Sequence record: OP595145.1
Length of the DNA stretch: 64,000 nt
From: Escherichia phage vB_EcoM_DE16
Strand: one strand, 5' to 3'
Shown: positions 1 through 64,000 of the stretch, in pieces
Layout of the letters: every line of letters begins with the position of its first letter
Position numbering within the stretch: position 1 is the stretch's first letter
Made by a program: the position numbers and the translations under genes
The notes under the pieces: model-generated
Told to the model about the DNA's origin: nothing
Databases searched by the model: none
The model's input: the letters and a program-made list of their open reading frames with translations, nothing else

Positions 1-2
1 TA

Positions 3-422
3 TTGTCTCATTTTATTGAGCGAGATGTAGATATTGTTGTAGAAGCTATAAACTCTCAACTGATCCCTCAAACACTACGACTAAACAATATCTTCCTTTC
101 TGATGAAGATATGCCTAAGTTTGTCAGTGGTGAAATGGGTGATCCTGATATTGAAGTAAATGCTAAAGCTATTCAGCAGTTGGTAGCCTCTGGTGCAATA
201 CCTTTAACCCCAGAAGTTATTAACGAGTTCCTTGAAAAAATTGGTTTTGAATATCGCATCCCTGACGATATTGTTGCCAATAAAGAGAAATTCTTTGAAT
301 TCATGGATAACTATATGCCTGACAAAACTTCACGATCAGGAGATGGTTTAGCTACAGCGGGAACTGGAACGTCTGATACTGTTTCTGCTTTAGATCCTTC
401 AGCACAAAACCTGTCGAATTAA
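3..422 (+). CDS. head morphogenesis protein, C-terminal fragment (possibly portal); ORF open at window start
   Basis: ORF runs from window edge to stop at 420-422; sits immediately upstream of the scaffold/decoration/major capsid block; no diagnostic motif recognised. Confidence 0.3.
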   Translation: MSHFIERDVDIVVEAINSQLIPQTLRLNNIFLSDEDMPKFVSGEMGDPDIEVNAKAIQQLVASGAIPLTPEVINEFLEKIGFEYRIPDDIVANKEKFFEFMDNYMPDKTSRSGDGLATAGTGTSDTVSALDPSAQNLSN

Positions 423-450
423 AAATATTTAATATTTTTTAATTTTTCTA

Positions 451-479
451 TTGACAAAACAACAAATATCCTGTAGACT
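451..479 (+). promoter_or_regulatory. sigma70-like promoter, TTGACA-N17-TAGACT
   Basis: Consensus -35 hexamer, 17-nt spacer, TAnnnT -10, about 35 nt upstream of the 516 ORF; coordinates approximate. Confidence 0.4.
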
Positions 480-515
480 AAGATTTATGGGATATCTGTT
501 TTTAAGAGGTTTCAA

Positions 516-995
516 ATGGAACTCAATAAAGATACACTGTGGGAACTCTTCAAAACCTTCGCTGGTTTTAAAGAGAATTCTGAATCCCAACAAGATTCTA
601 TACCATCTCAAAAACCTGAAACTTTAGTCAAACAAAATAAATTTGACGAAGAAAAGATGCAGGTTATTGAGGTCTTGTATTGTCCACCTGAAGAAGACGA
701 TCTCCACGGAGAGCGCATGTCTGATTTGGAAATCAGGAAGATGGTTGACAACTTCAATGAGAATATTACCAACATTAGTGGTAATCTTGGTCACATGAAG
801 AACACCGATAAGTTTTCTCCAATTAAAGCTTGGGTAAATGAAGTCGATTGTTACATTGGTGACGAACTCGTTGTGGAAGGAACTCCCCTCGTTAAAATCC
901 AATTCAACGACCCTGAATTATATCAAGCTCGTAAAGACGGCGTTCTTAAAGGTTTGAGTATAGGCGCAATGGGCGTTAAAGTCAAGAAGGACTAA
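516..995 (+). CDS. head assembly protein (possible prohead protease or scaffold-associated)
   Basis: 159 aa; RBS GAGG before ATG; position between putative portal fragment and scaffold-like gene; function inferred from gene order only. Confidence 0.4.
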   Translation: MELNKDTLWELFKTFAGFKENSESQQDSIPSQKPETLVKQNKFDEEKMQVIEVLYCPPEEDDLHGERMSDLEIRKMVDNFNENITNISGNLGHMKNTDKFSPIKAWVNEVDCYIGDELVVEGTPLVKIQFNDPELYQARKDGVLKGLSIGAMGVKVKKD

Positions 996-997
996 TC

Positions 998-2113
998 GTG
1001 GCAAATACATATTTAACTAACGTAGACTTTTCAGGAAAAGCTACGGAAGAGTCACTAGGTGCTCATATTGCTTACACTTTTGATTTTCAAGGTGGAGCGG
1101 CATCTGGTTACAATACCCCCCTTTTATTTAAGTCAGACGGATCTCCAGACATAACTTTTGAAAAGTTAGAAGCTCTCACTAAAATGGGAGAAGATGTTAC
1201 AGAGTTACGTAAAAGCTATATTCAACAAGTGATGGATCGCATTTCTGAAAAAGTGCGTGAAAAATTTGAAGCTGGTTGGGATTGGGTTTACGTTATTGAT
1301 GCTGACTTCGATGCGAACGTTGCAATTTTCTGTTCAGATAACGGTATGTTCTCTGTTGGCTTTAAAGTTGACGGACTGAATGTTGAAGTTGAAGAGGTTG
1401 CTAAACCTGTTGTTCGTGTTACTGATTATCAAGTTGTTGATGGTGATGTAATGATCTCCATTGATTTCTTTGAGGACGTTTTAGACGATGCTTTGAGTAA
1501 TCTCGTTAAGAGTTCCTTGAAACAAAGTCAAGTTAAAGATTATTTAGTGAAAGCTCACGCTAAAGCTAATACAAACTCTGTGGATGCAGAGGCTAACCCC
1601 GCAGGTGATAAATCTGCAAACACAACTGGAATCAATAAAGGAGAAACCCCTTTGGAAAATATCAACAAAGAAGAATTCCTGAAATCTGCTGAATTCCAAG
1701 AACTGATGAAAGCACAGATTGCTGAAGCTGTAGAAAAAGCAGCCGCAGATGCACGTGCAGCCGCAGAACTTGAAGCACAGGAAAAAATCGCTAAGGCAGA
1801 ACAGGAAGCAGAAGAACTTCGTAAAGCTGAACAAGCTCGTATCGAAGAAGAATATACAACTGTTGTTAAATCCTATTCTTTCGTAGAAGAAGACAAAGTT
1901 GAAGCTCTCGTTAAATATCTGGTAGACAATAAAGATATCGCTGAAACTATCGTCAAAGCATTCGAAAAAGCACGTGCAGAAGTGGACGCAGTTAAGAAAG
2001 AATTTGGAACAGAACGTGGTGTTGACGTGATCAATACTCAACCTGTAGCTAAATCTTCTTCTGAACTGATTAGTCAGAAAGCTGCTGAACTTAAAAAAGC
2101 CCAGAAACAATAA
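998..2113 (+). CDS. scaffolding protein (putative)
   Basis: 371 aa, GTG start; C-terminal half is A/E/K-rich predicted coiled coil (AEAVEKAAADARAAAELEAQEKIAKAEQEAEELRKAEQ); located before decoration and capsid genes. Confidence 0.5.
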   Translation: MANTYLTNVDFSGKATEESLGAHIAYTFDFQGGAASGYNTPLLFKSDGSPDITFEKLEALTKMGEDVTELRKSYIQQVMDRISEKVREKFEAGWDWVYVIDADFDANVAIFCSDNGMFSVGFKVDGLNVEVEEVAKPVVRVTDYQVVDGDVMISIDFFEDVLDDALSNLVKSSLKQSQVKDYLVKAHAKANTNSVDAEANPAGDKSANTTGINKGETPLENINKEEFLKSAEFQELMKAQIAEAVEKAAADARAAAELEAQEKIAKAEQEAEELRKAEQARIEEEYTTVVKSYSFVEEDKVEALVKYLVDNKDIAETIVKAFEKARAEVDAVKKEFGTERGVDVINTQPVAKSSSELISQKAAELKKAQKQ

Positions 2114-2132
2114 TCTTAGGAGATTAAATTAA

Positions 2133-2531
2133 ATGGCTAAAGGAATTACTTTATCTAACTCTCGCCAGGAATTCGGACACCTGGTTCTGGGTGGAGTGTT
2201 TAGCTCTGACCTTGGACACTGTGTACGTGAAGTTAACCTGGTTAAAACAGCAACCATGAAAATTGGTTCTATCCTGAAAGCTGACAACACTGAAGCTGCT
2301 AAAGCTGAAGCTGCCGATGCTGCTAAAGTTCTGATTTGGACTGATGCTCTGTTCGGTATTGACGATGTAGCAGTAGGTGACACTTTCACCGCAGTTGTTG
2401 GCGTACGTGATCTTACTCTGAACCGCTTTGCAGTATACTACAAAGATGGCTCCCTGGTAGATGACGCTGGCGTAGCAGCACTGGAAACACATGATCTGAA
2501 ACTGACCGAAAAAGTCGTTTTCACTTCTTAA
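2133..2531 (+). CDS. head decoration protein (lambda gpD-like position)
   Basis: 132 aa; strong RBS AGGAGATTAA; directly precedes the major capsid gene as D precedes E in lambda. Confidence 0.45.
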   Translation: MAKGITLSNSRQEFGHLVLGGVFSSDLGHCVREVNLVKTATMKIGSILKADNTEAAKAEAADAAKVLIWTDALFGIDDVAVGDTFTAVVGVRDLTLNRFAVYYKDGSLVDDAGVAALETHDLKLTEKVVFTS

Positions 2532-2552
2532 TTTTAATAGGAGATTAATATA

Positions 2553-3554
2553 ATGCCAGCAGTAATTTTAGATCAGGTTGTAGATTTCAGCCCTATGATC
2601 GAACTTCAGGATTCCCCTGATACACTGATTGCCAGCCTGAATCTGTTCAGTGTTGACTATCATTCAACTACCGCTATTGAAATCGGTAAAGAAAAAGCTG
2701 AAGATGCTCTGATCTCCGCTCGTGAGCGTGGTGGTGAGCGTAACTTCCTGACCATGAAAAATCCAGAACTGAAAGCGTTCCGCATTCCGTTCTTCCCTCT
2801 GGATAAAAACATCAAAGCTCAAGATATCCAATCTTTCCGTAGCTTTGCAATGGCAGGAATCAATGACTCTCTGCGCACAGACGCTGAAGTTGTTAACCGC
2901 TATATGTCCCAGATTCTGCGTGACGTAGCAAAAACCAAAGAGAAAATCTTTGCAGAAGCAGTTATGGGTCGTGCCTATAACGGCGTAGGTGGTGCAGCTA
3001 ACTCTGCATACAACTGGTATACCGAATGGGGTGCTACCCAGAAATCTGTTGCTGTAGACTTTGCTTCTACCACTGTTTCTCCAGCAGCCACTATCGAACA
3101 AGAAGCTCGTGCTTACATCATCGATACTAAACAAGATGGCTCTACCGCTACCCGTATCGTAGCTCTGTGTTCTCGTGAGTTTTTCGCATCTCTGGTTAAC
3201 TCTCCATTTGTTCGCCAGGCATATCAGTATTTCCAGGGAACTCCTAACCTTCTGCGTGACCGCCTTAGCGGTAACATGGATGTTCAGGTGTTCGAATGGA
3301 ACGGTGTAACTTACATTGAAGATATCCACGGTAACATCCCTGCTGGTGAAGCATATGTTCTGCCTATGGGTATCGAAGGTATGTTCCAGGCGCACTACGC
3401 TCCTGCGGATACTCCAGAACTGGCTAACACCCAGGCTCGTGAACTGTATACCTTCATGATCAGCCAGCACCGCACTATTCAGCTTCAGTCTGAATTCTCG
3501 CTGCTCGCAGTTAACACCCGTCCAGAACTGGTAGTTAAACTGACTACGGCTTAA
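2553..3554 (+). CDS. major capsid protein (lambda gpE-like family)
   Basis: 333 aa; strong RBS AGGAGATTAA; followed by a hairpin terminator; size and order (scaffold, decoration, capsid) match the lambda E-type head module; family assigned by recognition, not by search. Confidence 0.75.
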   Translation: MPAVILDQVVDFSPMIELQDSPDTLIASLNLFSVDYHSTTAIEIGKEKAEDALISARERGGERNFLTMKNPELKAFRIPFFPLDKNIKAQDIQSFRSFAMAGINDSLRTDAEVVNRYMSQILRDVAKTKEKIFAEAVMGRAYNGVGGAANSAYNWYTEWGATQKSVAVDFASTTVSPAATIEQEARAYIIDTKQDGSTATRIVALCSREFFASLVNSPFVRQAYQYFQGTPNLLRDRLSGNMDVQVFEWNGVTYIEDIHGNIPAGEAYVLPMGIEGMFQAHYAPADTPELANTQARELYTFMISQHRTIQLQSEFSLLAVNTRPELVVKLTTA

Positions 3555-3574
3555 TAGAACTCTGTTAAGATTAG

Positions 3575-3606
3575 AGGCTCGTCCGTGATGGGCGAGCCTT
3601 TTCTGT
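3575..3606 (+). terminator. rho-independent terminator after capsid gene
   Basis: Stem AGGCTCG/CGAGCCT with 11-nt loop followed by TTTTCTGTTTT. Confidence 0.55.
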
Positions 3607-3639
3607 TTTACAATAAGAGTTTACAACGAGGAGATTGAT

Positions 3640-3984
3640 ATGTCAAACCCAGAATTGAAACGTTACTTTAGTTATCACGAAATGATTCGTGATTTCGAAT
3701 CGCTTTCACCACTGATCGATGCTGATAAAACATTAGTATCTGCGCCACCAATGTCTTTCTATCTGAAAGATGGTCGTATTGCATTAGGTGGAAACTTCAT
3801 TCACTTCCTCACGCGTTTGAGAGAAGAAACAGGTATTCTTGTGCATCCTTTTGCAAGTGAAGAACACATGGGTTACTATCTTGTAAGTTACGAAGACTAT
3901 GCACCTGTAAAAATCAAAGAAGAAGTTTTAAAAGTAGAAGCGGTAGACACTCCAGCTAAAAAACGTTCCCTTCGTAAAAAATAA
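3640..3984 (+). CDS. hypothetical protein (head completion / head-tail joining region)
   Basis: 114 aa; RBS GAGGAG; lysine-rich C-terminus; position after capsid gene. Confidence 0.45.
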   Translation: MSNPELKRYFSYHEMIRDFESLSPLIDADKTLVSAPPMSFYLKDGRIALGGNFIHFLTRLREETGILVHPFASEEHMGYYLVSYEDYAPVKIKEEVLKVEAVDTPAKKRSLRKK

Positions 3985-3993
3985 GGTGGGCTT

Positions 3994-4542
3994 ATGCTGA
4001 ATGCGGTAGAGTTGGCACCACTGATCCGAATTCTTGTTTATAACCCTTCTCAAGAAGTATTGCCAGATGCAATGCTGATTCAGATCATCCAAACTTGGAT
4101 TGATATTATAGGGAATGAAGATAAGGATAAGTGTGCAGTATTGTGGAACAGCTTGATTTCTGTTTTAGAGTATCTATGGAACAACGATGTTCTTAACAAC
4201 AATACTCAAACAGGAGGAGCTATGTCCCGCAGAGAAAAGATGGGTGAAGTCGAAGTTGAAGTTAAATTTAACAACGGTCAAGTAACTTATAAGTCTCCGT
4301 GGGAAGATATCTATCATAACTATTTAAATGGTCTTATGGTCATTCCTGGGTGCACGGCAGGACGAGGAGCAACCAGTAAAGTTCTTATTGGCGGTGTGGA
4401 TGCTCGTGAGATTGATCGAGTAAACAGCGATCCTAACTCTGTGAATGGTCTTGGTAATGTTGCAAGTGTTGATCGTAATACACGTAACGTTAATTATTTG
4501 CGAAATTACGGACCTGTTTCTTTTTATCGTAGGGACAAATAA
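3994..4542 (+). CDS. hypothetical protein (head-tail connector region)
   Basis: 182 aa ORF tightly packed between neighbours. Confidence 0.45.
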   Translation: MLNAVELAPLIRILVYNPSQEVLPDAMLIQIIQTWIDIIGNEDKDKCAVLWNSLISVLEYLWNNDVLNNNTQTGGAMSRREKMGEVEVEVKFNNGQVTYKSPWEDIYHNYLNGLMVIPGCTAGRGATSKVLIGGVDAREIDRVNSDPNSVNGLGNVASVDRNTRNVNYLRNYGPVSFYRRDK

Positions 4543-5030
4543 TGGAAAGTGAGATCTTACCAGGTGACGATACAGATTGGGAAACCATTATCAAAAAGAT
4601 GATGGACCTTGAACAAGTTCAAATCGAAGCTGGTTTTTTAACAAACAAAAGGCATCCTGAATCAGATCTCACTATTCCTGCAATAGCAGCTATTCAACAA
4701 TATGGTAATGAAACAAATAACATACCTGCTCGTCCTTTTATAACAGATGGTGCTGTTATCTCACAGAACAATATCGCTAAAAAGATGAAGCAGGTTTTTG
4801 CAAATTACCTAATGAACAATGTTGGGTTGGCTGTTTTTGAGCCTATAGCGAGAGCCTCTAGAGAAGGAATAGCTCAAGCGATTGCAATGCAACGTTATCG
4901 TCCTTTATCTCCTGTGACAATTAAGATACGACAAGATAAAGGCAACTATTCTAATCATATCTTAATAGATACGGCACACATGATAAATGCAATCGAAACA
5001 AAAATCACAAAAAGCAAGTCTAAAAAATAA
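4542..5030 (+). CDS. hypothetical protein (possible head closure / neck protein)
   Basis: 162 aa; start overlaps upstream stop (ATGA). Confidence 0.4.
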   Translation: MESEILPGDDTDWETIIKKMMDLEQVQIEAGFLTNKRHPESDLTIPAIAAIQQYGNETNNIPARPFITDGAVISQNNIAKKMKQVFANYLMNNVGLAVFEPIARASREGIAQAIAMQRYRPLSPVTIKIRQDKGNYSNHILIDTAHMINAIETKITKSKSKK

Positions 5031-5031
5031 C

Positions 5032-5060
5032 TTGCATAAACTTTGTTTTTGATGTATACT
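5032..5060 (+). promoter_or_regulatory. sigma70-like promoter, TTGCAT-N17-TATACT
   Basis: Near-consensus hexamers with 17-nt spacer, followed by RBS AAGGAG and a GTG start at 5076. Confidence 0.45.
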
Positions 5061-5075
5061 AAAAAGGAGATACAA

Positions 5076-5492
5076 GTGTTACTAGATCAATTTACTCTCC
5101 TTGATCTAACTGAATACCAAGGTCGTAGACGAGTCTACAAAGAGGCCGTTGGTTCAGTTATTGCTAACTTAGAAAGTAGTGTAGAATATGAACCATTTAC
5201 TATTGAAGCGGCAAGCTTACAACCGATATCTGGTAAAACACTGAATGCACTACCCGAAGGTTACAGATCTAAGGCTCAATATAGTTTCTGGACTAAAACA
5301 GAAATGAAGGGGTTACAACAAGGAACAGAACAGTTATCAGATCAAATATTGATAGATGGTAAATGGTATTCTGTTTATTCCCTTAAAGATTGGACCAGAA
5401 CATCTTTCTTAGTCCATCATCACTGTGTTGCGATATTAGACGATCAAAACAACTCCTGGTCTTATGGAACAGAAGGAGGAAACTTTGGCTAA
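5076..5492 (+). CDS. hypothetical protein (neck / tail completion region)
   Basis: Track ORF begins at 5043; GTG at 5076 is preferred because AAGGAG lies 7 nt upstream and the promoter -10 overlaps 5055-5060. Confidence 0.45.
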   Translation: MLLDQFTLLDLTEYQGRRRVYKEAVGSVIANLESSVEYEPFTIEAASLQPISGKTLNALPEGYRSKAQYSFWTKTEMKGLQQGTEQLSDQILIDGKWYSVYSLKDWTRTSFLVHHHCVAILDDQNNSWSYGTEGGNFG

Positions 5493-6123
5493 TATTTACC
5501 AACAAATAGAAGCATACGAAAATGCCATCTACTTAAATATAGGTGGCTTCCTTCAAGAATTAGTGGGGTTGCCAGTCTATGTTATGGATAAGCCATTCAT
5601 TAAACCGGATACTCCTTACCTAGCACTACGTATTATCACTTCCAGCGATTCTGGAGGTTGGTCTTACCGAAGCTCTATTCAAAATGATATGTATTCCTAC
5701 GAGATGGATAATACCTACGAGATTGAACTTGTAGCCTATCGTGGAAGACCTACCACTTTGATGAGCTATGTTCTGGCTGCTCTCCGTGGTGCAGAGGAAT
5801 TAAAATACAAACATCTCTATTCTAAAGGTCTTGGTTTTTTAGGAGCCTCCAATATAGCTCAAGCCAATACAATTGTAGACGGAGATAAGACTGAATTAAG
5901 AGCGCGTATGGTTATGACGTTCAACACTCGTATGAGTATTGAAGATATTGCTACTACACCAATAGAAGCAATCAACATGCACATCCGTTCATTCAGAGAT
6001 AGTTACAATGATCCTATCCCTTTAGATTTAATTCTAAACAGGGTTTATGCAATTACTTTGGTTCCAGGCGAATACTCGTCAGTTAATCAAAATGGATCAT
6101 TATTTAACAACCCTACCGAATAA
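5464..6123 (+). CDS. hypothetical protein (possible tail terminator / sheath initiator)
   Basis: 219 aa; alternative TTG start at 5485 is preceded by GGAGG; overlaps upstream gene end. Confidence 0.4.
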   Translation: MEQKEETLANIYQQIEAYENAIYLNIGGFLQELVGLPVYVMDKPFIKPDTPYLALRIITSSDSGGWSYRSSIQNDMYSYEMDNTYEIELVAYRGRPTTLMSYVLAALRGAEELKYKHLYSKGLGFLGASNIAQANTIVDGDKTELRARMVMTFNTRMSIEDIATTPIEAINMHIRSFRDSYNDPIPLDLILNRVYAITLVPGEYSSVNQNGSLFNNPTE

Positions 6124-6157
6124 ACTCATTGGAATTAAGTTTCTAACAGGAGCATAA

Positions 6158-7531
6158 ATGGCAACTTTTCGTGAAAAGGTAGCAACCGTAACTTTACTGT
6201 ATGGTGCTACATCAATTCGTGAAACCCAGTTCGATATTCCCCTGATCCTTACAGGTCAGAATGTAACTGGCGAAGCGATTCAATATTACTCTTCTTCCGA
6301 TGCACTTTTGGAAGCAGGTTATGGATTAAATGATCCAGCGTATATTATGGCAGTCAAACTGTTTAACGGTTTGTTCCCACCAGATCAAGTCATGGTTGGT
6401 AAGCGTGAAGTTACAAACTTTACTCTAACTCCAATCGTAGAAGATAGTGCAACTTACACAATTACCATCAAAAATGGTACCAAGAAAAAAGAATTTAAAT
6501 TCATTGCTGATGACACTGCAACTGCACAAGAGATTGTAGTTGGTCTGACTGAAATGATCAATGCAGATCTTGTTTATGGCCCACTGTTTACAGTAGCTAA
6601 CAACGGCGCTGCAATGACTTTCACTCCAGTAGAAGGTAAGTTTGGTTCTATTGACAGCACAGGTTTCACTCAAGAAACTGTCTATGCTAATGCTATTACG
6701 GAAGATATCGCTGCTCTGCATGATATTGATAGTAGCTGGTTCTGGACCCTTTCAGATTCCCATGAAACAGAAGATGTTCTAGCTTTGGCTGCATGGGTAG
6801 AAGAGAATGATAAAGTTTACTTCTTCTCTAGCTCTGAACCTGGAATTAAAACGAAAGCAGAAGATAACGTTCTGGAACGACTGAATGACCTCGGCTATAA
6901 TAACACTTGCTTTGCTTTGTGGATGACCGATGCAGATTCTGTATTCCCAGAAGCAGCAGTTGTTGGTGCAATCTGTTCTCGTCAACCTGGTTTAACTACT
7001 CTTCACGGTAAAACACTGGTAGGTGTAGAGATCGAGAAACTGGATCAGACTTCGGAAAACAATATTGTTCAACAGAACGGTAACATCTATCGTAAAGAGC
7101 ATGGAACTCTGTTCTATCGTGATGGATTGATGGTTAGCGGTTTCTTTGTTGACTATGTTGTTCATGCTTTGTGGTTTAAAGCTCGCACAGAAGAATCACT
7201 GTTTACACTGTTTAAACAACAGTCTATGCTGGGTGGTGGTGTTCGTGCTACTTCAAACGGTCTGGCTTTGATTCGACAAGCTGTTCTGGCTAACCCGATC
7301 CAAGTAGGTATCCTCAACGGTTCCATCGCTAATGAAGTTGTTACTTCTGAAGAGACTGGTTTGCGTGTCGATCTGAAACCTATTGTTTATATTCCTTCTC
7401 GTGCCGATATGACCGATGCGCAAATCAATGCTCGTCTGGTTGATGGGATGAAGATTGAATATGTTTACGCTGGCTTCTTCCATTACGTTAAAGTTCAGGT
7501 CAACGTCCTGACTAACCGTACTGCAAACTAA
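6158..7531 (+). CDS. tail sheath protein
   Basis: 457 aa; RBS AGGAG; immediately precedes a 159-aa tube-like gene; size and order typical of contractile tails. Confidence 0.65.
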   Translation: MATFREKVATVTLLYGATSIRETQFDIPLILTGQNVTGEAIQYYSSSDALLEAGYGLNDPAYIMAVKLFNGLFPPDQVMVGKREVTNFTLTPIVEDSATYTITIKNGTKKKEFKFIADDTATAQEIVVGLTEMINADLVYGPLFTVANNGAAMTFTPVEGKFGSIDSTGFTQETVYANAITEDIAALHDIDSSWFWTLSDSHETEDVLALAAWVEENDKVYFFSSSEPGIKTKAEDNVLERLNDLGYNNTCFALWMTDADSVFPEAAVVGAICSRQPGLTTLHGKTLVGVEIEKLDQTSENNIVQQNGNIYRKEHGTLFYRDGLMVSGFFVDYVVHALWFKARTEESLFTLFKQQSMLGGGVRATSNGLALIRQAVLANPIQVGILNGSIANEVVTSEETGLRVDLKPIVYIPSRADMTDAQINARLVDGMKIEYVYAGFFHYVKVQVNVLTNRTAN

Positions 7532-7533
7532 TA

Positions 7534-7560
7534 CGGCGGGGGTTAAGCCCCCGTTATCAA
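7534..7560 (+). terminator. hairpin terminator after sheath gene
   Basis: GC stem CGGGGG/CCCCCG with short loop then TTATCAAAAT; T-tract is weak. Confidence 0.4.
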
Positions 7561-7577
7561 AATAAAGAGGATCTATA

Positions 7578-8057
7578 ATGGATAAAATGCTTACTGGCGT
7601 AATGGCCTACGACCCATCTCAAGTTATCCTTTCATTAGGTGGTTGGGAACCGTGGGGTTTTGCGGCTGATACTAAAATCGTTATTGCTAAATCTAACGAT
7701 ATTATCAACCCTTATTCAGGGACTGATGGTGACGTTTCACTAGCTTTGAGTCGTAACCGTTTGGGAACACTCACAATGTCTTTGCAACGCACATCTCCAG
7801 CTAACGAAGTACTTGCAACATATGCACAAACAATGTATTCTACTCGTCAAGTAGCATTCAGTGTTTACTTGGAAGACCCACGTGGCTATTACATTAGCAC
7901 GATTGGATGGATTCAAAGTCAGCCTGAAGATACTATTGGCGAAATGATTACAGAGAACCAATGGGTTATTGGTCTTAAAGATGCAAGCCTTCTGCGTAAT
8001 GAAGTTGGTGTAGGTTTGAGCACCCTTAACTCAATCTCTGCTCTGACAATTCAATAA
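7578..8057 (+). CDS. tail tube protein
   Basis: 159 aa; follows sheath; followed by a strong terminator. Confidence 0.6.
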   Translation: MDKMLTGVMAYDPSQVILSLGGWEPWGFAADTKIVIAKSNDIINPYSGTDGDVSLALSRNRLGTLTMSLQRTSPANEVLATYAQTMYSTRQVAFSVYLEDPRGYYISTIGWIQSQPEDTIGEMITENQWVIGLKDASLLRNEVGVGLSTLNSISALTIQ

Positions 8058-8063
8058 TAAATA

Positions 8064-8085
8064 AAGGGCAGAAATGCCCTTTTTA
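8064..8085 (+). terminator. rho-independent terminator after tube gene
   Basis: AAGGGCA-GAAA-TGCCCTT followed by TTTT. Confidence 0.65.
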
Positions 8086-8102
8086 TCATTAGAGAGGAAA
8101 AT

Positions 8103-8585
8103 ATGTCACAAGAACAAGATAACACAATTCAAAAATATGCTCGACCAGAAGAAGTAGTTGAGATTCCGTTAGATGGAAACAGATCTGTTACTTTCCGTAT
8201 TATGAAGTGGAGTCCATCTAAAGTGTTTGACAGGATTCCAGAATTGGGTAGTGTTCTGGTTGTTCCTATGACTATGTATAGCACAGCAACAATGTCCGCA
8301 GACGAAGACCTTGAGTCACGTATTGCTATGGCACTGATCCAACTTTTTGCAGGTTTGGAAGAAAAGAATTTAACTGTCTTTTTGCGTAAAATTTTAGATG
8401 AGGTTTATACTCAAGACGGTTATAACGTTGCAGAAAATTTTGATGAATTATTTATGGCTCACCCAGAACTAGTGTTAGATCTTACTGCTAAAGTTCTGGA
8501 GGTAAACTACGGCCCTTTTTTCAAACGAGGTTTCGGAAAACTGTTCACACAGCTTCAGGCGATGACGAGTTTAGCAGCAAATTAA
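8103..8585 (+). CDS. tail assembly chaperone (gpG/gpE-like)
   Basis: 160 aa between tube and tape measure genes; contains slippery heptamer T_TTT_TTC at 8516-8522. Confidence 0.55.
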   Translation: MSQEQDNTIQKYARPEEVVEIPLDGNRSVTFRIMKWSPSKVFDRIPELGSVLVVPMTMYSTATMSADEDLESRIAMALIQLFAGLEEKNLTVFLRKILDEVYTQDGYNVAENFDELFMAHPELVLDLTAKVLEVNYGPFFKRGFGKLFTQLQAMTSLAAN

Positions 8586-8851
8586 CACCTGCGATTGAAC
8601 ATGCTATCGACACAGCAACGAAAACCCTTACTTTGAAGTGGTATGAGGTTATTCTTTGCAAAGTCGTTAAAGATACCTCGGAAACACTGAAAACATTGGA
8701 TAACTACGGTGTAGATTATCTTTTAAAACTATATGAGTATTTAACATACGAAGAGTATGTTGAAGCCATGTATGTTAAAGACACTTCAATAAAGAGAAAA
8801 CATCAAAACCAGACAAATAAAATGTCAGATTTGTTTAAGAAACTTGTTTAA
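8103..8851 (+). CDS. tail assembly chaperone, predicted -1 frameshift-extended form (GT/E' analogue)
   Basis: The -1 frame is open from 8492 to the stop at 8849-8851; slip at 8516-8522 would fuse about 139 aa of frame 0 to about 110 aa of the -1 frame. Confidence 0.45.
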
Positions 8852-8871
8852 TCCAACACGAGGAACATACT

Positions 8872-10860
8872 TTGTTAGAAATTAACGCCTCCAAAATTAG
8901 TAACGTGGTTACGTTTAAGGTGGACAAGAACAGTCTCAAGGAAGCAAAAGATGCCGTGTTGAGTGTTCAGAAGTTTGCAAATAAAATGCAACCCACTATG
9001 AACATGACCAAGTTTAGACAACAAATGAAAGAGATTGAGCGTGAACTTAAGAAAGCTCAAACTCAAAGTCAAAAACCTATGCGAGCACCTACTCCCGCTG
9101 GAGCGGGTGCTCCTGTAGGCGGATCTGGCAGACCTAGAACTCCTAAAACCCCGCAAGGAAGAGAAGAAGAAAAAGCTCGTAAAGCGGCTGAACGCGAAGC
9201 TAAAGCAGCAGCACGTAGGGAAGACTTAGGTAATCTTCGTTTGCAGAACTTTAACTACCGAGCAAGAGCATTCAGTAAAGCTAGTCCTGGTGCTATGCAA
9301 GAAGCTAGAGACGTTATGGGTAAAGCTGTAGAGCAATACAAAAAGGGTGAAATAACTCTTCAACGTATGAACCAAGCTCTTGCTCACCAGTTGGATGCTT
9401 TACGCAGATCTCATCGTGAAAAGAATGCTGAAATAGAAGACGAGGTTCGCGGTCGTCGCCGTATTCGTAGAGAGCTAGAAGCAGAAGCTAAAATGCGTAT
9501 ACGTATGCGAAATCGTGAACTTAGAGATATAGAACGCAACCGTAAGCGGGAATTAGCTCAACAAAAACGTGATCGTGATCGTAGATATGGACAATTAAAA
9601 GAAGGTGCAGCAGGTCTTAATCCACGCATGATTGCATCCTCTTTGATTGGTGCTGGGCTGTTTGCAGGTGGTTCTGTAGTTGGTAACACGTTGATGAATA
9701 CTAACGAAAGAATTAAACTTGTAAGCCGTGGTGCTGAAAACGTTCAGACAAACGCCAACGCTATTTTGGCAATGACAGCTTGGGGTGAACAGAACGGTGT
9801 AGACTCTGCAAATATTATTAAATCAATAGATAATATTAAAGACGTTCGTGAACGTCTTGGTAATACAGTTTTAGCTGCAAAGTGGAATGAGAAAGAAGGG
9901 AAGTGGAAAGGCGGTGATAATGGCATAACTGACATTATGAACCTGTTTGGATGGAATCCAGAACAGCTTAAACCTTTACAGAACGATCCTTTAGCTTTTA
10001 TTCAGGCTACTGTTAATGAAGGTGAGCGTCGAGGTATGAACTCTGCTCAAATAGGGCGACTTCTTGAAAACCTTGGTGATGACCTTATGCACTACCAACG
10101 CATGTTTAGTAAAAACGGCGAAGGGTATAATGAAGTATTGAAAATGCTTCAAAGAACAGGTGCAACATTAACTCAAGAACAAATAGATGCTTCTAAGGAG
10201 TTTACTCGTTTTGCTGCAACAGTTCAGCTTGTAGGTCAAGGTATGCAGAACCATTTCTTAGAGGGTTTTGTGAAAGCCTTACCTAAAGATGATTCTTGGT
10301 TGGATAACGTTAAAGTGCTAGATCAGTTCGCCAAAGATTTAGGTGAAGAACTTGGTAAAACAACAGTTCAACTTGGTGGTTTTGCTAAAGAATTAGGAGA
10401 TGGTTTCGGATCTTTTACCAATTGGCTTAAAGAAACATTCCCAGATACCTTCGGAGACAACACAGATCCTAATAAATCTTTGGCACAAAAAGCATACGAG
10501 GCAACGCAAAGTGGAGACAGCAATCCTGTAGCAGATTGGTTGTACAATTTAACAGGTATTGATACACAAGATATTGGTCGTATGTGGAGAGGAGAACAAA
10601 CAAGGACACGTGCTTTTGGATTTGGTAATCCTCTTGAAGATTTACGTGAATCAGCCTATACACCTAACGTAAGTTTGGCTCGTAATCAACCTGTTGTTGA
10701 GAATACGGTAGCAATACCAAGTGATCTTATCAAAGTTACGATCAGTCCTTCTTCCGAGTTTGGAAATATTCTTGATGCAAGAATTCAAAATAGCGGAAAT
10801 AGCATTTTCCAACGTTTGTCTCTTTCAACTCTAAGTGGACAATCTAACACTGGTGGTTAA
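8872..10860 (+). CDS. tail tape measure protein
   Basis: 662 aa, TTG start after RBS; long charged R/E/K helical region (RRIRRELEAEAKMRIRMRNRELRDIERNRKRE) and a glycine-rich hydrophobic segment; position after chaperone. Confidence 0.65.
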   Translation: MLEINASKISNVVTFKVDKNSLKEAKDAVLSVQKFANKMQPTMNMTKFRQQMKEIERELKKAQTQSQKPMRAPTPAGAGAPVGGSGRPRTPKTPQGREEEKARKAAEREAKAAARREDLGNLRLQNFNYRARAFSKASPGAMQEARDVMGKAVEQYKKGEITLQRMNQALAHQLDALRRSHREKNAEIEDEVRGRRRIRRELEAEAKMRIRMRNRELRDIERNRKRELAQQKRDRDRRYGQLKEGAAGLNPRMIASSLIGAGLFAGGSVVGNTLMNTNERIKLVSRGAENVQTNANAILAMTAWGEQNGVDSANIIKSIDNIKDVRERLGNTVLAAKWNEKEGKWKGGDNGITDIMNLFGWNPEQLKPLQNDPLAFIQATVNEGERRGMNSAQIGRLLENLGDDLMHYQRMFSKNGEGYNEVLKMLQRTGATLTQEQIDASKEFTRFAATVQLVGQGMQNHFLEGFVKALPKDDSWLDNVKVLDQFAKDLGEELGKTTVQLGGFAKELGDGFGSFTNWLKETFPDTFGDNTDPNKSLAQKAYEATQSGDSNPVADWLYNLTGIDTQDIGRMWRGEQTRTRAFGFGNPLEDLRESAYTPNVSLARNQPVVENTVAIPSDLIKVTISPSSEFGNILDARIQNSGNSIFQRLSLSTLSGQSNTGG

Positions 10861-10864
10861 TAAA

Positions 10865-10890
10865 ATACCTCGCTTCGGCGGGGTTTTTTC
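10865..10890 (+). terminator. rho-independent terminator after tape measure gene
   Basis: CCTCGC-TTCG-GCGGGG stem-loop followed by TTTTTT. Confidence 0.6.
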
Positions 10891-10897
10891 GTTTCCC

Positions 10898-10927
10898 TTG
10901 ACACGAAGTTTCTATATGTGTTACAAT
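10898..10927 (+). promoter_or_regulatory. sigma70-like promoter, TTGACA-N18-TACAAT
   Basis: Consensus -35 directly after the terminator, 18-nt spacer, upstream of the 10987 ORF. Confidence 0.35.
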
Positions 10928-10986
10928 AATCAATATGGGAAGATCTTGCATCTTCCTTTTGGCATTATCATTACTACGAGGTTATC

Positions 10987-11688
10987 ATGGCAGCAATGAC
11001 TCCACAACAGTCGGTGAGAGCCGTCTATAAGGCAGAACAGGAAATCAACTCTACCGAGAATAAAAATACCTCGGCATCTACTGTAAAGGGTGATAATGGT
11101 TTCTGCATTTTAGCAAGTGTTTATAATAGTTCAAGTGATCAATACATTCAAAACTTTAAAGCAATTACTTTCGATTCAGTCCCTGAAATAGGTGTAACTC
11201 GTGAGGCAGATGTTACAAGTTTTCCAGTAGAATCAGGATCGGATGTAAGTGACCACGTTCAAATAAAAAACAACAGATTTAAACTTTCAGGTATAATTAC
11301 CGAAACACCAATTCGGCTTATGCGAGATCAATTATACAGTGCAGGTGTAAATGGTGCTAGGATTTCTCAAGCAATAGAGTATCTAGATCAAATATTTGAG
11401 TCAAGACAACCAATAGTTCTTTTGACAGAACACAGAACTTTTGAAAATGTTATTCTCAAAGGTTATTCGTATGATTATAAATCTGAATTTGCTATGCAAT
11501 TTGATTTAGAGTTTGAACAAATCCGTCTCGTTTCTAAGGCCACTACTAACGCTATTGCTGTAAAAACAGCACCAAATAAGTCAACTGGTGGTGATGTGAA
11601 AGGTCAAGTTGCTTCGAATGGTCCTAAGTCAGATATTACAGTAAGAACTGCTGAAGCTACTAATACCCCAACAAACAACGGAGGTTAA
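10987..11688 (+). CDS. hypothetical tail/baseplate protein
   Basis: 233 aa ORF with RBS; first gene after tape measure. Confidence 0.4.
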   Translation: MAAMTPQQSVRAVYKAEQEINSTENKNTSASTVKGDNGFCILASVYNSSSDQYIQNFKAITFDSVPEIGVTREADVTSFPVESGSDVSDHVQIKNNRFKLSGIITETPIRLMRDQLYSAGVNGARISQAIEYLDQIFESRQPIVLLTEHRTFENVILKGYSYDYKSEFAMQFDLEFEQIRLVSKATTNAIAVKTAPNKSTGGDVKGQVASNGPKSDITVRTAEATNTPTNNGG

Positions 11689-11690
11689 TA

Positions 11691-12104
11691 GTGACAACTT
11701 ATTCTAAAACAACAAGGTCTACAAGTAATACAGGCTACAGTGCAGTTTATCTGGAGGACCATTCTACTTATTTTGCATGGTATCTGAAAACTGAAGAGTA
11801 TCCTGATCAAACATATACAGTTACATTGGATGGAGTTGATTATGACATTCGTTTAAGGTGGAACACTAGGGACGAGTCTTGGCAATGTCAAATAGGATTA
11901 TCTGGAGATGATCCAAGTATAAGTTTCAAAGTTACAAACGGTTTAGATCTTCTTAAACCTTATAAATATCTTGAAAGTGTGCCAGATGGTCAATTGTATA
12001 TAGTAGATACAGTTAAGATTAATGGTCGTCCTGGGTATACAACTACAGGTCGAGATAAACGTTTTGTATTGGTTTATATTGATAACAAACCTAATCAGGC
12101 GTAA
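11691..12104 (+). CDS. hypothetical tail/baseplate protein
   Basis: 137 aa, GTG start directly after upstream stop. Confidence 0.4.
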   Translation: MTTYSKTTRSTSNTGYSAVYLEDHSTYFAWYLKTEEYPDQTYTVTLDGVDYDIRLRWNTRDESWQCQIGLSGDDPSISFKVTNGLDLLKPYKYLESVPDGQLYIVDTVKINGRPGYTTTGRDKRFVLVYIDNKPNQA

Positions 12105-12113
12105 GGAGATAAT

Positions 12114-13124
12114 ATGGCAGAAAGAGAGTATACAAAAGCTCCTGCCCCTAATTTAAACAGGGCATACAAATTATTAATTGGTTCTGCCACAAACACAATA
12201 CAGAAGAGAACTAAGAACTCGGCATTTAAATCTACAGTAGATTTGGATACCAAGTTAGGGACAACAGAAAAATCCTCTTCTAATTTGTATTTGTTGCAAG
12301 ACCATCAAATAACCTTCAGTATTAAGAAAGATAATAACAAAGATCCTAACCAAGCAGAGATTGTAGTTTATAACCTTTCGGATGATACTGTTAACTATAT
12401 AAACCGTGGTATCCGAAATAACTTGGCTGTTGCTTTAGCGGTAGGATACGCAGGTGAAGAGTTGGTTATGATCTTCAAAGGAACTATCCAGTGGGTTAGT
12501 GATACTTTTGACTCGGTAGACAGGAAAACCACTTTACACTGTTTGGATGGTGGTATTAACATTGCAGAAGCAAGAACAAGCCGCAGTTATCCAAAAGGAA
12601 CTAAAATCAAACGTGTTGTGACAGATTTGGTAAAGGATTTAGGAACTACAGAAGGTAATATACACGTAGATAATGATCAAACCTTATCTTCAGCAACAGC
12701 TATGTGCGGAAACACTTCACATTACCTAGAACATATTTGTAAGAGTATTGATCACAATGTGTCAATACAAGATGGATCTGTTTACGTTACTCCTCGTTCA
12801 CAAATGTCTAGTGCACGTAGCGCCTACATTAGTCCTGAAACTGGTCTGATAGGAAGTCCAGAACCATTCCACAACGATATAAAACCTACTAAAAAAGTTA
12901 CCAAGTCCTCTAAGAAGGCAAAGAAACCTACAGACGGTGTTAAATTCAAATGCCAAATGAATGGTGCAATATTACCAGAAAAAACAATCTGGTTAAAAAG
13001 CCGAGATTATGATGGTCCATTTAAAGTAGTTTCTGTTTCTCACAACGGAGATAAAGAAGGTAAAGAGTGGGTTACTGAAGTGGAATGTGTATCCGTGTCT
13101 GAAATAATGACTAAGGAGAAATAA
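12114..13124 (+). CDS. baseplate hub-like protein (putative)
   Basis: 336 aa; RBS AAGGAGA; precedes the spike gene; assignment by position only. Confidence 0.3.
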   Translation: MAEREYTKAPAPNLNRAYKLLIGSATNTIQKRTKNSAFKSTVDLDTKLGTTEKSSSNLYLLQDHQITFSIKKDNNKDPNQAEIVVYNLSDDTVNYINRGIRNNLAVALAVGYAGEELVMIFKGTIQWVSDTFDSVDRKTTLHCLDGGINIAEARTSRSYPKGTKIKRVVTDLVKDLGTTEGNIHVDNDQTLSSATAMCGNTSHYLEHICKSIDHNVSIQDGSVYVTPRSQMSSARSAYISPETGLIGSPEPFHNDIKPTKKVTKSSKKAKKPTDGVKFKCQMNGAILPEKTIWLKSRDYDGPFKVVSVSHNGDKEGKEWVTEVECVSVSEIMTKEK

Positions 13125-13858
13125 TGGATGCATTGAATTTTGTCACAGCAATGCGTGGCTTAATGACAGAACAATTAGCAGAAGTCCATACAGCCTTGCC
13201 AGTCCGTGTGACTGGCGTTAATTATGGTGCTAAAACTGTCACCTTAGAATCTATTGTTAAAAACACACGATCTAGTGAAGATGAAATAGATTATCCTACT
13301 TTTGAAGATGTTCCTTTTATGGTTAATGGTGGTGGGACAGGAAGAATCTCATTCCCTATTAAAGCTGGCGATTTAGGAACTGTTATATTTTCTGAAAGAG
13401 ATCCTTCTAATGCACTGCAAACTAGTGGGGAAACCTCTTCATCATCCACTTTTATGCAGCCTTGTGGATTATACCCTATTTGTTTTATTCCTAAAATAGC
13501 TACAGGAACAGATTCAACAGAAGCTGTAGATTCTGAAAAGGTAGTTATTTCTAATAACAAAAACACATACGCTTCTTTCGATCCTACAGGCAATATTTCA
13601 ATATGGAATAGTCAAGGGATGAAAATAGATATTACTACCTCCGGTATTACTATTACAGATGGCACAGGGACTTTGGATCTAAAAGGTGGTAATTTAACTT
13701 TCAAAGGCGGCGTAGCAGATATCAATGGTCTTAAAATAGATCAGAACGGTTTGATGACAGATGGTAATGGCATCGGATTCCATACTCACACGCACACGGT
13801 TCGTAACATTCAGAGCGGTAGCTCAAGTGCCGAGTCCTTAAAACCAACAGGAGCCTAA
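13124..13858 (+). CDS. baseplate central spike protein (P2 gpV / gp5-like)
   Basis: 244 aa; C-terminal GIGFHTHTHTVRN His-x-His motif typical of metal-binding spike tips; precedes a gp25-like gene. Confidence 0.55.
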   Translation: MDALNFVTAMRGLMTEQLAEVHTALPVRVTGVNYGAKTVTLESIVKNTRSSEDEIDYPTFEDVPFMVNGGGTGRISFPIKAGDLGTVIFSERDPSNALQTSGETSSSSTFMQPCGLYPICFIPKIATGTDSTEAVDSEKVVISNNKNTYASFDPTGNISIWNSQGMKIDITTSGITITDGTGTLDLKGGNLTFKGGVADINGLKIDQNGLMTDGNGIGFHTHTHTVRNIQSGSSSAESLKPTGA

Positions 13859-13859
13859 C

Positions 13860-14486
13860 ATGGGAATCCCTTTTGACTTAAAACTTGGACCAAACAACGA
13901 CCTCATCATGGATGATGGGGATTTGGTCCTCACTACAACCAGAACAGAAATTGCAGCACAAACTCTTGGGATAACTCTGAACACGTATCGTGGGGAGTGG
14001 TTTTTAAATACTAACTTCGGTGTTCCTTACTTACAAGAGATTATTGGTGTTGCTAGAAAGAAAGATATTGTAGACAGAATATTTTTAGCAGAGATTGCCA
14101 AAAACGTTTACATAGATACAATAAACAGTTATAAATCTGCTTATGACATGGACCAACGTTATTATTCAATGACAGTTATGGTCACAGTTGGAGCAGATAC
14201 AGTAACATCTATATTCAATACTCAACCTTCTGAAGAGTTTATTTACCCTGAAGCTGGTGAAGACAATGCAGCGATCATTTGTGAAGCTTACAGTATTGTT
14301 GAGAATTCGAATAGACTTTATCGCTTTATCAACTTTGTTGGTTTGCCACGTGATACCTACTCTACTTGGTGGAATGAATGGTCTACAGAGTCAGCAGTGG
14401 AAAGAATCATGGTTAACGAAAAAGGTGATGCATTAGCTACAAACAATAATTTCGGTATAACAGCTATGACAGGAGTAGAAGAGTAA
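13860..14486 (+). CDS. baseplate protein, gp25/gpW-like N-terminal domain
   Basis: 208 aa; N-terminal TYRGEWFLNTNFGVPY resembles the GPW/gp25 signature; follows spike gene. Confidence 0.45.
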   Translation: MGIPFDLKLGPNNDLIMDDGDLVLTTTRTEIAAQTLGITLNTYRGEWFLNTNFGVPYLQEIIGVARKKDIVDRIFLAEIAKNVYIDTINSYKSAYDMDQRYYSMTVMVTVGADTVTSIFNTQPSEEFIYPEAGEDNAAIICEAYSIVENSNRLYRFINFVGLPRDTYSTWWNEWSTESAVERIMVNEKGDALATNNNFGITAMTGVEE

Positions 14487-14959
14487 TGGCAGATTTAACT
14501 ACGATCAAAATTTCTGATCTTACACAAACAACCTCTGTGTCTGATACAGATTTCTTTGTAACAGATCAGGCTGGAATAACAAAGAAAACTTCTTTGAAAG
14601 TGCTGTTGAGTGGTGCAGGGGTAACTAGAAACCGTCTGAATGCACGGGGAACAGTAACTAGCACCTTGGCATTAGATATTAGTTCGGCAGAATATTTTTC
14701 AGCAACTTTATCTTCTGCAACGTGCACAATTAGTTTTACTAATATTCCAGTAGCAACAAATGCAGTTTTAAACTTTACTTTAGCTTTGCGTCAAGGAAGT
14801 GGTGCAAATAAAGTCGTATGGCCTTCTTCTGTAAAATGGAGTTTTGGTCGTTCCCCAGTTTTGAGTTATCGTCAAGGTGCAACAGACACTTTTGAGTTTA
14901 TCAGTTATGATAATGGTGCAACTTGGACAGGTAGCTTAGTTTTAGCAGGAGTTATTTAA
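14486..14959 (+). CDS. hypothetical tail-associated protein
   Basis: 157 aa; ATGA overlap with upstream gene. Confidence 0.4.
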   Translation: MADLTTIKISDLTQTTSVSDTDFFVTDQAGITKKTSLKVLLSGAGVTRNRLNARGTVTSTLALDISSAEYFSATLSSATCTISFTNIPVATNAVLNFTLALRQGSGANKVVWPSSVKWSFGRSPVLSYRQGATDTFEFISYDNGATWTGSLVLAGVI

Positions 14960-17835
14960 TGTCAAGAGTTAAGCACAATATTGACAACACGTTTCAGTTG
15001 ATTGAAGGGTTGGTTCAGTTTTTGGAAAGAAATACTGGGCTTACCATAGATCCTACGGTTCAGCATTACATTATCAACCCACAAAACGTATTGGCGAACA
15101 ACAGACACTTTATTAACTGGACAGCGCAGGAAGGGCAACCAAACGGTGACGCTACTACCGAAGGTCAATCTGTGCTTATCACTGGTTTTGCCTATGCATA
15201 TTTGGCTACAGGGGATAAAAAATATCTTGAATCTGCCGAGAAGTACTGGCAAGCCTATATAGATCACTTCTTCGGGGGCCAACCTATTCCTGATCCTCCG
15301 GCTAAGTATCGTCCCAACTGGATCATCAATGGTAAAGAACCACGTTTAGCACATTACCCTCTCACAGATGATGGGTATCCTACGCACGGTGGGTTCAAAG
15401 GTAGCATGATGACTTGGATTAACGGAAGGACTGTTATTCCTAAAGGTGCACCGCATTGGGGGGAATACTTAGATAAAGCTTGGTTTGCTTTCAATGGCAA
15501 TCTTGGTTGGAACTCCGTTAACGCAACAGTTTATGCAACTAACCCAGATGGTTCAACTAACTGGAAAGAATATGGAGATCAGTGGGACGTTGAATGGATT
15601 ATAGATCGTCTAGGACGTAAAGTTGATTGGGATGGTAACATTTTATCTACAGGTCACAGCTTCGCAGAATATGGAACAGTGCAACTTAAAAATGCTTCTG
15701 TGAACGGTGATTATAAATTCAACTACGCTACATGCAACCCTGTAGAACACGGTGGATATCTGCTTAAGCGTAATGAGATGTGGCATAACCGTCCTGTAAA
15801 CGTTCCGGTAGAGTTAGGTTATCAAGATAATGCTTCCGATGCTGAAACGTGGTGGTGTGATGCAAACTACTTGATGTATCAGATCACAGGAGAGAGAAAA
15901 TACTGGCTTTGCTGGCAATCTTCTTTATTGTTGTGTCAAGACTACTCAAACATCGATATGTTTGATAAATTCTTCCGTAGATCTACGACAGCAATAATTC
16001 CTTTTACAGATGGTATCTCGTATGATTACTCATACCCATCTACAGCAATACCTAAATATTCTCGTGATGAATTAGGATACACAGTAATTCGCCAAGATGT
16101 TTCAGCACAAACAACTCTAGAACAACAGGCAGTTTGGTTCAGAGTGGATCAGAATTCAAAACTGCGTATTGAGTTTCAAGGTGTAGATGATGCAGGGGAA
16201 GGTGTTCTTTTCCGTCCAGAGCTAGAATTAAGCAAAACTAAGAGTGAAACAGACACAGTGACATATCGTTGTGGCTTACCTCTTGGTGCAGCTAATATGA
16301 CTAAGATGGATATACCTTTATCCAGTTTTATGCGCACCGAACCTCCTGGAGGTGGTGTATATATTATTGCTGAACCCAGAATTATTGTTGACTGGGGAAG
16401 CAATACTGTGATACAATATAAATATGCAACTGGTATTGCTGGGACAAATAGTGATCAGATAGTTTCTGCTAATATGGATTCAGATGGTGGTTTTACTGTT
16501 GGGTTTTGGTTAACACCAACTAAAACAGCCAATTTAAAATCTATTACATATCGTTCATACGCAGATGATTTTAACATCACTATTACGGATTCCGCAGGTT
16601 GGAGATGGTGGGCCATGTTAGAAAAAACAAATTCTGCATGGGTTACTAAAGCTTTAAGTCCTGCTGATTTCAAATTAAGCACTTGGCAACCCAATCATAA
16701 CGACACAGAGACAAAACCTTCGTCAATAAACCTGACTGCTGTTGATCAGATCAACATTGCATTGGATTCTGAACCTGCAAATGGCTTGACAGGGGCAATC
16801 GATTTTTATTGTGTTAACGATATCCCATCTTTGTATTCTTCAGCCGCTGGTGATGATTACACAATGTATTTCAGGGTTACAGTTTCATCTGAAAATCCTT
16901 ATACAGCAAAACTTGGAGATTGTACAATACTGGACTATAAACTTGACAGTTTGAATTATACTCCAGGAATCATTCCATTTTCCAATATTAGTGATCCTAA
17001 CACAGCATTATATGACGGTTGGCGTGGTATTCCTTACCCAGGCTATCAATACCCATCCTTATATTGTTTTAAAGGGAGAGATATTGACTGGGTTCGTATG
17101 AACAACAGTATAGACTTTTTATATGATTCACAAATGTGGTTTTATAATAAGTTTGCCCCTGTGATGCCTGGGCCAATGGCACAAGCTTATGTTTGGGATC
17201 GTTGGGATGCTCATAAATACGGAAACAAGAATGAGTTCACAATGTATCATTGGAACGATAAAGCTTGGGATGGTTATGAAGCACGAGCATTCTTCTGTGC
17301 GTGTCATACAGTATACGAACTGAAGCAACGAGGAGCAGAAGTTCCTGCAAAACTTTTAACAGTTTGTAAAAACTGGATCAATTATCTGAAGTGGTTCCAA
17401 GATAACAACGAAGGAAGAACACCAACAATATTTTATCCCAACGGAGAAGTGGCTGCGCCTGTAGATGACTTTACAAGTCACATGTCTGCGCTCTTTATGG
17501 CGGGATGTGCTATAATGGGGATGGCTGGATATGATTCAGAAATTCCTAACATTAAAATAGTAGCAGATCGCTGTTTTGAACTTATTCAGGAAAATTATAT
17601 TGTTCTTGGTCCTAATCACGTTATGAATGGTTGTTGGAGTGCTGCCCCTAGACCAGACAGTGATAACGGAGTCTTCTTTGGCTTCCACGCCGGAGAGTTG
17701 TTACGTGGTTTTGGGTTGTATGCCTTATACAAAAAACTTAATCCCCAAAATGCATTACCTGTTTTGGATTCGAGCAATATTCCTGCACTTACTGTTTTGA
17801 CAATGGCAAACATTAGTGTGGACGTTACCGAGTAA
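14959..17835 (+). CDS. large tail-associated protein, possible carbohydrate-active (W/Y-rich) domain
   Basis: 958 aa; aromatic-rich composition suggestive of a glycan-binding or hydrolase fold; no catalytic motif identified. Confidence 0.35.
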   Translation: MSRVKHNIDNTFQLIEGLVQFLERNTGLTIDPTVQHYIINPQNVLANNRHFINWTAQEGQPNGDATTEGQSVLITGFAYAYLATGDKKYLESAEKYWQAYIDHFFGGQPIPDPPAKYRPNWIINGKEPRLAHYPLTDDGYPTHGGFKGSMMTWINGRTVIPKGAPHWGEYLDKAWFAFNGNLGWNSVNATVYATNPDGSTNWKEYGDQWDVEWIIDRLGRKVDWDGNILSTGHSFAEYGTVQLKNASVNGDYKFNYATCNPVEHGGYLLKRNEMWHNRPVNVPVELGYQDNASDAETWWCDANYLMYQITGERKYWLCWQSSLLLCQDYSNIDMFDKFFRRSTTAIIPFTDGISYDYSYPSTAIPKYSRDELGYTVIRQDVSAQTTLEQQAVWFRVDQNSKLRIEFQGVDDAGEGVLFRPELELSKTKSETDTVTYRCGLPLGAANMTKMDIPLSSFMRTEPPGGGVYIIAEPRIIVDWGSNTVIQYKYATGIAGTNSDQIVSANMDSDGGFTVGFWLTPTKTANLKSITYRSYADDFNITITDSAGWRWWAMLEKTNSAWVTKALSPADFKLSTWQPNHNDTETKPSSINLTAVDQINIALDSEPANGLTGAIDFYCVNDIPSLYSSAAGDDYTMYFRVTVSSENPYTAKLGDCTILDYKLDSLNYTPGIIPFSNISDPNTALYDGWRGIPYPGYQYPSLYCFKGRDIDWVRMNNSIDFLYDSQMWFYNKFAPVMPGPMAQAYVWDRWDAHKYGNKNEFTMYHWNDKAWDGYEARAFFCACHTVYELKQRGAEVPAKLLTVCKNWINYLKWFQDNNEGRTPTIFYPNGEVAAPVDDFTSHMSALFMAGCAIMGMAGYDSEIPNIKIVADRCFELIQENYIVLGPNHVMNGCWSAAPRPDSDNGVFFGFHAGELLRGFGLYALYKKLNPQNALPVLDSSNIPALTVLTMANISVDVTE

Positions 17836-17843
17836 GGGGTAAA

Positions 17844-19997
17844 ATGAAACAAGCTATATTTACTGTCACGCGAGACAAGAGAGTAAATGCGAGTTCATTT
17901 AACTACACGACTGTTGATGGAACAGCAGTCGCTGGTAGAGATTATATTGCAAAATCGGGAACACTTGTGTTCCCTGATGATGCTGATTCTGCTACTATTG
18001 TGGTTGAAGTATTTGAACGACCAAAGAACTCAATAGATCTTAACTTCTCCCTCCAAGTTTCAGGGATTAGTCAAAATAATATGATGGTTGAAACAACCAT
18101 CAATTGTATTATAACTACTATCCAAGAAAATACCACTCCAATAACTTGGACTACAAAAGACGTTAAAATGTTCTCTCCTATGTATTGGACAATAGATTCT
18201 CAAGCAACGGAAAGTTGTTCTATTGTATCTCATGGAGACTCTTTTACTGCAAGATTTGTAAACAGAACAACAGCAGGTTTGGCAGGGGTTATCTGGAGCA
18301 CAGTTGACAAATATGACCATAAAGGTGTTGGGTATTTACCCCACACAGATTTAAGTTCAGAGAAACTTTGGTTTAAAATGGAAATTAGTCAAAACATGCC
18401 AGGTTTTAAAGAAGAACCTTTGGTGCCGACTTTGACTGTAACTCTCCTGGATAAAAGTGTTCATTATGTCAGTTTAGGATTCTATGCTTCAGATATTTCA
18501 GAAGATGGTAAAACAGCCACAATCAAGCTAGATTTTGGTAATATCTTTTCTGGCCCTAATAATGATATTCCTTTGGATATGAGTGCCGTAGACAATATTT
18601 TCTTCTCTTTGATTACAGCAAGGTATGAAGAAATAGAGGAGATTGTACCTATTGACAGTCAAGAGGCTTGGTTTACTTTCACTCTTCTTGAACCTACTTC
18701 TGGTTATAGTATGATGAAAGTCAGCAACCTTGTCCAGCCTGAACATGATATTCGCATGTGCACATCTTATGATGATATGTATAACCTGACTCCAGAGAGA
18801 GTTATTTATAATACATATGCACTAGGTTATCGTGGAATGATTAACCATTACAACGGAATGTCTCACTATTATGAGTTCTCATGGAACGGAACATCTTGGG
18901 CTTTAAATAGATCTGTTTTCCTGAATCCGGCTACAGAAGCTTGGCTTAACAGTTTCCATTCTATAGCTAATGAAAATGGCTACACAATAATGAACTCTTT
19001 GAGTTTTGAGTTGATGAGCACAGTTTGTCCTGTAGAATGGGTTCAACATGATTGGAACGATGCTCTTGCAGCAACAGGTTATAAGCCGCCTAGCTATGTG
19101 TTATCTCCAACAATTGATGAAGGTATGGAATATTTGCAAAATGTTATTAACAAAATAGCATCTATTTCTCAAGCTAACAATATTCCAATCGTTATTCAAA
19201 TTGGTGAACCTTGGTGGTGGTATAATACAGCAAGTAAAATGCCTTGTATATATGATTACACTACCAAACTGGCATTCAATACTGAAACAGGCTTATTTGC
19301 ACAAGATGCAGGAACTATAGATAATTATAAAACAGGAACACCATTTGACGAATACTATGCATTTTTGTCTCGTAAACTAGGGTTAAGAGTTACAAAGTTT
19401 GCAACAGACACCAGAGCAACTTATCCAGGAGCTAAAGTAACATTGCTTCCGTTCTTACCATCAATTATCGGCAACGGTTTGATGGAGAAAGTTAACTTTC
19501 CGTCTGATTACTACATTCCTGAAGCTTTTGATTTTTATTGTTCAGAGTGTTACGACTGGCTTCTGGAAGGTAAAATGATGAAAGCATTTGATGCAATTAC
19601 CATACCACATGAAAAATTAGGTTTTGAATATTCTGATATTCACTATCTTGCAGGTTTTGTTCCAGATGCTACTCTTGCACCTTTGTATGGCTTTGATCCT
19701 GAATCAAACTACCGCACGTATCTTTGGAAAATGATTATAGGTAATATAGTGTTGAACGCCAATAAGTTCAATGGACTTACACAATATATATGGGCCTATC
19801 CTCAAATAATGCACGATTCTATCACGGTAGTTAATTCTCAATCCCAAGTTTTCTATATGGGTAACGTGCCTTTGAACGCTTATTTACAGGATATCACTCT
19901 TAAACAGGTAAATGTTGAGATTGCCACCATAAGTGGAATTACATTAGCCACTAAATCTGGAGAAGATTTAGTAACAACACAAAAATTTTATATATAG
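17844..19997 (+). CDS. tail-associated protein with N-terminal Calx-beta domain
   Basis: 717 aa; N-terminus FNYTTVDGTAVAGRDYIAKSGTLVFPDDADSATIVVEV matches the Calx-beta signature. Confidence 0.55.
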   Translation: MKQAIFTVTRDKRVNASSFNYTTVDGTAVAGRDYIAKSGTLVFPDDADSATIVVEVFERPKNSIDLNFSLQVSGISQNNMMVETTINCIITTIQENTTPITWTTKDVKMFSPMYWTIDSQATESCSIVSHGDSFTARFVNRTTAGLAGVIWSTVDKYDHKGVGYLPHTDLSSEKLWFKMEISQNMPGFKEEPLVPTLTVTLLDKSVHYVSLGFYASDISEDGKTATIKLDFGNIFSGPNNDIPLDMSAVDNIFFSLITARYEEIEEIVPIDSQEAWFTFTLLEPTSGYSMMKVSNLVQPEHDIRMCTSYDDMYNLTPERVIYNTYALGYRGMINHYNGMSHYYEFSWNGTSWALNRSVFLNPATEAWLNSFHSIANENGYTIMNSLSFELMSTVCPVEWVQHDWNDALAATGYKPPSYVLSPTIDEGMEYLQNVINKIASISQANNIPIVIQIGEPWWWYNTASKMPCIYDYTTKLAFNTETGLFAQDAGTIDNYKTGTPFDEYYAFLSRKLGLRVTKFATDTRATYPGAKVTLLPFLPSIIGNGLMEKVNFPSDYYIPEAFDFYCSECYDWLLEGKMMKAFDAITIPHEKLGFEYSDIHYLAGFVPDATLAPLYGFDPESNYRTYLWKMIIGNIVLNANKFNGLTQYIWAYPQIMHDSITVVNSQSQVFYMGNVPLNAYLQDITLKQVNVEIATISGITLATKSGEDLVTTQKFYI

Positions 19998-20005
19998 GAG
20001 TAAAA

Positions 20006-21946
20006 ATGTCAACTACAATTACTAATTTACCCGAAACATCAAAAGTTAATGATTCTGATTACCTGGTTTTAGACCAACCTGATAAGACTGTTAAAAGCAC
20101 AGTTTCCAACTTTCTTACTGACACTGGGGTGGTTTTAGCCACCCAGTTGAAAGATACAGATGGAGCAGATTTAATACAATCCTCAAATGGTAATACTGTT
20201 CAGGAAGAGTTGAATAACAATCTTCTTAATGATCGTGAACAGTGGCGTCGTAGTCTTGCTGAGGCTGGCTTAACGCTTGTTGATGGTAGTTTTGAAGACG
20301 GTGCTACAGCAAATAGTAAAACTGATGCCGTTTGGTATAGGACAGGAGGTCAGTGTTATGTGTGGGATGGTGTCGGGGTTAAAAATGTACCTGCTAAATC
20401 AACTCCAACATCAACTGGCGGGGAAGGGGTTGATAAGTGGCTTAATGTTAGTAATGTTACACTTAGGAGTGGGATAGTAGCCTCTATAAATCCAGTAGAT
20501 AATCTAAGCGCACTTAAATCGTCCCTTGCATCAAAGAAGATAACCACATTAACTGAGGCTGTAACCACTACGGATGTAATTATTGTTCCTTCCTACAGTG
20601 AGTTAAGAGGCATTGGTCATAATATAGGAATCATTGCACAACAACCGAAGCCGCAAAAAGTAATATCAAAATCTGGAAATAAAAAATATGATTTTGTTAA
20701 TACAAATAAACCACTTCAGTCGAGAGATGCAATATTAGCTATAGATCCTGCGTGGATTGACGGAGTATACCCCCAACATACAATAATCGATGGGGTATCC
20801 TTACTTGGTGATCCATCCAGTAAAAATGATGTCGGGCTATTTATTTTTCAGGGTGGAAATTTCACCATCAGGAACATGCAGATAGCGAACTGCCTAGACG
20901 GGATTCTTAGCAGTGGCTGCTGGATTAGTCGCTTTGAGAACGTGAGTGCGCTTGGTGGCAGTCTGGCTTTTAATGGTGGCACAAGCCATGTATTAATTGG
21001 GTGCGCTGCCTGGGCTACCGCTGAGAATGACGGAGCATTTTATTTTAATGACGTAACATACAGCAGCATGGTTGGATGCACATCTGACCACTCGGAAGCT
21101 CCAGCTAACTTCTTCAGAGATGGCGTGCAGATGACCATGGTTAACTGCGGAAGCGAGTTCGCTACCTCACCGGGAGGTGGTGTTGGTAGCATGATTGCGT
21201 CAGCAGGTGCGGGCAATAAAATCACGGTACTTGGATATAAAGGGGTTCCAAAGGCTGGGCAGACTGACCCGCTAATTAGTATTTCAGAAAACAGTACGAT
21301 GCACATTATCAATTGGTACAGCAATGAGCCAGACTATCCGAATAGTTTAGACGTCAGTGTAAATGGTGACGGAAGCACTATTATTGTTGAAGATAGTATA
21401 TTCTCTGGAGGCCGAACCCTGCCGGTTGTACAGTTCAGGGGCAACCAACCGAACAGTAAAGTTATTGTTAAGAGCGGCGGTAATGAATATGTATATACCT
21501 CACCTCTGGGGGGTGGTATTGTAAGTTCACCAGAACGTAAGTACAGAGGTACAACGTATACACCGAAGCTACTGGTTAATGGCGCGAATGTTGCCGAGCT
21601 AACATATTCCACTGCTATAGGTAGTGCAGTAAAGAATGGTAATCAACTAACAGTAAACTTTAATTTAGTTATATCAGCCGCTCCTTCATCCCCATCTCAG
21701 GGTACTATTACACTGGATTTACTTTCTACTGAGACGGGGTACGTTCCTGAATATGAATCGTGTGGTGTGCTAGTAGTTTCTAATGGTGTGGGTTTCAGTG
21801 GGGTGGCATGCGTAGTGTCGCCCAATGAGACTATGGTTTATTTAAAAAGCAGTGATGGGGTAAATATGCAACTACAGCATATAAAGGCAGGAACGCAAAT
21901 CAGAGGAGCGGTGACATTTAAAGTAAAAAGATCTGGTTGGTCATGA
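20006..21946 (+). CDS. tailspike / tail fiber with parallel beta-helix-like region (possible depolymerase)
   Basis: 646 aa; RBS AGGAG; central region rich in G/N/S/T/V with repetitive short beta-strand pattern. Confidence 0.45.
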   Translation: MSTTITNLPETSKVNDSDYLVLDQPDKTVKSTVSNFLTDTGVVLATQLKDTDGADLIQSSNGNTVQEELNNNLLNDREQWRRSLAEAGLTLVDGSFEDGATANSKTDAVWYRTGGQCYVWDGVGVKNVPAKSTPTSTGGEGVDKWLNVSNVTLRSGIVASINPVDNLSALKSSLASKKITTLTEAVTTTDVIIVPSYSELRGIGHNIGIIAQQPKPQKVISKSGNKKYDFVNTNKPLQSRDAILAIDPAWIDGVYPQHTIIDGVSLLGDPSSKNDVGLFIFQGGNFTIRNMQIANCLDGILSSGCWISRFENVSALGGSLAFNGGTSHVLIGCAAWATAENDGAFYFNDVTYSSMVGCTSDHSEAPANFFRDGVQMTMVNCGSEFATSPGGGVGSMIASAGAGNKITVLGYKGVPKAGQTDPLISISENSTMHIINWYSNEPDYPNSLDVSVNGDGSTIIVEDSIFSGGRTLPVVQFRGNQPNSKVIVKSGGNEYVYTSPLGGGIVSSPERKYRGTTYTPKLLVNGANVAELTYSTAIGSAVKNGNQLTVNFNLVISAAPSSPSQGTITLDLLSTETGYVPEYESCGVLVVSNGVGFSGVACVVSPNETMVYLKSSDGVNMQLQHIKAGTQIRGAVTFKVKRSGWS

Positions 21947-22112
21947 TTATATGCTAACAGGATGCTGAAGATATGGGAGTGAGTTTTCCCTTTCTTAATC
22001 TGAACTGTATATGGCATCAGTGGCGTGGATGCCCATGGATGGCACCACGCTAACTGGTGTTAATAATCTTGATTTGACTTTCTACTATTAATAGAAAAAC
22101 AAAGAGGTTTAT

Positions 22113-22421
22113 ATGAACGAAATGTTCTCACAAGGTGGTAAAGGTTCAACCGGAATCTTAACCAATAAACAAGCAGTAGCCCGTCACTTTGGAGTTAAAC
22201 AATCTGAGGTTGTTTACTTCTCAGTTGGTGTGGATTTGGGTGGGTATAAGGTTATCTATGATAAGGAGACGCAAAGGGCGTATTCCCTACCTGCTGATAT
22301 TGCCCCAGGTACTACTGCCATTAGTCTTAGTGCTGCTGTACTTGTGCATTCAGCGGGTTCTGTAGACCTTGGGGAATTAGCTGTATCTTGTGATTTAAAA
22401 AGTAATGAGAACGCACCATGA
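22113..22421 (+). CDS. small tail-fiber-associated protein, homologous to an internal module of the 26745 tailspike
   Basis: 102 aa; residues 17-92 align with the segment of the 1017-aa protein encoded around 27420-27660. Confidence 0.45.
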   Translation: MNEMFSQGGKGSTGILTNKQAVARHFGVKQSEVVYFSVGVDLGGYKVIYDKETQRAYSLPADIAPGTTAISLSAAVLVHSAGSVDLGELAVSCDLKSNENAP

Positions 22422-22660
22422 GAAAGTTTTTAATCGGAATGTTTTGTACTTATCCAAACAACAAAATCAGTTCTACTAAAGTGTGGAACGCACTGGGAAT
22501 GCTAACCATGACAGGCATGTTTATCTTTTTAGGAATAGAAAAAGAAATTCCTGAATGGATGGGTTGGGCTTTTGTTTTCATGATAACCCCTTCTCGCCTC
22601 ATGAAAAATCTTATTGATTTACGTTGGGGCAGATCACAATCTACCAAAGAGGATGACTAA
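22418..22660 (+). CDS. small membrane protein (2 predicted TM helices; holin-like topology)
   Basis: 80 aa; hydrophobic segments VWNALGMLTMTGMFIFLGI and WMGWAFVFMITP; charged C-terminus. Confidence 0.3.
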   Translation: MRKFLIGMFCTYPNNKISSTKVWNALGMLTMTGMFIFLGIEKEIPEWMGWAFVFMITPSRLMKNLIDLRWGRSQSTKEDD

Positions 22661-24147
22661 TGGACGAATATGGTTTGACAGATGCGGGATTTGTAATCCC
22701 GACTTTTGACGATGTTCTAAACAATTATATGACAGCAGTAAAAAACACATTTGGTGCAGATGCAGCCACTTCGGAAGATACTGTGATCGGACAACTGTTT
22801 AGAATAATTGCATACACAGATTACACATTGTGGGAAGGTATGCAAGGTGTTTATAATACTCAAACACTGGATGGTGCAGAAGGTATTTATCTTGACGAAA
22901 TCTTTTCTAAGCGCGGTTTCTATCGAGCAGGGGCAGCAGCAAGTACAGGTTATGCCTATGTTAAGAGTAATAACAAAGCAGCTTGGACTTATGAGTTAGG
23001 CACGGATATTTACTTCAACTCTGATAGTGATATGAACTACTATGTTAGCACACCAACTATGTTGAATGCTAAGATTGCAGCTTATCAAATCTCTCGTGCT
23101 AATGCAACTGCTACAGGTGTTCCAAATATTACTTTTTATGCACAAAGTGCGGTGGATGGAGGACTAAACAGTAAAACACTTGCACCTGGTTCTTCTACAT
23201 TTATAACCGATCTTGAAACTTTTATCAAGGCGAATTTAACAGAAGCTGATCGTAGTCTTGTATTTTCTGATTCAGGTAACTTATCAATTGGTTTTACTTC
23301 TTTAACCAGTGATACTCCAGTGGGGCTGGTAACTCCTATTAAATTTTATGCTAGTGTTCCGGTTGGAACCAAGTGGAGTGAGATTCCGGTAGTTGCAGCA
23401 GAGAAAGGATACAATCCTGTTGGTGTGGAGTCTATTACAGGGATATCTTCTACCTTTACAGGTTATCTTGATAGTGGTAACTTCTATTCATTTTCCCCTG
23501 GTCGAGATGTTGAGACAGACGCAGAATTCCGCTCTCGTTTCAATGACAACGTTGACGAAGCTAACGCAGGGACACGAGCAGCTATTGTGAAAGCTCTGCT
23601 ACTTACAGATGGTGTTACTAAGGTGAAGATTTATGATAACCCTACATTACATGATCAAGAACATGCTCCAGCTATGACTTTCCAGACTATAGTTTATGGT
23701 GGCAGTGCAGAAGAAATTGCAAATGTTATCTATAAAACCAAACCAATCAACACTTTGACACACGGAACAACTAACATAACAGTTACAACAGAAGATGGAG
23801 GACAAGAAATTATCCGCTTCTCTCCTGGTACTTCTGCTATGTATTCCGTAAAACTTGTTTATCAAACTGTCAACGGAACAACTTTAAGTGGAACAGAAAA
23901 ACAAAACATCGTAGAAGCTTTACAAAACCTGCAAGCTTACTTTGAGTTAGGTTCTTCAGTAACGAACGATCAAATCAAAGGTGTTATTTATGCAGCACTT
24001 GCTTTTGGACGCTTGACTTCTCTTCGTGTTTATGTTAAACTTAATACTGAGGATGACAGTAAATATACAGAGAATAATATAGTTCCTGCTTATAATGTTG
24101 TCCCTTCTTTTGACCTTGATAACATTTCTTACGAGTATGGAGTGTAA
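22660..24147 (+). CDS. baseplate wedge protein (gpJ / gp6-like)
   Basis: 495 aa; N-terminal region follows the Baseplate_J pattern (TLDGAEGIYLDEIFSKRGFYRAGAAASTGYAYV); precedes gpI-like and fiber genes as in P2. Confidence 0.55.
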   Translation: MDEYGLTDAGFVIPTFDDVLNNYMTAVKNTFGADAATSEDTVIGQLFRIIAYTDYTLWEGMQGVYNTQTLDGAEGIYLDEIFSKRGFYRAGAAASTGYAYVKSNNKAAWTYELGTDIYFNSDSDMNYYVSTPTMLNAKIAAYQISRANATATGVPNITFYAQSAVDGGLNSKTLAPGSSTFITDLETFIKANLTEADRSLVFSDSGNLSIGFTSLTSDTPVGLVTPIKFYASVPVGTKWSEIPVVAAEKGYNPVGVESITGISSTFTGYLDSGNFYSFSPGRDVETDAEFRSRFNDNVDEANAGTRAAIVKALLLTDGVTKVKIYDNPTLHDQEHAPAMTFQTIVYGGSAEEIANVIYKTKPINTLTHGTTNITVTTEDGGQEIIRFSPGTSAMYSVKLVYQTVNGTTLSGTEKQNIVEALQNLQAYFELGSSVTNDQIKGVIYAALAFGRLTSLRVYVKLNTEDDSKYTENNIVPAYNVVPSFDLDNISYEYGV

Positions 24148-24149
24148 AA

Positions 24150-24779
24150 ATGGCAGTGAGTGTTGACCATGTAACAACTTGGGCCAGTATCAATGAAGAT
24201 GTTAAAAACCTTCTGATTGAAGATTTTAAATCTTCTCCTAACATTGTCAAGCTCCTCTACATCGTATCCAGTGAAAAGCAAAAGATAGATCAGGCAATGA
24301 TCTATCTTGCTAAACACCGCTTGATCTCTACAGCTACAGGCAAATACCTAGATATTCTAGGGGAAGAAATGGGGATCGAACGTAATGGCTCTGATGATGA
24401 AGAGTATAGAACAATATTAAAAATCAGGGCTTACCGCGTAGCCTCATCGGGGACTCGTGGTGACATAATTGATATCTTCGCCCGTTTCACAGGAACAGAG
24501 CGTGAAACGCTTAATACTTACGTAGGTTTGAATAAAACCTTTGATGTGTTTTTCTACAACCTGTGTCTTCAATCTGATCAAGCTTTAGAGCAGTTGCTAA
24601 GTGTTTTCCCTATTATTAGTAGCTACCGTCTTGGAGCAAAAGCAGGATCAGCTTTTGGTTTTAGTTCTTATTATGCTACCAAACCGCCTCATGGTATTGG
24701 TGGTTTAGGTTCCCTGTACATGGAATCTACTGGGGATGAAACAGGACGCATGTGTACGCTTCTCAAGCAAATAGATTAA
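24150..24779 (+). CDS. baseplate/tail protein (P2 gpI-like position)
   Basis: 209 aa between J-like and tail fiber genes. Confidence 0.35.
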   Translation: MAVSVDHVTTWASINEDVKNLLIEDFKSSPNIVKLLYIVSSEKQKIDQAMIYLAKHRLISTATGKYLDILGEEMGIERNGSDDEEYRTILKIRAYRVASSGTRGDIIDIFARFTGTERETLNTYVGLNKTFDVFFYNLCLQSDQALEQLLSVFPIISSYRLGAKAGSAFGFSSYYATKPPHGIGGLGSLYMESTGDETGRMCTLLKQID

Positions 24780-24788
24780 GGAGTTTAA

Positions 24789-25850
24789 ATGGCGAAGCCA
24801 ATATATTATCCTGACTGGGCTACACAAACTGTAACGCTCCCAGGAACTTTAAACACAAACAAAATTAGACCTAAAGAAACCATCCGCACAGTTGGTATGG
24901 ATTATGGTCAAATCATGACTTGCGAAGAAATGAACTGGATTCTTAATAATATCGGTTTATGGATTCGCTATTTGGTGGATGATTTTCTTCCAACTTTACC
25001 TAATACCTACTTGCCTTTAGTGGGAACTAAGATTACAATGGCAGGTGATGCTACTGGTGAGGCCACTTGGAACGGTAACAAAGAAGTTACTTTATCTATC
25101 CAAGTTCAAGATAACAGTCATAATCACTTGTCAGCAAACATTACAGATGCTACTAGTTCAACAGTAACACCAAACGTGTTGGTAAAACGTGATGCGGGTG
25201 GTGCTATTTATGGTGGTGATGTTTATGTTAACGGTACTTCCACAACAGATCCTGCAACACTGTTCTTCAAAAACTTTGCAGGACAAACAAATGGTGAGAT
25301 TTCTGCCGAGTATCAAAGCGGAGGTCAGCTTTACATCTATCGTAGAAATCCTAACACAGGTAGTGTATTGGCAGGTGTTCGTTTATATGATGCAGGTTAT
25401 GTTCTAATAGATAATCCAAGATCGAACAGTGGACAAGATACTTCTAACGGAAATGCTTTAGTTCGTTTAGATTATCTGAACTCTCGTTTGACTTCCCTTC
25501 AGAACACATTGCAGACGAATATTAACACTGTTCAAAACAACTTGAATAATGTTAACAACAACCTCTCTTCTCGTATAAACAATGTAGAAAGTAATCATCA
25601 AAGTCAGATTACAAATAACTACAACTATGCTAACGGAACCTTTGTAAGAGATATTCGTTATACTAGCCAAGGTGTGTATTATCCGCCAGGGAACGAGGTT
25701 TCTTGGACTTATATCTGTTCTTCTGGTTATGTTCTTTCTGGTATTATCGTACAGGAAACAGGACGTAGCTCTGCGGATAACATCGGTGGGGTTTACTTCA
25801 AACGCCTCCAGCGCAACGTTAACGGAAACTGGTACGATATTGGAGGCTAA
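24789..25850 (+). CDS. tail fiber protein
   Basis: 353 aa; N/Q/S/T-rich repeat region (NTLQTNINTVQNNLNNVNNNLSSRINNVESN) typical of fiber shafts; followed by an assembly chaperone-like gene. Confidence 0.55.
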   Translation: MAKPIYYPDWATQTVTLPGTLNTNKIRPKETIRTVGMDYGQIMTCEEMNWILNNIGLWIRYLVDDFLPTLPNTYLPLVGTKITMAGDATGEATWNGNKEVTLSIQVQDNSHNHLSANITDATSSTVTPNVLVKRDAGGAIYGGDVYVNGTSTTDPATLFFKNFAGQTNGEISAEYQSGGQLYIYRRNPNTGSVLAGVRLYDAGYVLIDNPRSNSGQDTSNGNALVRLDYLNSRLTSLQNTLQTNINTVQNNLNNVNNNLSSRINNVESNHQSQITNNYNYANGTFVRDIRYTSQGVYYPPGNEVSWTYICSSGYVLSGIIVQETGRSSADNIGGVYFKRLQRNVNGNWYDIGG

Positions 25851-26396
25851 ATGATATTTACAAACTTTAAAAAATATATTCCTGAAGACCCTGAACTAAA
25901 AGAATTGGTAGAAGCAGAGAACATTCTTTTTCTTCGTTGCGATCAAGGTTACGACTGGTATGATTTACGTAGCACAGAATTCAATAACGATAAAATGAAA
26001 GTCGTTTTTGATGATCAAAATCGTATTGTGTTTTGGAATACTGATCCTACACTACTTTGCCCTGAAGATCTTTCTATAGCACAAGTAGACTTTAATATAG
26101 ATACTTTTGAGGATATTAGGAACAAGGTTCTGGATTTAGAAACCTTAACTCTTAAGGATAAAGAGTATTCCCGTGAAGAGTTGATGACACAAGCTAGTGC
26201 AAAAATTCGCTCTTTACAAGAAACAGCGGTAGCACTTATAACACCTTTACAGTATGCTAAAGATTTAGAAATGGCTACTGAAGACGAATTAGCTTATCTT
26301 AAAAATCTTCAAGTTTATGTAGTTAAACTAAATCGTGTTCCGCTTCAAAAAGACTATCCTTACGCTATAGATTGGCCTACATTACCGACAGAATAA
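25851..26396 (+). CDS. tail fiber assembly chaperone (Tfa / gpG-like)
   Basis: 181 aa immediately downstream of the fiber gene with ATGA overlap. Confidence 0.45.
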   Translation: MIFTNFKKYIPEDPELKELVEAENILFLRCDQGYDWYDLRSTEFNNDKMKVVFDDQNRIVFWNTDPTLLCPEDLSIAQVDFNIDTFEDIRNKVLDLETLTLKDKEYSREELMTQASAKIRSLQETAVALITPLQYAKDLEMATEDELAYLKNLQVYVVKLNRVPLQKDYPYAIDWPTLPTE

Positions 26397-26405
26397 GGGA
26401 TCACT

Positions 26406-26741
26406 ATGGAATTTCAAGAAGCATGGGGACTTGCAAAGGATGCAATAATCCCTTTAATCGGAGTCATCTGGTTCTTTTTCAAACAAAAAATGGATAAATT
26501 CGGCTCTGATCTTGAGGAAATGGAGGAGAAAAGTCGAGAGCTAGAGAAGAAGTTGGTCTTTGTTGAATCAACTTATGCAACTAAAGCCGAACTTACCCAG
26601 ATGCTAAATCAAATTAACTCTACATTAATGGCAAATAATAACACCCTTGAGCAAAAAATTGAAAAGATTATGGACCTCAAGAATGCGACTATCCAAATGA
26701 TGCTAGATGACATAGTTAAACGTACACAGAATAAGGGGTAA
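26406..26741 (+). CDS. small protein with N-terminal TM helix and coiled coil
   Basis: 111 aa; hydrophobic AIIPLIGVIWFFF then heptad-like helical region. Confidence 0.35.
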   Translation: MEFQEAWGLAKDAIIPLIGVIWFFFKQKMDKFGSDLEEMEEKSRELEKKLVFVESTYATKAELTQMLNQINSTLMANNNTLEQKIEKIMDLKNATIQMMLDDIVKRTQNKG

Positions 26742-26744
26742 TTA

Positions 26745-29700
26745 ATGGCAACATTCCCAACATATCCAGCAACGTCTCTCGAACAGGGCGTAGACCTGGT
26801 TATTTTCTCATCTAACCAACTCCATGATGTTATTAATGGAAGTGCTACAGAGAGTATTGAAACAGAATCAGGGTTGATACCAACCCTGAGAAAAGCCCTT
26901 GTTGACAACTTTTTCTTTAAAAGCCCATTGGATTGGGCGCAAGGCACAAACGAAACAGTTTTTAACCAACTTCGTTATTTCCAGAATGGAGTATTGAGCG
27001 GTTATTACTATGCCCCTAACGCTACATTGGTTAACCCAATCCCTATGCAAGGGACTCCAGTAGGAGATAACAACTGGGTATTGTGGGGACTGAAAACAGA
27101 ACAATTAGCAACAGAAGTCACCCCGTGGGTATACTCTGGTGCAACGGGTTATGAAACAGTAATTAGTCCTCCTTACATCTTTGATAGTGCTATTGTTACG
27201 ATCAATGGTGTTATTCAGGTTCTGGGGGAAGCTTTCCGTATAGAAGATAGTAAGATCATCTTATCTGAACCTTTGGGACACGATCCTGCAACAGGACTAC
27301 CAAACAAGCTTTTTGCTTATATTGGTAAAATCGTAGCTTCAGCAGATACAGATCCTAATCTAGAGAACCGTCTTGTTAGTTTAGAAACAAAAACGGAAGA
27401 ACTAACAGAAAGCATGGATAAAGTCCCTCTGCAAACTATTGCTCGTAAATATGGTTTGTTAGATGATGAGGTGGCTTACGCAACAGCAGGTCAATCGTTA
27501 ACAGGGATTAAAGCTCTGTATGATCCAGTAGCACAGTCTTCCTACACATTACCTCCTAACATCACAGGAACTTTAACATCCTTGTCTGTTTCTGGAGTAA
27601 TGACTTATTCTGGGGGGTCTGTAGATCTTTCTGCACTAGCTGTTGAACGTGGACAGTTTGTTCATTTGCCTACAAGCTTTGGTAATAACGTAACTCTGAC
27701 AGCTAAAAATCAGACGATTGGACGTGGTGCTGGTCGTTATCGTTGGGCTGGAAGTTTACCAAAAAGTATTTTGGCTTCTGATACATTGGAGACAAGCGGT
27801 GGATTAGGTCCAAATGCATGGGTTCTGACCAATACAGAAGGACTGTTAACCCCTCGTGGTGGAACATACAACGATTTATTCGATGTTGTCTACTTGTCAG
27901 AATTTGCTAACAACACAACAACATATACCACACCAGAAGCAGCTTTCCAAGCGGCACTGTTAGCAGCAAAAGCTTCGAAAAGCAAGATTCTCGATGCTTA
28001 CGGTTGCGATATGACTTTCACGACAAGCTCTTTTGATATTCAAGGTATCACTTTGCGTGGGGGTGTGTTCCGTGGTCAACGCGACTATCGTGTGCAAAAT
28101 GCTACAGTAGAAGGCACAACTTTCCGTAACTCTCGTGTTATGTATTGGGGTGGTGCTGTGCGCATGTTCGATTGTTTGTGGGACGGTGCTCCTCGCGCAG
28201 GTCAAGTTGGTAGCTTGGTATTCCAAGGCAACCCAATATCAGGTACTTTTGAAATTGATAATTGTACTTTTAAAAACGGGTTATACGGCATCCTTCAACA
28301 AGGAACAGGGGAACCAGTAACACGTGGTGTCTTCCGTAACCTTACCTTCATGGACATGCAAGGTGATGCAATAGAACTGAACGTCATCAATAAACATTAT
28401 GACGATGGTTGTGTGATTGAGAATATTTACCTGTCTAATATCGATGGAACTAATGCTCCTATTCCTCTGTCCAACTGGGGTATCGGTATTGGTGTAGCTG
28501 GTAAAGGACCATATGGTTACGGAATCCCTGATGATCAATATTGTAAGAATATTACAATTCGTAACGTTTTTGCAAAACGTTGCCGTCAGATTGTCCACGT
28601 AGAAGTTGGTCGTAATATCTCTATCGAAAACATTCATGGCGATCCAGACCAGACTGTATCTGTTGGGACAGGTTTGGCAACTGGCGCAGTTGTAATGTAT
28701 GGAAGTAAAGATTTTACGATTGATGGTGTTTATGGAGAGCCTAAAACAGACGGTAGCACACTTGCAAGTAATATCCGTATGATTTATTTGGAGTGGGGAA
28801 CTAACGCAGTTCTGGACGAAGAGGGTAATCCGGTAGTTCCGGCACAGGGCAGACCTTCAAATCCATGCTTTAACTATTCTGTTCGTAACATTCACACCAA
28901 AACTGGGCGTGTTTTTGCGGGAGTTTCCGCTGGGCCAGGTTATGAAAACAGAGTTAGCTTTGAAAATATTCGTTGCGCTGCATTGCAGTTGTTCGGTATA
29001 GCTTCTTGGCTTTCAATGTCTAACATCACCTGTAATATCTTCGATTGTGTTGGTCAACCTGAATCTGGTCCAGGGACATTTTATGATGGATTCTTCCGTA
29101 GAGAAAAATCTGTTCTTGAAATGGTTAACGTAAACTGTTACCCAGATGGCAAGACGATGGTTACTGGTCGTCCACAGTGGAGCCGTTGCCGTTACTCGGA
29201 TATTCATCGTGTCAACTGTAATGTTGAAGCTAATATGTATACCAATATCGCAGGTGGTATTGGAGCTATTGTAGGGACAACGGGCAAAGTTTATTACTTA
29301 GAGCCTAATCCTAGTCGAAACATTGATGGAATGCATTTCCCAACAGGGAAAGAGTTTGACAAAGGGGATATGATAGTCAAGGCGGATAATACGTTCTTCC
29401 TTGTAACAACAAGTGGGGCATATATTCCAGATATCCCAGCTTTCGGTATTCGAGCTACACAGGCAGGAGATACCTTCCTGACACAGAACTTGACTCCTAA
29501 CGGGACAGCAACAAATGCTTCTTGGTTGTATCATTACCCTCTGTCAGCAGGGACACGTATCCGTATTCCTGGTGCTGGTGTAGGTGGAGCAGATTTGGAC
29601 ACAGTTATTACTCGTGCACCTTATCAAGATAATGATACGTGGACTAACCCAGTTAAAATAGACATTGCAGATCCAATTGTAACGCCTACAAGTGCTGGAG

Positions 29701-29798
29701 TTAGAATTAAAACCATACCTAATGATTCCAGTAATGTTTCTGTAGGTAATACTGCGGTTATTCGCCCAACGCCAGTAGTAGATGTGCCAACAACCTAA
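26745..29798 (+). CDS. large tailspike with beta-helix-like domain (possible polysaccharide depolymerase)
   Basis: 1017 aa; central region shows beta-helix-like repeats (NITIRNVFAKRCRQIVHVEVGRNISIENIHG); contains the module shared with the 22113 ORF. Confidence 0.5.
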   Translation: MATFPTYPATSLEQGVDLVIFSSNQLHDVINGSATESIETESGLIPTLRKALVDNFFFKSPLDWAQGTNETVFNQLRYFQNGVLSGYYYAPNATLVNPIPMQGTPVGDNNWVLWGLKTEQLATEVTPWVYSGATGYETVISPPYIFDSAIVTINGVIQVLGEAFRIEDSKIILSEPLGHDPATGLPNKLFAYIGKIVASADTDPNLENRLVSLETKTEELTESMDKVPLQTIARKYGLLDDEVAYATAGQSLTGIKALYDPVAQSSYTLPPNITGTLTSLSVSGVMTYSGGSVDLSALAVERGQFVHLPTSFGNNVTLTAKNQTIGRGAGRYRWAGSLPKSILASDTLETSGGLGPNAWVLTNTEGLLTPRGGTYNDLFDVVYLSEFANNTTTYTTPEAAFQAALLAAKASKSKILDAYGCDMTFTTSSFDIQGITLRGGVFRGQRDYRVQNATVEGTTFRNSRVMYWGGAVRMFDCLWDGAPRAGQVGSLVFQGNPISGTFEIDNCTFKNGLYGILQQGTGEPVTRGVFRNLTFMDMQGDAIELNVINKHYDDGCVIENIYLSNIDGTNAPIPLSNWGIGIGVAGKGPYGYGIPDDQYCKNITIRNVFAKRCRQIVHVEVGRNISIENIHGDPDQTVSVGTGLATGAVVMYGSKDFTIDGVYGEPKTDGSTLASNIRMIYLEWGTNAVLDEEGNPVVPAQGRPSNPCFNYSVRNIHTKTGRVFAGVSAGPGYENRVSFENIRCAALQLFGIASWLSMSNITCNIFDCVGQPESGPGTFYDGFFRREKSVLEMVNVNCYPDGKTMVTGRPQWSRCRYSDIHRVNCNVEANMYTNIAGGIGAIVGTTGKVYYLEPNPSRNIDGMHFPTGKEFDKGDMIVKADNTFFLVTTSGAYIPDIPAFGIRATQAGDTFLTQNLTPNGTATNASWLYHYPLSAGTRIRIPGAGVGGADLDTVITRAPYQDNDTWTNPVKIDIADPIVTPTSAGVRIKTIPNDSSNVSVGNTAVIRPTPVVDVPTT

Positions 29799-29804
29799 TG
29801 GAAT

Positions 29805-29825
29805 AGAGGGGGATTCCCCCTCTTC
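29805..29825 (+). terminator. hairpin terminator after tailspike gene
   Basis: AGAGGGGG-ATT-CCCCCTCT followed by TCTTCC. Confidence 0.45.
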
Positions 29826-29859
29826 TTCCAATAGAATGGTCTAATGATAGGAGAGATAA

Positions 29860-31884
29860 ATGAATTTAACAAGACCTAATAGTGCGATAGCCGATCTGGT
29901 AGAAGCTACTTATCGAAAACGTCGCAGCTTTGAGGCAGGTTTTACATTACGTAATTCCCGTGAAGTTTTGCTGTTAGCAGCAGAAGGGAATTATTACCAA
30001 TGGAAAGGAACTTTTCCTAAAGTTGTTCCAGCAAACTCTACGCCAGCCACCACAGGTGGTATTTCTTCCCTTGCATGGCAAAGTGTTGGGACCGCTGATG
30101 ATATAGCAATTATCAATGCCAAGTTTACAGCAATGCAGCAACAGATTGATGATCTGTCGGAAACAATACCTGAAGCTGGTAAATCGGCTTATCAGATCGC
30201 ACTTGATAATGGTTTTGTTGGAACAGAAGCACAATGGCTTGCTTCTTTGAAAGGGGATACTGGTGCTCAACTTAATATTAAAGGATCATTAGCAAGCACT
30301 AGTGAACTACCATCCACAGGTAACGTTGCAGGGGATGGTTATATCGTAGGTGATGTAATCTACGCTTGGGATGGTTCTGTTTGGAAACTTATTTCTTCTC
30401 TTGGGCCAGAAGGTAAATCAGCTTACGAGGTATGGTTGGCAGATGGTAATACAGGATCTGTTTATGATTTTCTTACCTCTATAAAAGGTGATAAAGGTGA
30501 TGTTGGTCCTACAGGGCCACAGGGAGCACCTGGTGTTAACGCCAACGGTTTTGATTATCGTGGGGATTTGCCTTCTACAAGTAACTTACCACAACCTAAC
30601 TCTGAAAACGTAAGCCAAGCTTATTCTATCAATGGTAATCTTTATGTCTCTAATGGGACAGCTTGGGTCAACATGGGTAATATTGTTGGTCCTCAAGGTC
30701 CACAAGGTGAGGCAGGTAAAGACGGTCTTGATGGAACAGATGGAGATGAAGGGAAATCTGCATATCAAAGTTGGCTGGATGCTGGTAATGAAGGGACAGA
30801 AGTAGATTTTATTGCCTCACTTAAAGGTCCAAAAGGAGACAAGGGTGATCAAGGAGAGCGAGGTCCACAAGGTGAACTAGGTCCACAAGGACCAGTGGGT
30901 GCAACAGGATCAGGTTTAGAGATTATCGGGGTTCTGAACAGTGAAGCTGAACTTCCTCCTACTGGAGAAGTAGGTGATGCATATAAAATTAATAATGATT
31001 TGTATGTTTGGATTCAAGATGCTACGGAATGGATGAATGTTGGCAGTCTTGGAGGAACATCAATTACAGCTAAAGGTCATGTTCCGAACAGTGAAGCTCT
31101 CCCTGTTTATAATAACTATGGTGATGCCTATTTAACTGAAGACACTAGTAATCTTTACATCTATACCTACGATCAAGACACCAATTCCGCATCTTTTGTT
31201 GACATGGGAAGTATTAAAGGCGACAAAGGTGAAAAAGGGGATAAAGGAGATAAGGGTGATCCTGGAACAAACGGAACCAACGGTACTGATGGGACCAACG
31301 GTAAGGACGGCGCACAGTGGTTTGTAGCAACAACTAATCCAGTTGCAGGAGACGGTGTTATCAATGATTACGCTTTCAACACTACCACTGGAGCAGTGTT
31401 TAAGAAAACAGATTCTTCTACATGGACACTTATAGGAACTCTTCCTAGTATACCAGAAGCACCTCAAGACGGCTTGACGTATGGTCGTTCTGATGGGAAC
31501 TGGATCGAAATATCAGGATCAGATCCTACAGAAGCTATAACACCAACTAAAGTTACAGCAGGTTTCATGGAACTTGAAACAACTACTGCCAACTCTGGAG
31601 CATCTTGGACTCCTTCTGGAACTTCCAATATGTATGTTGTTACAGTAACTGACGCTCTGACAGTTGGAGCATGGCCTGGTGTCACTGGCTCTACAAAGCC
31701 TAAAGCGTTTTCAGCAATGATTTATTTGATTCAAGATACAACGGGACACACGGTTACACTAGATGCGTCTTATGGAGCACTGAATGATACAGAAATAGCA
31801 ACTACTGCTAACGCAGTAACAATTTTGCAATTAACGTATCCTGGTGTGGGTGATATCGTGGACATGGTTGTTGTAACACGATAA
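29860..31884 (+). CDS. tail fiber protein with collagen-like Gly-X-Y repeats and phage tail-fibre repeats
   Basis: 674 aa; G-X-Y runs (KGDKGDQGERGPQGELGPQGPVGATG; KGDKGEKGDKGDKGDPGTNGTNGTDGTNGKDG) and three GKSAY...WL..GN.G...DF..S.KG repeats. Confidence 0.65.
   Translation: MNLTRPNSAIADLVEATYRKRRSFEAGFTLRNSREVLLLAAEGNYYQWKGTFPKVVPANSTPATTGGISSLAWQSVGTADDIAIINAKFTAMQQQIDDLSETIPEAGKSAYQIALDNGFVGTEAQWLASLKGDTGAQLNIKGSLASTSELPSTGNVAGDGYIVGDVIYAWDGSVWKLISSLGPEGKSAYEVWLADGNTGSVYDFLTSIKGDKGDVGPTGPQGAPGVNANGFDYRGDLPSTSNLPQPNSENVSQAYSINGNLYVSNGTAWVNMGNIVGPQGPQGEAGKDGLDGTDGDEGKSAYQSWLDAGNEGTEVDFIASLKGPKGDKGDQGERGPQGELGPQGPVGATGSGLEIIGVLNSEAELPPTGEVGDAYKINNDLYVWIQDATEWMNVGSLGGTSITAKGHVPNSEALPVYNNYGDAYLTEDTSNLYIYTYDQDTNSASFVDMGSIKGDKGEKGDKGDKGDPGTNGTNGTDGTNGKDGAQWFVATTNPVAGDGVINDYAFNTTTGAVFKKTDSSTWTLIGTLPSIPEAPQDGLTYGRSDGNWIEISGSDPTEAITPTKVTAGFMELETTTANSGASWTPSGTSNMYVVTVTDALTVGAWPGVTGSTKPKAFSAMIYLIQDTTGHTVTLDASYGALNDTEIATTANAVTILQLTYPGVGDIVDMVVVTR
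30470..31320 (+). repeat. coding collagen-like (G-X-Y)n segments inside the tail fiber gene
   Basis: Four separate Gly-X-Y blocks in the translated sequence; boundaries approximate. Confidence 0.6.
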
Positions 31885-31886
31885 CA

Positions 31887-31912
31887 GAAGCCCCGAAAGG
31901 GGCTTTCTTTTT
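31887..31912 (+). terminator. rho-independent terminator after collagen-like fiber gene
   Basis: AGCCCC-GAAA-GGGGCT followed by TTCTTTTT. Confidence 0.7.
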
Positions 31913-31925
31913 ATGGAGGGTTTAA

Positions 31926-34598
31926 ATGTTTCCAATTCCAATATTTACTATTATGACCAGCACTGGTGTCGTTCCTCTGCCAGCAGGTATTGTTAAAAAA
32001 GTAATTACTTTAGATTACCCAGATAACGCTGGTAATTCTAACAGCAGTTTAGCAATTTTGCTTAATGATGGTAGATTGTTTACTCAAGGCGCAAACCTCT
32101 TTGGTGAGATTGCAGATGGAACTCGTAGTGCACGATTCAATAATTTCCACTTAGCTTCTACTGTAGTAGCAGATGTGTTTACCGCAGATCGTTGTTTTGT
32201 TATTAAAACTAACAGTGGGGGATGGCAATATTCAGGATTGACAGCAGGGTTGGTAGGATCTATAGCAGCAGGTGGTACGGATGCATGTGTAACTACTTGG
32301 ACCAGCTTTCCATCTGTAATAACAGGGACTATTTCTTTAGCCAATCTTAAAGAGGTTAAAGGAGGGTATAACAATACTCTCTGGTTAATGAATAGTGGTG
32401 TTCTTTATGGATCGGGTCAAAACACAGTAGGCAGTTTAGGTGCAAGCACTACTAACGAAGTTTCTACTCCTCGTCAGATAACAAGCGCAGCAGTTGCTTT
32501 TGATGCAGGTTACAACCAATGCTCTTATGTCAACAATGTGGGAACCTTGCGTGTTTGTGGAGCTAGTAAAGGTTTAGCAGGTAATAATAACACAACAACC
32601 GCTTTTGTCAATGCCAAGATATCCACTACTGAAACAGTGTATGTCAAAGATTACATCAATACAGTTTCCCAGACAATAGTTGTAGGAGATACCTCCGGTG
32701 GTACGGGTACGGTAAACTACTTATATGTTAGGTCTAATACAGAAACAACCTACACTAAACTGGACACCTTTGCAGCAGGTTTCTCAACATGGAAGTTTCC
32801 ACCAAGCCGCCACTCTTTTTTCGTTGGGATCAATAATTCCTTGTGGGCTATTGGTAAGAACTACACTGCAAACTTAGGTTTGGGGTATGATTCTGCGAGC
32901 GGAGATCCGCTTCAAGTGGGAAAACCAGTTAAACCTGAAGGAGTGGGTTCCTGGGATATAAACAAGCTCACAAGCGTTCATACGCTGAATATGGATGTTA
33001 CTAACCAATTAGGTTATCAAGGAACCTTTTTCGTTTATAACGGGGATATGTATTATTCCGGTATTTGGAAAGATGGGAAAGCCTCGTATCTGTTCAATAG
33101 TGGTTTAAACTATAATAAATTCACACCAATAGCAAGCTCTGTGATTACAGGGGATGTGCTGGCAACTAGCTTAACTACAGATTCTTTAGGAATTTGTATT
33201 GTAGGTGGAACTAAACAGTTGACGCATTCTGTTAGCCCAGAAGGAGGTAAACTTTTCAATATTAAATACACTTCTTCTGCCCCTGCAAACATGACAATAT
33301 CATCTACTGGTTTAATGACTTTCCATGCAGAAGGTGGTTTTGATGCAGGTATGACAGCCTTAAACGCTGAAGGAACAACTTTATCAGATACCTCTGGAGG
33401 ATATGCTTCAACATTAAGTGTTTACACCCCTAGCTTATCTGCGATGGATGTAGGAACAACACAAACAATGGTAGCAGAAATAACGCCAACAGGGGCAGCA
33501 AGCTTACCTGGTATGGTTGTTGAGTATACAACTACAGATCCTAATGTTGCTACAGTAGATCCTACAACTGGTGTAATAACTGGTGTTGGTGATGGTGGTT
33601 GTAGAATTGGTTGCACAGCTACGTATCAAGGTGTTGTTACCGCTTCTGATAGTTCTTATTTAACGGTGAACGCTGTTGCGGGAAAGGAGTTAGCTCCATC
33701 TCCGAGTAGTAGTTTAACGGTTCTAAACGGATATTTCAACCACTCGGCAGATGGGGCAATCACGTTCCCAATTTTATCGGGTACTGTCACACCAGCTAAC
33801 TTTGTAGTTAAGGTGGATGACGTTGTAATACCTTCAAATAAAGTAATATTTAGAAATAAAGCTTTCTCTACAGTGGATAGTTATCCAGCAGGAGAATATA
33901 GACTGGCTATTGAATTTGCAAGTGCTTCAGTAGTGAATAGTGTTGATGTGTCTATGGAAGCAAATCCAGATCTTTTAGAATTATGGGGCGGCAACAGAAT
34001 TGGTTATTCTACAAGCCCAGCCTCACAATTCTTAAAAGGTTGTGCTAACTTAAGACGAATAACTTCTGATTGTTTTAGTAACACATCTTACACCGGAACA
34101 TCTATAAGTGGTATCTTCTCTGGCTGTACAAGTTTGACAGCTATCCCTGAAGGATTATTCAGTGATGCTTTATTTCCTTCAATGACAACAATGTCAAGCA
34201 CGTTTGAAGGTTGTACATCTTTAACATCTATTCCTTCAGATTTATTTAAGAATCTGTCAAAAGTTACAAGATATTCTTACACCTTTAAAGATTGCACCTC
34301 TCTTGCAGAAGTTCCAGCAGGAATGTTTGATAATATTCCAACGAAAGTGACCTCTTTAACAGCTACATTCCAAGGTTGTTTAGCACTTACAGATTTTAAT
34401 AAAATCTTTAATGACAATCCAGGGTTAACTGTTTGTGGTAAACGTGGATCATTATCTTCTTTCTTTAGTGGATGCACAAATCTTACAGGAACAGGAACAA
34501 CATTAACAAATACATTAGGCGGAGTAGCTAATAGTTACCTATTCAGGTATTGCACAAAACTTTCTGATTATAATAATATTCCTTCGGGTTATAAATAA
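31926..34598 (+). CDS. multidomain tail-associated protein: RCC1-like repeats + Big_2 Ig-like domain + BspA-type leucine-rich repeats
   Basis: 890 aa; RCC1-like stretches (NSLWAIGKNYTANLGLG, SGVLYGSGQNTVGSLG); Big_2-like TTTDPNVATVDPTTGVITGVGDGGCRIGCTATYQG; C-terminal repeats FSGCTSLTAIPEGLF / FEGCTSLTSIPSDLF / FKDCTSLAEVPAGMF. Confidence 0.55.
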   Translation: MFPIPIFTIMTSTGVVPLPAGIVKKVITLDYPDNAGNSNSSLAILLNDGRLFTQGANLFGEIADGTRSARFNNFHLASTVVADVFTADRCFVIKTNSGGWQYSGLTAGLVGSIAAGGTDACVTTWTSFPSVITGTISLANLKEVKGGYNNTLWLMNSGVLYGSGQNTVGSLGASTTNEVSTPRQITSAAVAFDAGYNQCSYVNNVGTLRVCGASKGLAGNNNTTTAFVNAKISTTETVYVKDYINTVSQTIVVGDTSGGTGTVNYLYVRSNTETTYTKLDTFAAGFSTWKFPPSRHSFFVGINNSLWAIGKNYTANLGLGYDSASGDPLQVGKPVKPEGVGSWDINKLTSVHTLNMDVTNQLGYQGTFFVYNGDMYYSGIWKDGKASYLFNSGLNYNKFTPIASSVITGDVLATSLTTDSLGICIVGGTKQLTHSVSPEGGKLFNIKYTSSAPANMTISSTGLMTFHAEGGFDAGMTALNAEGTTLSDTSGGYASTLSVYTPSLSAMDVGTTQTMVAEITPTGAASLPGMVVEYTTTDPNVATVDPTTGVITGVGDGGCRIGCTATYQGVVTASDSSYLTVNAVAGKELAPSPSSSLTVLNGYFNHSADGAITFPILSGTVTPANFVVKVDDVVIPSNKVIFRNKAFSTVDSYPAGEYRLAIEFASASVVNSVDVSMEANPDLLELWGGNRIGYSTSPASQFLKGCANLRRITSDCFSNTSYTGTSISGIFSGCTSLTAIPEGLFSDALFPSMTTMSSTFEGCTSLTSIPSDLFKNLSKVTRYSYTFKDCTSLAEVPAGMFDNIPTKVTSLTATFQGCLALTDFNKIFNDNPGLTVCGKRGSLSSFFSGCTNLTGTGTTLTNTLGGVANSYLFRYCTKLSDYNNIPSGYK

Positions 34599-34599
34599 G

Positions 34600-34628
34600 A
34601 AAAGGAGCCATTTGGCTCCTTTCTTTTA
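34600..34628. terminator. bidirectional terminator at convergence of plus and minus transcription units
   Basis: GGAGCC-ATTT-GGCTCC hairpin flanked by A-run on one side and T-run on the other, between the stops of the 31926 (+) and 34663 (-) genes. Confidence 0.6.
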
Positions 34629-34662
34629 TTCAGCATTCAACCTCACACACTTGAAACAAACC

Positions 34663-35595
34663 TTAGAAGCAATGCAGGAAGTTTCGACCATATTGCAGTC
34701 CAATAGGAGCAAATGGAATATCATCGTCGAAGTCCATTGGAGGTTCTTCTTGATTACTTGGAGTTGGTTCTGGTTGTGGTTCAGGCTTCTTAACTTCTTT
34801 CTTCTCTTCTTTCTTAGGTTGTTCTGCGGAACCACGAATGGCAGCAGCAACTTTATCAGACAGAGCCAGAACTTTACGAGCAGAGTCAATCAGATCTTCT
34901 ACAGATACAGTCTTAATGGTATGGTCTTTACAAGCATTGAGAATAGCGTGACCAACAGATGCCCCAAGATCATAATCATTAATATCAACGCCACGAGATT
35001 CAGCAATTTCCGATTTCAGCGTGACAGTTGCAGATTGAACAACCCCAGCGATATCGAAAGCATCACCTTTAACACCATTACGAATCAGTTCCAGTGCACC
35101 ATTTACTGCGTGACCAGTTTCCAGACCTACAGTATCACGTTTTTTATAGGACTGCTTAGGAGCAGCATCGTTGGAACCTTTATTGCCAGAAGATTTGTTA
35201 GACTTCTGAACACCATCGGTAGACAATACTGTAATACGAGATTTTTTAGTATTGTAGTAAGTTTTACCGCCTTTATTATCAACGCGATCAATATCAATAC
35301 TTACTTCTACACCTTTTTCAATAGTGATCCAATTATCACCTTCTTTGACTTGCAGGTTTTCATAACCTTCTTTCAGTTCAATGTCACCAAGAGAAATCCA
35401 AACACCTTTCTCATCTGGTTTAGCACCTTTCTCTTTCAGAACAAGAGAAGCTCGGTGAGTTGAAACAATCGTTTTTCCTTCCCAATGAAAAGTTTTAGGT
35501 TCAGCGAATTTATCCAGTTTAACGTAGTCTACGATACCAGTTGCATAAGTTACGGTTTTGCCTTTACGATCAGTTTCAGTATTAATTACGGACAT
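34663..35595 (-). CDS. single-stranded DNA-binding protein-like, carrying an E. coli SSB-type acidic tip motif
   Basis: 310 aa; RBS GAGGAG; acidic/proline-rich tail with PPMDFDDDIPF followed by 15 more residues; N-terminal beta-rich region. Confidence 0.45.
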   Translation of the reverse strand: MSVINTETDRKGKTVTYATGIVDYVKLDKFAEPKTFHWEGKTIVSTHRASLVLKEKGAKPDEKGVWISLGDIELKEGYENLQVKEGDNWITIEKGVEVSIDIDRVDNKGGKTYYNTKKSRITVLSTDGVQKSNKSSGNKGSNDAAPKQSYKKRDTVGLETGHAVNGALELIRNGVKGDAFDIAGVVQSATVTLKSEIAESRGVDINDYDLGASVGHAILNACKDHTIKTVSVEDLIDSARKVLALSDKVAAAIRGSAEQPKKEEKKEVKKPEPQPEPTPSNQEEPPMDFDDDIPFAPIGLQYGRNFLHCF

Positions 35596-35611
35596 TATTA
35601 TCTCCTCTACA

Positions 35612-36004
35612 TTACATTAATTTTGCACAGAAAGAACGGAGTCTTTCCATATCATCTTGCTCTAACAGGTATTTACCTTTACCTATTCCAACTCCAATTT
35701 CACCATTAGGAAAATGAACTATTTGCACTGGGAAACCTCCGAGTTTAATTGTGGCAGCTTTGCCTTCTTCGTCTATAACGTTTCGGATTGTATCTTGCAG
35801 TGAAATGAATTCTTTGTTTGTAACGGTGGTTTCAATTATTTCAGATGTTTCAACACGAGCAGTTAGCTTCTTGTTTCCACCTTGAATAACCAAAATTTGA
35901 AAATAAAAAGAGTTGTCAAGACCTACAACATTTTTCTCAACTAGTGTCAAACTGGTATAGTTTCCATAAACAGTTTCAACAGCTATCTTAGAACGTTCAG
36001 TCAT
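35612..36004 (-). CDS. hypothetical protein
   Basis: 130 aa ORF in the minus-strand operon. Confidence 0.4.
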   Translation of the reverse strand: MTERSKIAVETVYGNYTSLTLVEKNVVGLDNSFYFQILVIQGGNKKLTARVETSEIIETTVTNKEFISLQDTIRNVIDEEGKAATIKLGGFPVQIVHFPNGEIGVGIGKGKYLLEQDDMERLRSFCAKLM

Positions 36005-36049
36005 TGAATGCTATCCTATCATAAAATGTTTAATATTGTCAAGCTTTAA

Positions 36050-36643
36050 TTACCAAGGAATATCATCTTCTTCCAATCTGGTATCTACTTGAGGTGGACG
36101 TGGAACCTTAACCTCTTTCACAAAACGAAGATATGGGAAACGTGTAGCAATTTTAATAACATGTTTGGCATCTTCTCTAACATCTTTGTGCAAGAAGCAG
36201 ATCCCTGTTTCCAAGGTTGTTTCAAAATCTTCAGAATAATAACAATCCTTCCCATCAAATGCAGCCTGGCAGATGGACAGATCGAACTCATTTAGAAAGG
36301 TTGTCATTACGCTTGTTTCCATAATCATAAGGTTGCAAAGCTGACCATCACGTTCAAACTCAAAAACGTGTTTAAGACCAGTAACACCTTCATAATTGTC
36401 AGAAGCCTCTTTGTTTCCTAGTTTACGAATATTGGTTCCCATTAAAGCAGATGCAATTAATCCTTGTATTTGTTCTTCAGTCCGATGTGCAGGAAGGGAT
36501 GTATAGAAATCCAGATCACGTCCAGCAATATCAAGAATACGCCAATCACGAACAGCACCGCCAGCCAAGACAGAATTAGGATCAGCGATCTTTAATACGG
36601 TAAGAATCTCTTTGGCAATATTGATTTGTTTTGATTTAGTCAT
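36050..36643 (-). CDS. minimal Pol-beta-superfamily nucleotidyltransferase (CCA-adding / poly(A) polymerase head-like)
   Basis: 197 aa; GGAVRD followed by DLD (LAGGAVRDWRILDIAGRDLDFYT); C-terminus ends EEDDIPW. Confidence 0.5.
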   Translation of the reverse strand: MTKSKQINIAKEILTVLKIADPNSVLAGGAVRDWRILDIAGRDLDFYTSLPAHRTEEQIQGLIASALMGTNIRKLGNKEASDNYEGVTGLKHVFEFERDGQLCNLMIMETSVMTTFLNEFDLSICQAAFDGKDCYYSEDFETTLETGICFLHKDVREDAKHVIKIATRFPYLRFVKEVKVPRPPQVDTRLEEDDIPW

Positions 36644-36854
36644 TGATACGCTCCACAGTTACTTTTACAACATCGTCCATATTAATCTCATCCCCCAAGA
36701 CCTCAATAACACCTTCCTCATAAAGTCGAGCACATTCTTCCCACACTTCAGCTTCCGTCATTCCACCTGCAATCTTATTTGCAAGACCTTTAATAACATC
36801 TTCATTTTGTTCATCAATAAGAATTGAAACATTAAAGCTCACTAATTTACGCAT
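36636..36854 (-). CDS. hypothetical small acidic protein
   Basis: 72 aa ORF with RBS GGAGAA. Confidence 0.4.
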   Translation of the reverse strand: MRKLVSFNVSILIDEQNEDVIKGLANKIAGGMTEAEVWEECARLYEEGVIEVLGDEINMDDVVKVTVERIND

Positions 36855-36864
36855 TGTTTTCTCC

Positions 36865-37032
36865 TTATACTTCTAAACGGAAAGTTTCTTTAGATACAAA
36901 ATCGTATCCACCTTTTTCAAGCCAGTCATTGTAAACCTCATCAGCTTGAGACTCTATCATAAAATACCGAGTGGTAACTTCGTCTCCGACAATACGCACA
37001 ATTTTATAGCAAATCATGATACCATTTCCCAT
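36865..37032 (-). CDS. hypothetical small protein (55 aa, below ORF-track cutoff)
   Basis: ATG overlaps the upstream stop (TAATG) and is preceded by GGAGGAAG; found by manual translation. Confidence 0.3.
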   Translation of the reverse strand: MGNGIMICYKIVRIVGDEVTTRYFMIESQADEVYNDWLEKGGYDFVSKETFRLEV

Positions 37033-37223
37033 TAATCTTCCTCCAGATCAATTTCATTATAACAATGTATACAGAAACCATCATTGTGCATATGTTGTTC
37101 ATAAGACATATCTTTACCACAAGACCAACAACGGATATCCCCATCGTCCCATTCACGTTCTTCTTCGCCTTCAAATTCATCTGGTAGGTAAGGCATACCA
37201 AAATAATCTAAATCGTAACTCAT
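37032..37223 (-). CDS. small zinc-ribbon protein
   Basis: Start re-assigned to internal ATG (MSYDL) preceded by AGGAGA; paired CxxC motifs (CWSCG ... CIHCY). Confidence 0.45.
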   Translation of the reverse strand: MSYDLDYFGMPYLPDEFEGEEEREWDDGDIRCWSCGKDMSYEQHMHNDGFCIHCYNEIDLEED

Positions 37224-37272
37224 ATCTTCTCCTATAAAGGGGCAGAAGCCCCTTATAAAACAATACGTTAGA

Positions 37273-39870
37273 TCAATGACAGGATGCCCAGGAATTACCC
37301 ACATCATATCCGGCAGTAAGCTGAACATTAAGATTGTAAAATTCTCCAGCCTTAGTAACAGCTAAGGCAGCAAGTTCACCTGCCCGACTATAGGCTGTAA
37401 ACCATCCACCTTTGGGAGATTCATGAATGTTAGCCCAAATTTGCCCTGTCTCTTTTTCCTTATTATGCTTCCATTCTTCGACTTTAGCAAGGCATTCTTT
37501 ATCAATTTTCTTTTGTTCTTCAGGATCGTCTACTTTCTTCCAACCTAATGATTCAGGTGAAAACCATTTGAATTCTACAAGGTTACGAGAAACTTCAAGC
37601 TGGGCTTCATCGTGGTATGCAATCATTTGTTGCACGAAGTCTTTATTCTTCCAATCATCTTTAAAGAAGTCAACACTTAGTCCTTCTTCTTCGATCATGT
37701 CGTCATAAATAACCATTGCACGTTTAGCACAGATAACCCCACCACTTTGGAACAGAGAGTTAAGAATCGCGTGAGCAGAACGAGTAGGAACCTTACGACC
37801 GTCAATACCCAAAACATATTGTTTACCAGTCTTAACCCAGAAATCGTTTAAACGTTCTTTAAGACGCGCCAATGGGAATGCAGCTTCCCAGAAAGCATCG
37901 AACACCAATTGACCTGTAAACTTATCGCTACCAATTGTTTTAGCAACCTTGTCGGCTTGTGCACCATAGGTAATACCATACTTAACAGATTTAGCAGGAC
38001 TACGTTCAAATTTACGTCCAATAGTTTCAGTGATACGTTTTGCCATCATTGTGTGAACATCATTAGGTTTCTCTAACAACAGGGCGTTACAATACTCGTG
38101 TGGCTCCGGCTCGTACCGCCAACAGTAGTGTGATTCAATTTTTGCTTCCAAAGAGTCGAAGTCGTAGCCGATCTGGAAGTATTTAGGAACCTCCACACCA
38201 AACAAGTTACGCATCTCCCATCCAAACAAAGATGTGACACGAGGAATATTAGCTACAGACCTATGCTTCATACGCGAGGTTGCAGCATCACATGTAGCGG
38301 CTGGGGTAGGAATACGCCCATCCGCCCTTACTGCGGCTAAGAAACCTTTATCGTATTCTTGATCTTCTTCATCTTCTTCCCAATCAGCACCGCCACCTAA
38401 AATAGAGTTCCTACGATGTTTATACGTTAAGTATTCTACAATCTGTGTAGCATAAGGGAATTTCTCACCCAAAGCTTGCAGGTTAGGACAGATTTCTTTT
38501 TCCTGACCTTTGGTAAAGCATGGGTTAGTCAATACTTTAAGACCGCGACCTTTACCTTTTGCTATACGCTCTTGAATCTTCCTTTCCAAAGTTTCCGGTG
38601 TGCACTCCAGATGATCACAACGATCCTGACAAAAATTAGAAGATAGAGTTTGCTCAACGTAAGCTCGAATACCTTTCTGAAGTTCTTCCTCGCTCTTTTT
38701 AATCTTGGTGCCAGATTTAAGAGTCAAGTCTTTATCTTTATATTCAGACGGTACCCAACCTAATCCTACAAGCCAGTTTTTAATATGGGTAGTATCGTTC
38801 AATGTTGCAGGGATGTTAGGATCACACAAAGGCTCATCTGCTGCAACTGGCAGTTTCCACTCTTTCCCCAACATCACTAACCACCAATCTCCATCCCTCT
38901 CTTCCAAATGACCATCATGTTTCTTAGCAAAATTGATCATATGGTTAGTTGGCTCTAAGTTCTTTTTAATTTGCAACTTAGGTGGAATAAAAGCCTTAAG
39001 ATAACCTTTTGTTGCTGGTTTAGGTGGCAAAATAGGCTCAACGAGTAAACGAAGACGCTCCATTTCTGCATCCAAAAAAGCAAGGTTCTCTTCTGCTTGC
39101 TTCATGTTAAAAGCAAACCCACGGTGTTCCTGGCGTGTAATAATGTCTGCTACACGTTGTTCAAGTTCAAATGGACCTTCCCATTTATCATAATCACCCC
39201 ATTCTTCCATAAGGTAATTATATACGCTCGTATTGGCTTTGTTGTCATAGATACAGTAATAAAGCATATCAGCAGCAAAAGTCTTAAATCGATCTTCTTC
39301 TGGAATCTCTTTACGGAAATCTATTTTTACATCACCCCCTGCCTTTCGAGAAAGTGCTGCCAAACTATGTCCTGATTTGCCTTCAATCTTTCGATCTGGG
39401 TTTAACACTTTACTCAAAATCAAGGAGTCAATAAGTTTTACCTTATTTTTGCCCCACGTATTATATTTAACACTGTAATCTAAGCCATAAAACAGTTTTG
39501 TAGCCAACCAGTCATAGTTGATACCGTTGTGAGCCACAGCCATTTCAACCAGATATTCAGGCTTATCTTTAAAATAACCTTCATGATTAATAAAGTCTGG
39601 GAAATCTTTTAGTTGAAAATGTGTGTAATCTTGCGCCACATACTCTTTAAGAACATATGTGTATTTACCATCTGACTCTTCATAAGGACGCCCATCAAAG
39701 ATGTATTTAGGGCCATCGTGGAAAGCTACTATTTCTCCTGTTTCATGGTTCTCTAAGACAATACAGTGCATTTGAAATGTGTCTTTGAGACGATAAGGAC
39801 TAGCTAAATAATCGATAGTGTCATTATTCAACAATCCGTTTGCTTCAATATCCCATGTAAACTTACTCAC
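37273..39870 (-). CDS. DNA polymerase, family A, with 3'-5' exonuclease domain
   Basis: 865 aa; exonuclease motif DIEANGL; motif B-like KSVKYGITYGAQ; motif C YHDE; GTG start after AAGGAGG. Confidence 0.85.
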   Translation of the reverse strand: MSKFTWDIEANGLLNNDTIDYLASPYRLKDTFQMHCIVLENHETGEIVAFHDGPKYIFDGRPYEESDGKYTYVLKEYVAQDYTHFQLKDFPDFINHEGYFKDKPEYLVEMAVAHNGINYDWLATKLFYGLDYSVKYNTWGKNKVKLIDSLILSKVLNPDRKIEGKSGHSLAALSRKAGGDVKIDFRKEIPEEDRFKTFAADMLYYCIYDNKANTSVYNYLMEEWGDYDKWEGPFELEQRVADIITRQEHRGFAFNMKQAEENLAFLDAEMERLRLLVEPILPPKPATKGYLKAFIPPKLQIKKNLEPTNHMINFAKKHDGHLEERDGDWWLVMLGKEWKLPVAADEPLCDPNIPATLNDTTHIKNWLVGLGWVPSEYKDKDLTLKSGTKIKKSEEELQKGIRAYVEQTLSSNFCQDRCDHLECTPETLERKIQERIAKGKGRGLKVLTNPCFTKGQEKEICPNLQALGEKFPYATQIVEYLTYKHRRNSILGGGADWEEDEEDQEYDKGFLAAVRADGRIPTPAATCDAATSRMKHRSVANIPRVTSLFGWEMRNLFGVEVPKYFQIGYDFDSLEAKIESHYCWRYEPEPHEYCNALLLEKPNDVHTMMAKRITETIGRKFERSPAKSVKYGITYGAQADKVAKTIGSDKFTGQLVFDAFWEAAFPLARLKERLNDFWVKTGKQYVLGIDGRKVPTRSAHAILNSLFQSGGVICAKRAMVIYDDMIEEEGLSVDFFKDDWKNKDFVQQMIAYHDEAQLEVSRNLVEFKWFSPESLGWKKVDDPEEQKKIDKECLAKVEEWKHNKEKETGQIWANIHESPKGGWFTAYSRAGELAALAVTKAGEFYNLNVQLTAGYDVGNSWASCH

Positions 39871-40664
39871 TATTCCTCCTTTCTAATGTTCTCCAGAACC
39901 CACTGAAGTTCTTTTAAACTTAAACTTCTTACTCCCGCAGTTTTACTAGCTTCAGCTTTAAGTAACGGGTAAGCCTCAATGATACGCGTTTTAAGATCAG
40001 AAGTCAAGGCTTTTAAAAAATAGGTAGATGCTTCAGATAAAGAATCTTCTTCTGATAACACTTTACCTGCACTTGCTCCCGCTCTCCTAACGGCTATATC
40101 GTAGTCTTTACTGTTACCTAATACGAATAGTCGATTCTCTCCTAAAACAACGGGAGAACGCTTCTCGTTGCGTTTAATCCATATCTGGAATACACAAGGA
40201 ACATCCCAAGGTTCTCCATGAAGAATAAAAGATCCTTTTGGACATTCTTCTTCGTAAAGAAGATGCATATGGGGATTTAGTTTGTGTGCAAAAAAGATTT
40301 TTTGAAATGTGCGAGGCAAGATAAAACAAATACCACCTTCGTTATCCAGCATTTCAGCACAATGGTTAAAGAATTTAATGGCAAGACTAGCATTTTTTCC
40401 AAATGGAGGATTACCGACAAAAGCAGTTACACTACCAACAGACTCAACAGATTGAGCTAAAAAATCTGCCTCAATACAATCTTCAAACTTAGGGTCAATA
40501 TCAAAAGAAGTTATGTTTTTAAAACAAGAAGAGAAAGCTCCTTCTCCCGCAGATGGTTCTACGTAGTTAGCTTCCTCTCCAAAAATTTCTTTGATCTTAT
40601 CACATAAGAACCCCGCATAAGCGGGGTTAGTGTAATATTGATCAAGTGTGTTCAACTTGCTCAA
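39870..40664 (-). CDS. DNA N6-adenine methyltransferase (putative)
   Basis: 264 aa; AdoMet motif I EPSAGEGAF and catalytic motif IV NPPF; stop overlaps polymerase start (TAGTG). Confidence 0.65.
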   Translation of the reverse strand: MSKLNTLDQYYTNPAYAGFLCDKIKEIFGEEANYVEPSAGEGAFSSCFKNITSFDIDPKFEDCIEADFLAQSVESVGSVTAFVGNPPFGKNASLAIKFFNHCAEMLDNEGGICFILPRTFQKIFFAHKLNPHMHLLYEEECPKGSFILHGEPWDVPCVFQIWIKRNEKRSPVVLGENRLFVLGNSKDYDIAVRRAGASAGKVLSEEDSLSEASTYFLKALTSDLKTRIIEAYPLLKAEASKTAGVRSLSLKELQWVLENIRKEE

Positions 40665-40673
40665 TAGTCCTCC

Positions 40674-41105
40674 TTAGTTGTTAGCGAACTCAATAGTGAG
40701 GTCCACTTTACCATCATCAGAAATAACCATGTTTTTGGTATTTTTAAAGATGATATCTACTTTACCTTCACTTACACGACAGAATGCAACACCATCTGCA
40801 ACTTTATCAATATAATATTTGTAAGAAAGAATACCCACTTTACTACGACCAGCACCTTTTGTGAAAGAAGGGCTTACATCGAAACGGAAACCTTTAGAAG
40901 AAACAACACGGTAAGAACGTCCAGTTGGGATATGTTCAATAACAGAGACATTGTTCTCAACAACTTTTACAGCAAACTCTTCAGGATGATCCTCAACAAT
41001 CATGTGCGGAATGGCAAATGCCAACGCTTGTTTGTGTTTAATAACACCAGCACCCAGAGCACCAGCAGCTTTAACTTTTGCATTCAGATCGATTGTCATA
41101 CGCAT
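40674..41105 (-). CDS. hypothetical protein
   Basis: 143 aa; RBS GGAGA; sits behind a near-consensus promoter. Confidence 0.45.
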   Translation of the reverse strand: MRMTIDLNAKVKAAGALGAGVIKHKQALAFAIPHMIVEDHPEEFAVKVVENNVSVIEHIPTGRSYRVVSSKGFRFDVSPSFTKGAGRSKVGILSYKYYIDKVADGVAFCRVSEGKVDIIFKNTKNMVISDDGKVDLTIEFANN

Positions 41106-41138
41106 TTTTACTTCTCCTCTTGTTTGGTTGATGAGACA

Positions 41139-41167
41139 AGTATAAGTCCCTTCCGCAAAGTTGTCAA
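41139..41167 (-). promoter_or_regulatory. sigma70-like promoter, TTGACA-N17-TATACT
   Basis: Perfect -35, 17-nt spacer, TATACT -10, about 30 nt upstream of the 41105 start codon. Confidence 0.5.
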
Positions 41168-41171
41168 CAGG

Positions 41172-41195
41172 TATTTTTAATAAAAGGGCCGAAGC
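41172..41195 (-). terminator. hairpin terminator after primase-helicase gene
   Basis: GGGC-TTCG-GCCC stem-loop followed by TTTTATT on the minus strand. Confidence 0.5.
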
Positions 41196-41197
41196 CC

Positions 41198-42976
41198 TTA
41201 ATAGTTGCTATCCGTAGGCAAATTAGCAGGATTGTTGAAATACTGCTCTTTGTCATGCAGAGTTGCAGTTCTAATGTCATAGTAAAACTGCCCTGCTGGA
41301 CCAGTCTCTGAGAACTCACGGTTTTTTAGGATAAAGCAATGAGTCGTATTTCGTTCTACAGGGTCTTCAGCGGCTTTATCTCGTTCCAAAGCCAAGGTAA
41401 TACCAGCACCTTTAGCCAAGAAACTACTACCCATTGCATCGTCCTCTGTTAAGTGTTCATTGCCACCATTAGCCGATTTCTTAACGTGTGAGATGACAAT
41501 AATAGTTATAGCATACTCTTTCATGATGCGCTTCAACCATGTTGCTAACTCTTCCTGGGCTTGAACATCCATACCAGAAAGCAAATCAGAATAAGGGTCG
41601 ATAACAAGAATTGTTACTCCAAAATAGATGATCATCTCCAAAACTTTTTCTTTGATAGACTCCACATCTGCTCCACGATCATCACACACATAAAAACGTG
41701 GTGATCCATCTTCTCTTTCGTAAAAATCTAGGATTTTTTCTTTATTCTCTTCCAAGATTTGAAATTTCTCTTCCGGTGTTTTCCTATGTAGAGGAATGTG
41801 CAGGAAAGAGGACAACAGGTTACGAGAATATTTCTTATAGGTTGCTTCCAATGACAGAATACCGAGGGTATGTTCTGGGTGTGCAACAATAATATGTTTG
41901 GTGATCTCGTTCACCATCAAAGTTTTACCGATACTGGTCTTTGCCAGGATGACTGTAATCTCTTCCTCTACTAAACCACCACCCAGCATATTTGCAGCAA
42001 CACGCATAAAAGGAGGCAAGGTAATCATCTTGGATTCCAAACATTCTAATGCAGCTTCATACAAGACATTAGAAGCATAAACACCTGCTGGGGTGTATAG
42101 ACGAGCACTCCAAAAAGCTTTTACGAAATCCTTTGCACGACCTTCTTCCAGATACTGATTGGCATCCTTAAGATCCATCTGCATACGGTAGACTTTGTTA
42201 CGAGGCAGCACCTTAACAATATTTTCAAATGCCTCATTACCCGCTTTGTCATTATCCATGCAAACAATAATCTTCTTAAATTTTTCAAAGAAAGGATATT
42301 GTGCCTGAACTTGTTTATACATACTGGTTTCACCAGTTGTGCCACTTACTACTGCTGGAAGCTCATATTTGTTGTCCAAGTTTTCAGACAGCATTTGATA
42401 AGCTGCCAGAGCATCGTGTTCACCACCTGTAATTACCACAGTATGAGAACGATCTGCAAAACGAATTTGTCCAAAAAGATCTACATCTTTACCTACTTGA
42501 CCAATAGGTTTACTGAAATCTTTAGGATGAATACGACGCTTAAAACCAACCAATTCTTTACCGATGGTAGTCGGATATAAACAACTTTCTACTACCATCT
42601 GATCCCCTTCCTGACGGTATTCATAACGAACACCATAGAAAGATGAAACTTTTTCTTTAATGCCTCGATAACCACGTGGGTTGGTTGATGTTTCTTGAAC
42701 AATTTTACGATGAATCTGTTTATTAAATTCCGAACCCACAATCTCCTCCTCTTCTTCTAAAACTTCACCATTTTCTCGTAACCATTCTACGCTAGGAATA
42801 GTGTATTCACACGCAAAGCACTTAGCACCTTTATGCTCTCCATTAGAATCTAATCCATAAACCATCAGGTTATTACGAGAGCGATCCTTGCCATTTTTCA
42901 TGCAGCGCGGACAACCTGTATGCCCTTCCTTGCTAAGATCAACATCAAATCCATATTTAGTTATAATGTGCGACAC
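41198..42976 (-). CDS. DNA primase-helicase (zinc finger + TOPRIM + DnaB/gp4-like helicase)
   Basis: 592 aa; N-terminal CPRCMKNG...CFACEY zinc ribbon; TOPRIM acidic motifs (GGEHDA; CMDNDKAG); Walker A ILAKTSIGKT; Walker B LVIDPYSD. Confidence 0.8.
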   Translation of the reverse strand: MSHIITKYGFDVDLSKEGHTGCPRCMKNGKDRSRNNLMVYGLDSNGEHKGAKCFACEYTIPSVEWLRENGEVLEEEEEIVGSEFNKQIHRKIVQETSTNPRGYRGIKEKVSSFYGVRYEYRQEGDQMVVESCLYPTTIGKELVGFKRRIHPKDFSKPIGQVGKDVDLFGQIRFADRSHTVVITGGEHDALAAYQMLSENLDNKYELPAVVSGTTGETSMYKQVQAQYPFFEKFKKIIVCMDNDKAGNEAFENIVKVLPRNKVYRMQMDLKDANQYLEEGRAKDFVKAFWSARLYTPAGVYASNVLYEAALECLESKMITLPPFMRVAANMLGGGLVEEEITVILAKTSIGKTLMVNEITKHIIVAHPEHTLGILSLEATYKKYSRNLLSSFLHIPLHRKTPEEKFQILEENKEKILDFYEREDGSPRFYVCDDRGADVESIKEKVLEMIIYFGVTILVIDPYSDLLSGMDVQAQEELATWLKRIMKEYAITIIVISHVKKSANGGNEHLTEDDAMGSSFLAKGAGITLALERDKAAEDPVERNTTHCFILKNREFSETGPAGQFYYDIRTATLHDKEQYFNNPANLPTDSNY

Positions 42977-42988
42977 TTTGTTCTCCTG

Positions 42989-43267
42989 TTAAAATGGTTC
43001 GTTAGTCTCCATCATATATTCTGCTTCTAGTTCTTCCATGTGCTTTCTAAATTGGAAAGCAATTTCTGCTACAGTTACATTTAAATCTTTTTCAAAAACT
43101 TCTGTAGAGCCTTCGTAAAAACGAATACCGTCAATTAAAAGCCCTCCGTGGTAATCCCAATCACTTTCACGAGAAAGCGGGTTAGGCTCTTCATAATAGT
43201 AATCCACCTCCACGACTAAGGCTTTCCCGTTACGAGTGGTGTATTCAAAATCAAAAGTGTTAATCAT
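42989..43267 (-). CDS. hypothetical protein
   Basis: 92 aa ORF. Confidence 0.4.
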   Translation of the reverse strand: MINTFDFEYTTRNGKALVVEVDYYYEEPNPLSRESDWDYHGGLLIDGIRFYEGSTEVFEKDLNVTVAEIAFQFRKHMEELEAEYMMETNEPF

Positions 43268-44211
43268 TATAGCTCCTCAAATAAAAGTCTACGACGCTCA
43301 TTCAACACATCAATGTGATAATGAGTCCTGACATACTTAGCTAATGCTAATCCTTTCTCCATGCAAACATCGGGAGCACTTAATAAGTATTCCGTAATAT
43401 CTTTCCACTCGGAAGGTGTTTCAGCAAAGAATAACAGATCTTTAAACTCTTGTGTATGATAATTCTCACGAGGAGAACAAATCAAAGGTAAACCCTTAGC
43501 ACCTGCCTCAAGAATTTTAAGATTGCTTTTTGCATTATTAAACACGTTATCAATCAATGGCGCAAGACTGACTTGATGACCATCGTAAGATTCCATGTAG
43601 TTGGCATATGGTCTTACACCTTCATAAACACAAGTTGGTGCTACATTTTCTCTGATTACAGACCATTCACGACTACTTAAAACTTCAGAATCCCTACGAA
43701 AACCACATATTGTAAGATCTTTACCAAAATCGGGCAAGATAGCCAAATCTTGTTTATGTGTTTCACTTCCAGCCCAGACTAATGGAGTTTTGGAGTAGCG
43801 ATCACGGGTCAACACAAATTGACCTTCATCGTAAGGAAGTCCATTAGGGATTATGTGCACATTATCATTGTATTGTGAAAGTTCAACTTGCAAGGCAGGT
43901 GTCGTAGTTGTAACAAGGTCACTGTGCTCTAAAAACCATTTTAAATGTTCACGAATACCTGATTCAAAAATACCTTCTAACATGTGTCCTTTTGGAATAA
44001 CTAAAGAGTCATCCAAATCCATAACCATTTTAAAGCCTAGGTTTTTAAGGGCTAAAAAGCCCTCTTTACCTTTTGTTGGCACTCCGTTAAAAACGAAAAC
44101 GTTGTGTTTAGGTTGTGAAGAGAACTGCCTTGAGTAAGGCAGCACTACCCTATGGAAATCGCAGACACTATAATTGATTCCGTTACGATTGTCAAGAATT
44201 ATTTGTCCCAT
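43267..44211 (-). CDS. glycosyltransferase-like protein (GT-B fold type), paralogue 1
   Basis: 314 aa; paralogous to the 44219 gene; C-terminal NAKSNLKILEAGAKGLPLICS resembles the GT-B donor-binding region. Confidence 0.4.
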   Translation of the reverse strand: MGQIILDNRNGINYSVCDFHRVVLPYSRQFSSQPKHNVFVFNGVPTKGKEGFLALKNLGFKMVMDLDDSLVIPKGHMLEGIFESGIREHLKWFLEHSDLVTTTTPALQVELSQYNDNVHIIPNGLPYDEGQFVLTRDRYSKTPLVWAGSETHKQDLAILPDFGKDLTICGFRRDSEVLSSREWSVIRENVAPTCVYEGVRPYANYMESYDGHQVSLAPLIDNVFNNAKSNLKILEAGAKGLPLICSPRENYHTQEFKDLLFFAETPSEWKDITEYLLSAPDVCMEKGLALAKYVRTHYHIDVLNERRRLLFEEL

Positions 44212-44218
44212 ACTTCAC

Positions 44219-45166
44219 CTACAAACTTTCAATAACCTGGCGTCGCAATTCGTTTGCATCTGCCAGATTATAATGTGTTCGAACATGTTCAGCCAAGAAC
44301 AAGCCACGATCTTCCCGATAGTTTGGATTGCGAAGAAGCTTAACAATTTCGTAATGCCATTCTGCTTTATTCTCTGCGTAAGCAACAGCACGAGCATCTA
44401 CAGGGTTAAAATAAGGTAACACCTTAGAACAAACAATCGGAATACCTTTTGCCCCAGCTTCCAGGATTTTGAGATTACTTTTGCAATTATTAAAATCATT
44501 ATCTACCAAAGGAGCTATAGCAATAGCATGACTTTCGTAAACACTCATGTAATTATCTAAATCTTTTACAGCAGCTTTATATTTAGCGTTTGGTAAATTT
44601 CTGCGAATCTTAATCCACTCTTGTCCCGTGATGCTCTGTGATGCTTCATATCCCGCAATAGTAAGAAGTTCATCATCGAAAGTATTAGAGACTAGTCGTA
44701 AGTCGGGTTCGTGACTAGCACCGCCAGCCCATACAACAGGGGTACCGGATGAACGATCATTTGACAAAGTGAATTGTCCACTATCAAAAGGAAGTGCATT
44801 TCGGATCACAACAACATTCCTATTTAAGTGACGGATCTTATATGCCAAGTATTCCGTAGTCACAATAACCACATCAGCAAGCTTAACCATAGCCACAATA
44901 GCATGAGTGTTTGACTCGTATAAACTTGCCAAATAATGCTCTGGATTAAGTTGGTAAAAATCATCTAAGTCTACAACAATCTTAACACCTTGACGTTTCA
45001 AAGATAAAACGTATTCTGCACCTTTAGAGTGGATACGGTTAAACACAACAACATCTTTCTTAGGTTGAATATTACTGTTGTTAAATGGTATAACAATACG
45101 ATGATAGTCACAACCGCTGTGAGGTTTTGCATCAATTTTTAGTTTAGACCATTTTTTATTTGACAT
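44219..45166 (-). CDS. glycosyltransferase-like protein (GT-B fold type), paralogue 2
   Basis: 315 aa; shares HRxVxP N-terminal and CKSNLKILEAGAKGIPIVCS C-terminal motifs with the 43267 gene. Confidence 0.4.
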   Translation of the reverse strand: MSNKKWSKLKIDAKPHSGCDYHRIVIPFNNSNIQPKKDVVVFNRIHSKGAEYVLSLKRQGVKIVVDLDDFYQLNPEHYLASLYESNTHAIVAMVKLADVVIVTTEYLAYKIRHLNRNVVVIRNALPFDSGQFTLSNDRSSGTPVVWAGGASHEPDLRLVSNTFDDELLTIAGYEASQSITGQEWIKIRRNLPNAKYKAAVKDLDNYMSVYESHAIAIAPLVDNDFNNCKSNLKILEAGAKGIPIVCSKVLPYFNPVDARAVAYAENKAEWHYEIVKLLRNPNYREDRGLFLAEHVRTHYNLADANELRRQVIESL

Positions 45167-45839
45167 GTGCTAGTGCCTCCTCATAGGAAATTCGGATTTT
45201 CCCATTTTTAATATCCTCTAAAGATGCTTTATATTCTTCCCAGTTAATCCCAATAGCAGCTTCTTTCTCTTCTTTTGTCAGGTTAGCAAAAGGCATAGGA
45301 TTGTTTCCAAAAACATCGTCTGGGTGGATATAAGCCATGATACGAAGTGGACAAGGTGTTGCCTGAATACCATGATTCAAACCAGCAGCTTGCAAACGGT
45401 GTCCCCATTCAGCATCTTCAAAACCATAACCGTGAGTGTAAGGACGGAAATAACCCATCTTCTCAACAACGGCACGAGAATACATTGCAAATTGACACAT
45501 TGCAAGTTCCCAGAGAATAACTTCTCCTTTGCTTCCAACAACTTTATCTTTGAAATACTCCGGCATACCAAAGAAATCCCATCCTCCAGAAACAGCCTGA
45601 TCTACAAAGTATGTTTCCCATCCTTCCATGACTGGGTAGCAATCATCGTCAAAAATAAACCAATAATCATAACCTTCTTCATAAAACTGGTGCATAAGTT
45701 CATTCCTGGCATAAGCTACACCTTTACGATCTGGATCGTTGAATACTCGAAAATCTGCACGTGGATCTGTTACAAGGTAGTCTTTAAGTGGACGGACACC
45801 TACAGTGATAACACCCACTCCGATTTTAATATTTTCCAT
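45156..45839 (-). CDS. glycosyltransferase-like protein (GT-A fold, DxD type)
   Basis: 227 aa; N-terminal beta-strand IGVGVITVG and FIFDDDC DxD-like motif. Confidence 0.4.
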   Translation of the reverse strand: MENIKIGVGVITVGVRPLKDYLVTDPRADFRVFNDPDRKGVAYARNELMHQFYEEGYDYWFIFDDDCYPVMEGWETYFVDQAVSGGWDFFGMPEYFKDKVVGSKGEVILWELAMCQFAMYSRAVVEKMGYFRPYTHGYGFEDAEWGHRLQAAGLNHGIQATPCPLRIMAYIHPDDVFGNNPMPFANLTKEEKEAAIGINWEEYKASLEDIKNGKIRISYEEALAHVK

Positions 45840-45847
45840 TATCTCTC

Positions 45848-46411
45848 CTAAATAGTTTTACTGTGATCGTGACAGTGTAATAAATGATGTATAGACCGTT
45901 GAGGATTTGTTTGACCTAATCTGTAAATGTGGAACAGATACATTCCCCGCATCAATCCTAACCTTTTTCCTTTTTCGTGTAAAGTGCGAGAGAAAATTAA
46001 GTCAAATTGAATAGATTTTTCTTCGAAAGGAATTTCATTCCATAGTGATTTCCTAAAAAGCAAAAAGAAACCTGCCAGAGGTGTTCCGAAAGGAACTTCT
46101 TCAACACTCACTTTATGATATTCTCTTGCAATCTTAGCATATTCTATATGGTTTAGAATATCTGGATCATCGTTAATTTGGTTAGAGAAAAGCTGATAAC
46201 CACTGCCTAACCTGTTACAAGTTGCACCTATTACATCAAAAGGCGGGTTTGACATAACAAGCTCTTCAAGCATAGATGGTTGATCAGGTAGGAGGAACAT
46301 TGTATCGGTATCTCTTAAACACACCCAACTATCATCTGGAAGAACGGCAATGGCTTCATTGATAGCCTTGCCGATATTTCCTGTCAGATAGGGAGTAATA
46401 TAATAAATCAT
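45848..46411 (-). CDS. hypothetical protein, possible small GT-A-like transferase
   Basis: 187 aa; RDTDTMF DxD-like motif; weak. Confidence 0.3.
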   Translation of the reverse strand: MIYYITPYLTGNIGKAINEAIAVLPDDSWVCLRDTDTMFLLPDQPSMLEELVMSNPPFDVIGATCNRLGSGYQLFSNQINDDPDILNHIEYAKIAREYHKVSVEEVPFGTPLAGFFLLFRKSLWNEIPFEEKSIQFDLIFSRTLHEKGKRLGLMRGMYLFHIYRLGQTNPQRSIHHLLHCHDHSKTI

Positions 46412-46427
46412 TCTCCCCTCCGTTATA

Positions 46428-46619
46428 TTAACTGTCGGCTACAATCCCACGTTTAATCATTTCTTGTTGAATCTGGATCACACGATCTCGTGCTTCCATA
46501 TATTCTTTAAAAGATTCTTGAAGATGGTCACGAGCTACGTCTCGTAGCTTAATCAGTTTGTCGTTTGTCACTTCTTGAAGAGAGATTTCGCCAGTTTCAT
46601 TGGTCCCAAGCGTTTTCAT
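46428..46619 (-). CDS. hypothetical small helical protein
   Basis: 63 aa ORF. Confidence 0.35.
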   Translation of the reverse strand: MKTLGTNETGEISLQEVTNDKLIKLRDVARDHLQESFKEYMEARDRVIQIQQEMIKRGIVADS

Positions 46620-46827
46620 TTACAACCTCCTTAATAGCTACTGCACAGTTCTTACAAATACATTGACCTTTGTTCTTAGAAATTTCAATGTAAGGTTCAT
46701 TTTCGTTTTCTCCGCGTCGTGAGTCGTATATTACTGTATTGAAGCAGACAACGCAAATGTTTTTAATAACGACATATTTTTGCACTTTCTGTTTAGTGCG
46801 AAAATTGACTTCAATGACTTCTCCCAT
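46597..46827 (-). CDS. small zinc-finger protein
   Basis: Start re-assigned to ATG (MGEVIE) preceded by GGGGAG; CVVC ... CICKNC motifs. Confidence 0.4.
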   Translation of the reverse strand: MGEVIEVNFRTKQKVQKYVVIKNICVVCFNTVIYDSRRGENENEPYIEISKNKGQCICKNCAVAIKEVVNENAWDQ

Positions 46828-47111
46828 CAGTGAATCTCCCCTAAAATGTTGTTTTGAGACATTACTGCGGAGCATTCTACAGCATCATGAGTCCTTGCAA
46901 AACGCTCCCACAACACAGCATCTACTTTAAGAACCATACAAGGATAAATACTGTCGTTGATCATGTCAATGCTATATTTATCTACATCCTTTTCATCTTC
47001 CATAAACAAAGTAGCGTATGCTTCTAAATGCTTACGGGTGTAGTATACATCCTCCTCGGTAAGACCGACAACCAGGTAACTTGCTACAACAACAGTATTA
47101 TCTTCTTGCAT
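46827..47111 (-). CDS. hypothetical protein
   Basis: Start re-assigned to ATG (MQEDN) preceded by AAGGGGAG; 94 aa. Confidence 0.4.
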   Translation of the reverse strand: MQEDNTVVVASYLVVGLTEEDVYYTRKHLEAYATLFMEDEKDVDKYSIDMINDSIYPCMVLKVDAVLWERFARTHDAVECSAVMSQNNILGEIH

Positions 47112-47112
47112 T

Positions 47113-47634
47113 TTAACTCCCCTTTGGTAGATAGAAACCATGCACTTTATCTCGATAAACAAGACGCATATCACGTTCCCAGTGTGTCCTTATATTCCGT
47201 TTCTTGAAGTATAGAGCACCTTTAGTAACATCTAAAACAGACCGCAATTCAGGAAAATGTTTCTCTAAATAAAGTAAACGCTCCGCTATTGCTTTTGCTT
47301 CCTGCCATTTATCTTTTTCTGTTACGTTAAAAGTTTTCGCATATGAGAATTGCCCTTTCTGGAACAAAACTCCTCTGACTGTGTTAGGGAAGTAGGTATC
47401 ATTTCTTCTGTTGATTACCACATTCCCAACGGCATTCATTCCTTTTTTACCCAGACCGCGACCTTCTGCGTAAATTGCACAAGCTAATAGAATTTTATCA
47501 TTATATTGCTTTGTACATTTGTGAACTACTTTAGCGGTTTTTACGTTTGCAGCTTCGGCTTTCGCCACAACAGGTGTAAATGTAAAAGCAGTTAAGGATA
47601 GTAACGCAACTGTTACAAAGTTTTTTATCAGCAA
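47113..47634 (-). CDS. secreted cell wall hydrolase, SleB / Hydrolase_2 family (possible endolysin)
   Basis: 173 aa; N-terminal signal peptide (LLSLTAFTFTPVVAKAEA); motifs YAEGRG, NVVINRR, FQKGQFS; TTG start after GGAGG. Confidence 0.6.
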   Translation of the reverse strand: MLIKNFVTVALLSLTAFTFTPVVAKAEAANVKTAKVVHKCTKQYNDKILLACAIYAEGRGLGKKGMNAVGNVVINRRNDTYFPNTVRGVLFQKGQFSYAKTFNVTEKDKWQEAKAIAERLLYLEKHFPELRSVLDVTKGALYFKKRNIRTHWERDMRLVYRDKVHGFYLPKGS

Positions 47635-47666
47635 ATTTTGCCTCCTTTTTAAGTTAACGAATTTCT

Positions 47667-47695
47667 AGTATAACACGATAGAGGCTTTATTGCAA
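47667..47695 (-). promoter_or_regulatory. sigma70-like promoter, TTGCAA-N17-TATACT, preceded by a GC hairpin
   Basis: Hexamers with 17-nt spacer upstream of the SleB-like gene; hairpin GAGGGGGA-TTTC-TCCCCCTC just upstream. Confidence 0.45.
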
Positions 47696-47733
47696 GAGGG
47701 GGATTTCTCCCCCTCAAAATCATTTGTTAATTA

Positions 47734-48336
47734 TTATGGACATTCATACCATTCTTTTTTACCACCGAAGGCCATCACCACATCACAAATATCCAGACCA
47801 GCTTTACCTACACCATATGCTTTCAGCTTCCATTCTCCATCTTCACGAACCAAGGAAGCCACGTGGCAGATTGTGTTGCCAGCTACTTCAGGAGCCAGGA
47901 AGTCAAAATCCAGAATTTCCACATTGCGCTCGGAGTCGAAGATTTTAAGCATACCTTCAGAAGCATGACCAAAACGTTTCAGACCTGTATCATCATCAAT
48001 GGTCAGAACAAAGGCAATCTCTTGTGCATCAGGAGAGATTTTAGCCAGAGTAATATCAATCTGCTCCATGCTGCCAGTTCCATCACGAACATCATCACCA
48101 GCGAAGGTAGAACGTTCAGGATCAAACTTGTTAGCATAGCAAACCAGATGACGTGCAGACAGCATTTCAGGATTGCCAGCGGCATTGTGACGACAAACCA
48201 GTGCACTTACATCCAGGTCCAGTTTAGAATCAGATTTCCAAGAGAATTCCAGGCGCAGTTCTTTCAGAGCCGGAGCAACTTTCTTCAGGGAAATTTTTTC
48301 GCTAGAGCCTTTTTTCAGGGAAATTTTATCAGTCAT
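47734..48336 (-). CDS. terD: TerD-domain protein
   Basis: 200 aa; tandem KISLKK strands at the N-terminus, LDLDVSAL motif, acidic GDDVRDGTG loop; closely follows the E. coli TerD N-terminal pattern. Confidence 0.7.
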   Translation of the reverse strand: MTDKISLKKGSSEKISLKKVAPALKELRLEFSWKSDSKLDLDVSALVCRHNAAGNPEMLSARHLVCYANKFDPERSTFAGDDVRDGTGSMEQIDITLAKISPDAQEIAFVLTIDDDTGLKRFGHASEGMLKIFDSERNVEILDFDFLAPEVAGNTICHVASLVREDGEWKLKAYGVGKAGLDICDVVMAFGGKKEWYECP

Positions 48337-48351
48337 CTTTTGTCTCCTCTA

Positions 48352-48621
48352 TTATTTAAGTGTAATACCAGTTACAGTCAATTCTACTTCCAAAAGCTTA
48401 GATGTGTTTTGGATTGATACTAATTGTGCATGATGGTTTAGTTCTACAGCAGAATAATCATTCTCCCCATCATCTACTTTTAAATAAACAATAACTTCAC
48501 TAAGGTCTAAACCATTTTCGTCAAATGCAGTTTCATAGACGAAAGTATCTCCTACATCCAAATCTTTAATGGTAAGGCATCGTTTATTTACTTTTTGCTC
48601 ATCAATTTCGAAGTTTAACAC
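48352..48621 (-). CDS. small TerD-adjacent protein, paralogue A
   Basis: 89 aa; paralogous to the 49643 gene (shared DLxxGxTF and GLD motifs and ITLK end). Confidence 0.45.
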   Translation of the reverse strand: MLNFEIDEQKVNKRCLTIKDLDVGDTFVYETAFDENGLDLSEVIVYLKVDDGENDYSAVELNHHAQLVSIQNTSKLLEVELTVTGITLK

Positions 48622-48850
48622 TTCTTCCTCCTAATGTTATCTCCGGTTTGTATATACGAAGAATTATAGCATTTTCATTTTCTTTGTCAACCCATTCTTC
48701 ATAATCGGGCCATACATGAATCTCTACTCTATTCGCAATATCTTCCATCCGCACAGTCCCAATGAAATACTCTTTGAGACTGCGCATAATGAAAGCTTCT
48801 CTCTCGCGCCAATAATTTTCTACGACTTGAGAGGCAAGCTCGTCGATCAT
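48602..48850 (-). CDS. hypothetical protein
   Basis: 82 aa ORF between the vWA and paralogue A genes. Confidence 0.35.
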   Translation of the reverse strand: MIDELASQVVENYWREREAFIMRSLKEYFIGTVRMEDIANRVEIHVWPDYEEWVDKENENAIILRIYKPEITLGGRSVKLRN

Positions 48851-49641
48851 TTTTTAGCACCTACTTTAACAACCCACTCTCCGAACTCTTCAGATAAGAG
48901 TTTGTCATAAAGCTCTGAATCTGTCAAGTCTAAATCTTTAATGCCAATAAAACCAACATTATCATAAGCATTTGCCAGTTCTTTCAGGAAGCCAAACTTC
49001 TCATTACCAACGCCAACCATGAACCAATAGATAGGCTTATTCTTATTTTCTTCAATAAGACGACGAACAGCACTAGGATCACCATTCTCACCATCTGTCT
49101 GGAAGAATACAACACCAGGGGTAACGTCAGCACCTGGTTCAGATACAGCTACAACCTTTTCACGCTCTACAGACACTGTTTCAGTTTTACCAAGCAGACG
49201 ATTAAAGAAGCCTTTCTTTGGAGCCTCCTCTTGTACCACTTGTTTAGTGGTAATATATTTGGTAACAGTGCCAAAATACTCATCGTAGATATCTGCCATT
49301 ACAGGGGCGTAATTTGTTCCACCTCCGATACGAACATTACGCATACATTTACCAACATAGTCATCGTAAACGTCTGCTGTTGCTGGAGTAAGCTCTTGAG
49401 AACTCGTATTGAAGGCCCACATGTCAATTTGTTCATTATCGTCGAACAGCATACCAAAAGGAAGCAGTTTACCTACAAAATCACTCACTACCCCACGAGC
49501 ATATAGACTATGCATACTACCAGAAATATCTAGAGCACATGCTACACGAAGAACAATCTTACCTTCATTCAGGTTCTTATTCTTTTTCAGAGAGAAAGCA
49601 AGGTTTTCTTGACGTTTTTTCAGGCTGATTTTCTCGGACAT
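48847..49641 (-). CDS. vWA-domain protein with TerD-like N-terminal strand (TerF-C-like / TerY-like)
   Basis: 264 aa; N-terminal KISLKK ... FSLKK; MIDAS motif DISGSM, downstream GGGTNYAPV. Confidence 0.6.
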   Translation of the reverse strand: MSEKISLKKRQENLAFSLKKNKNLNEGKIVLRVACALDISGSMHSLYARGVVSDFVGKLLPFGMLFDDNEQIDMWAFNTSSQELTPATADVYDDYVGKCMRNVRIGGGTNYAPVMADIYDEYFGTVTKYITTKQVVQEEAPKKGFFNRLLGKTETVSVEREKVVAVSEPGADVTPGVVFFQTDGENGDPSAVRRLIEENKNKPIYWFMVGVGNEKFGFLKELANAYDNVGFIGIKDLDLTDSELYDKLLSEEFGEWVVKVGAKK

Positions 49642-49642
49642 A

Positions 49643-49921
49643 TTATTTCTCCTTCTTAAGTGTAATGTTGGTAACTTCTAAATCTACTTCCACCATATTT
49701 GTATCTGGTGGGATACAATGAGTATAGCCTCGTTGTGCTAGTGATCCATTAATACAAATCGCACTGTTTGTGGAATTTTTAATGAACACCAAGTTACGGT
49801 AGGTATCCAACCCTGCGTCTTCATAGGCATCATAATACATGAATGTGGCCCCTATGCCAAGATCTTCGAAAGCAATAGGCAAATCCTGACACTTTTCTTC
49901 TTGAATATTGAATCTAAACAC
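49643..49921 (-). CDS. small vWA-adjacent protein, paralogue B
   Basis: Start re-assigned to GTG preceded by GAGGAGG; 92 aa; aligns with paralogue A over its full length. Confidence 0.45.
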   Translation of the reverse strand: MFRFNIQEEKCQDLPIAFEDLGIGATFMYYDAYEDAGLDTYRNLVFIKNSTNSAICINGSLAQRGYTHCIPPDTNMVEVDLEVTNITLKKEK

Positions 49922-50477
49922 GCATACCTCCTCTACCAATTTTGAAGCCCAAATCGTAAGCTTCCTTAGTGATCTTTTGTAACTCACTTATAGGAAGTGT
50001 TACAAGAGGATCATCTTCTTCAATTTCCATCTTGTCATCTTCTGTTTCAATGAGAGTATTATGCACTTTGTGATAAGGGTTGTCAACACGTTTAAACTTA
50101 TTCTTTTCTGTGCTGAAAAAACAATCTGGATCTTCTTCACCATCACCCCAACCTTGGTTAGGATCTCCGTCAGATTGTTCTGTAGGGATTTCACCTGTAA
50201 AGTACTCTTCCAGCACCATAGCAATACCGTCCCTTGGATTTGAGGAATGCATTAAATCACAAACCTTACCCCAATCCATAGCCCATTCGAACCGTTCACG
50301 AACGCCATTTTCATCCTCCTTTCCAGAGAAAACACAACCATAACTATCATAGTTGCCATACATCTCTTCAATAACAACACCATCCTTCAAAAGAAAGAGA
50401 TAACAAGGTGATCCGTCGAAAGAAGTAGAAAGGGCAGCTTTGCCAGATTCCTTACACAAAAAACTAAAACAACCCAT
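49914..50477 (-). CDS. hypothetical acidic protein
   Basis: 187 aa ORF. Confidence 0.4.
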   Translation of the reverse strand: MGCFSFLCKESGKAALSTSFDGSPCYLFLLKDGVVIEEMYGNYDSYGCVFSGKEDENGVRERFEWAMDWGKVCDLMHSSNPRDGIAMVLEEYFTGEIPTEQSDGDPNQGWGDGEEDPDCFFSTEKNKFKRVDNPYHKVHNTLIETEDDKMEIEEDDPLVTLPISELQKITKEAYDLGFKIGRGGMRV

Positions 50478-50680
50478 TACAAACCCTCCTTCAGATTATC
50501 AAGAGCTACAGTGGTTTCACAAAAGTCTCCATACGTTTTATGATGTTCCAGAAAAGCTTCGGGTCCACCCCAATCATTATCTTGTGTATTCCAGCCATCA
50601 ATAAAAGCATCTTCAATGATTGTGATCAGTTCTTGTCGGGTTAACTGGATAATATCAGGATCGTTATCGTAGTTAAACAT
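50477..50680 (-). CDS. hypothetical small protein
   Basis: 67 aa ORF. Confidence 0.35.
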   Translation of the reverse strand: MFNYDNDPDIIQLTRQELITIIEDAFIDGWNTQDNDWGGPEAFLEHHKTYGDFCETTVALDNLKEGL

Positions 50681-50846
50681 CTTCTTCCTCCTCTAAAATA
50701 TGAAACCCGTAATTACAATAGTCCTGAAATGTTTCGTGTGCAAGATCTTCTATATCCTCTTGAGACATATCATCTTCAATTTCGATATCCACAACCTCAT
50801 TGCATCCACACCAAGCAGTTTCAATATTCACTCGTAATATTTTCAT
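50673..50846 (-). CDS. hypothetical small acidic protein (57 aa, below ORF-track cutoff)
   Basis: ATG preceded by GGAGGAGGA, overlapping upstream stop (TAATG); found by manual translation. Confidence 0.3.
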   Translation of the reverse strand: MKILRVNIETAWCGCNEVVDIEIEDDMSQEDIEDLAHETFQDYCNYGFHILEEEEDV

Positions 50847-51043
50847 TATTCCTCCTCCTCGTTGAAGTCGATATCTGCAAGTAGTTGGAATTTACGGAAG
50901 TTACGACAACCTTCATAAATATAACAATCACGACAAACTGCTAGAACACTTGGGGGATATATGCCTCCCATCGGTGCGAATCGTTTTTCGTCATCATAAC
51001 GGACACCAATGTCTTCATCAATTATATAGATACGGATTCTCAT
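50846..51043 (-). CDS. hypothetical small cysteine-containing protein
   Basis: 65 aa; start overlaps TelA-like stop. Confidence 0.35.
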   Translation of the reverse strand: MRIRIYIIDEDIGVRYDDEKRFAPMGGIYPPSVLAVCRDCYIYEGCRNFRKFQLLADIDFNEEEE

Positions 51044-52152
51044 TTACCAAGCCCTCGTTTCACAGCAGCTACCATCCCGTCTTCCAGAGATTGAACTTCA
51101 TTAATATAATCAACACGAGCAGCACGGGCTTCCGTATTGATGCGGTTAGTTTCTTCCAACATCTTAACCAAGTTTTCCTGATCGTGACGCAGAGTTTCAA
51201 TATCCAACACTTGACGGTTAGCCAGTGCTGCTGCTTCGATCTGATTCTGTGTGGCAAGATCGCTACCCAGTTTAATTGCCAGGTTAAATTCGTCAAGAAC
51301 GTTATTCTGCGTCTCTGCTGCTTTCATTTGACGTAAGCTCTCGATATACATGGAGAAGTTAGCAGAGTAAGCAGGAATAACATTATTTACTATGTTACGC
51401 GCAGATCGCATTAAGCTTGCAGAAACTTTTTGCATACCTTGTACACGCGGTCCCATTTGGACACACAGTAGGCGCAATGCTTTTAAATCTGCAATACGAA
51501 TCTCCAGAAGATCCAAAGTATCTCGGATCACTTGTCGCTGTTCTACTGCATCTTCTGGAAGAGCAGCCAAAGCTTGTTCTTCTTTTTCATAGGTTGCTGT
51601 TAGAAGCTGCATATCTCGGTTCAAACTTGCAGCATATTGTCCAATAGCTTGATGTAGCTTTTCAAGATATACCAAGGAATCTTCTTCTTTGCGAATATCC
51701 ATTTGAAGGTTCTTTACCAACTCTTCAATACGGTTATTAACATTATCAAACTCCCCAAACAGGTCTTCTTTCATACCCATAACTTTTTTAATGAGTTTAG
51801 TAATACCCTTGCTTTGTTTAATAGAGTTTGGATCAAGTTGTTTTGCCTGTTTAATCAAAGCTGTGAGTCGTTCACTCATCTGATCACCTTGATTACTACG
51901 TTGATGTTTTAATACCTCGGCATTCAAGGAACGCAAGGTTGTTCCTGCCTCTGCCCCGATTTCTTCGATTTCTTGCCTGGTCATAGAAGGCAAAGCTGGT
52001 ACTTCTTGCGGTGCGGCTGGTGCATAAACAGGACTGGCATCTAACACGCTTGGAGCGAATACAGATTTACTGGCATCTGTTGTTGCAGCAAATACGCTCA
52101 TTTCAGGCTTCTTCTGACCACCAGTAGCTGCTTTTAAAAATGGACTTGTCAT
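51040..52152 (-). CDS. TelA-like (toxic anion resistance) protein, putative
   Basis: 370 aa, all-helical with A/P/S-rich N-terminus; assignment rests on size, helical character and Ter gene context, no sharp motif. Confidence 0.4.
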   Translation of the reverse strand: MTSPFLKAATGGQKKPEMSVFAATTDASKSVFAPSVLDASPVYAPAAPQEVPALPSMTRQEIEEIGAEAGTTLRSLNAEVLKHQRSNQGDQMSERLTALIKQAKQLDPNSIKQSKGITKLIKKVMGMKEDLFGEFDNVNNRIEELVKNLQMDIRKEEDSLVYLEKLHQAIGQYAASLNRDMQLLTATYEKEEQALAALPEDAVEQRQVIRDTLDLLEIRIADLKALRLLCVQMGPRVQGMQKVSASLMRSARNIVNNVIPAYSANFSMYIESLRQMKAAETQNNVLDEFNLAIKLGSDLATQNQIEAAALANRQVLDIETLRHDQENLVKMLEETNRINTEARAARVDYINEVQSLEDGMVAAVKRGLGK

Positions 52153-52739
52153 TCTTCATTCTCCTCTTCTGCATCTCTTATATATGGTGAAACACCGTAC
52201 TCTTTAGCTACTTTAACCCAATCGTCCCATTTATACAACCATAATTTTCCTTCTGTCCCTTCTTTATCTGATTTCAACCACATATTAGGTTGCTTACCTG
52301 GGTACATGCGATTAGGTTTACGATTATAACCTCTAACACATCTTGTCGCAAACCTATCTACCAGAACAAGAACATATTTATATTCGTGGTTCAACGGCTC
52401 TTTGGAAGTGGCTTTAGGATTAGCCCCTAATTCTGCTGCCAGTTTTTGCCAATGAGCACCGTGCCTACTAAACTTACCCATACAACCATCAATAGCATGA
52501 GCAATTTCGTGCTTCATTGTATCTACGATCATATCTCTTGTGGAGTTCTTATGCAAGTGCCAATTTACAACAACAATTTTATCTCGGTAGTTGCACCAAC
52601 CGAAAGAGTTATTCACTTTGTTTCTAACACAAGCTTTATATCCTGCTTCACGTAACATGTTGTAGTAAACAGGAAAATCTTCTTTTATTTCCTGCATCAC
52701 TTCCCACCACAAGAGTTGCAAGTCTCTCTCGGTATGCAT
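52149..52739 (-). CDS. SprT-like zinc metallopeptidase domain protein
   Basis: 196 aa; HEIAH (HExxH) motif. Confidence 0.4.
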   Translation of the reverse strand: MHTERDLQLLWWEVMQEIKEDFPVYYNMLREAGYKACVRNKVNNSFGWCNYRDKIVVVNWHLHKNSTRDMIVDTMKHEIAHAIDGCMGKFSRHGAHWQKLAAELGANPKATSKEPLNHEYKYVLVLVDRFATRCVRGYNRKPNRMYPGKQPNMWLKSDKEGTEGKLWLYKWDDWVKVAKEYGVSPYIRDAEEENEE

Positions 52740-52742
52740 AAC

Positions 52743-53336
52743 TTACACCTTAAAAGCGAAATGTGTGGTCGTGGCTTCAAAATCAGGGCCAGATAAACTT
52801 GCACTGAAATCTGAAATATTTGTAATTAAAAAGCTTTTATGCATACCTAACACAGCCACGCTTTCAATATCTTCTACTAACATTTCAATCATGTTAGAAA
52901 CATGGCTGAACGTATAGTTTTGTTTTTTGATGGTGTAGAAAGAAAGACTCCCACCTGCTGTATAAGATACCTCTTCAAAATCTTTAATCGTATATTGTGT
53001 GCCATCAGTAAAGAAAATGGTAGCTTTATTAGTAGCACGTTTCTTGTTTTTTGGTCCTTTTTTACGTTTACTGCGAGTAGGCAAACCATTTGGAAATACC
53101 GTAGCTACAAATTCTTCAGGAGAAACCTCCTTACCGAAATCATAACCGTAAGAAACAGCGTCTATAAACTCGTCGTCTTCATTTTTAAAATAATGAAAAT
53201 AGGGCCAATTTGAGAGATTATCGAGCATCTTGTGCTCATCCACAGCAGAGAACGTATCCCTCAAAGCACGTGTGATTTGCAAAGCATTAGGCAAACTTTT
53301 AACACCTGTAATGGAAGTACGAATAGAAATTGTCAT
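52743..53336 (-). CDS. hypothetical protein
   Basis: 197 aa; basic KRKKGPKNKKR patch. Confidence 0.4.
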   Translation of the reverse strand: MTISIRTSITGVKSLPNALQITRALRDTFSAVDEHKMLDNLSNWPYFHYFKNEDDEFIDAVSYGYDFGKEVSPEEFVATVFPNGLPTRSKRKKGPKNKKRATNKATIFFTDGTQYTIKDFEEVSYTAGGSLSFYTIKKQNYTFSHVSNMIEMLVEDIESVAVLGMHKSFLITNISDFSASLSGPDFEATTTHFAFKV

Positions 53337-53350
53337 TGTTTTTCTCCTTA

Positions 53351-53788
53351 TTAACGTCGCTTGCTACGAGATGAACTCTTTTTACTTAAAGGGCTATTGT
53401 AAGATTTACGAGTTGTATAGCTACTATTTGTTTTAAAAGTTTGTCTCGGCTTTTCATAAGTTTTTATCTCTTGTTTAGGCTTACCATAAAAATTAGTTTT
53501 CGGTTTAGGTGTATTATAATGCTTATTAATAATCGTTCTGTTATCGTTATAATCTCCACTGCTACGATTACTACCGCCACTCATCATATGCCCTAACAAC
53601 ATACCTGTAGCAAACTCACCAACACCGCTACTACTAGAACCGCCACCATTGTTGATAATAGTTGTATCTCCGTCAGATCCTTGTTGAGCGTATTGTTGAG
53701 GAGGTTGTTGGTATTGTGCAGGATTTGTTTCATCCTCGCAAGCTGTTAAAAAGATACAACCAATTAAAATCAGGGCTAGTTTTTTCAT
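53351..53788 (-). CDS. lipoprotein (signal peptidase II substrate), low-complexity
   Basis: Start re-assigned to ATG (MKKLALILIGCIFLTAC) after GAGGAAAG; lipobox LTAC; Q/G/S-rich mature region. Confidence 0.5.
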   Translation of the reverse strand: MKKLALILIGCIFLTACEDETNPAQYQQPPQQYAQQGSDGDTTIINNGGGSSSSGVGEFATGMLLGHMMSGGSNRSSGDYNDNRTIINKHYNTPKPKTNFYGKPKQEIKTYEKPRQTFKTNSSYTTRKSYNSPLSKKSSSRSKRR

Positions 53789-53877
53789 ATTTGCTTTCCT
53801 CGTTTTGGCTATTAATACATCTGTGTTTGAAATCTCCAGAGAAGCAATAAAGTTGCTCTCCATCTCGGTATAAACTC

Positions 53878-53906
53878 ACTTTACTGCCGTTGATTATGCT
53901 TGTCAA
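53878..53906 (-). promoter_or_regulatory. sigma70-like promoter, TTGACA-N17-TAAAGT
   Basis: Consensus -35 with 17-nt spacer upstream of the lipoprotein gene. Confidence 0.35.
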
Positions 53907-53971
53907 TACAAAAATTACAACAAACAACCCTATTGCAAAACAGATATTTTCAAACACAACCAACAAGTATT

Positions 53972-54322
53972 TCATTTTAAAAATACCTCATCATCAGTTT
54001 CATTATCCCAGAAGAACAAATCCCAACCACTTGGATCATTCCATTTGGCTGCTGGAGAAGTCCATATTTGCTCAATATCAATATTCAAAACTTCACCGTT
54101 TCGTTTTGAAACAGCTTTAGTTAATTCCCAACGGGATACAGGCTCCACTTCCCCTGAACCACTCCCACAACAAGCTACAACATTAGGAGGCAAATTAATT
54201 GGATCTTTGGTCACAATCATAACGCTTACCCCAGGGTAAACTTTTGAAAGATAATCTGAAATATAATCCACATCACCAGATAAATCCCAAACAAGTTCTT
54301 GAATTTCATCAAAATTATTCAT
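53972..54322 (-). CDS. hypothetical protein
   Basis: 116 aa; RBS GGAGG. Confidence 0.4.
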   Translation of the reverse strand: MNNFDEIQELVWDLSGDVDYISDYLSKVYPGVSVMIVTKDPINLPPNVVACCGSGSGEVEPVSRWELTKAVSKRNGEVLNIDIEQIWTSPAAKWNDPSGWDLFFWDNETDDEVFLK

Positions 54323-54364
54323 AAGTCTCTCCTATAAAATAGCCTCCCGAAGGAGGCTCATCTA

Positions 54365-55339
54365 TTAAACAGCAGCTTCTTCTTTTTCAGGGAAGATAAA
54401 GCTTGCAATAACACCAAGAGCTAATGTGCCTAGAACAATCATCAGACTTACGTTAGGGGAAATATCATGCGGGAGGAATGACCACTTGGCATGAAGTGTT
54501 TCACCGAACGGGTGATACATAAGTTTAGCACCAACAAACACCAGAACCACAGCAACAGCTTTCTCTAAGTGAACCAGATATTTCACAGCTACACTTAACA
54601 CAAAGAAAAGTGCACGTAAACCAAGAACAGCCATCAGCATTGCAGAATAAACTAGCAGAGGTTCTTGTGTCACCCCGATCACAGCCGGAACTGAATCAAA
54701 AGAGAAGACAATATCTGTAAGCTCAATAACAAACACACAAAGAAGAGCAGGAGTTGCATATTTAATACCATTCTTAATGGTAATGAACTTTTCACCATCT
54801 AGTGCATTGTGCACAGGCAGAACTTTACCTACTAAACGAACAGCCCAATGCTTAGAGTAATCAATATCCTCTTCTTCGTCACCACCTTTGATGATAGCCA
54901 CGGCAGACCAAGCTACAATCAAACCGAACAACACTTGGACCGACCAATGAAGGTTAAACAAAGCGGTCCCTGCTGCAACAAAAATACCTCGGAAGACAAT
55001 GGCTCCTGCAATCCCCCAAAGTAAAATCTTATGTTGGAGATGTGTGCTCTTAATTCCAAAGCTTGCAAAAATTGCCATGAACACCATCAGGTTATCTACA
55101 GAAAGACTCTTTTCCAACACATAACCACTTAGGAAAAGCGCGGCAAACTCTTTACCATGTTCTACCCAAATGAATGCGTAATATCCTAAAGCTAAAGCAA
55201 TCCAAAAAACAGACCAAAGCAAAGCAGATTTAATTCCAATTTCTTTATTCTCTTTATGACCAAAGAAATCGATACCAATAGACAATGCCAAAATACCAAC
55301 TAAAACAACTACATCAATAATTGGGAAACCGAGTTGCAT
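54365..55339 (-). CDS. terC: TerC-family integral membrane protein
   Basis: 324 aa, multiple TM helices; conserved YVLEKSLSVDN and FSFDSVPAV motifs. Confidence 0.7.
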   Translation of the reverse strand: MQLGFPIIDVVVLVGILALSIGIDFFGHKENKEIGIKSALLWSVFWIALALGYYAFIWVEHGKEFAALFLSGYVLEKSLSVDNLMVFMAIFASFGIKSTHLQHKILLWGIAGAIVFRGIFVAAGTALFNLHWSVQVLFGLIVAWSAVAIIKGGDEEEDIDYSKHWAVRLVGKVLPVHNALDGEKFITIKNGIKYATPALLCVFVIELTDIVFSFDSVPAVIGVTQEPLLVYSAMLMAVLGLRALFFVLSVAVKYLVHLEKAVAVVLVFVGAKLMYHPFGETLHAKWSFLPHDISPNVSLMIVLGTLALGVIASFIFPEKEEAAV

Positions 55340-55386
55340 TCTTTTCTCCTCTCTTTGCGGGGAACTATTCCCCGCTTCATGTGATA

Positions 55387-55414
55387 TATCTTACTCTTTT
55401 TAAGAACTATGTCA
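55387..55414 (-). promoter_or_regulatory. sigma70-like promoter, TTGACA-N16-TAAGAT, upstream of terC
   Basis: Hexamers with 16-nt spacer; followed by a 5'-UTR hairpin GCGGGGA/TCCCCGC and RBS GAGGAG. Confidence 0.4.
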
Positions 55415-55418
55415 ACAC

Positions 55419-55640
55419 TTATTTTGTTGAATGAGAGGAAAAGATTCCTCGTAATACCGCCAGAATAAACGAAACACAAACCACGGTCCAGAAGGTTACT
55501 GGGACAGTGATATCTGCATGACCCATAACTTCAGCAACATAGTTGTAAGCCAGCAACAGTAACCAAGCTGGAATCAAACTAAGCATAAAAGCAATAACAA
55601 AAAAGCTTACCACTGCAACAATACCTGCAAAAACACCCAT
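55419..55640 (-). CDS. small membrane protein (2 TM)
   Basis: 73 aa, two hydrophobic helices. Confidence 0.4.
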   Translation of the reverse strand: MGVFAGIVAVVSFFVIAFMLSLIPAWLLLLAYNYVAEVMGHADITVPVTFWTVVCVSFILAVLRGIFSSHSTK

Positions 55641-55652
55641 ACTAATCTCCTC

Positions 55653-56126
55653 TTAAAGTTTATAAATAGTCACATCGTGACCTGTTTTTACTAAAGTTTC
55701 TTCAATCATCACTTGGATGATAGCCCAATTACCTCCGGCATGTCCCGCTCCAATCATAGGTAAACCGATCTTACATTTTTGGTCACGGAGAAGCAAATCA
55801 TTAGCCATAGCTATTAGTGCATCGTATAGGGCATCATAGTCCAACTGACGACCTTTAGCATTATATCCGTAACGGTATTGCCCGTATAGATTATATACCA
55901 AAGGGTCTGATTGTTCGTCTGGCACCCCTAAACTAAAAGAACCTAACTTACTTTGATCACCAGCCATTGTGTCTAAATCTGCCGCATATGCATAAGGGAA
56001 TGCTCGTTTAATTTGCGGAGCAATTCCTGCCCCCATATTACACATACAATTGCAACAATGAGCAATAACAGTTACTTCACCTGCTTTAGCGGCATCAATA
56101 AGATTACCTGTTTTCATTTTAAGCAT
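55653..56126 (-). CDS. macro domain protein (ADP-ribose binding / hydrolase-like)
   Basis: 157 aa; N-terminal NLIDAAKAGEVTVIAHCCNCMCNMGAGIA and later LPMIGAGHAGGN follow the macro-domain glycine-rich pattern. Confidence 0.5.
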   Translation of the reverse strand: MLKMKTGNLIDAAKAGEVTVIAHCCNCMCNMGAGIAPQIKRAFPYAYAADLDTMAGDQSKLGSFSLGVPDEQSDPLVYNLYGQYRYGYNAKGRQLDYDALYDALIAMANDLLLRDQKCKIGLPMIGAGHAGGNWAIIQVMIEETLVKTGHDVTIYKL

Positions 56127-56138
56127 TTTAGCTCCTTA

Positions 56139-56966
56139 TTACAGAATGTGTTGTTTTGTGTAACGATCCAAGAATTCAAAGTTTTCAGCATACTTTGAAA
56201 TTCGGTTGTAACCTTCTCCCAAACATCCGAAGAAAAGTTGCTCTACATAGTAGTGTGGCAATTGGCTAAGAATGATTTTGAAGTCTTCGTGATTTTGGCC
56301 CATAAGATACTTAATAGGACGAACAAGACACTGTGCATCACGTTCTTCATTAATCATTTTAACAAACGCTTCTGGTGTATTAATATAATTAAAATTCAGT
56401 TTAGCTTCGGTATCTGCTTGATTACCTTCATATTTTGCAAAATACAAGAAGTAAACATCATTTTTAACTTGATTTTCATCAAGGATCTCAATCAGTTTGT
56501 CTTCATGAGTTCCAGTGATATTTACATCATCAATAAACACAAGCTTCTTATCACCCCAGAATTCTTTGTTGCAGTAGAATGTATCCCCATCGATAAGTTT
56601 CTTACGACTAGCTTTATCCAAGAAACCATAATCGTTGATATAGCTAACTTTACGATGAATAATATCCAGTTCTGCTGAACGACCTTGATCATATTGTGAT
56701 TGCAACATATTAAAGTAATTAATAAAATGATCTGTCATCATTGTTGCAGCATTATGCACATGGTTGTAAGGAGAAGGAATGATAACAAATTGTTCCCCAA
56801 TATGTTTCATTGCCACTTGAGCAAAAAACTGAAGTGCCAATTCTTTACCCATACGACGCGCAGCCTGGTTACTACCAAATTTCAATTTTGAATAATCTTG
56901 GATATCAAAAGTAGCAGTTTCCAGGTCATCAAATTTATTTGCAAAAATTTGAGTTTGATTACGCAT
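56139..56966 (-). CDS. phosphoribosyltransferase-like protein
   Basis: 275 aa; PRPP-binding-like loop KLVFIDDVNITGTH. Confidence 0.45.
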   Translation of the reverse strand: MRNQTQIFANKFDDLETATFDIQDYSKLKFGSNQAARRMGKELALQFFAQVAMKHIGEQFVIIPSPYNHVHNAATMMTDHFINYFNMLQSQYDQGRSAELDIIHRKVSYINDYGFLDKASRKKLIDGDTFYCNKEFWGDKKLVFIDDVNITGTHEDKLIEILDENQVKNDVYFLYFAKYEGNQADTEAKLNFNYINTPEAFVKMINEERDAQCLVRPIKYLMGQNHEDFKIILSQLPHYYVEQLFFGCLGEGYNRISKYAENFEFLDRYTKQHIL

Positions 56967-57636
56967 TTACAATTTCTCCTCTTTTAAGTTTCTCTAGTAA
57001 GTCGTTAGGGTTCTTAATATGACAGAAGTTAATCCCTATGTCAACACATTTACCATCAAATTCTTCGCTGTCCCCAACATGTAAAATCTCTTCAGCCTTC
57101 AAAGGAATGCTTGAATATGTGGCGGTCCTAACAAAGAATCTAGGATCTGGTTTACACAACAGATGTTCGTCTGAAAAATGCATAAATTCAAAACAATTCC
57201 AACTGTCGAACATACAAGCACGACGCAAAATATCCCCAGATATAAAATTAGTATTGCTTTTAATACTAAGATCATATTTACCAGACAAGTATAGCAAACA
57301 AACTGGCAAATCTAAAGCAATATGTGGAGGAAATTTAAGAAACCATTGCTCACACTCAAAACGCATTTGTGCAGATTCTACAGGGGTTAAACCTATCTTT
57401 CTTCCCAACATATTCCATGCATATGCTACACCTTCTGCACACCCATTTAGTGCAGCATTATCCATAATTTCTTTGGCATCTTTATATGCTTCTTTTGCCG
57501 CACGTTCAGACATTCTACCATATGTAGCAATAGTGTGCGTACGTGCATCTGCATAGTTTTGATTGGCAGAAATAAGAGTATTCCATACATCAAAAGAGAT
57601 ATGTTTTATTGTCATACTAGGCCCACCATGCATCAA
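56959..57636 (-). CDS. HAD-superfamily hydrolase-like protein
   Basis: 225 aa; motif I-like ISFDVWNTL and motif IV-like HVGDSEEFD. Confidence 0.4.
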   Translation of the reverse strand: MMHGGPSMTIKHISFDVWNTLISANQNYADARTHTIATYGRMSERAAKEAYKDAKEIMDNAALNGCAEGVAYAWNMLGRKIGLTPVESAQMRFECEQWFLKFPPHIALDLPVCLLYLSGKYDLSIKSNTNFISGDILRRACMFDSWNCFEFMHFSDEHLLCKPDPRFFVRTATYSSIPLKAEEILHVGDSEEFDGKCVDIGINFCHIKNPNDLLEKLKRGEIVNA

Positions 57637-58222
57637 GATTTAAGTTACTGTCTACCACAACTTGTTCTATGTGGTAGCCTTTTATCTGTATGCCACTGTT
57701 CAAGAGCATATCATATGCTTCATTGAAACGCAACTTATCTTCTGCGGAATATAAGCGAGCATTATAAAATCGGTAATCAATTTCTTCAGCATTAGAAGAA
57801 ATACGGAAGAAGTTTGTTTCTACTTCGGGATCACTTGCTGAAGTCTTAATGTGAACTTCTCCATAATTTTCTTTACTTAGATCCATGAAAAGAACACAGG
57901 CAACATGTTTAAACATTCGTTCCAGTTTGTAACGAACAACATTGAAACCTGCATTCTCAAGTTTTTCTACACACTGCAACATTAAAGTAGTGTCGAGATC
58001 GCTTTGATACTTTGTTAACATACGATCACGTTGAGACTTTGTATCCCGATGTAAATCAATTGTTGTGCATTTTGCACCAATAATCTTAGCTGCTTTCATC
58101 AACTCTTCAGAACTAACGTTAGATAAAGTAAGATGAAAATGGGCTTTCCACACTTTTTTAGCAGGGACACCAAAAGATTTATCCCCACTATTCGGCATGT
58201 TGACTACTACACTATGTTGCAT
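57617..58222 (-). CDS. hypothetical protein
   Basis: 201 aa ORF. Confidence 0.4.
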   Translation of the reverse strand: MQHSVVVNMPNSGDKSFGVPAKKVWKAHFHLTLSNVSSEELMKAAKIIGAKCTTIDLHRDTKSQRDRMLTKYQSDLDTTLMLQCVEKLENAGFNVVRYKLERMFKHVACVLFMDLSKENYGEVHIKTSASDPEVETNFFRISSNAEEIDYRFYNARLYSAEDKLRFNEAYDMLLNSGIQIKGYHIEQVVVDSNLNLDAWWA

Positions 58223-58237
58223 TACTTATCTCCTCAC

Positions 58238-58429
58238 TTAAAATGGAAGTCTTTGAAGTTCATCTCCTCCGATATCAAGTAATTTAGCAACATCTCGATC
58301 AGAAAGCAACTCTTTTCTTTGTAAAATATCCACAAGGGTTGCAAGAATGTCCTTAACGTCCCGATCACTGTTCTTCAAAAGTTCTCCTGCCGTCCCTACT
58401 TTATCTCCTACAGCAAAATATGTAACCAT
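58238..58429 (-). CDS. hypothetical small protein
   Basis: Start re-assigned to ATG (MVTYF) after TAGGAGG; 63 aa. Confidence 0.35.
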   Translation of the reverse strand: MVTYFAVGDKVGTAGELLKNSDRDVKDILATLVDILQRKELLSDRDVAKLLDIGGDELQRLPF

Positions 58430-58442
58430 GAAACCTCCTAAG

Positions 58443-58913
58443 TTAATCTGATTGCCAACCACTTGCCGTTTTGGTCCATAATCTTTGATTATCTGACCCT
58501 CTGAAAGGTTTTGTAGTTGGATTGTTTATTTCATACTTTCCGTCTACAATAATGTCAACAAGATTTTTAATATATAAAGGCACTTCCTCAAAAGTATATC
58601 CTGTATACACCATTATATCTTTGCTTGACCCATAAACGTCTCTAACCTTTTCTATAAGGCTTTTAACATTGTAAATATTCTGCGGATCTAATGGTTCTCC
58701 TCCTAAAATTGTTAAACCTTTTACAAACGGTCTTGACAAATCTTTTAAAACTTGCTCTACATTTTCGTGAGTAAATGGTTTCCCGTAAGAATAAGACCAG
58801 GCTTTCTGGTTAAAACAGCCACGACAACCGTGGCTACAACCACTAACCCAGAGGGAGCACCTAACTCCCTCACCATTAATAAGATCTACAGGTTCATATC
58901 CTGCAAAATTCAA
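58443..58913 (-). CDS. nrdG: anaerobic ribonucleotide reductase activating protein (radical SAM)
   Basis: 156 aa; CSHGCRGC CxxxCxxC cluster; directly downstream of nrdD with overlapping stop/start. Confidence 0.8.
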   Translation of the reverse strand: MNFAGYEPVDLINGEGVRCSLWVSGCSHGCRGCFNQKAWSYSYGKPFTHENVEQVLKDLSRPFVKGLTILGGEPLDPQNIYNVKSLIEKVRDVYGSSKDIMVYTGYTFEEVPLYIKNLVDIIVDGKYEINNPTTKPFRGSDNQRLWTKTASGWQSD

Positions 58914-60724
58914 AGATGTTTCTCCCTTTGCAAAACTTCCTGCATTTTACCTTTGTTATAAGGCCGTGAATTAGGGGCAGAAAGATACCCTGATACACGT
59001 CTAACTACAGAAATAGTTTCTTCTTCATGGTTGCCACAATCAGGGCACTCAAACCCTTTAGCCGTTGCCTTAAATTCTCCATGAAAACCACACTTAAAGC
59101 ATTGATCCACGGGCTGATTAATACCAAAATAGTGAATATGTTCATAAGCGTAGTCTACTAAAGTCTCCAAAGCTTCTAAGTTATTCTTTAAGTTTGGTGT
59201 TTCGACATAACTTATGTTACCACCATTGCTAATCTGTGCAAAACCTGCTTCATAATCCCATTTTTCAAAAGGATTTGTTACCAACCATACAGGTTGATGA
59301 AAAGAGTTGGTAAGATAGTCTCTTTCTACCAAACCTGGGTATTTTTCATTTAAAGCTGTTGCAAACTTATAGCACAAGGATTCTGCTGGAGTTCCATAGA
59401 GACTAAACGCCAGTTTAGATCGTTCTTTAAACACAGCACACACATCTTTCATATGTTGCAGAATGTTTTTACCAAGTTCCTTTTTATCTTTTTCTTCTGG
59501 ATAAAGGATTTCCAAAGCTTCAGCAAGACCTACATAACCAATACTAATAGAAGCATAACCATCTTCAAACAAAACACCAATTTCATCGTTGGCATTTAAA
59601 CGCGCTAAAGCCCCTTCCATGAAAAGAATAGGGTTTTCAGATGCTTTGGTATGTCTAATACGGTTTACACGTAGCATGTGAGCATCATAGGCTATCTCCA
59701 TATGCTTATTAAGAAGATCGGTGAAAGATTCTCCTTTGCTTCTCGCTTCCGCAGCAATCAGAGGCAAGTTGATAGAAACTACTCCAAGGTTGAATCGTCC
59801 ATCATATTTTTCTCCTTGTTCTGTGGCATAGTACGACAAAAAGGAACGACAGCCCATACTCGTAACGGTACCATCTGCTGATCCCGTAACTTCTTTGTTC
59901 AAAGGAACAGAAATAAAATCTGGATAAATACGATCAGCACAACATGCCAAAGCTTGTTGCTTAAGGTCATAGTTAGGATCACTAGGTTTCATGTTAACAC
60001 CTTCTTGTAAAAAGAAAATAACTTTAGGGAATACAGGCGTTACATGATCTTTGCCTAGACCATTACTATGCACTTTAAGATAGTTAGCTGTGATCATTCT
60101 GCCAAAAACAGAGGTATCCAGACCCATACTGATTGTAATAAAAGGAGATTGTCCATTTACACTCATTAAAGTATTAACCTGATACAAGAGAGTTTGCATA
60201 GCATCATATACATCTTGTTCAGTCATTTCTAGGGCTTCTTTCCTTGCATAACAACCGTAGCGACGTTTGGTTATCTCCATGTTTTTAAGGAAACTAGCTT
60301 CAACATAAGGACTAAGACCTTTATCAATGTGCGCACACGTCTGACCGCCATACTGACTGGAGGCAACAGCTTGGATGATTTGAGTTAGCACTGTAGTAGC
60401 TACTCCAATAGATTTTGGTTTTTCTATCTGTGCAGCACCGATCTTAAAACCATTCTCTAACATATCTTGATAATTAACAAGACAACAGTTTGTAAGAGGA
60501 GAGAGTAGATAATCCAAGTCGTGAATATGTCCAAAACCTTCTGTATGCCATTCTGACAAGTTTTTTGGCAGTATCTGTGTCATTGCCATATGTTTGCTTA
60601 AAATCCCCGCCAAGAGATCCCTGTGCGTGTTAACGAGGTGGGAAGGTTTGTTTGCATTCTCTCTAGTGTATGTTTCTGAAGTGCGATCTAAAAAAGAAAA
60701 AACATCTTGGTACAAATCTTTCAT
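58910..60724 (-). CDS. nrdD: anaerobic ribonucleoside-triphosphate reductase
   Basis: 604 aa; C-terminal CxxC...CPDCG zinc ribbon and glycyl radical motif RRVSGY. Confidence 0.85.
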   Translation of the reverse strand: MKDLYQDVFSFLDRTSETYTRENANKPSHLVNTHRDLLAGILSKHMAMTQILPKNLSEWHTEGFGHIHDLDYLLSPLTNCCLVNYQDMLENGFKIGAAQIEKPKSIGVATTVLTQIIQAVASSQYGGQTCAHIDKGLSPYVEASFLKNMEITKRRYGCYARKEALEMTEQDVYDAMQTLLYQVNTLMSVNGQSPFITISMGLDTSVFGRMITANYLKVHSNGLGKDHVTPVFPKVIFFLQEGVNMKPSDPNYDLKQQALACCADRIYPDFISVPLNKEVTGSADGTVTSMGCRSFLSYYATEQGEKYDGRFNLGVVSINLPLIAAEARSKGESFTDLLNKHMEIAYDAHMLRVNRIRHTKASENPILFMEGALARLNANDEIGVLFEDGYASISIGYVGLAEALEILYPEEKDKKELGKNILQHMKDVCAVFKERSKLAFSLYGTPAESLCYKFATALNEKYPGLVERDYLTNSFHQPVWLVTNPFEKWDYEAGFAQISNGGNISYVETPNLKNNLEALETLVDYAYEHIHYFGINQPVDQCFKCGFHGEFKATAKGFECPDCGNHEEETISVVRRVSGYLSAPNSRPYNKGKMQEVLQREKHL

Positions 60725-60792
60725 TATTAATCCTTATTTTGTGAGTAGAACTATTATTCTACCTCTTTCAACCGAAAAAAGCTTTGAGGGAA

Positions 60793-60820
60793 ATCAAAAA
60801 AGGCGCAAAGTGCGCCTTTA
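60793..60820 (-). terminator. rho-independent terminator between the 60825 gene and nrdD
   Basis: GGCGCA/TGCGCC hairpin followed on the minus strand by TTTTTT. Confidence 0.6.
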
Positions 60821-60824
60821 AGTT

Positions 60825-62174
60825 TTATCGTTTGGAGAGGAATTGTCTTCCCATGATCTTACCATTCTTTACAGCGGTCCCATCATGTCCATTATAATCC
60901 CAAGTTCCGTCGATATTACGCAAGAAACTATCACGAACAGTGTAGGCTTTACCGTTCTCTACTTTACTTTCTTCCACAATGATCGCCATAACAAGCTTAT
61001 TTTCAATTTCGGTAGTAACCGATTCTTTGATACCCTCTGTAACTTCACGATCATATTGGATATAAACTCGCTCCTCAGTCACTTGCACGTCTACCACATT
61101 TTTAAATGTGTAGGTCTGTTGTGTAGTGTAGAGGACACGAACGACACTCTTCTTACCTACTGGCGGCTTCTGACGACGTTTGCGGTAACGTGGAGACGGG
61201 TTAAGTTTAATATAGCCTACAATGTCTGATCCATCTCCAGAGTGGCTCCAATAAAGTGTCTCTGCCAACAAACCTTTTCCTTGGTCCCCATTTCGAAAAA
61301 GAACATCAACAGGACCATCACAAGGGCGTTTACCTCCGATGTGGGCTTGGTATTTTGCTGTTCTTGGGAGAACAAAATATTCTTCAATCTGCCATTCACT
61401 ATCGTATTTCTCCCACTCAAAGTGGTTGGCTTTGCATACTTCTAAAACACCATTTTTGTAACGGACTTGAACAAAGTCCTCACAAGGTTGAATACCTGTA
61501 TTAGGAATATAGGTAGGCTCTGTGTCTTCTGGTTCAAAAGTCTCTTTTTGTTGTTCCACATCTTCCACTTTTCTTACATGCTTAGTATAAAACATATCTT
61601 TAAACTCCTGTGCTTCAACCTCAACTGCAAATTCATGTTCTCTGACAGCCGGAGGCACAAGGCTTCCACACTCAAGATGTAGAGCATCCAGACCTGCCAT
61701 TTTATCGTAAAAGATAACTTTTCGATACTTCTTACCGTCTTCTGGAATAGCAGGGTCTACTCGTTTAAGACGGGAAGCATCGCTTTTAGTCCAAAAACTC
61801 TTCCCTGTTGTATTATTGAAAGTAGTAATCATTTCTCCAATTTCTTCTTCAGAAAGGTTACTAGTGTCTGTGTAAACATCTTCAATTTTTAGCATTTTAG
61901 TTTTCTTAAAAATTAAATCTAGCATTGCATCTCCTGTAAAACGTAGTTCATTATCTCCTACTGTCGGCTCTCCAGTAAATTCATCGGTCCCGACTGTGTG
62001 ACAGATGTATGGAAAATTTGTGCAACCGTGTAAAAGAGCATATTGTCCTGTAAGTTTAGGATCTGTCTCTTTAGTCCAACCATATGCAATCTCAATAGCT
62101 TTGCAAAGCTTATCGAACAAGCCCCGATTGTTTGCCGCTGTTACCAAATCTTGCTTATGTGCATATACATTCAT
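60825..62174 (-). CDS. hypothetical protein
   Basis: 449 aa ORF; no motif recognised. Confidence 0.45.
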   Translation of the reverse strand: MNVYAHKQDLVTAANNRGLFDKLCKAIEIAYGWTKETDPKLTGQYALLHGCTNFPYICHTVGTDEFTGEPTVGDNELRFTGDAMLDLIFKKTKMLKIEDVYTDTSNLSEEEIGEMITTFNNTTGKSFWTKSDASRLKRVDPAIPEDGKKYRKVIFYDKMAGLDALHLECGSLVPPAVREHEFAVEVEAQEFKDMFYTKHVRKVEDVEQQKETFEPEDTEPTYIPNTGIQPCEDFVQVRYKNGVLEVCKANHFEWEKYDSEWQIEEYFVLPRTAKYQAHIGGKRPCDGPVDVLFRNGDQGKGLLAETLYWSHSGDGSDIVGYIKLNPSPRYRKRRQKPPVGKKSVVRVLYTTQQTYTFKNVVDVQVTEERVYIQYDREVTEGIKESVTTEIENKLVMAIIVEESKVENGKAYTVRDSFLRNIDGTWDYNGHDGTAVKNGKIMGRQFLSKR

Positions 62175-62725
62175 AATAACCCTCCTCGTTTTATTGCAAT
62201 AGATGCCCTAGGCTCTGCGATACCAGTGGCGTATAAATATGGATGACCTTGTGGAGAAGTTCTCATCCCAAACGAACCTAATTCTAACCCATACATATCT
62301 TCCACGTCAAGACCAATATCTGTCTCTATGATTTGAGTTTGAACTTTGTAATACGTCCAAAAGAAATAGCGCATAGTTTCGGCATATTCTTTGACGGACG
62401 CTCCTGGATAAAACTCAATAATTTCCAACTTTAAGAAAATGTTAAAATGAGCATCATCCAATTCTTCTTCTGTTCGGTAGCAAGGTGTTAGAGCCATATA
62501 AGGATGATCTGTTGAAAATTCAAACCCATCTTTCTCCATCTGGAGGAAAGACTGCTCTGCACTGGCTACGTAGAACTTACCATTAGGATGCCCCAAGGGG
62601 CGATCCTCTTTACCTTCTGGTAATGTATATGCAAGGATATCCGCATCTACAAGATAAGGGACTTCCAACATCTCCGCAAATCGCCCGTAGTAATCAATAG
62701 CTTGAGCAATAACAGCTACGTTCAT
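62171..62725 (-). CDS. hypothetical protein
   Basis: 184 aa ORF; ATGA overlap with downstream gene. Confidence 0.4.
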   Translation of the reverse strand: MNVAVIAQAIDYYGRFAEMLEVPYLVDADILAYTLPEGKEDRPLGHPNGKFYVASAEQSFLQMEKDGFEFSTDHPYMALTPCYRTEEELDDAHFNIFLKLEIIEFYPGASVKEYAETMRYFFWTYYKVQTQIIETDIGLDVEDMYGLELGSFGMRTSPQGHPYLYATGIAEPRASIAIKRGGLL

Positions 62726-62973
62726 GATCTTCCTCCTGTGCGGAAAGCGCGTTTAGTAATGTTGGACATAATGATTAAATCTTGTAAAGTCATATCTGGG
62801 AACTGTTGTTCTAAAACTCCCTCAACAGCACCTATAATATCTGACAATTCAACAAGTTGCATTATTTTGCAATCCTGTTCAACAGCATCAAAAAGTTCTT
62901 CTACTTCCTCTTTAATCTTTTCTATGCTGCCATAAGGTTGTTTCTTAATGTCTGTTATGTGATACCCCGCCAT
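62722..62973 (-). CDS. small acidic helical protein (possible MazG-like NTP pyrophosphohydrolase domain)
   Basis: 83 aa; EEVEELFDAVEQD and ELSDIIGAVEG acidic helices; weak. Confidence 0.25.
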   Translation of the reverse strand: MAGYHITDIKKQPYGSIEKIKEEVEELFDAVEQDCKIMQLVELSDIIGAVEGVLEQQFPDMTLQDLIIMSNITKRAFRTGGRS

Positions 62974-64000
62974 TTAACGATCCTCTCTGATTTGATTAAT
63001 CTTACGAGCAAGGGCAGCTATAAGCTTATCTTCTTCGGATACAGGAGCCGTGCTCTTACCTAAACGATGCATGTCTAGAATCTCTTGAACAGTCCGGTTC
63101 CATTGTAGACATTTAATACAACGTGTATGTGCAACATACAGAAGATTTCGTTCTGATTCTTCAAGACCTACCCACTCACCCTTCTTATCATAATTAGAAG
63201 GGAAGTCATTTGCAACAATAACCTGATCCCATTCCAAACCTTTTGATTTGTGGGCTGTAGTTAAAGTAACTTTAGCCGTTGGAGAGTTACGGTGCATACG
63301 TAAAGTGTATGCAATATTATTAGCTTTACCAGAAACAACAATGTTTAAAAGTCGTTTTGCATCAGGATCTGATTCTGCACACTCTACAAATTCTTCCCAA
63401 GAAGTGTAAGGTAGAACTGTCTCATGCTTAACTTTGTCCAAATCACCTCTACGTAAAGCATTAACACTATCAACCATAGAAATGAAATCTTTGGTATCTA
63501 CGTTAATAATAATCTCTTCTCCGTTAGCGATTCGGTCCATAGCTTCGAGCAACAGGGTCAAATTCTTACGGAAAATAATGGTGTAAGGTTTACTATAATC
63601 TACCACATCAGAATGAAAACTTCCAGTGACAGTATCATAACCTTTCCCTACCAGCGGATGCTTCAGAGGTGAGCGATCAGAAAGGATCGCATTAGCAATG
63701 TCCGCAACTTTAGGACCAAAGCGAAAACAAGCTGTCAGAGGCAACTCAACCCCATATGTAGCCGTTTGCTTCATCATGTTCTGGCTTCCACGGAACTGAT
63801 AAATACTCTGAAACTCATCACCCACAACAACAATACGTTTAGCCGATTTAGCATTGCGAAGGATAGACAGGAATGCAGGGTTAACATCCTGGAATTCATC
63901 TCCAAAAATAATATCGTATCCTAAATCTTCTTTACTCAATTCAAAGAGTTTCACATAGGTGTCATGAGTCATAATGGTTTCTGATTTAGGATCAATACGC
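62974..64000 (-). CDS. UvrD/Rep-like superfamily 1 helicase, C-terminal part (N-terminus beyond window end)
   Basis: Motif II DEFQD, motif III VVVGDEFQSIYQFRG, motif VI TAHKSKGLEWD; reading frame stays open to position 64000. Confidence 0.65.
   Translation of the reverse strand, partial: RIDPKSETIMTHDTYVKLFELSKEDLGYDIIFGDEFQDVNPAFLSILRNAKSAKRIVVVGDEFQSIYQFRGSQNMMKQTATYGVELPLTACFRFGPKVADIANAILSDRSPLKHPLVGKGYDTVTGSFHSDVVDYSKPYTIIFRKNLTLLLEAMDRIANGEEIIINVDTKDFISMVDSVNALRRGDLDKVKHETVLPYTSWEEFVECAESDPDAKRLLNIVVSGKANNIAYTLRMHRNSPTAKVTLTTAHKSKGLEWDQVIVANDFPSNYDKKGEWVGLEESERNLLYVAHTRCIKCLQWNRTVQEILDMHRLGKSTAPVSEEDKLIAALARKINQIREDR

Follow-up and report, generated by a model that had tools for sequence, protein, structure and literature searches.

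A conserved peptide extension follows a host-type SSB C-terminal tip in the SSB-like protein of an Escherichia phage

The 64,000-nucleotide stretch of Escherichia phage vB_EcoM_DE16 analysed here (the window) encodes an SSB-like protein in which an exact copy of the enterobacterial SSB C-terminal tip is followed by 15 further residues, and a neighbouring nucleotidyltransferase (NTase) that ends in a tip-like motif of its own. The SSB C-terminal tip docks genome-maintenance enzymes of well over a dozen kinds, and the free Phe at its end is considered essential. With moderate confidence, we favour as the best joint explanation a functional add-on extension that retunes the SSB tail, together with a free tip motif on the NTase. 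On sequence grounds, the two motifs exceed chance, and divergent homologs keep both the DIPW end and the extension.

Results

Architecture of the SSB-like protein

The window is of the phAPEC8-like Phapecoctavirus type. The gene at positions 34663..35595 of the minus strand, with its TAA stop codon at 34663-34665, encodes a 310-aa protein of the PHROG 4477 family, to which it is homologous over its full length (phrog_4477, E=3.4e-97 in a PHROG profile search). A homolog search returned 237 homologs, and the protein heads a cluster with 110 member sequences. BLASTP aligned it in two HSPs (E=1e-15 and 8e-13) with Bas52_0087, an SSB-like protein of another phage.

Its N-terminal domain (residues 1-125; 35221..35595, minus strand) has the OB fold of bacterial-type SSBs, and a Pfam scan of the 310-aa protein gave no match to the PF00436 SSB profile, against which a control protein that carries a post-tip extension, P0247, scores 1e-40. 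A four-helix domain (residues 156-253; 34837..35130, minus strand) comprises AF2 helices at residues 156-172, 179-201, 208-223 and 232-253, all with pLDDT >90. Just upstream of it lies D154, an invariant column of the alignment. A disordered linker rich in K, E and P (residues 254-284; 34744..34836, minus strand) then leads into the acidic tip DDDIPF; the whole of residues 254-295, with the sequence ...EEPPMDFDDDIPF, has pLDDT <50. These features establish the ORF as the SSB-like protein of this phage, in which a helical domain and then a disordered tail follow the OB fold.

An internal tip and a 15-residue extension

The tip motif PPMDFDDDIPF occupies residues 285-295 (34711..34743, minus strand). 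Over the 12 residues EPPMDFDDDIPF it is identical at every position (12/12) to the C-termini of enterobacterial SSBs (...APSNEPPMDFDDDIPF), that of E. coli included. It is followed by the extension APIGLQYGRNFLHCF (34666..34710, minus strand), so that the ORF ends in ...EEPPMDFDDDIPFAPIGLQYGRNFLHCF and 15 residues stand between F295 and the stop codon. A sequence-only reading of this DNA had noticed the embedded motif, its match to the E. coli SSB tip and the 15 residues behind it, and had argued that the carboxylate of the tip Phe would be buried. All of this is borne out: the terminal Phe's alpha-carboxyl group is a key contact in SSB-Ct pockets (PMC10164576), and the extension makes this Phe internal and leaves it without a free alpha-carboxylate.

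Five PHROG profiles match the protein, and four of them (4477, 18154, 7364 and 2544) stop exactly at residue 295. In the AF2 model the tail does not dock against any domain of the protein itself, and the extension is predicted to be disordered. The window has 246 ORFs that reach 50 aa or more, and among these a D-I-P-[FW] motif occurs in only 2, namely the SSB-like protein and the NTase. One additional window ORF has the C-terminus ...NEPF.

Neighbouring genes and a tip-like motif on the NTase

A bidirectional intrinsic terminator (34600..34623), with a 10-bp stem GGAGCC/GGCTCC and T-runs on both strands, separates the SSB-like gene from a convergent tail-protein gene, and the GC-skew changes sign at about 34 kb. 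On its other side, the SSB-like gene lies downstream of a gene for a Pol A-type DNA polymerase, which is four genes away in the same operon, and is immediately preceded by an ORF in the size range of about 120-130 aa. In the window this is a 130-aa ORF of phrog_16560 (35612..36004, minus strand). Synteny is kept in phi92, PsgM04F, Citrobacter Tr1 and phiWec188, where this ORF likewise lies upstream of the SSB-like gene; in rV5 and SSE121 an ORF of comparable size takes the same place. As an upstream neighbour, phrog_16560 accompanies SSB genes with the extension (ext+, n=5) and without it (ext-, n=6).

Beyond this ORF lies the gene for the NTase (36050..36643, minus strand), a 197-aa protein putatively assigned to the Pol-beta superfamily by its GGAVRD...DLD motif, which is invariant in the alignment, and by its match to phrog_10174 (E=1.7e-62). 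The Pfam PolyA_pol profile scores 14-22 bits, below the cut-off of 23, and a PDB profile search with the NTase gave no match. The top Foldseek matches are all NTases of the Pol-beta fold, at E>=0.01 on a poor AF2 model (pLDDT 55.9).

The NTase ends in ...RLEEDDIPW; the sequence-only reading had correctly given its EEDDIPW end and placed the gene two genes away. The free motif EEDDIPW-COOH (36053..36073, minus strand) is conserved. The pattern [DE]D[DS][IF]PW-COOH terminates 10/10 database homologs, down to 58% identity and after a variable linker; D193, P196 and W197 are invariant. The DIPW end is also present in PsgM04F, phiWec188 and Tr1 and is absent in phi92. The protein thus has the acidic residues and the I-P-aromatic sequence of an SSB-Ct-like motif at its extreme C-terminus. 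Because DDIPW is conserved to 58% identity behind a variable linker, it is, by this conservation, a genuine tip-like motif.

The extension is polymorphic and conserved among related phages

The same allele, with the extension and with no stop after F, is found in four independent phage records (536P1, ECO340P2, DIJ07P2 and vB_Ec-G1). The phi92 extension is identical to that of the window, with five silent and no replacement changes at 63% overall identity, and the extension is conserved in rV5- and SSE121-like phages as well as in PsgM04F and Tr1. Together, phi92, SSE121, rV5 and the four further genomes exclude a stop directly after DIPF, which the sequence-only reading had proposed to check. 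That reading had also called for an alignment with phage and host SSBs, in which the tip proves to be that of enterobacterial SSBs and the extension recurs in phage relatives.

The extension is carried by 28 of 120 family members, interspersed with ext- members, and is polymorphic even at close range: most close relatives, near-identical Phapecoctavirus genomes, end exactly at ...DIPF. As otherwise ~98% identical ext+ and ext- phages are both viable, the extension is dispensable.

The pN/pS of the extension is 0.08-0.21 in the SSB frame and 0.86-1.30 in the +1 frame (0.08 against 0.86 for the extension of the window type), values that are biased downward because the pattern used to retrieve many of the loci holds the first seven residues constant and the groups were defined by peptide regular expressions. 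Substitutions without effect on the SSB protein replace residues in the frame of an overlapping endonuclease gene (see below). Judged by these substitutions, which are constrained in the SSB frame, the post-tip peptides are under purifying selection as peptides. The tip itself is intact in ext+ proteins and is thus still under selection; its persisting conservation argues against simple permanent masking.

Ext- alleles of lineages that are only about 49% identical share the 3'UTR motif TGATTTATAAAG. An initial view of the ext- 3'UTR of phage anhysbys as a degraded extension was withdrawn, as these distant ext- lineages have TGATTTATAAAG too. With a conserved 3'UTR of their own shared among the ext- alleles, both gain and loss of the extension are candidate directions of change.

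A homing endonuclease gene at the 3' end of the SSB-like gene

Alignment with Mt1B1_P17 and PsgM04F showed that the window retains what is left of a gene for an HNH homing endonuclease (34626..34691, minus strand; MVETSCIASKVCFKCVRLNAE and a stop codon). Its 21 codons comprise the first 15 codons of the intact gene (MVETSCIASKVCFKC), two junction codons (VR) and the last four codons (LNAE) before the stop, the result of a 429-nt interior deletion. The Y-G codons of the extension supply the ATG of the endonuclease, so the gene starts inside the extension, and the overlap between the SSB and endonuclease genes is 29 nt in PsgM04F, Tr1, Mt1B1_P17 and rV5. Intact homologs are 164 aa long and match phrog_2340 ('endonuclease', E=5e-46). 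They carry the sequence ...HHCDY...LCPLHHEAWH, while the HNH catalytic motif and Cys4 zinc finger are missing from the window, where the endonuclease sequence is, on this evidence, a remnant and not a gene.

Mt1B1_P17, PsgM04F, ZCKP1 and nieznany have the gene intact, the window and four other genomes have it in deleted form, and most relatives lack it; among near-identical genomes it hence shows the presence/absence polymorphism of a homing endonuclease. Extension and endonuclease are separable in both directions, as phi92 and SSE121 have the extension alone and L025, phiWec188 and AV125 the endonuclease alone. An endonuclease of the phrog_2340 family also lies behind other SSB genes (L092). 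Homing endonuclease genes thus insert recurrently at the 3' end of SSB genes.

Two candidate generalizations were rejected. In phi92 and SSE121, the sequence 'MVETS...' read in the +1 frame is not an endonuclease remnant, since it is an automatic outcome of the YGRNF codons; of these two phages and the window, only the window has a true remnant past the SSB stop. Nor does the extension always come with an endonuclease: downstream of most ext+ SSB genes of the canonical type lie unrelated genes that do not overlap them.

Related extensions occur on unrelated SSB families

We defined as class I those extensions in which [AS]P[IV][GT]L[QP][YF] directly follows ...[IV]PF, with 7-10 residues after it and a C-terminus of the form hydrophobic-x-small-hydrophobic-COOH. 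The window extension APIGLQYGRNFLHCF belongs to this class. Class-I peptides also follow the tip on canonical PF00436 SSBs and on other SSB families, in temperate phages, prophages and IncN plasmids; examples are the SSBs of one IncN plasmid, of the P22-like phage g341c and of prophage CP-1639, the latter two in erf-ssb-abc2 modules. A query made of tip and extension aligns over at least 80% of its length with 203 records from phages and 65 from plasmids, a representative library contains 58 clusters with class-I tails at 50% identity, and in a set of some 90 loci on viral contigs many canonical SSBs carry related extensions. The genes 3' of ext+ SSBs of the PF00436 type and of other families are diverse and mostly do not overlap the SSB gene. 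Extensions of a second class (APLHHLAGA) were not pooled with class I, as the start of a tightly coupled next gene nearly always adjoins them, and a Shine-Dalgarno sequence lies inside their last codons.

A comparison of 132 ext+ with 106 ext- loci found no neighbouring gene family that is exclusive to ext+ loci. Genes for Erf-like, Sak4-like, RecE/YqaJ-like exonuclease, RdgC-like and phrog_16560 proteins lie upstream of both ext+ and ext- SSBs. The largest upstream-gene cluster is present at 46 of the 132 ext+ and 16 of the 106 ext- loci, the control set being taxonomically mismatched; this cluster was built by single linkage, its representative matches an Erf-like annealase, and at least one member resembles a P-loop ATPase.

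The extension is not peculiar to the window protein. As far as sequence comparison goes, the window extension is one member of a widespread, selected post-tip class on unrelated SSB families. We found no description of a post-tip extension in the literature on phage and plasmid SSBs and SSB C-terminal tips, and such extensions appear to be undescribed before.

Discussion

Alternative explanations

Several other explanations have to be weighed. A sequencing or assembly error, or a one-off stop loss, could have added 15 meaningless residues, as might be suspected from the close relatives that stop exactly at DIPF and the four PHROG profiles that end at residue 295. This reading is refuted and has practically no chance of being correct, given the identical allele in four independent genomes, the identical phi92 peptide with silent differences only, and related peptides in SSE121, rV5 and on many canonical SSBs. 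A more substantial alternative is that the extension results from endonuclease insertion at the stop codon and has no role as a peptide, the DNA being kept for the start codon or expression of the endonuclease or to destroy its own target site. The construction of the endonuclease ATG from Y-G codons, the 29-nt overlaps, the remnant retained in the window, the patchy ext+/ext- distribution expected of a mobile element and the same endonuclease family behind other SSB genes would all agree with this. We nevertheless consider it improbable, because substitutions are silent in the SSB frame and replacing in the endonuclease frame, the extension is intact in the endonuclease-free lineages phi92 and SSE121, endonuclease-positive alleles without extension exist, and canonical SSBs carry the extension ahead of unrelated genes that start 55-117 nt past the PF codon.

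The remaining alternatives grant the peptide a role. It could be a removable cap that a protease, of the host or of the phage, cuts at F295|A296 so that the canonical tip is unmasked at a particular time or place. The tip is equally conserved in ext+ and ext- proteins, the junction PF|[AS]P is nearly invariant, and ext- alleles always end exactly at F, showing a free IPF end to be the functional alternative. All 15 residues are conserved, however, not the junction alone, and we found no candidate protease or cleavage precedent, so this pro-protein arrangement seems unlikely. Somewhat less credible than even the insertion by-product is a stability tag, in which the non-polar C-terminus would be a degron that keeps an SSB with the host tip low or transient. 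Non-polar C-termini reportedly destabilise proteins in E. coli, in work attributed to Parsell and Sauer and to Flynn et al. Every extension variant does end in non-polar residues (…HCF, …YVI, …NCM, …YAL), and some ends resemble the ssrA tail (…YALYA, …IYAL), but none is the canonical LAA and it is the proximal APIGLQY, not the terminus, that is most conserved. In T7, finally, the acidic C-terminal tails of gp2.5 and gp4, which end in Phe, dock on gp5, and the tails described here might likewise dock on the phage's own T7-like polymerase or helicase instead of host proteins. Both proteins with acidic-aromatic C-termini are encoded in the operon region of the Pol A-type polymerase gene, and the phi92 polymerase is annotated as T7-like. 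Against such wiring, to which we give the same small likelihood as the removable cap, stand the 12/12 identity to the host tip, which exceeds the need of a phage-internal contact; the presence of tip and extension on SSBs of temperate phages and IncN plasmids, with no polymerase gene within about 2.5 kb on each side in the neighbourhoods inspected; and the genetic link of the homolog to host ExoI.

A model for the extension and its significance

We therefore return to the functional add-on extension. Inferring from the sequence comparisons, we think it most likely that the extension retunes or masks tip-dependent partner binding. By making the tip Phe internal, it would remove the alpha-carboxylate, which is what the canonical pockets of host SSB partners grip, and would supply a new non-polar C-terminus; for both reasons the partners of an ext+ SSB should differ from those of an ext- SSB or be fewer. 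Reduced recruitment of ExoI-type enzymes and an altered trigger strength for SSB-sensing defences such as DRT10 would be examples. Recombination or homing at the highly conserved DNA that encodes the tip probably shuffles the ext+ and ext- states. The DDIPW-COOH end of the NTase would be a second, free tip-like motif that most likely docks the NTase into a similar tip-binding pocket, whose candidate owners are a host partner and the phage T7-like polymerase.

The sequence-only reading had proposed mimicry of, or competition for, host SSB-interaction partners, which the motifs may reflect. The parts of that reading that stand are the internal Phe and the conserved DDIPW, alongside an independent proposal that links a homolog's tip to ExoI/SbcB; the scenario of a stop after DIPF has fallen away. 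It had noticed neither the endonuclease remnant that overlaps the extension nor the ext+/ext- polymorphism of near-identical genomes.

A broader version, which we put forward only tentatively, is that SSBs of gammaproteobacterial mobile elements, spanning lytic and temperate phages and IncN plasmids, combine a host-identical SSB-Ct with a cap that switches their interactome. If so, the cap might block recruitment of ExoI, RecJ or RecQ, redirect the tail or evade DRT10-like SSB-sensing defences; the ultra-conserved tip-coding DNA would serve as a landing site for homing endonucleases and for recombination that exchanges capped and uncapped states; and the NTase, as a second client or competitor, would contend with its free DDIPW for the same pockets. 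A perfect tip buried under a conserved peptide suggests an unnoticed way to tune, mask or redirect the host SSB hub. This is timely, as phage SSBs, including a homolog of the SSB-like protein, are now known to trigger several anti-phage defence systems, and natural near-isogenic ext+/ext- phage pairs, together with peptides, make the question of the cap directly testable. The analysis also flags tip-coding DNA as a homing-endonuclease hot spot and the NTase as the bearer of its own tip-like tail.

Comparison with known systems

The window protein and E. coli SSB are alike in their OB-fold domain, disordered linker and identical 12-residue tip. They differ in that the window protein lacks a PF00436 match and has an extra four-helix domain, and its tip is not terminal, so that the alpha-carboxylate contact of SSB-Ct pockets (PMC10164576) is unavailable. 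As in T7, where several replication-module proteins have acidic-aromatic tails, two proteins of the window do so (SSB-like ...DDDIPF, NTase ...DDIPW), whereas the T7 tails are strictly terminal, are not copies of a host SSB tip and involve no NTase. The last residues of the HK620 SSB (NDYPPF) are required to recruit the phage recombinase Sak4 (PMC5928155). Many ext+ canonical SSBs adjoin Erf- or Sak4-like annealases, but the HK620 tail is terminal and not host-identical, and no extension has been described for it.

The endonuclease genes of the window's relatives recall the free-standing phage HNH endonucleases of 'intronless homing' (reviewed in PMC2988022), which are small genes between conserved genes. 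They share an N-terminal Cys4 zinc finger, a patchy distribution among near-identical genomes and decay by deletion; in contrast, they start inside the 3' end of an SSB gene, and the DNA that encodes the SSB tip is their putative site.

A close parallel to the SSB-like protein is found in phage RudolfGeigy (Vequintavirus), whose Bas52_0087 was recently reported as the 'SSB-like' trigger of DRT10 defence, a system that also restricts Stephanstirmvirinae (bioRxiv 10.64898/2026.04.29.721553). Escape mutants include site D252, and a tip of this type was proposed to interface with ExoI/SbcB, in a preprint that makes no mention of extensions (10.64898/2026.04.29.721553). The two proteins belong to the same family, with 33-34% identity over the OB and helical domains; both genes lie 3' of a DNA polymerase gene, both tips read FDDDIPF, and D252 aligns with the invariant D154 of the window protein. 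In contrast to the latter, Bas52_0087 is an ext- protein of 408 aa that has an extra inserted domain and ends in ...DDDIPF.

An SSB-like protein with an extended host-type tip

The 310-aa SSB-like ORF (34663-35595, minus strand), whose product ends ...EEPPMDFDDDIPF-APIGLQYGRNFLHCF, is the last gene of a leftward replication operon. Upstream of it lie a Pol A DNA polymerase gene, three to four small ORFs, a 197-aa nucleotidyltransferase gene (NTase; 36050-36643, minus strand; C-terminus ...RLEEDDIPW) two genes away, and a 130-aa ORF; between the SSB-like gene and a convergent tail gene lies a bidirectional terminator (34600-34623). Phages of the phAPEC8-like group (Phapecoctavirus, Stephanstirmvirinae) match a 3-kb region of the window at 97-99% identity. 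The coordinates of both ORFs and their motifs were verified, and of the 246 ORFs of 50 aa or more in the window, only these two carry D-I-P-[FW]. All 12 residues of the tip EPPMDFDDDIPF, which ends at F295, are the same as in retrieved enterobacterial SSB C-termini. The sequence-only reading had described an SSB-like protein in which the E. coli SSB tip is followed by further residues, and a neighbouring nucleotidyltransferase ending in DDIPW; both are borne out, and its observation as a whole is real.

A Pfam scan of the 310-aa protein gave no match. It does match phrog_4477 (E=3.4e-97), and three SSB-annotated PHROG families match its tail alone (7364 and 18154 up to residue 295, phrog_44 over 265-306). 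Residue 295 is the exact end of four of the five PHROG profiles that match the protein. Membership of the SSB-like family and the host-identical tip are secure as description. The AF2 model (46-sequence alignment as input, pLDDT 79.6) comprises an all-beta domain (1-125), a disordered linker, a four-helix domain (156-253) and a disordered tail (254-310), with no intramolecular docking of the extension or tail predicted. The rV5-like homologue Bas52_0087 aligns in two HSPs at 33-34% identity (E=1e-15 and 8e-13). It has been described as 'SSB-like' with an FDDDIPF C-tip and is needed for triggering the DRT10 defence, which host ExoI/SbcB controls and which also restricts Stephanstirmvirinae (2026 preprint, 10.64898/2026.04.29.721553). 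The DRT10-escape site D252 (D252V) of Bas52_0087 aligns with window D154 (codon 35134-35136, minus strand), invariant in the 46-sequence alignment and placed where the helical domain begins; Y351 falls in the last helix, close to window A250.

Several other ORFs of the region merit mention. A low-complexity 283-aa ORF antisense to the SSB-like gene (34612-35463, plus strand) was treated as spurious. A Cys-rich 98-aa ORF (CWSCG...CIHC; 37032-37328, minus strand) shares 56 nt with the 3' end of the DNA polymerase gene and probably starts at an internal Met, because phrog_25582 matches only residues 36-98. The window polymerase ORF (37273-39870) is continuous, whereas that of the rV5-like phage RudolfGeigy/Bas52 (CDS 24750-27803 of retrieved locus L251) is annotated as two joined pieces, an intervening sequence. 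A 92-aa ORF (42989-43267, minus strand) is the counterpart of Mt1B1_P17 gp106 and lies in the replication region, with a 592-aa hypothetical protein encoded immediately downstream. Its product ends ...EYMMETNEPF, acidic residues and then P-F-COOH, and may bring the tip-like tails of this module to three.

Distribution of the extension

Most close relatives of the SSB-like protein align over residues 1-295 only, and in anhysbys a TGA immediately follows the tip Phe. The phi92 protein, at 63% overall identity, has the same 15-residue extension as the window, with five silent and no replacement changes over its 45 nt; the extensions of SSE121 and rV5_ev168 are APIGLQYGRNFIHCI and APVGLQYGKSRIHAL. 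An extension is present in 28 of 120 family members, the remainder stopping exactly at [IV]PF, and the two states are interleaved even within close pairs. The earlier reading allowed that resequencing might reveal a stop directly after DIPF, yet the exact window allele is also found in 536P1, ECO340P2, DIJ07P2 and vB_Ec-G1. Because the extension recurs in these four genomes, in phi92, SSE121 and rV5_ev168 and in other family members, sequencing error or one-off read-through is excluded as its source. Its conservation and wide occurrence, secure as description, point to an extension that is real and selected.

We searched for further extensions with a tail profile and a degenerate DNA pattern. 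Extensions of the window type (class I; consensus [AS]P[IV][GT]L[QP][YF]-x3-4-hydrophobic-x-[CAVS]-hydrophobic-COOH) were found on canonical PF00436 SSBs and on at least four other N-terminal families from 40-55-kb viral contigs, with diverse downstream genes that start mostly 55-117 nt past the PF codon. Named carriers are Proteus phage vB_BPM-V3, P22-like phage g341c, prophage CP-1639 and an IncN conjugative plasmid. The extension is APVTLPFPRHAIHAI in g341c and CP-1639, both in erf-ssb-abc2 modules, and APVTLPFPNHAIHAL in the plasmid. The PF00436-type ssb genes of the plasmid (OW968067.1; 1839-2372 of retrieved locus L119), g341c (2084-2590 of L120) and CP-1639 (2072-2584 of L121) encode DDIPF followed by APVTLPFP[RN]HAIHA[IL], which we assign by sequence to the same class as the window's. 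A tip-plus-extension query aligned over at least 80% to 203 phage and 65 plasmid records, and the representative library contains 58 clusters at 50% identity. The exact DNA pattern occurs in only 14 of ~185,000 species genomes, nearly all Gammaproteobacteria, a frequency that fits sporadic presence on mobile elements better than a housekeeping ssb. The window finding is more general than the earlier reading supposed.

A second class, AP[LMHAV]HHL[AN]G[AGT] (9 aa; e.g. APLHHLAGA), is found on GC-rich phage SSBs of viral contigs (L122-L235, e.g. L123, L148 and L176). It was not pooled with class I because in nearly every case a translationally coupled gene begins 1-5 nt past the stop, and the last codons contain a Shine-Dalgarno-like GGNG. 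Other short post-tip tails are APEWR, AP[AV]WLI and APCM. At L062 and related loci, a 384-aa RdgC-like/FtsK-gamma fusion protein encoded upstream of extended canonical SSBs ends ...ERTVIPF-COOH, so that a neighbour of these SSBs, too, may have a tip-like tail.

A homing endonuclease at the SSB 3' end

In PsgM04F, Citrobacter Tr1, Mt1B1_P17 and rV5_ev168 the extension contains the start of an endonuclease gene, whose ATG is made of bases 2 and 3 of a Tyr codon and base 1 of a Gly codon, such that the two genes overlap by 29 nt. The intact endonuclease (164 aa; phrog_2340, 5e-46) combines a Cys4 finger with an HHCDY...LCPLHHEAWH motif. Over this region the window shares about 98-99% identity with Mt1B1_P17; in their alignment it lacks 429 nt and keeps a remnant, MVETSCIASKVCFKC-VR-LNAE*, at 34626-34691. 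This remnant, secure as description, and its link to the extension were overlooked in the earlier reading. The endonuclease occurs without the extension in L025, phiWec188 and AV125, and the same family lies behind unrelated SSB genes in L092, VLCpiS13b and vB_Shi_2KOFFS. In L015 (IMGVR_UViG_3300031372_000028) a different 168-aa endonuclease-like ORF (MYKDLSKELVLRMKGFLSYNESTGVF...) starts 2 nt after the PF codon, its ATG overlapping the TGA stop, and is a third insertion type at this site. Given these several junction types and the recurrence of one family behind unrelated SSB genes, the SSB 3' end is a hot spot for homing-endonuclease genes, which fits the preference of homing endonucleases for highly conserved coding sequence. 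The endonucleases of rV5_ev168 (2744-3367 of its locus) and PsgM04F (4489-4983) have a common N-terminal Cys4/EFYKH...DGH.NKCK.C domain, and the C-terminal halves behind rV5-type and phAPEC8-type SSB-like genes differ (phrog_1035 'endonuclease VII' versus phrog_2340), which suggests that domains were shuffled around a shared DNA-binding module.

The extension might be merely a by-product of the endonuclease, but three observations argue against this. Substitutions without effect on the SSB peptide replace residues of the endonuclease (I to T in Tr1, IA to TV in phi92), and pN/pS, which retrieval by pattern and grouping by regex bias downward, is 0.08 in the SSB frame versus 0.86 in the +1 frame for the window-type group and 0.18-0.21 versus 1.3 for two canonical-SSB groups; the window, phi92 and SSE121 comparisons are free of both biases. 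Moreover, phi92 and SSE121 keep the extension peptide with no endonuclease present, and the same extension class is borne by unrelated proteins with diverse downstream genes.

Possible roles of the DDIPW terminus and the extension

The NTase matches phrog_10174 'nucleotidyltransferase' (1.7e-62) and has an invariant GGAVRD...DLD signature; Pfam PolyA_pol matches only below threshold. Its AF2 model is poor (pLDDT 55.9), and all top Foldseek matches are Pol-beta-fold transferases, albeit at E>=0.01. A [DE]D[DS][IF]PW C-terminus is kept in 10 of 10 database homologues, down to 58% identity, and also in PsgM04F, phiWec188 and Tr1; it is absent from the phi92 homologue. Because this terminus, securely described as conserved, follows 15-20 freely variable residues, it has the hallmarks of a functional C-terminal short linear motif akin to SSB-Ct. 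Its docking site may be the pocket of a host SSB partner or the phage's own T7-like polymerase; T7 gp2.5 and gp4 are a precedent for docking onto a phage polymerase.

Pockets that bind SSB-Ct enclose the terminal Phe and hold its alpha-carboxyl group, which is among the most important contacts, and deletion of this Phe abolishes binding (PMC10164576). Since an internal Phe lacks the alpha-carboxyl group, carboxylate-dependent binding by the extended protein would be expected to weaken. The tip is as conserved in proteins with the extension as in those without it, and therefore still matters. The reading we prefer is that extension and tip form a composite motif whose partner specificity is altered; the extension could also be a removable cap (pro-protein) or a stability tag. 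Because the extended and unextended loci compared revealed no gene family specific to extended neighbourhoods, and near-isogenic phages of both kinds exist, any partner is likely to come from the host or to be a constant phage protein, and the effect of the extension to be modulatory, not essential. A literature search found no paper describing the extension; what is new here is an SSB-Ct tail with a conserved cap, whose function we infer. Such capped tails challenge the 'free terminal Phe' rule across a large set of mobile-element SSBs.

Follow-up and report, generated by a model that had tools for sequence, protein, structure and literature searches.

A predicted stand-alone phage nucleotidyltransferase with an SSB-tip-like tail and profile kinship to the anti-Gabija protein Gad2

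Introduction

What does a small nucleotidyltransferase (NTase) do in the replication operon of a phage of E. coli? The question is raised by a gene for a 197-aa protein in Escherichia phage vB_EcoM_DE16 (OP595145.1), of which a stretch of 64,000 nucleotides, called the window here, was analysed. The phage is a Phapecoctavirus (a phAPEC8-like E. coli phage), and 61 phage records carry the gene at 95–99% identity. These proteins have been deposited either as “nucleotidyltransferase” or as “putative tRNA nucleotidyl transferase / poly(A) polymerase.” The annotation as such is therefore already known, since GenBank names the gene a tRNA nucleotidyltransferase / poly(A) polymerase. Small phage NTases that consist of a head domain only are routinely labelled “tRNA nucleotidyltransferase,” and the value of that label can be examined here from the protein, its relatives, and its neighbours.

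The gene and its protein

The 197-aa open reading frame that an earlier note had claimed on this DNA is real. It begins with ATG, ends in a stop codon at 36050–36052, and reads ...VLAGGAVRDWRILDIAGRDLDFY... around motif A and the DLD triplet when the minus strand is translated. The features of the gene and its surroundings are collected in Table 1.

Table 1. Features of the nucleotidyltransferase gene and its operon in the window
Feature	Positions	Strand	Basis
Stand-alone nucleotidyltransferase CDS, 197 aa	36050..36643	minus	ORF list and DNA, PHROG 10174, AlphaFold, class II NTase fold matches
Motif A GGAVRD, residues 28–33	36545..36562	minus	Invariant G28/G29; aligned to CCA-adding enzymes
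Catalytic DxD, D43-L44-D45	36509..36517	minus	Invariant aspartates; aligned to DxD of CCA-adding enzymes and Gad2
F120-D-L-S-I-C-Q126, FDxS[IV]C motif common to Gad2 (FDFTVC)	36266..36286	minus	Family conservation, hhalign
Family-specific C-terminal helix motif H161-x-x-K164-x-x-x-R168-F-P170	36131..36163	minus	Family conservation, model helix
Acidic low-confidence C-terminal tail, residues 177–197, ending DDIPW	36053..36115	minus	pLDDT, homologue conservation, enrichment
Conserved 130-aa neighbour, PHROG 16560	35612..36004	minus	Always between NTase and SSB-like gene in this phage group
SSB-like protein, PHROG 4477, two genes from NTase	34663..35595	minus	Carries PPMDFDDDIPF; Mt1B1_P17 counterpart annotated as single-stranded DNA-binding protein
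Family A DNA polymerase, three small genes upstream of NTase	37273..39870	minus	PHROG 17 and 16667; DNA polymerase I in relatives
T7 gp4-type primase-helicase	41198..42976	minus	PHROG 239, E 2.4e-164
Bidirectional terminator-like hairpin closing the operon	34600..34623	both	10-pair stem, T-run on both strands

In profile searches, PHROG 10174 matches residues 1–128 of the protein (E 1.7e-62) and PHROG 1614 matches residues 4–184 (E 2.4e-11); both groups comprise small phage NTases. With an alignment of 140 sequences as input, AlphaFold returned a model with a pLDDT of 93; an earlier model from a 10-sequence alignment had reached only 55 and was discarded. [quoted passage not shown] Judged by its conserved residues and its predicted structure, the protein is a stand-alone NTase of the Pol-beta superfamily with an apparently intact active site, and the modelled fold is that of the head domain of class II CCA-adding enzymes and poly(A) polymerases with a stub of the neck. 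The earlier note had described just such a stand-alone head domain and had proposed structure prediction as a check; conservation, the profile match, the AlphaFold model, and the fold matches all bear it out. It was also correct that the body and tail domains are lacking, given the length of the protein (197 aa compared to 390–450 aa in class II enzymes) and the short stretch that aligns.

Catalytic motifs and the phage family

The residues expected to carry out catalysis are the most constant part of the protein. None of the 140 family members departs from G28, G29, D43, or D45, which argues for an active enzyme, and A27, A30, R32, W34, Y84, and K164 are each at least 90% conserved. When the family profile is compared with the sequences of solved structures, class II CCA-adding enzymes come out best (6ibp, E 4.4e-5). 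The GGAVRD...DxD signature reported earlier is therefore present and is more than a chance resemblance. Two residues are candidates for a third metal ligand: E95, on model strand 90–98, where 96 of the 140 members have E or D and 18 have N, and D121, where 44 have D. The incomplete conservation at E95 counts against the reading preferred below.

Downstream of these, F120 is kept in 122 of the 140 members, S123 in 97, and C125 in 104, and hhalign aligns this FDxS[IV]C stretch to Gad2 residues 105–110. Compared by eye to E. coli Cca, the stretch from F120 to Q126 appears to resemble the DLTINA core of class II motif B, without its two arginines. Further along, residues 160–168 are helical in the model, 138 of the 140 members have K or R at position 164, with F169 and P170 conserved as well; this C-terminal helix motif may play a role in binding the triphosphate.

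The family is phage-specific, with proteins of about 180 aa; clustered at 50% identity, they give 268 clusters or more (E<=1e-3), nearly all of them 175–230 aa long. The BFVD collection likewise holds many phage proteins of 165–230 aa with the same fold, and small head-domain-only NTases as a whole make up hundreds of clusters in phages, spread over Stephanstirmvirinae, Autographiviridae, Zobellviridae, and ICP1. A repeat of the word-indexed homologue search with an alignment of close relatives yielded nothing new, and the longer family members carry no informative extra Pfam domains. One 416-aa outlier, P0140, was considered as a possible link to Gad2 and was set aside, as it had no phage match.

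The tRNA and RNA 3′-end question

The earlier note had suggested that the protein repairs the 3′ ends of RNA, for example of tRNAs damaged by the nucleases of host defence systems. More broadly, it could be a minimal enzyme that adds CCA or a tail to tRNA or other RNA, either after a defence attack or in the maturation of the phage’s own tRNAs. The closest solved folds are PAP I and the CCA-, CC-, and A-adding enzymes, all of which act on RNA 3′ ends, so an RNA substrate stays plausible. Motif A is of the class II type, GenBank curators chose such a name for the gene, and the phage genus has 10 tRNA genes as well as RNA-ligase-like genes.

However, the sequence likeness to these enzymes does not extend far beyond motif A. 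The family profile aligns to E. coli Cca over 25 columns with a probability of 35%, and these columns cover motif A only. The match of the 197-aa sequence to the PolyA_pol head (PF01743) scores 14 bits (E 0.068), below the Pfam gathering cut-off of 23, and E<=0.01 is reached by only 24 of the 140 family members. In class II enzymes, the choice of ribonucleotides, and of C and A among the bases, depends on motif B (RRD) and motif D (EDxxR), and the tRNA is held by the body and tail domains. The RRD of motif B is not kept in the NTase family, where the by-eye equivalent of RRD-LTINA is NEF-DLSICQA, and no EDxxR is aligned to Cca or conserved across the 140 members. Identity as a CCA-adding enzyme was rejected because the alignment is confined to motif A, the Pfam match is sub-threshold, and the domains that would hold a tRNA are absent.

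The context leads in the same direction. In the near-identical phage anhysbys, CCA is already encoded in 10 of 10 tRNA genes, and the cluster of RNA ligase and phosphoesterase genes is about 100 kb away from the NTase gene. The family as a whole tracks DNA replication genes and not genes for tRNA or RNA repair. Repair of tRNA is thus not supported by context, and taken with the Cca alignment and the kinship to Gad2 described below, the repair role proposed earlier has several indications against it and none in its favour. Action on RNA 3′ ends in general is considered unlikely, and the database name is probably misleading. Net charge was also considered as an argument against nucleic-acid binding, the core of the NTase having a pI of 5.4, and was dropped because residues 1–190 of E. 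coli Cca, its head region, are equally acidic (pI 5.4).

Kinship with Gad2

The precomputed matches of family members to PF26128 (Gad2) are weak or faint, and they were not reproduced with a local copy of Pfam, so the homology was tested directly with the published Gad2 sequence. Aligned by hhalign to a profile of 35 Gad2 sequences, the family profile gives a probability of 97.3% and an E-value of 2.3e-11 over 123 columns, with residues 11–154 of the query set against 16–141 of Gad2; aligned to the SPbetaL7 Gad2 sequence itself, it gives 95.4% and 1.6e-8. Among relatives for which a phenotype has been demonstrated, the N-terminal catalytic domain of this anti-Gabija protein is thus the nearest in profile comparisons. 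Gad2 homologues are 386–474 aa long and have invariant positions as far as residue 389, well past the end of the alignment at 141.

Deletion of gad2 makes SPbetaL7 sensitive to Gabija, a Gad2 homologue blocks Gabija, and SPbetaL7 Gad2 is toxic in E. coli (bioRxiv 10.1101/2023.05.01.538930). The mechanism of Gad2 is not known (PMC12904381), which means that the kinship yields a phenotype and not a chemistry.

The replication operon

The minus strand that carries the NTase gene also carries the genes for the primase-helicase, a methyltransferase, the family A DNA polymerase, and the SSB-like protein. The NTase gene overlaps the gene upstream of it by 8 nt, and the only strong terminator-like hairpin comes after the SSB-like gene. 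The place in a replication operon that had been assigned to the gene is therefore correct. A promoter scan stayed at chance level (20 sites compared to 23.4 expected) and so gave no evidence of an internal promoter. Many of the early and middle genes of phages lie beside replication genes, and such proximity is not in itself proof of a role at the fork.

The arrangement around the 130-aa neighbour recurs in phage alia, L005, and L006 and in 6 of 54 IMG/VR groups, and the same replication neighbourhood is seen in Justusliebigvirus, in a Vibrio phage of the Zobellviridae, and in metagenomic contigs. In an IMG/VR set of 54 non-redundant loci, a polymerase or primase-helicase gene lies within 6 kb of the family gene in 36, polA and primase-helicase occur together in 21, and the loci show several gene orders; about a third of the viral loci have no replisome gene within 6 kb. 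The family habitually adjoins genes of a T7-type replisome, namely primase-helicase, family A polymerase, 5′-3′ exonuclease, and SSB.

The SSB-tip-like tail

The protein ends in a flexible acidic tail, ...RLEEDDIPW, and its last 20 residues have a pLDDT of 63–70 in the AlphaFold model. The DDIPW ending is invariant or nearly so in homologues of 58–97% identity. In the wider family, a C-terminal [ILVMF]P[FWY] is found in 7 of 147 representatives compared to 0.23 expected, a 30-fold enrichment (P 5e-9), and the members that have it sit in scattered branches of the tree. The core function must be able to do without the tail, since about 90% of the family lacks such an SSB-tip-like ending.

Within the 64-kb window, the motif [DE][DE].?IP[FWY] occurs only in the NTase and in the SSB-like protein, where PPMDFDDDIPF is followed by 15 more residues (APIGLQYGRNFLHCF). 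Bona fide SSB-like neighbours of the family, those in other phages included, end in DDDIPF, GEDIPW, GDDVPW, or GEDMPW. The DDIPW tail of the NTase resembles the C-terminal tip of SSB, DDDIPF, and would be predicted to bind the same kind of partner.

What the enzyme may do

Taken together, the relatives and the neighbours point to DNA replication or counter-defence over tRNA repair. The best explanation as a whole, put forward tentatively, is that the NTase acts on nucleic-acid ends arising from phage DNA replication or recombination, docked there by its tail, and not on tRNA. D43 and D45 with Mg2+ would carry out an untemplated transfer of a nucleotide from NTP or dNTP to a 3′-OH, and the substrates might be DNA 3′ ends or RNA primers, for example. 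The DDIPW tail would dock the enzyme on proteins that recognise SSB tips, such as the phage polymerase or the host proteins that interact with SSB. A parallel is offered by T7, in which gp2.5 and gp4 have acidic, aromatic-ended tails that dock on the phage polymerase. The pay-off could be the processing of replication intermediates, or it could be that DNA ends are hidden from host nucleases that sense such ends, and the latter would fit the kinship with Gad2.

One could also imagine these two strands joined in a counter-defence tethered to the replisome. The tail would bring a Gad2-type NTase to hubs of ssDNA and SSB or to the phage polymerase, where it would cap or extend exposed DNA 3′ ends or nucleotidylylate a host protein that interacts with SSB, and nucleases of the Gabija or RecBCD kind would become blind to replicating phage DNA. 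This combination seems rather unlikely; if true, it would reveal the chemistry of Gad2 too. Somewhat easier to entertain, yet still doubtful, is a dedicated counter-defence of the Gad2 kind, in which the enzyme would attach a nucleotidyl group to DNA, a protein, or a small molecule and thereby neutralise Gabija or another DNA-targeting defence, and the place in the operon would be incidental. The significant homology to the catalytic domain of a Gabija blocker speaks for it, and other small phage NTases counter defence by making competitor cyclic dinucleotides (bioRxiv 10.1101/2022.06.09.495361). In addition, gp22 of Klebsiella phage fHe-Kpn01, a related small NTase, is toxic in E. coli (PMC7291057), as SPbetaL7 Gad2 is. 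However, gp22 belongs to a different subfamily, the GS...SDxD motif of the cyclic-dinucleotide-making enzymes is absent, and so are the C-terminal residues of Gad2. In two genera and further afield, the NTase gene also keeps a fixed place within a conserved replication operon and not in a variable anti-defence locus, and the PADLOC models of defence systems gave no match.

Two further explanations weigh less. In a take-over of the host, a minimal enzyme like poly(A) polymerase would tail host RNAs and speed their decay, shutting off the host and supplying nucleotides for phage DNA. PAP I is the top structural match, genes of nucleotide and DNA metabolism lie nearby in several phages (NrdD, MazG, dNMP kinase, and NUDIX at the P0020 locus), and the analogous gp22 is toxic when overexpressed. 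Even so, such a role is very improbable: the toxicity is an analogy from another subfamily, the NTase has no RNA-binding module, and neither the SSB-tip-like tail nor the kinship with Gad2 would be explained. It is harder still to credit that the protein is a decoy whose tail competes with host SSB for SSB-interacting proteins, the NTase fold being only a scaffold. The tail does resemble DDDIPF and is conserved in this lineage, but most of the family does without it, and the catalytic residues do not vary in any of 140 diverse members.

For the tentatively preferred role at replication or recombination ends, as for the others, the family is now tractable by experiment through its sister relation to the Gad2 domain, its co-travel with T7-type replication genes, and the SSB-tip-like tail acquired in some lineages. 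At 197 aa and from an E. coli phage, the NTase is far simpler to study biochemically than Gad2, which is toxic and 400 aa long.

Comparison with known systems

The phage NTase has motif A in common with class II CCA-adding enzymes and PAP I (PF01743 head; PDB 3aql, 1miv, 3h37, 4wby, and 6ibp). These enzymes have body and tail domains and belong to RNA metabolism, whereas the phage protein has neither domain and is found in the context of DNA replication, and their motifs B to E were not recovered in it by profile alignment.

Other stand-alone proteins of similar size exist. S. pneumoniae NP_344798.1 (PDB 2la3, 191 aa) is a stand-alone head-domain protein of a different sequence subfamily, and the same is true of the 182-aa fHe-Kpn01 Gp22, of which only motif A aligns (29 columns, 85%). 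Gp22 was accordingly ruled out as a toxic member of the present family, although its subfamily likewise sits directly after polA. The MNT-like phage NTases of Ho et al. (bioRxiv 10.1101/2022.06.09.495361) are also small, have the Pol-beta fold, and play a counter-defence role. Their catalytic motif, in the cyclic-dinucleotide-making enzymes, is GS-x-AY[GAN]T-x4-SDxD, and the AGGAVRDW...RDLD of the present NTase excludes that identity.

Gad2 (PF26128, Bacillus phage SPbetaL7) is the nearer likeness. Both proteins are phage-encoded, and the two families share AGGA, DxDxY[FT], and F-D-x-[ST]-[IV]-C, along with a conserved Q/N on the following strand and a conserved F. They differ in that Gad2 is about 400 aa long, with some 250 C-terminal residues that the phage NTase does not have, and in that it reads AGGAITSLF where the NTase family keeps the CCA-type AGGA[PV]RDW. 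Gad2 is encoded in the anti-Gabija locus of SPbeta and has no SSB-tip-like tail, whereas the NTase gene is part of a replication operon. For the tail, the comparison is with the tip of E. coli SSB, ...MDFDDDIPF, which like the NTase tail consists of a flexible linker and an acidic stretch, followed by I-P-aromatic at the extreme C-terminus. The SSB tip is carried by an SSB and ends in F, whereas the tail of the phage NTase is carried by an enzyme and ends in W.

Gene and annotation

The open reading frame proposed in the earlier note was recovered exactly, and it encodes a stand-alone nucleotidyltransferase (NTase) whose protein sequence reads MTKSKQINIAKEILTVLKIADPNSVLAGGAVRDWRILDIAGRDLDFY... 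The phage, an E. coli myovirus similar to phAPEC8, belongs to Phapecoctavirus (Stephanstirmvirinae), and the 8 kb surrounding the NTase gene are 98-99% identical in anhysbys, Mt1B1_P17 and other phages. An NTase-like protein at 95-99% identity is encoded in 61 phage records, several of which label it “nucleotidyltransferase” or “putative tRNA nucleotidyl transferase / poly(A) polymerase,” so the finding is not new as an annotation. Minimal head-domain NTases in phages have also been mentioned before (PMC7291057 and PMC8472413). The protein is a further member of a known, uncharacterised kind, its gene already catalogued and annotated. What is new here is a quantified kinship with Gad2 (an anti-Gabija protein of Bacillus phage SPbetaL7), a quantified linkage to replisome genes, an SSB-tip-like tail, and a case against the tRNA nucleotidyl transferase / poly(A) polymerase name, which is probably misleading.

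Coordinates of the NTase gene, its operon and other features (window positions unless a stretch is named)
Feature	Position	Strand	Remarks
Four consecutive ORFs	43267-46411	minus	immediately upstream of primase-helicase
Primase-helicase	41198-42976	minus	first in listed operon order
143-aa gene		minus	between primase-helicase and methyltransferase
Methyltransferase	39870-40664	minus	between 143-aa gene and polymerase
Family A DNA polymerase	37273-39870	minus	865 aa; then three small genes, then NTase
NTase	36050-36643	minus	197 aa; ATG start
NTase GGAVRD	residues 28-33
NTase DLD	residues 43-45
130-aa gene	35612-36004	minus	between NTase and SSB-like gene
SSB-like gene	34663-35595	minus	last in operon
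SSB-like gene, 3' end	34663-34707	minus	15-residue extension
Bidirectional terminator-like hairpin	34600-34623		closes operon
63-aa ORF	58238-58429	minus	C-terminus ...GGDELQRLPF
Tail-fibre-like protein	29860-31884	plus	674 aa
anhysbys polymerase (stretch L001)	3565-6897		1110 aa
anhysbys RNA-repair-like cluster (stretch L012)	2654-5011		outside the window
ICP1_2001_A homologue (stretch L003)	3956-4532		annotated as 137 aa + 60 aa

Family and fold

Searched as a single sequence, the NTase matches the Pfam PolyA_pol head weakly (E 0.068; 14 bits, cut-off 23), as it does TIGR02692 (E 0.039), and finds nothing significant among PDB sequences. It matches PHROG 10174 (E 1.7e-62) and PHROG 1614 (E 2.4e-11), both labelled nucleotidyltransferase. 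An exhaustive homologue search over 1.84 billion cluster representatives (E<=1e-3) gathered 268 clusters, almost all of 175-230 aa, and the family is therefore a separate one, not a truncated CCA enzyme. In its 140-member alignment, G28, G29, D43 and D45 are invariant and A27, A30, R32, W34, Y84 and K164 are more than 90% conserved; the two-aspartate metal site is intact in the NTase.

Among solved-structure sequences, the family profile scores best with class II CCA-adding enzymes and poly(A) polymerases (6ibp, E 4.4e-5), the aligned part being the first helix and motif A only (~40 residues). The AlphaFold model reached pLDDT 55 with a 10-sequence alignment and pLDDT 93 (pTM 0.85) with 140 sequences. 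The highest Foldseek ranks in the PDB went to PAP I of E. coli (3aql), the A-adding and CC-adding enzymes of Aquifex and the CCA-adding enzyme of Thermotoga (E 2e-5 to 8e-4; TM on query 0.50-0.56). Given the profile and Foldseek matches, the earlier note was correct in proposing a class II CCA/PAP-type head domain; as it also said, there are no body and tail domains.

The identity of the NTase as a CCA-adding enzyme was rejected, four defining class II features having been looked for and not found. E. coli Cca aligns with the family profile over 25 columns, all in motif A, at 35% probability. The counterpart of the motif B sequence RRD-LTINA, matched by eye, is NEF-DLSICQA, and no EDxxR base-selecting motif is conserved in the 140-member alignment.

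Genomic neighbourhood

The NTase gene lies in a tightly packed operon that includes the primase-helicase, polymerase and SSB-like genes, which bears out its proposed place among replication genes. In Justusliebigvirus (37% identity) and in metagenomic contigs (33-34% identity), polA is likewise followed by the NTase, 130-aa and SSB-like genes, in that order. In a Zobellviridae Vibrio phage the homologue follows polA and a 5'-3' exonuclease; in another contig a 5'-3' exonuclease gene lies on one side of it and RusA on the other, with NrdD, MazG, dNMP kinase and NUDIX genes around them; and in ICP1 it is near a DNA ligase. A survey of 80 IMG/VR loci (54 non-redundant), in which neighbouring ORFs were clustered and the clusters named with Pfam, found a primase-helicase or polymerase within 6 kb of the homologue in 36/54 and both polA and primase-helicase in 21/54. 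Several gene arrangements occur in these 54 loci, so the replisome link is not inherited synteny alone. The gene for fHe-Kpn01 Gp22, of a separate small head-domain subfamily, directly follows polA, and Gp22 is toxic to E. coli (PMC7291057).

The 130-aa protein (PHROG 16560, function unknown; no match in a Pfam search) is always encoded between the NTase and SSB-like genes in Phapecoctavirus, Justusliebigvirus and related metagenomic contigs, and is a candidate NTase partner. The homologue in Vibrio phage ICP1_2001_A is annotated as two overlapping ORFs, the first of which ends in the region of the conserved S-[IV]-C motif, so the gene is either frameshifted or a truncated variant. The polymerase is longer in anhysbys and in metagenomic contig L006 (1099 aa) than in the window, and therefore has an in-frame insertion of ~735 nt there, possibly an intein or inserted domain. 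The four ORFs upstream of the primase-helicase are counterparts of four anhysbys genes annotated as glycosyltransferases. The tail-fibre-like protein has collagen-like G-x-x repeats (e.g., GDKGDVGPTGPQGAPG and GPQGPQGEAGKDGLDGTDG). The RNA-repair-like cluster of the genus, as placed in anhysbys (RNA ligase, phosphoesterase, second RNA-ligase-like gene and small ATPase), is near a block of 10 tRNA genes, far from the NTase.

The C-terminal tail

The NTase has an acidic tail with the final residues DDIPW, invariant or nearly so across homologues of 58-97% identity, which resembles the SSB C-terminal tip DDDIPF; its last 20 residues are a low-confidence part of the model (pLDDT 63-70). The SSB-like protein two genes away contains PPMDFDDDIPF, and in other phages the C-terminus of the neighbouring SSB-like protein is DDDIPF, GEDIPW, GDDVPW or GEDMPW. 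In the whole window, [DE][DE].?IP[FWY] occurs only in the NTase and the SSB-like protein. An extreme C-terminal [ILVMF]P[FWY] is present in 7/147 family representatives, with 0.23 expected (binomial P 5e-9), on dispersed branches of the neighbour-joining tree; this makes the tail an accessory that recurs in the family, not part of its core. The tails of T7 gp2.5 and gp4 are acidic and aromatic-ended and, by analogy with these and with the SSB tip, that of the NTase would dock it on SSB-tip-binding partners.

The SSB-like protein continues for 15 residues beyond PPMDFDDDIPF (APIGLQYGRNFLHCF), so its Phe is not C-terminal; the anhysbys gene stops immediately after IPF. The extended allele is found in 11/42 matching phage records and in Justusliebigvirus alia, and in some records an endonuclease gene adjoins it. 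SSB-tip pockets recognise a free carboxylate, which the extension should bury. Although annotated as SSB, the protein matches SSB profiles through its acidic tail alone (residues 252-295); the body belongs to PHROG 4477, function unknown, and no Pfam SSB or OB-fold domain was detected in it. Besides the NTase and SSB-like genes, only the 63-aa ORF in the whole window encodes a C-terminus in which P-aromatic follows acidic residues, which may be chance.

Kinship with Gad2 and possible roles

The Pfam family of Gad2, PF26128, is present in 119/120 listed Gad2 homologues (the exception is a 226-aa fragment). It is among the precomputed Pfam matches of the NTase family members P0009 (strength mark absent) and P0013, P0018 and P0019 (weak or faint). 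These matches were not reproduced with a local Pfam copy, so the sequence of Gad2 from SPbetaL7, given in a preprint supplement (bioRxiv 10.1101/2023.05.01.538930), was compared directly. It matched the NTase family profile at 95.4% probability (E 1.6e-8), and a 35-sequence Gad2 profile did so at 97.3% (E 2.3e-11). The match covers 123 columns (query residues 11-154, Gad2 16-141), and both families have AGGA, DxDxY, a conserved Q/N, F-D-x-[ST]-[IV]-C and a conserved F.

One could consider the NTase a putative template-independent enzyme that would transfer nucleotides to a 3'-OH, the acceptor being a DNA end or primer from replication or recombination and the tail serving for recruitment. The pay-off would be processing of intermediates or masking of ends against end-sensing nucleases. 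This joint reading, with which the replisome linkage and the tail are consistent, has a little less than an even chance of being right. The Gad2 homology would also suit an enzyme dedicated to counter-defence in the manner of Gad2, with no tie to replication; set beside the replisome linkage, this is unlikely, if still of appreciable weight. Repair or tailing of RNA or tRNA 3' ends, which the earlier note had raised, fits the class of fold. The near-identical anhysbys has its RNA ligase, phosphoesterase and 10 tRNA genes ~100 kb from the NTase gene, CCA is already encoded in 10/10 of these tRNA genes, and no tRNA genes were found within the 64-kb window; the chance of this role is small. Tailing of host RNA for shut-off would agree with the likeness to PAP I; its prospects are slim. 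The tail would also suit an SSB-tip decoy, which the intact metal site makes very improbable.

By profile comparison, Gad2 is the closest relative of the NTase for which a phenotype has been demonstrated. It is a phage protein of 400 aa; SPbetaL7 is Gabija-sensitive once gad2 is deleted, and a Gad2 homologue blocks Gabija (bioRxiv 10.1101/2023.05.01.538930). The mechanism of Gad2 was still given as unknown in February 2026 (PMC12904381). Only the Gad2 catalytic domain has a counterpart in the NTase, the rest of Gad2 being absent, and the NTase family is therefore a sister family, not a Gad2.

Follow-up and report, generated by a model that had tools for sequence, protein, structure and literature searches.

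Mycobacteriophage glycosyltransferases (GTs) reportedly decorate capsids, forming a glycan shield. The mycobacteriophages Che8 and Rita are reported to carry glycans on capsid proteins, and phages of cluster F1 to encode their own GTs (Freeman et al. 2023, Cell Host Microbe 31:1216, as cited in PMC11256854). The glycans are reportedly made in the host cytoplasm and placed on the phage's own capsid proteins by soluble enzymes, of which a genome encodes several, at times alongside enzymes that modify sugars. Other systems are found in T-even phages, RB69 and DLP3, where GT-B enzymes of lytic myoviruses are encoded amid genes for replication and nucleotide metabolism; sometimes several of them act one after another, and the phage also encodes the pathway that activates the sugar. 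Such modules invariably come with a dNMP kinase and a ThyA-family dNMP hydroxymethylase or hydroxylase, and the DNA is restriction-resistant; the set comprises the T4 alpha-GT (GT72) and beta-GT (GT63) and the 5hoC arabinosyltransferases (PMC13326640). In the GtrABC seroconversion modules, prophage-expressed glycosylation genes alter an adsorption-relevant glycan, which needs the flippase GtrA, the membrane-bound Und-P glucosyltransferase GtrB and the polytopic GtrC.

Here we analysed a window of 64,000 nucleotides from Escherichia phage vB_EcoM_DE16 (OP595145.1), a phAPEC8-like E. coli phage, with phAPEC8 as the reference genome for genes outside this window. An earlier note on this DNA had pointed to four tandem GT-like genes at 43267-46411, and we confirm this observation. 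All four are on the minus strand. The first, GT1 (45848-46411), encodes a 187-residue minimal GT-A enzyme and is followed by GT2 (45156-45839), a GT-A enzyme of 227 residues, GT3 (44219-45166), a GT-B (GT4-like) enzyme of 315 residues, and GT4 (43267-44211), a 314-residue paralogue of GT3 with 41% identity. GT2 and GT3 overlap by 11 nt. The division into two GT-B paralogues and two DxD-containing GT-A enzymes is supported by fold, profile and conserved-motif analyses. No transmembrane (TM) segment was found in GT1-GT4, in which the maximum 19-residue Kyte-Doolittle hydropathy does not exceed 1.65. The four genes encode real, soluble GTs, and in being phage-encoded, soluble and several per genome they resemble the mycobacteriophage enzymes.

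The array is located outside the structural block of DE16, in the replication-strand block. It appears to be co-transcribed with the primase-helicase gene from a host-type promoter. The putative promoter, at 48663-48690 on the minus strand and called purely by consensus match, has a perfect sigma-70 consensus with an extended TG (12/12), and from there to the primase-helicase gene the strand is free of terminator-like sites. Judged by this layout, the timing of the array looks early or middle, not late. Just upstream, in the same strand block, are genes for TerD and vWA-TerF. At the other end, a 92-residue ORF (42989-43267, minus strand) of the function-unknown family phrog_4240 (E = 6e-33) overlaps the GT4 stop codon with its start by 1 nt (TAATG). 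It is present in 5 of 79 viral loci and kept with the array in close relatives only, and its membership of the module is uncertain.

GT1 and GT2 each consist of a single Rossmann-like GT-A domain. Both aspartates of the GT1 DxD motif (D34-T-D36) are at least 90% conserved among 32 homologues. GT2 contains an F-D64-D-D66 motif, with D64 at least 90% conserved and D66 invariant among 30 homologues, as well as a beta4GalT7-like YGxED motif. It matches phrog_2456 (E = 1.2e-78), and members of its family match Glycos_transf_2 (11 of 30, best 7e-16) and Glyco_transf_7C (7 of 30), while the GT2 profile gives a marginal match to beta4GalT7 in the PDB (E = 0.003). Matches of the family to TAGT stay below threshold throughout (16 of 30 members, best 3.5e-5). 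We rejected an assignment of GT2 itself to TAGT (PF20691), which scores 19.5 bits against a gathering cut-off of 27.5 and covers residues 32-68, the DxD region, only. A remote kinship between GT1 and GT2 was likewise rejected (hhalign probability 0.5%). Single-sequence searches of PDB chains with GT1-GT3 gave nothing useful, and NCBIfam gave no meaningful match for any of the four proteins.

GT3 and GT4 have two Rossmann-like domains each, arranged in a GT-B topology. The GT3 family is marked by the signature C19xxH22R23, D66xD68D69, H77, N123, H152, D155 and K229SNLKxLE236, and GT4, itself a row of the family alignment, retains every invariant residue. Scores against Pfam are sub-threshold only (PF13524, 24.2/20.4 bits with a cut-off of 25; PF13692, 22.8 bits with a cut-off of 27), and the family profile retrieves only spurious repeats from PDB chains. 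The canonical EX7E motif is represented by its second Glu alone (E236, invariant), the position of the first being taken, as read from the sequence, by the invariant K229-S-N-L-K stretch. Because the Pfam scores are sub-threshold, NCBIfam is empty and EX7E is incomplete, GT3 and GT4 belong to a GT4-like family that is distinct and so far unclassified. Phapecoctavirus and Justusliebigvirus have the duplication, with two places per record, and Klebsiella relatives have one.

The nearest viral structural neighbours include CgeB-like GTs of giant viruses. CgeB-type GT-B enzymes (Pfam Glyco_trans_1_2) also belong to the spore-surface toolkit of Bacillus, along with the GT-A enzyme SpsA and with SpsI-L, which correspond to RmlA-D; BclA is a rhamnose-glycosylated collagen-like protein of these spores. 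The likeness to DE16 is at the level of fold and domain alone, with all Pfam scores sub-threshold, and is an analogy between toolkits, not a demonstrated homology between pathways.

The earlier note had offered two functions for the array: glycosylation of modified DNA bases as an anti-restriction measure, and remodelling of host surface glycans. In the first, the GTs would glycosylate phage DNA against restriction as in T-even, RB69, DLP3 and TET-associated systems, and with GT-B enzymes beside replication genes and a phage-encoded sugar pathway the DE16 array does resemble such modules. Unlike them, it has no ThyA homologue, and the DNA of its group is cut by HincII and, in vivo, by restriction-modification systems. 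The note had seen no hydroxymethylase in the window; this is borne out, and when the search was extended to the phAPEC8 genome no ThyA-family enzyme appeared there either. With E. coli ThyA as the query, tblastn found nothing at E ≤ 0.3 in phAPEC8 or the window, although very divergent homologues could escape this search, and nothing at E ≤ 0.01 at 112 cassette loci. The sole thymidylate synthase-like protein of phAPEC8 is ThyX (Pfam Thy1). This protein, gp156, annotated 'putative thymidylate synthase', was considered as a disguised pyrimidine hydroxylase and rejected, as the enzymes known to synthesise 5hoC and 5hmC are homologous to ThyA. In a survey of the phAPEC8 annotations there was no TET/JBP dioxygenase or C5-methyltransferase; gp194 and gp177, annotated 'DNA methyltransferase', are without a Pfam match.

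In published work, HincII digests Phapecoctavirus ESCO5, ESCO13, ESCO25 and ESCO37 and Justusliebigvirus ESCO8, ESCO9 and ESCO32, and in that study only Tevenvirinae genomes resisted it (PMC10269720). Bas60-62, which are phi92-like and carry the array too, are described as 'exceptionally susceptible' to restriction-modification systems (PMC8594841). Moreover, the GTs are not specifically close to known DNA GTs in either sequence or structure, and T4 AGT and BGT are not among the best 50 structural neighbours. DNA glycosylation is thus unlikely, and hypermodification against restriction in particular is highly improbable; of the note's proposals, the identity of the enzymes as GTs holds, whereas base glycosylation is disfavoured.

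The sugar pathway of the phage is that of dTDP-rhamnose. In phAPEC8, RmlB, RmlA, RmlC and RmlD are gp166-169, and the rmlABCD cluster falls outside the window. Across 50,697 phage records, RmlC matches the GT array in phyletic pattern, with 64 records each at 95% identity or more and 65 versus 66 at 60-80%. In the subfamily, the GT cassette is co-inherited with the phage rmlABCD cluster, an association that is new in this analysis. The mycobacteriophage systems differ in this respect, since a DE16-type phage supplies its own dTDP-rhamnose.

Beyond the subfamily, the GT-A and GT-B core forms a mobile, almost exclusively phage-borne cassette, also new here. GT3 relatives are found on at least 578 viral contigs in IMG/VR, compared with 20 bacterial loci, mostly prophages, in 185,579 species genomes. 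Of 75 viral loci, 40 have a GT2 homologue adjoining that of GT3. The cassette of small and temperate phages lies directly before terminase or within the head module. Lambdoid and other prophages have a tightly packed, co-directional order of lysis genes, GT2-like, GT3-like, TerS/TerL, portal and capsid, and of the 35 viral loci with a TerL gene, 33 have it on the same strand, 0.7-5.4 kb downstream. The head-module arrangement is found in three cases, two of them a Chitinophaga locus (TerL, GT-A, GT3-like, SPP1-type portal, MCP) and Cellulophaga phi12:1 (portal, minor capsid, methyltransferase, GT, protease, MCP). The third, a Paraburkholderia locus, runs from portal through a collagen-repeat protein, GT1-like and GT3-like to a Big_1/Invasin_D3 tail-tube protein. 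The sole clearly non-phage context, in Burkholderia dolosa and two Trinickia species, has the GT adjoining a Big_1/Invasin_D3 intimin/invasin adhesin, an arrangement that suggests a protein acceptor.

Sugar-tailoring genes often accompany the cassettes, including an NAD epimerase/dehydratase (Pfam) as well as a methyltransferase and a UDP-Glc dehydrogenase that are annotated as such in the records; our own reading of the cluster sequences adds acetyltransferase-like and FkbM-like neighbours. By the same kind of reading, a ParB-methylase-like cluster is at +3 genes in several loci. Among the recurrent neighbours in loci of aquatic phages, PHROG annotation identified TerL and hardly anything else. 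Synteny with terminase does not cleanly part DNA from virion modification, because the pre-terminase slot also houses DNA methyltransferases. There is a very slim chance that GT3-type enzymes, a phage-specific clade with an N-terminal CxxHR / DxDD / H / H..D site conserved in phages of three bacterial phyla, attach sugars to a universal acceptor other than protein. Phage DNA might, for instance, be modified directly at sparse or sequence-specific sites, with no hydroxymethyl or hydroxyl pyrimidine precursor. If true, this would be undescribed chemistry, invisible to HincII and to the restriction-modification systems tested so far.

The hosts of the carrier phages bear on the note's second proposal. 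There, the soluble enzymes would modify Und-PP-linked or core-LPS, ECA or capsule intermediates from the cytoplasmic side, for example by adding rhamnose, and the altered surface receptors would lead to superinfection exclusion or keep progeny from being trapped on debris. The GtrABC modules are a precedent for phage genes that change such a glycan. The N-terminal signature of GT3, on the acceptor side, is 83-100% conserved although the carrier phages infect Proteobacteria, Bacteroidota and Actinobacteria, groups with different envelope glycans; this argues for an acceptor common to all carrier phages and not a host-specific glycan. A membrane partner is missing as well: of 670 proteins encoded up to five genes away from a GT3 homologue on either side, not one shows four or more TM-like segments, which leaves no flippase, GT-C, polymerase or Und-P transferase. 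Whereas GtrABC depends on membrane proteins, the DE16-type cassette has TM-free GTs, no multi-TM neighbour and late or lytic transcription units. In temperate phages it is embedded in the late operon, in the lysis-terminase interval, rather than standing as an independent lysogenic-conversion gene near att, and bacterial glycan loci hardly ever contain a member of the family. Host-glycan remodelling is a live rival but a doubtful one, as the spread over unrelated hosts and the lack of a membrane partner fit it less well.

Conservation across hosts would also suit any universally conserved molecule, and the acceptor-side residues of GT3 could equally fit a sugar or another universal acceptor. 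The target might then be a soluble one, such as a host or non-structural phage protein, RNA, a small molecule (a nucleotide-derived signal or a metabolite) or a free oligosaccharide. The neighbouring TerD and vWA-TerF genes fit such a target, Anantharaman, Iyer and Aravind (2012) having reportedly suggested a connection of TerD/TerF with a nucleoside-like metabolite. Four transferases and a four-enzyme rhamnose pathway are, however, a large outlay for inactivating a small molecule, and this reading explains neither the link to head and packaging modules nor the adhesin context. We know of no precedent for a soluble-target system of this kind and consider it improbable.

Because the phage has rmlABCD and the cassette recurs beside or inside head and packaging modules, we added virion-protein glycosylation as a third option. 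We favour it tentatively, at somewhat short of even chances: a rhamnose-containing oligosaccharide would be assembled in the cytoplasm on virion surface proteins. GT1-GT4 would jointly build a short chain of up to about four sugars, with L-rhamnose from the phage's own RmlABCD probably among them. The sugars would be attached to a component of the phage itself, most probably to virion proteins exposed at the surface (capsid, decoration, tail or fibre) and modified before or during assembly. The possible role is that of a glycan shield altering immune recognition, stability or non-specific adsorption. The mycobacteriophage precedent differs in its hosts, as those of DE16-type phages are Gram-negative and the family extends to Bacteroidota and some actinophages; a tblastn search of the 50,697 phage records with GT3 matched Streptomyces and Arthrobacter phages, with no Mycobacterium phage among the matches listed. 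For the DE16 group, the protein acceptor, the order of the enzymes, the rhamnose donor and any biological role are inferred.

Some observations count against virion-protein glycosylation. The DE16 array is apart from the structural genes and apparently early or middle, and since phage fibres often contain collagen-like and Ig-like domains, the proximity of such domains is possibly coincidence. The collagen-like tail fibre at 29860-31884 was considered as a BclA-like acceptor, but its four short G-X-Y runs (6-11 triplets) are ordinary for phage fibres and not Thr-rich, which makes it no more than a weak lead. A literature search for mass spectrometry or glycan staining of Stephanstirmvirinae virions and for modified DNA in the group found no direct evidence.

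The analysis defines a large, uncharacterised and almost exclusively phage-borne GT-B family, which has a characteristic conserved site and is accompanied by a GT-A partner. A puzzle in the literature is resolved too, in which a 'dTDP glycosylation machinery' was suspected of DNA modification despite high restriction sensitivity. If virion proteins are indeed the acceptors, this would be the first virion-glycosylation system known in phages of Gram-negative bacteria, and like the mycobacteriophage glycan shield it would matter for recognition by antibodies, for clearance, for stability and for adsorption. Phapecoctavirus and phi92-like phages, which have repeatedly been proposed for therapy, rank with the most frequently isolated phages of E. 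coli, and the answer from one cultivable model, such as phi92, phAPEC8 or BASEL Bas60-62, would annotate hundreds of phage genomes.

The array comprises four genes on the minus strand, just as the earlier note had placed them: GT1 (46411..45848; 187 aa), GT2 (45839..45156; 227 aa), GT3 (45166..44219; 315 aa) and GT4 (44211..43267; 314 aa), each preceded by a Shine-Dalgarno-like sequence. The description of all four as overlapping stands for GT2 and GT3, which share 11 nt, but not for the other two junctions, which are spacers of 7-8 nt. GT4 shares 1 nt with a 92-aa ORF on its 3' side (43267..42989, minus), beyond which lies the primase-helicase gene (42976..41198, minus; DnaB_C and Toprim domains; phrog_239, E = 2e-164). 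The array had been reported downstream of this gene, but in the direction of transcription it is upstream, and no terminator-like site was found between the two. The nearest strong promoter-like site (48690-48663) agrees with the sigma-70 consensus at 12/12 positions, a consensus match only; the sequence suggests early or middle transcription by the host polymerase. The 3.7-kb array region matches 64 genomes of Phapecoctavirus, the phAPEC8-like E. coli myoviruses of the subfamily Stephanstirmvirinae, at 98-99% identity, and three further records at 60-80%. Position 43000 of the window aligns with position 109351 of phAPEC8, the window covering ~66-130 kb of that 147.7-kb genome.

All four proteins match PHROG glycosyltransferase families (E = 1e-78 to 1e-148), and GT1 and GT2 contain conserved DxD motifs (D34/D36 and D64/D66, respectively), which bears out their proposed identity. 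The paralogy of GT3 and GT4 is likewise confirmed (41% identity, E = 2e-77), while GT1 is unrelated to GT2. Pfam gives sub-threshold matches to Glyco_trans_1_2 and 1_4 for GT3 and GT4, and to TAGT, Glyco_transf_7C and Glycos_transf_2 for GT2, with none even at that level for GT1; NCBIfam and PDB sequence searches with the array proteins returned no match. Members of the GT2 family match Glycos_transf_2 (best 7e-16) and Glyco_transf_7C, and the family profile touches beta4GalT7. Their TAGT match is weak and confined around the DxD motif, and TAGT membership of GT2 was rejected, the match being below threshold and local. No transmembrane segment is found in any of the four. With two soluble GT-A and two soluble GT-B enzymes, the array would suffice to build a chain of about four sugars at most. 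GT3 carries a signature (C19xxH22R23, D66xD68D69, H77, N123, H152, D155 and K229SNLKxLE236), each position of which is 83-100% conserved among 54 homologues of <36% identity, and which actinophage proteins largely keep. From this acceptor-side conservation, GT3 could extend a sugar instead of initiating a chain, a reading countered by the occurrence of GT3-type enzymes alone in some phages and Burkholderiaceae loci.

GT3 relatives number at least 578 in IMG/VR viral contigs; among 185,579 bacterial species, with one genome each, the family occurs at only 20 loci, most of them prophages. Even the seemingly chromosomal Pseudomonas and Enterobacter homologues reside in prophages, where the cassette genes are closely packed and face the same direction. 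In Enterobacter huaxiensis the order is lysis genes, GT1-like (44% identity), NAD epimerase/dehydratase, GT2-like (38%), GT3-like, HNH, TerS, TerL and capsid, and in Pseudomonas prophages and many metagenomic contigs it is holin or lysis genes, GT2-like (43%), GT3-like, TerS/TerL, portal, MuF, scaffold, cement and MCP. When ORFs were called in 79 IMG/VR loci, 75 of which had a GT3-homologue anchor, a GT2-like partner was present in 40/75, at -1 or +2 genes, and a GT1-like partner in 15. Of the 35 loci that bear TerL, 33 have it on the same strand, 0.7-5.4 kb further downstream. Three cassettes are found within the head module: in Chitinophaga varians (TerL, GT-A, GT3-like, SPP1-type portal, MCP), in Cellulophaga phi12:1 (portal, minor capsid protein, methyltransferase, a glycosyltransferase with a GT1-like C-terminal part, protease, MCP) and in Paraburkholderia J67 (portal, collagen-repeat protein (E = 8e-67), GT1-like, GT3-like, and a tail-tube protein with Big_1/Invasin_D3/PKD Ig-like domains). 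Streptomyces phage Zuko has the order UDP-glucose dehydrogenase, glycosyltransferase, terminase, portal, MCP. Among the 670 proteins encoded up to five genes away from a GT3 homologue on either side, none has four or more TM-like segments.

Only one context clearly lies outside phages: a chromosomal locus conserved between Burkholderia dolosa and two Trinickia species. It encodes an inverse autotransporter of the intimin/invasin type (IAT_beta, Big_1, Invasin_D3), a 555-571-aa protein and a GT3-family enzyme, with a 478-499-aa protein on the opposite strand that has a weak FlgD Ig-like match; it may be an adhesin-glycosylation system. Some array-bearing records carry Campylobacter, Acinetobacter or Pseudomonas phage labels (B15, vB_AbaM_ABPW7 and PsgM04F, respectively, among others). 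Their arrays are 79-100% identical to those of E. coli Phapecoctavirus, or ~70% as in phi92-like phages, and the host labels may be unreliable.

A sugar donor pathway is encoded outside the window, where phAPEC8 gp166-169 are RmlB, RmlA, RmlC and RmlD (Pfam E = 1e-66 to 1e-80). Among 50,697 phage records, RmlC and the array each occur in 64 at ≥95% identity, and RmlC in 65 versus GT3 in 66 at 60-80%; Klebsiella relatives carry both. In Stephanstirmvirinae, the array has therefore been inherited together with the dTDP-L-rhamnose pathway, from which we infer a functional link.

Rhamnosylation of hydroxymethylated nucleotides was suggested by Olsen et al. (PMC7552041), and DNA-base glycosylation was also one proposal of the earlier note. 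The 'thymidylate synthase' of phAPEC8 (gp156), however, is ThyX (Pfam Thy1). To our knowledge, the known 5hmC, 5hmU and 5hoC synthases are all ThyA homologues. A tblastn search with E. coli ThyA found no match in the window, where the earlier note had seen no hydroxymethylase, nor in the whole phAPEC8 genome or in 112 cassette-bearing loci (1.52 Mb in total), and the phAPEC8 annotation lists no TET/JBP enzyme or C5-methyltransferase. Moreover, HincII cut and RFLP-typed the genomes of Phapecoctavirus ESCO5/13/25/37 and Justusliebigvirus ESCO8/9/32, resistance in that study being limited to three Tevenvirinae genomes (PMC10269720); the array-bearing records include ESCO5, ESCO9, ESCO13, ESCO25, ESCO32 and ESCO37. 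Similarly, the phi92-like phages Bas60-62, whose arrays are 66-71% identical, were described by Maffei et al. as 'exceptionally susceptible' to restriction-modification 'despite a putative dTDP glycosylation machinery' (PMC8594841). The absence of an acceptor-generating enzyme from these searches and annotations, HincII digestion, restriction susceptibility and the weak, local TAGT match thus disfavour bulk DNA glycosylation in Stephanstirmvirinae. Sparse or site-specific DNA modification could conceivably occur.

The cassette is found across lytic myoviruses, temperate siphoviruses and small aquatic phages, with hosts in three phyla. Given this mobility and the kept acceptor-side residues, it most simply acts on something common to all these phages, namely DNA, virion proteins or a sugar already on either. 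We tentatively favour virion surface proteins, as a possible rather than probable acceptor, on the basis of head-module placement, the accompanying sugar-tailoring genes, the collagen-like and Ig-like virion protein neighbours, the Burkholderiaceae adhesin context and structural kinship with CgeB-like glycosyltransferases of giant viruses. Mycobacteriophages Che8 and Rita reportedly provide a precedent for virion glycosylation. Synteny is not decisive, as the pre-terminase slot also holds DNA methylases, and in this phage the array stands outside the structural block. The predicted early or middle timing fits remodelling of host surface glycans, the other proposal of the earlier note, no less well than it fits glycosylation of the virion. 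If virion proteins are the acceptor, weak leads in the window are a tail fibre (29860-31884, plus) with Tail_spike_N and four short collagen-like G-X-Y runs, and an 890-aa tail protein (31926-34598, plus) with RCC1-like and Big_2 domains.

Elsewhere in the structural block, a 717-aa tail protein (17844-19997, plus) has a Calx-beta domain together with the N-terminal and TIM-barrel domains of a 'non-contractile tail sheath' (E = 1e-78), which is unexpected in a contractile-tailed phage. phAPEC8 gp117 (window 516-995, plus), between portal and head genes, is labelled 'DNA methyltransferase' in RefSeq, probably wrongly, since Pfam identifies an XkdF-type prohead serine protease (Peptidase_S78_2, E = 1e-11). 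At ~34600-35600, the switch from plus-strand structural to minus-strand replication genes coincides with a sign change in GC skew; the convergent ORFs 34612-35463 (plus) and 34663-35595 (minus) overlap almost completely here, so that likely at most one is real. The DNA polymerase ORF of the window (37273-39870), like that of phAPEC8, encodes 865 aa. In an IMG/VR contig with 98% identity to the window at GT3, the corresponding ORF (L017:6669-10001) encodes 1110 aa, and its extra segment looks, by eye, like an intein or homing-endonuclease insertion. A 264-aa ORF (39870-40664, minus; TTG start, VGNPPFG motif) shares its first base with the end of the polymerase ORF; phAPEC8 labels it N6-adenine DNA methyltransferase, and Pfam gives no match at E = 1e-3 or better. 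Upstream of the array, a SleB-type cell-wall hydrolase (47113-47634, minus; Hydrolase_2, E = 2e-17), whose N-terminal segment is hydrophobic, is annotated as endolysin in phAPEC8. Its gene belongs to the replication-strand block, and the Rz-like spanin is far away, beside the terminase outside the window. Also just upstream of the array are genes for a TerD-domain protein (47734-48336, minus; E = 3e-28) and, at 48847-49641 (minus; E = 8e-38), for a vWA-TerF-like protein. Tellurite-resistance-type genes are thus present in a lytic phage, and close to them the phAPEC8 annotation lists another, gp057, as 'tellurite resistance'.

As far as sequence, annotation and published digests show, the array module lacks the defining features of T4-type and TAGT DNA glycosylation systems and of GtrABC seroconversion. 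It would be closest in mode of working to mycobacteriophage virion-glycosylation systems, and its toolkit resembles that of Bacillus spore-surface glycosylation, though it is at most a putative member of either group. The glycosyltransferase annotation is already known, RefSeq labelling phAPEC8 gp071-gp074 'glycosyltransferase', and the rml pathway is noted in two papers. What is new is the explicit evidence against bulk DNA glycosylation, the recognition that the GT-A + GT-B core forms a cassette widely carried by phages and marked by a distinctive GT-B signature, and the testable proposal that phages of Gram-negative bacteria may glycosylate their own virions.
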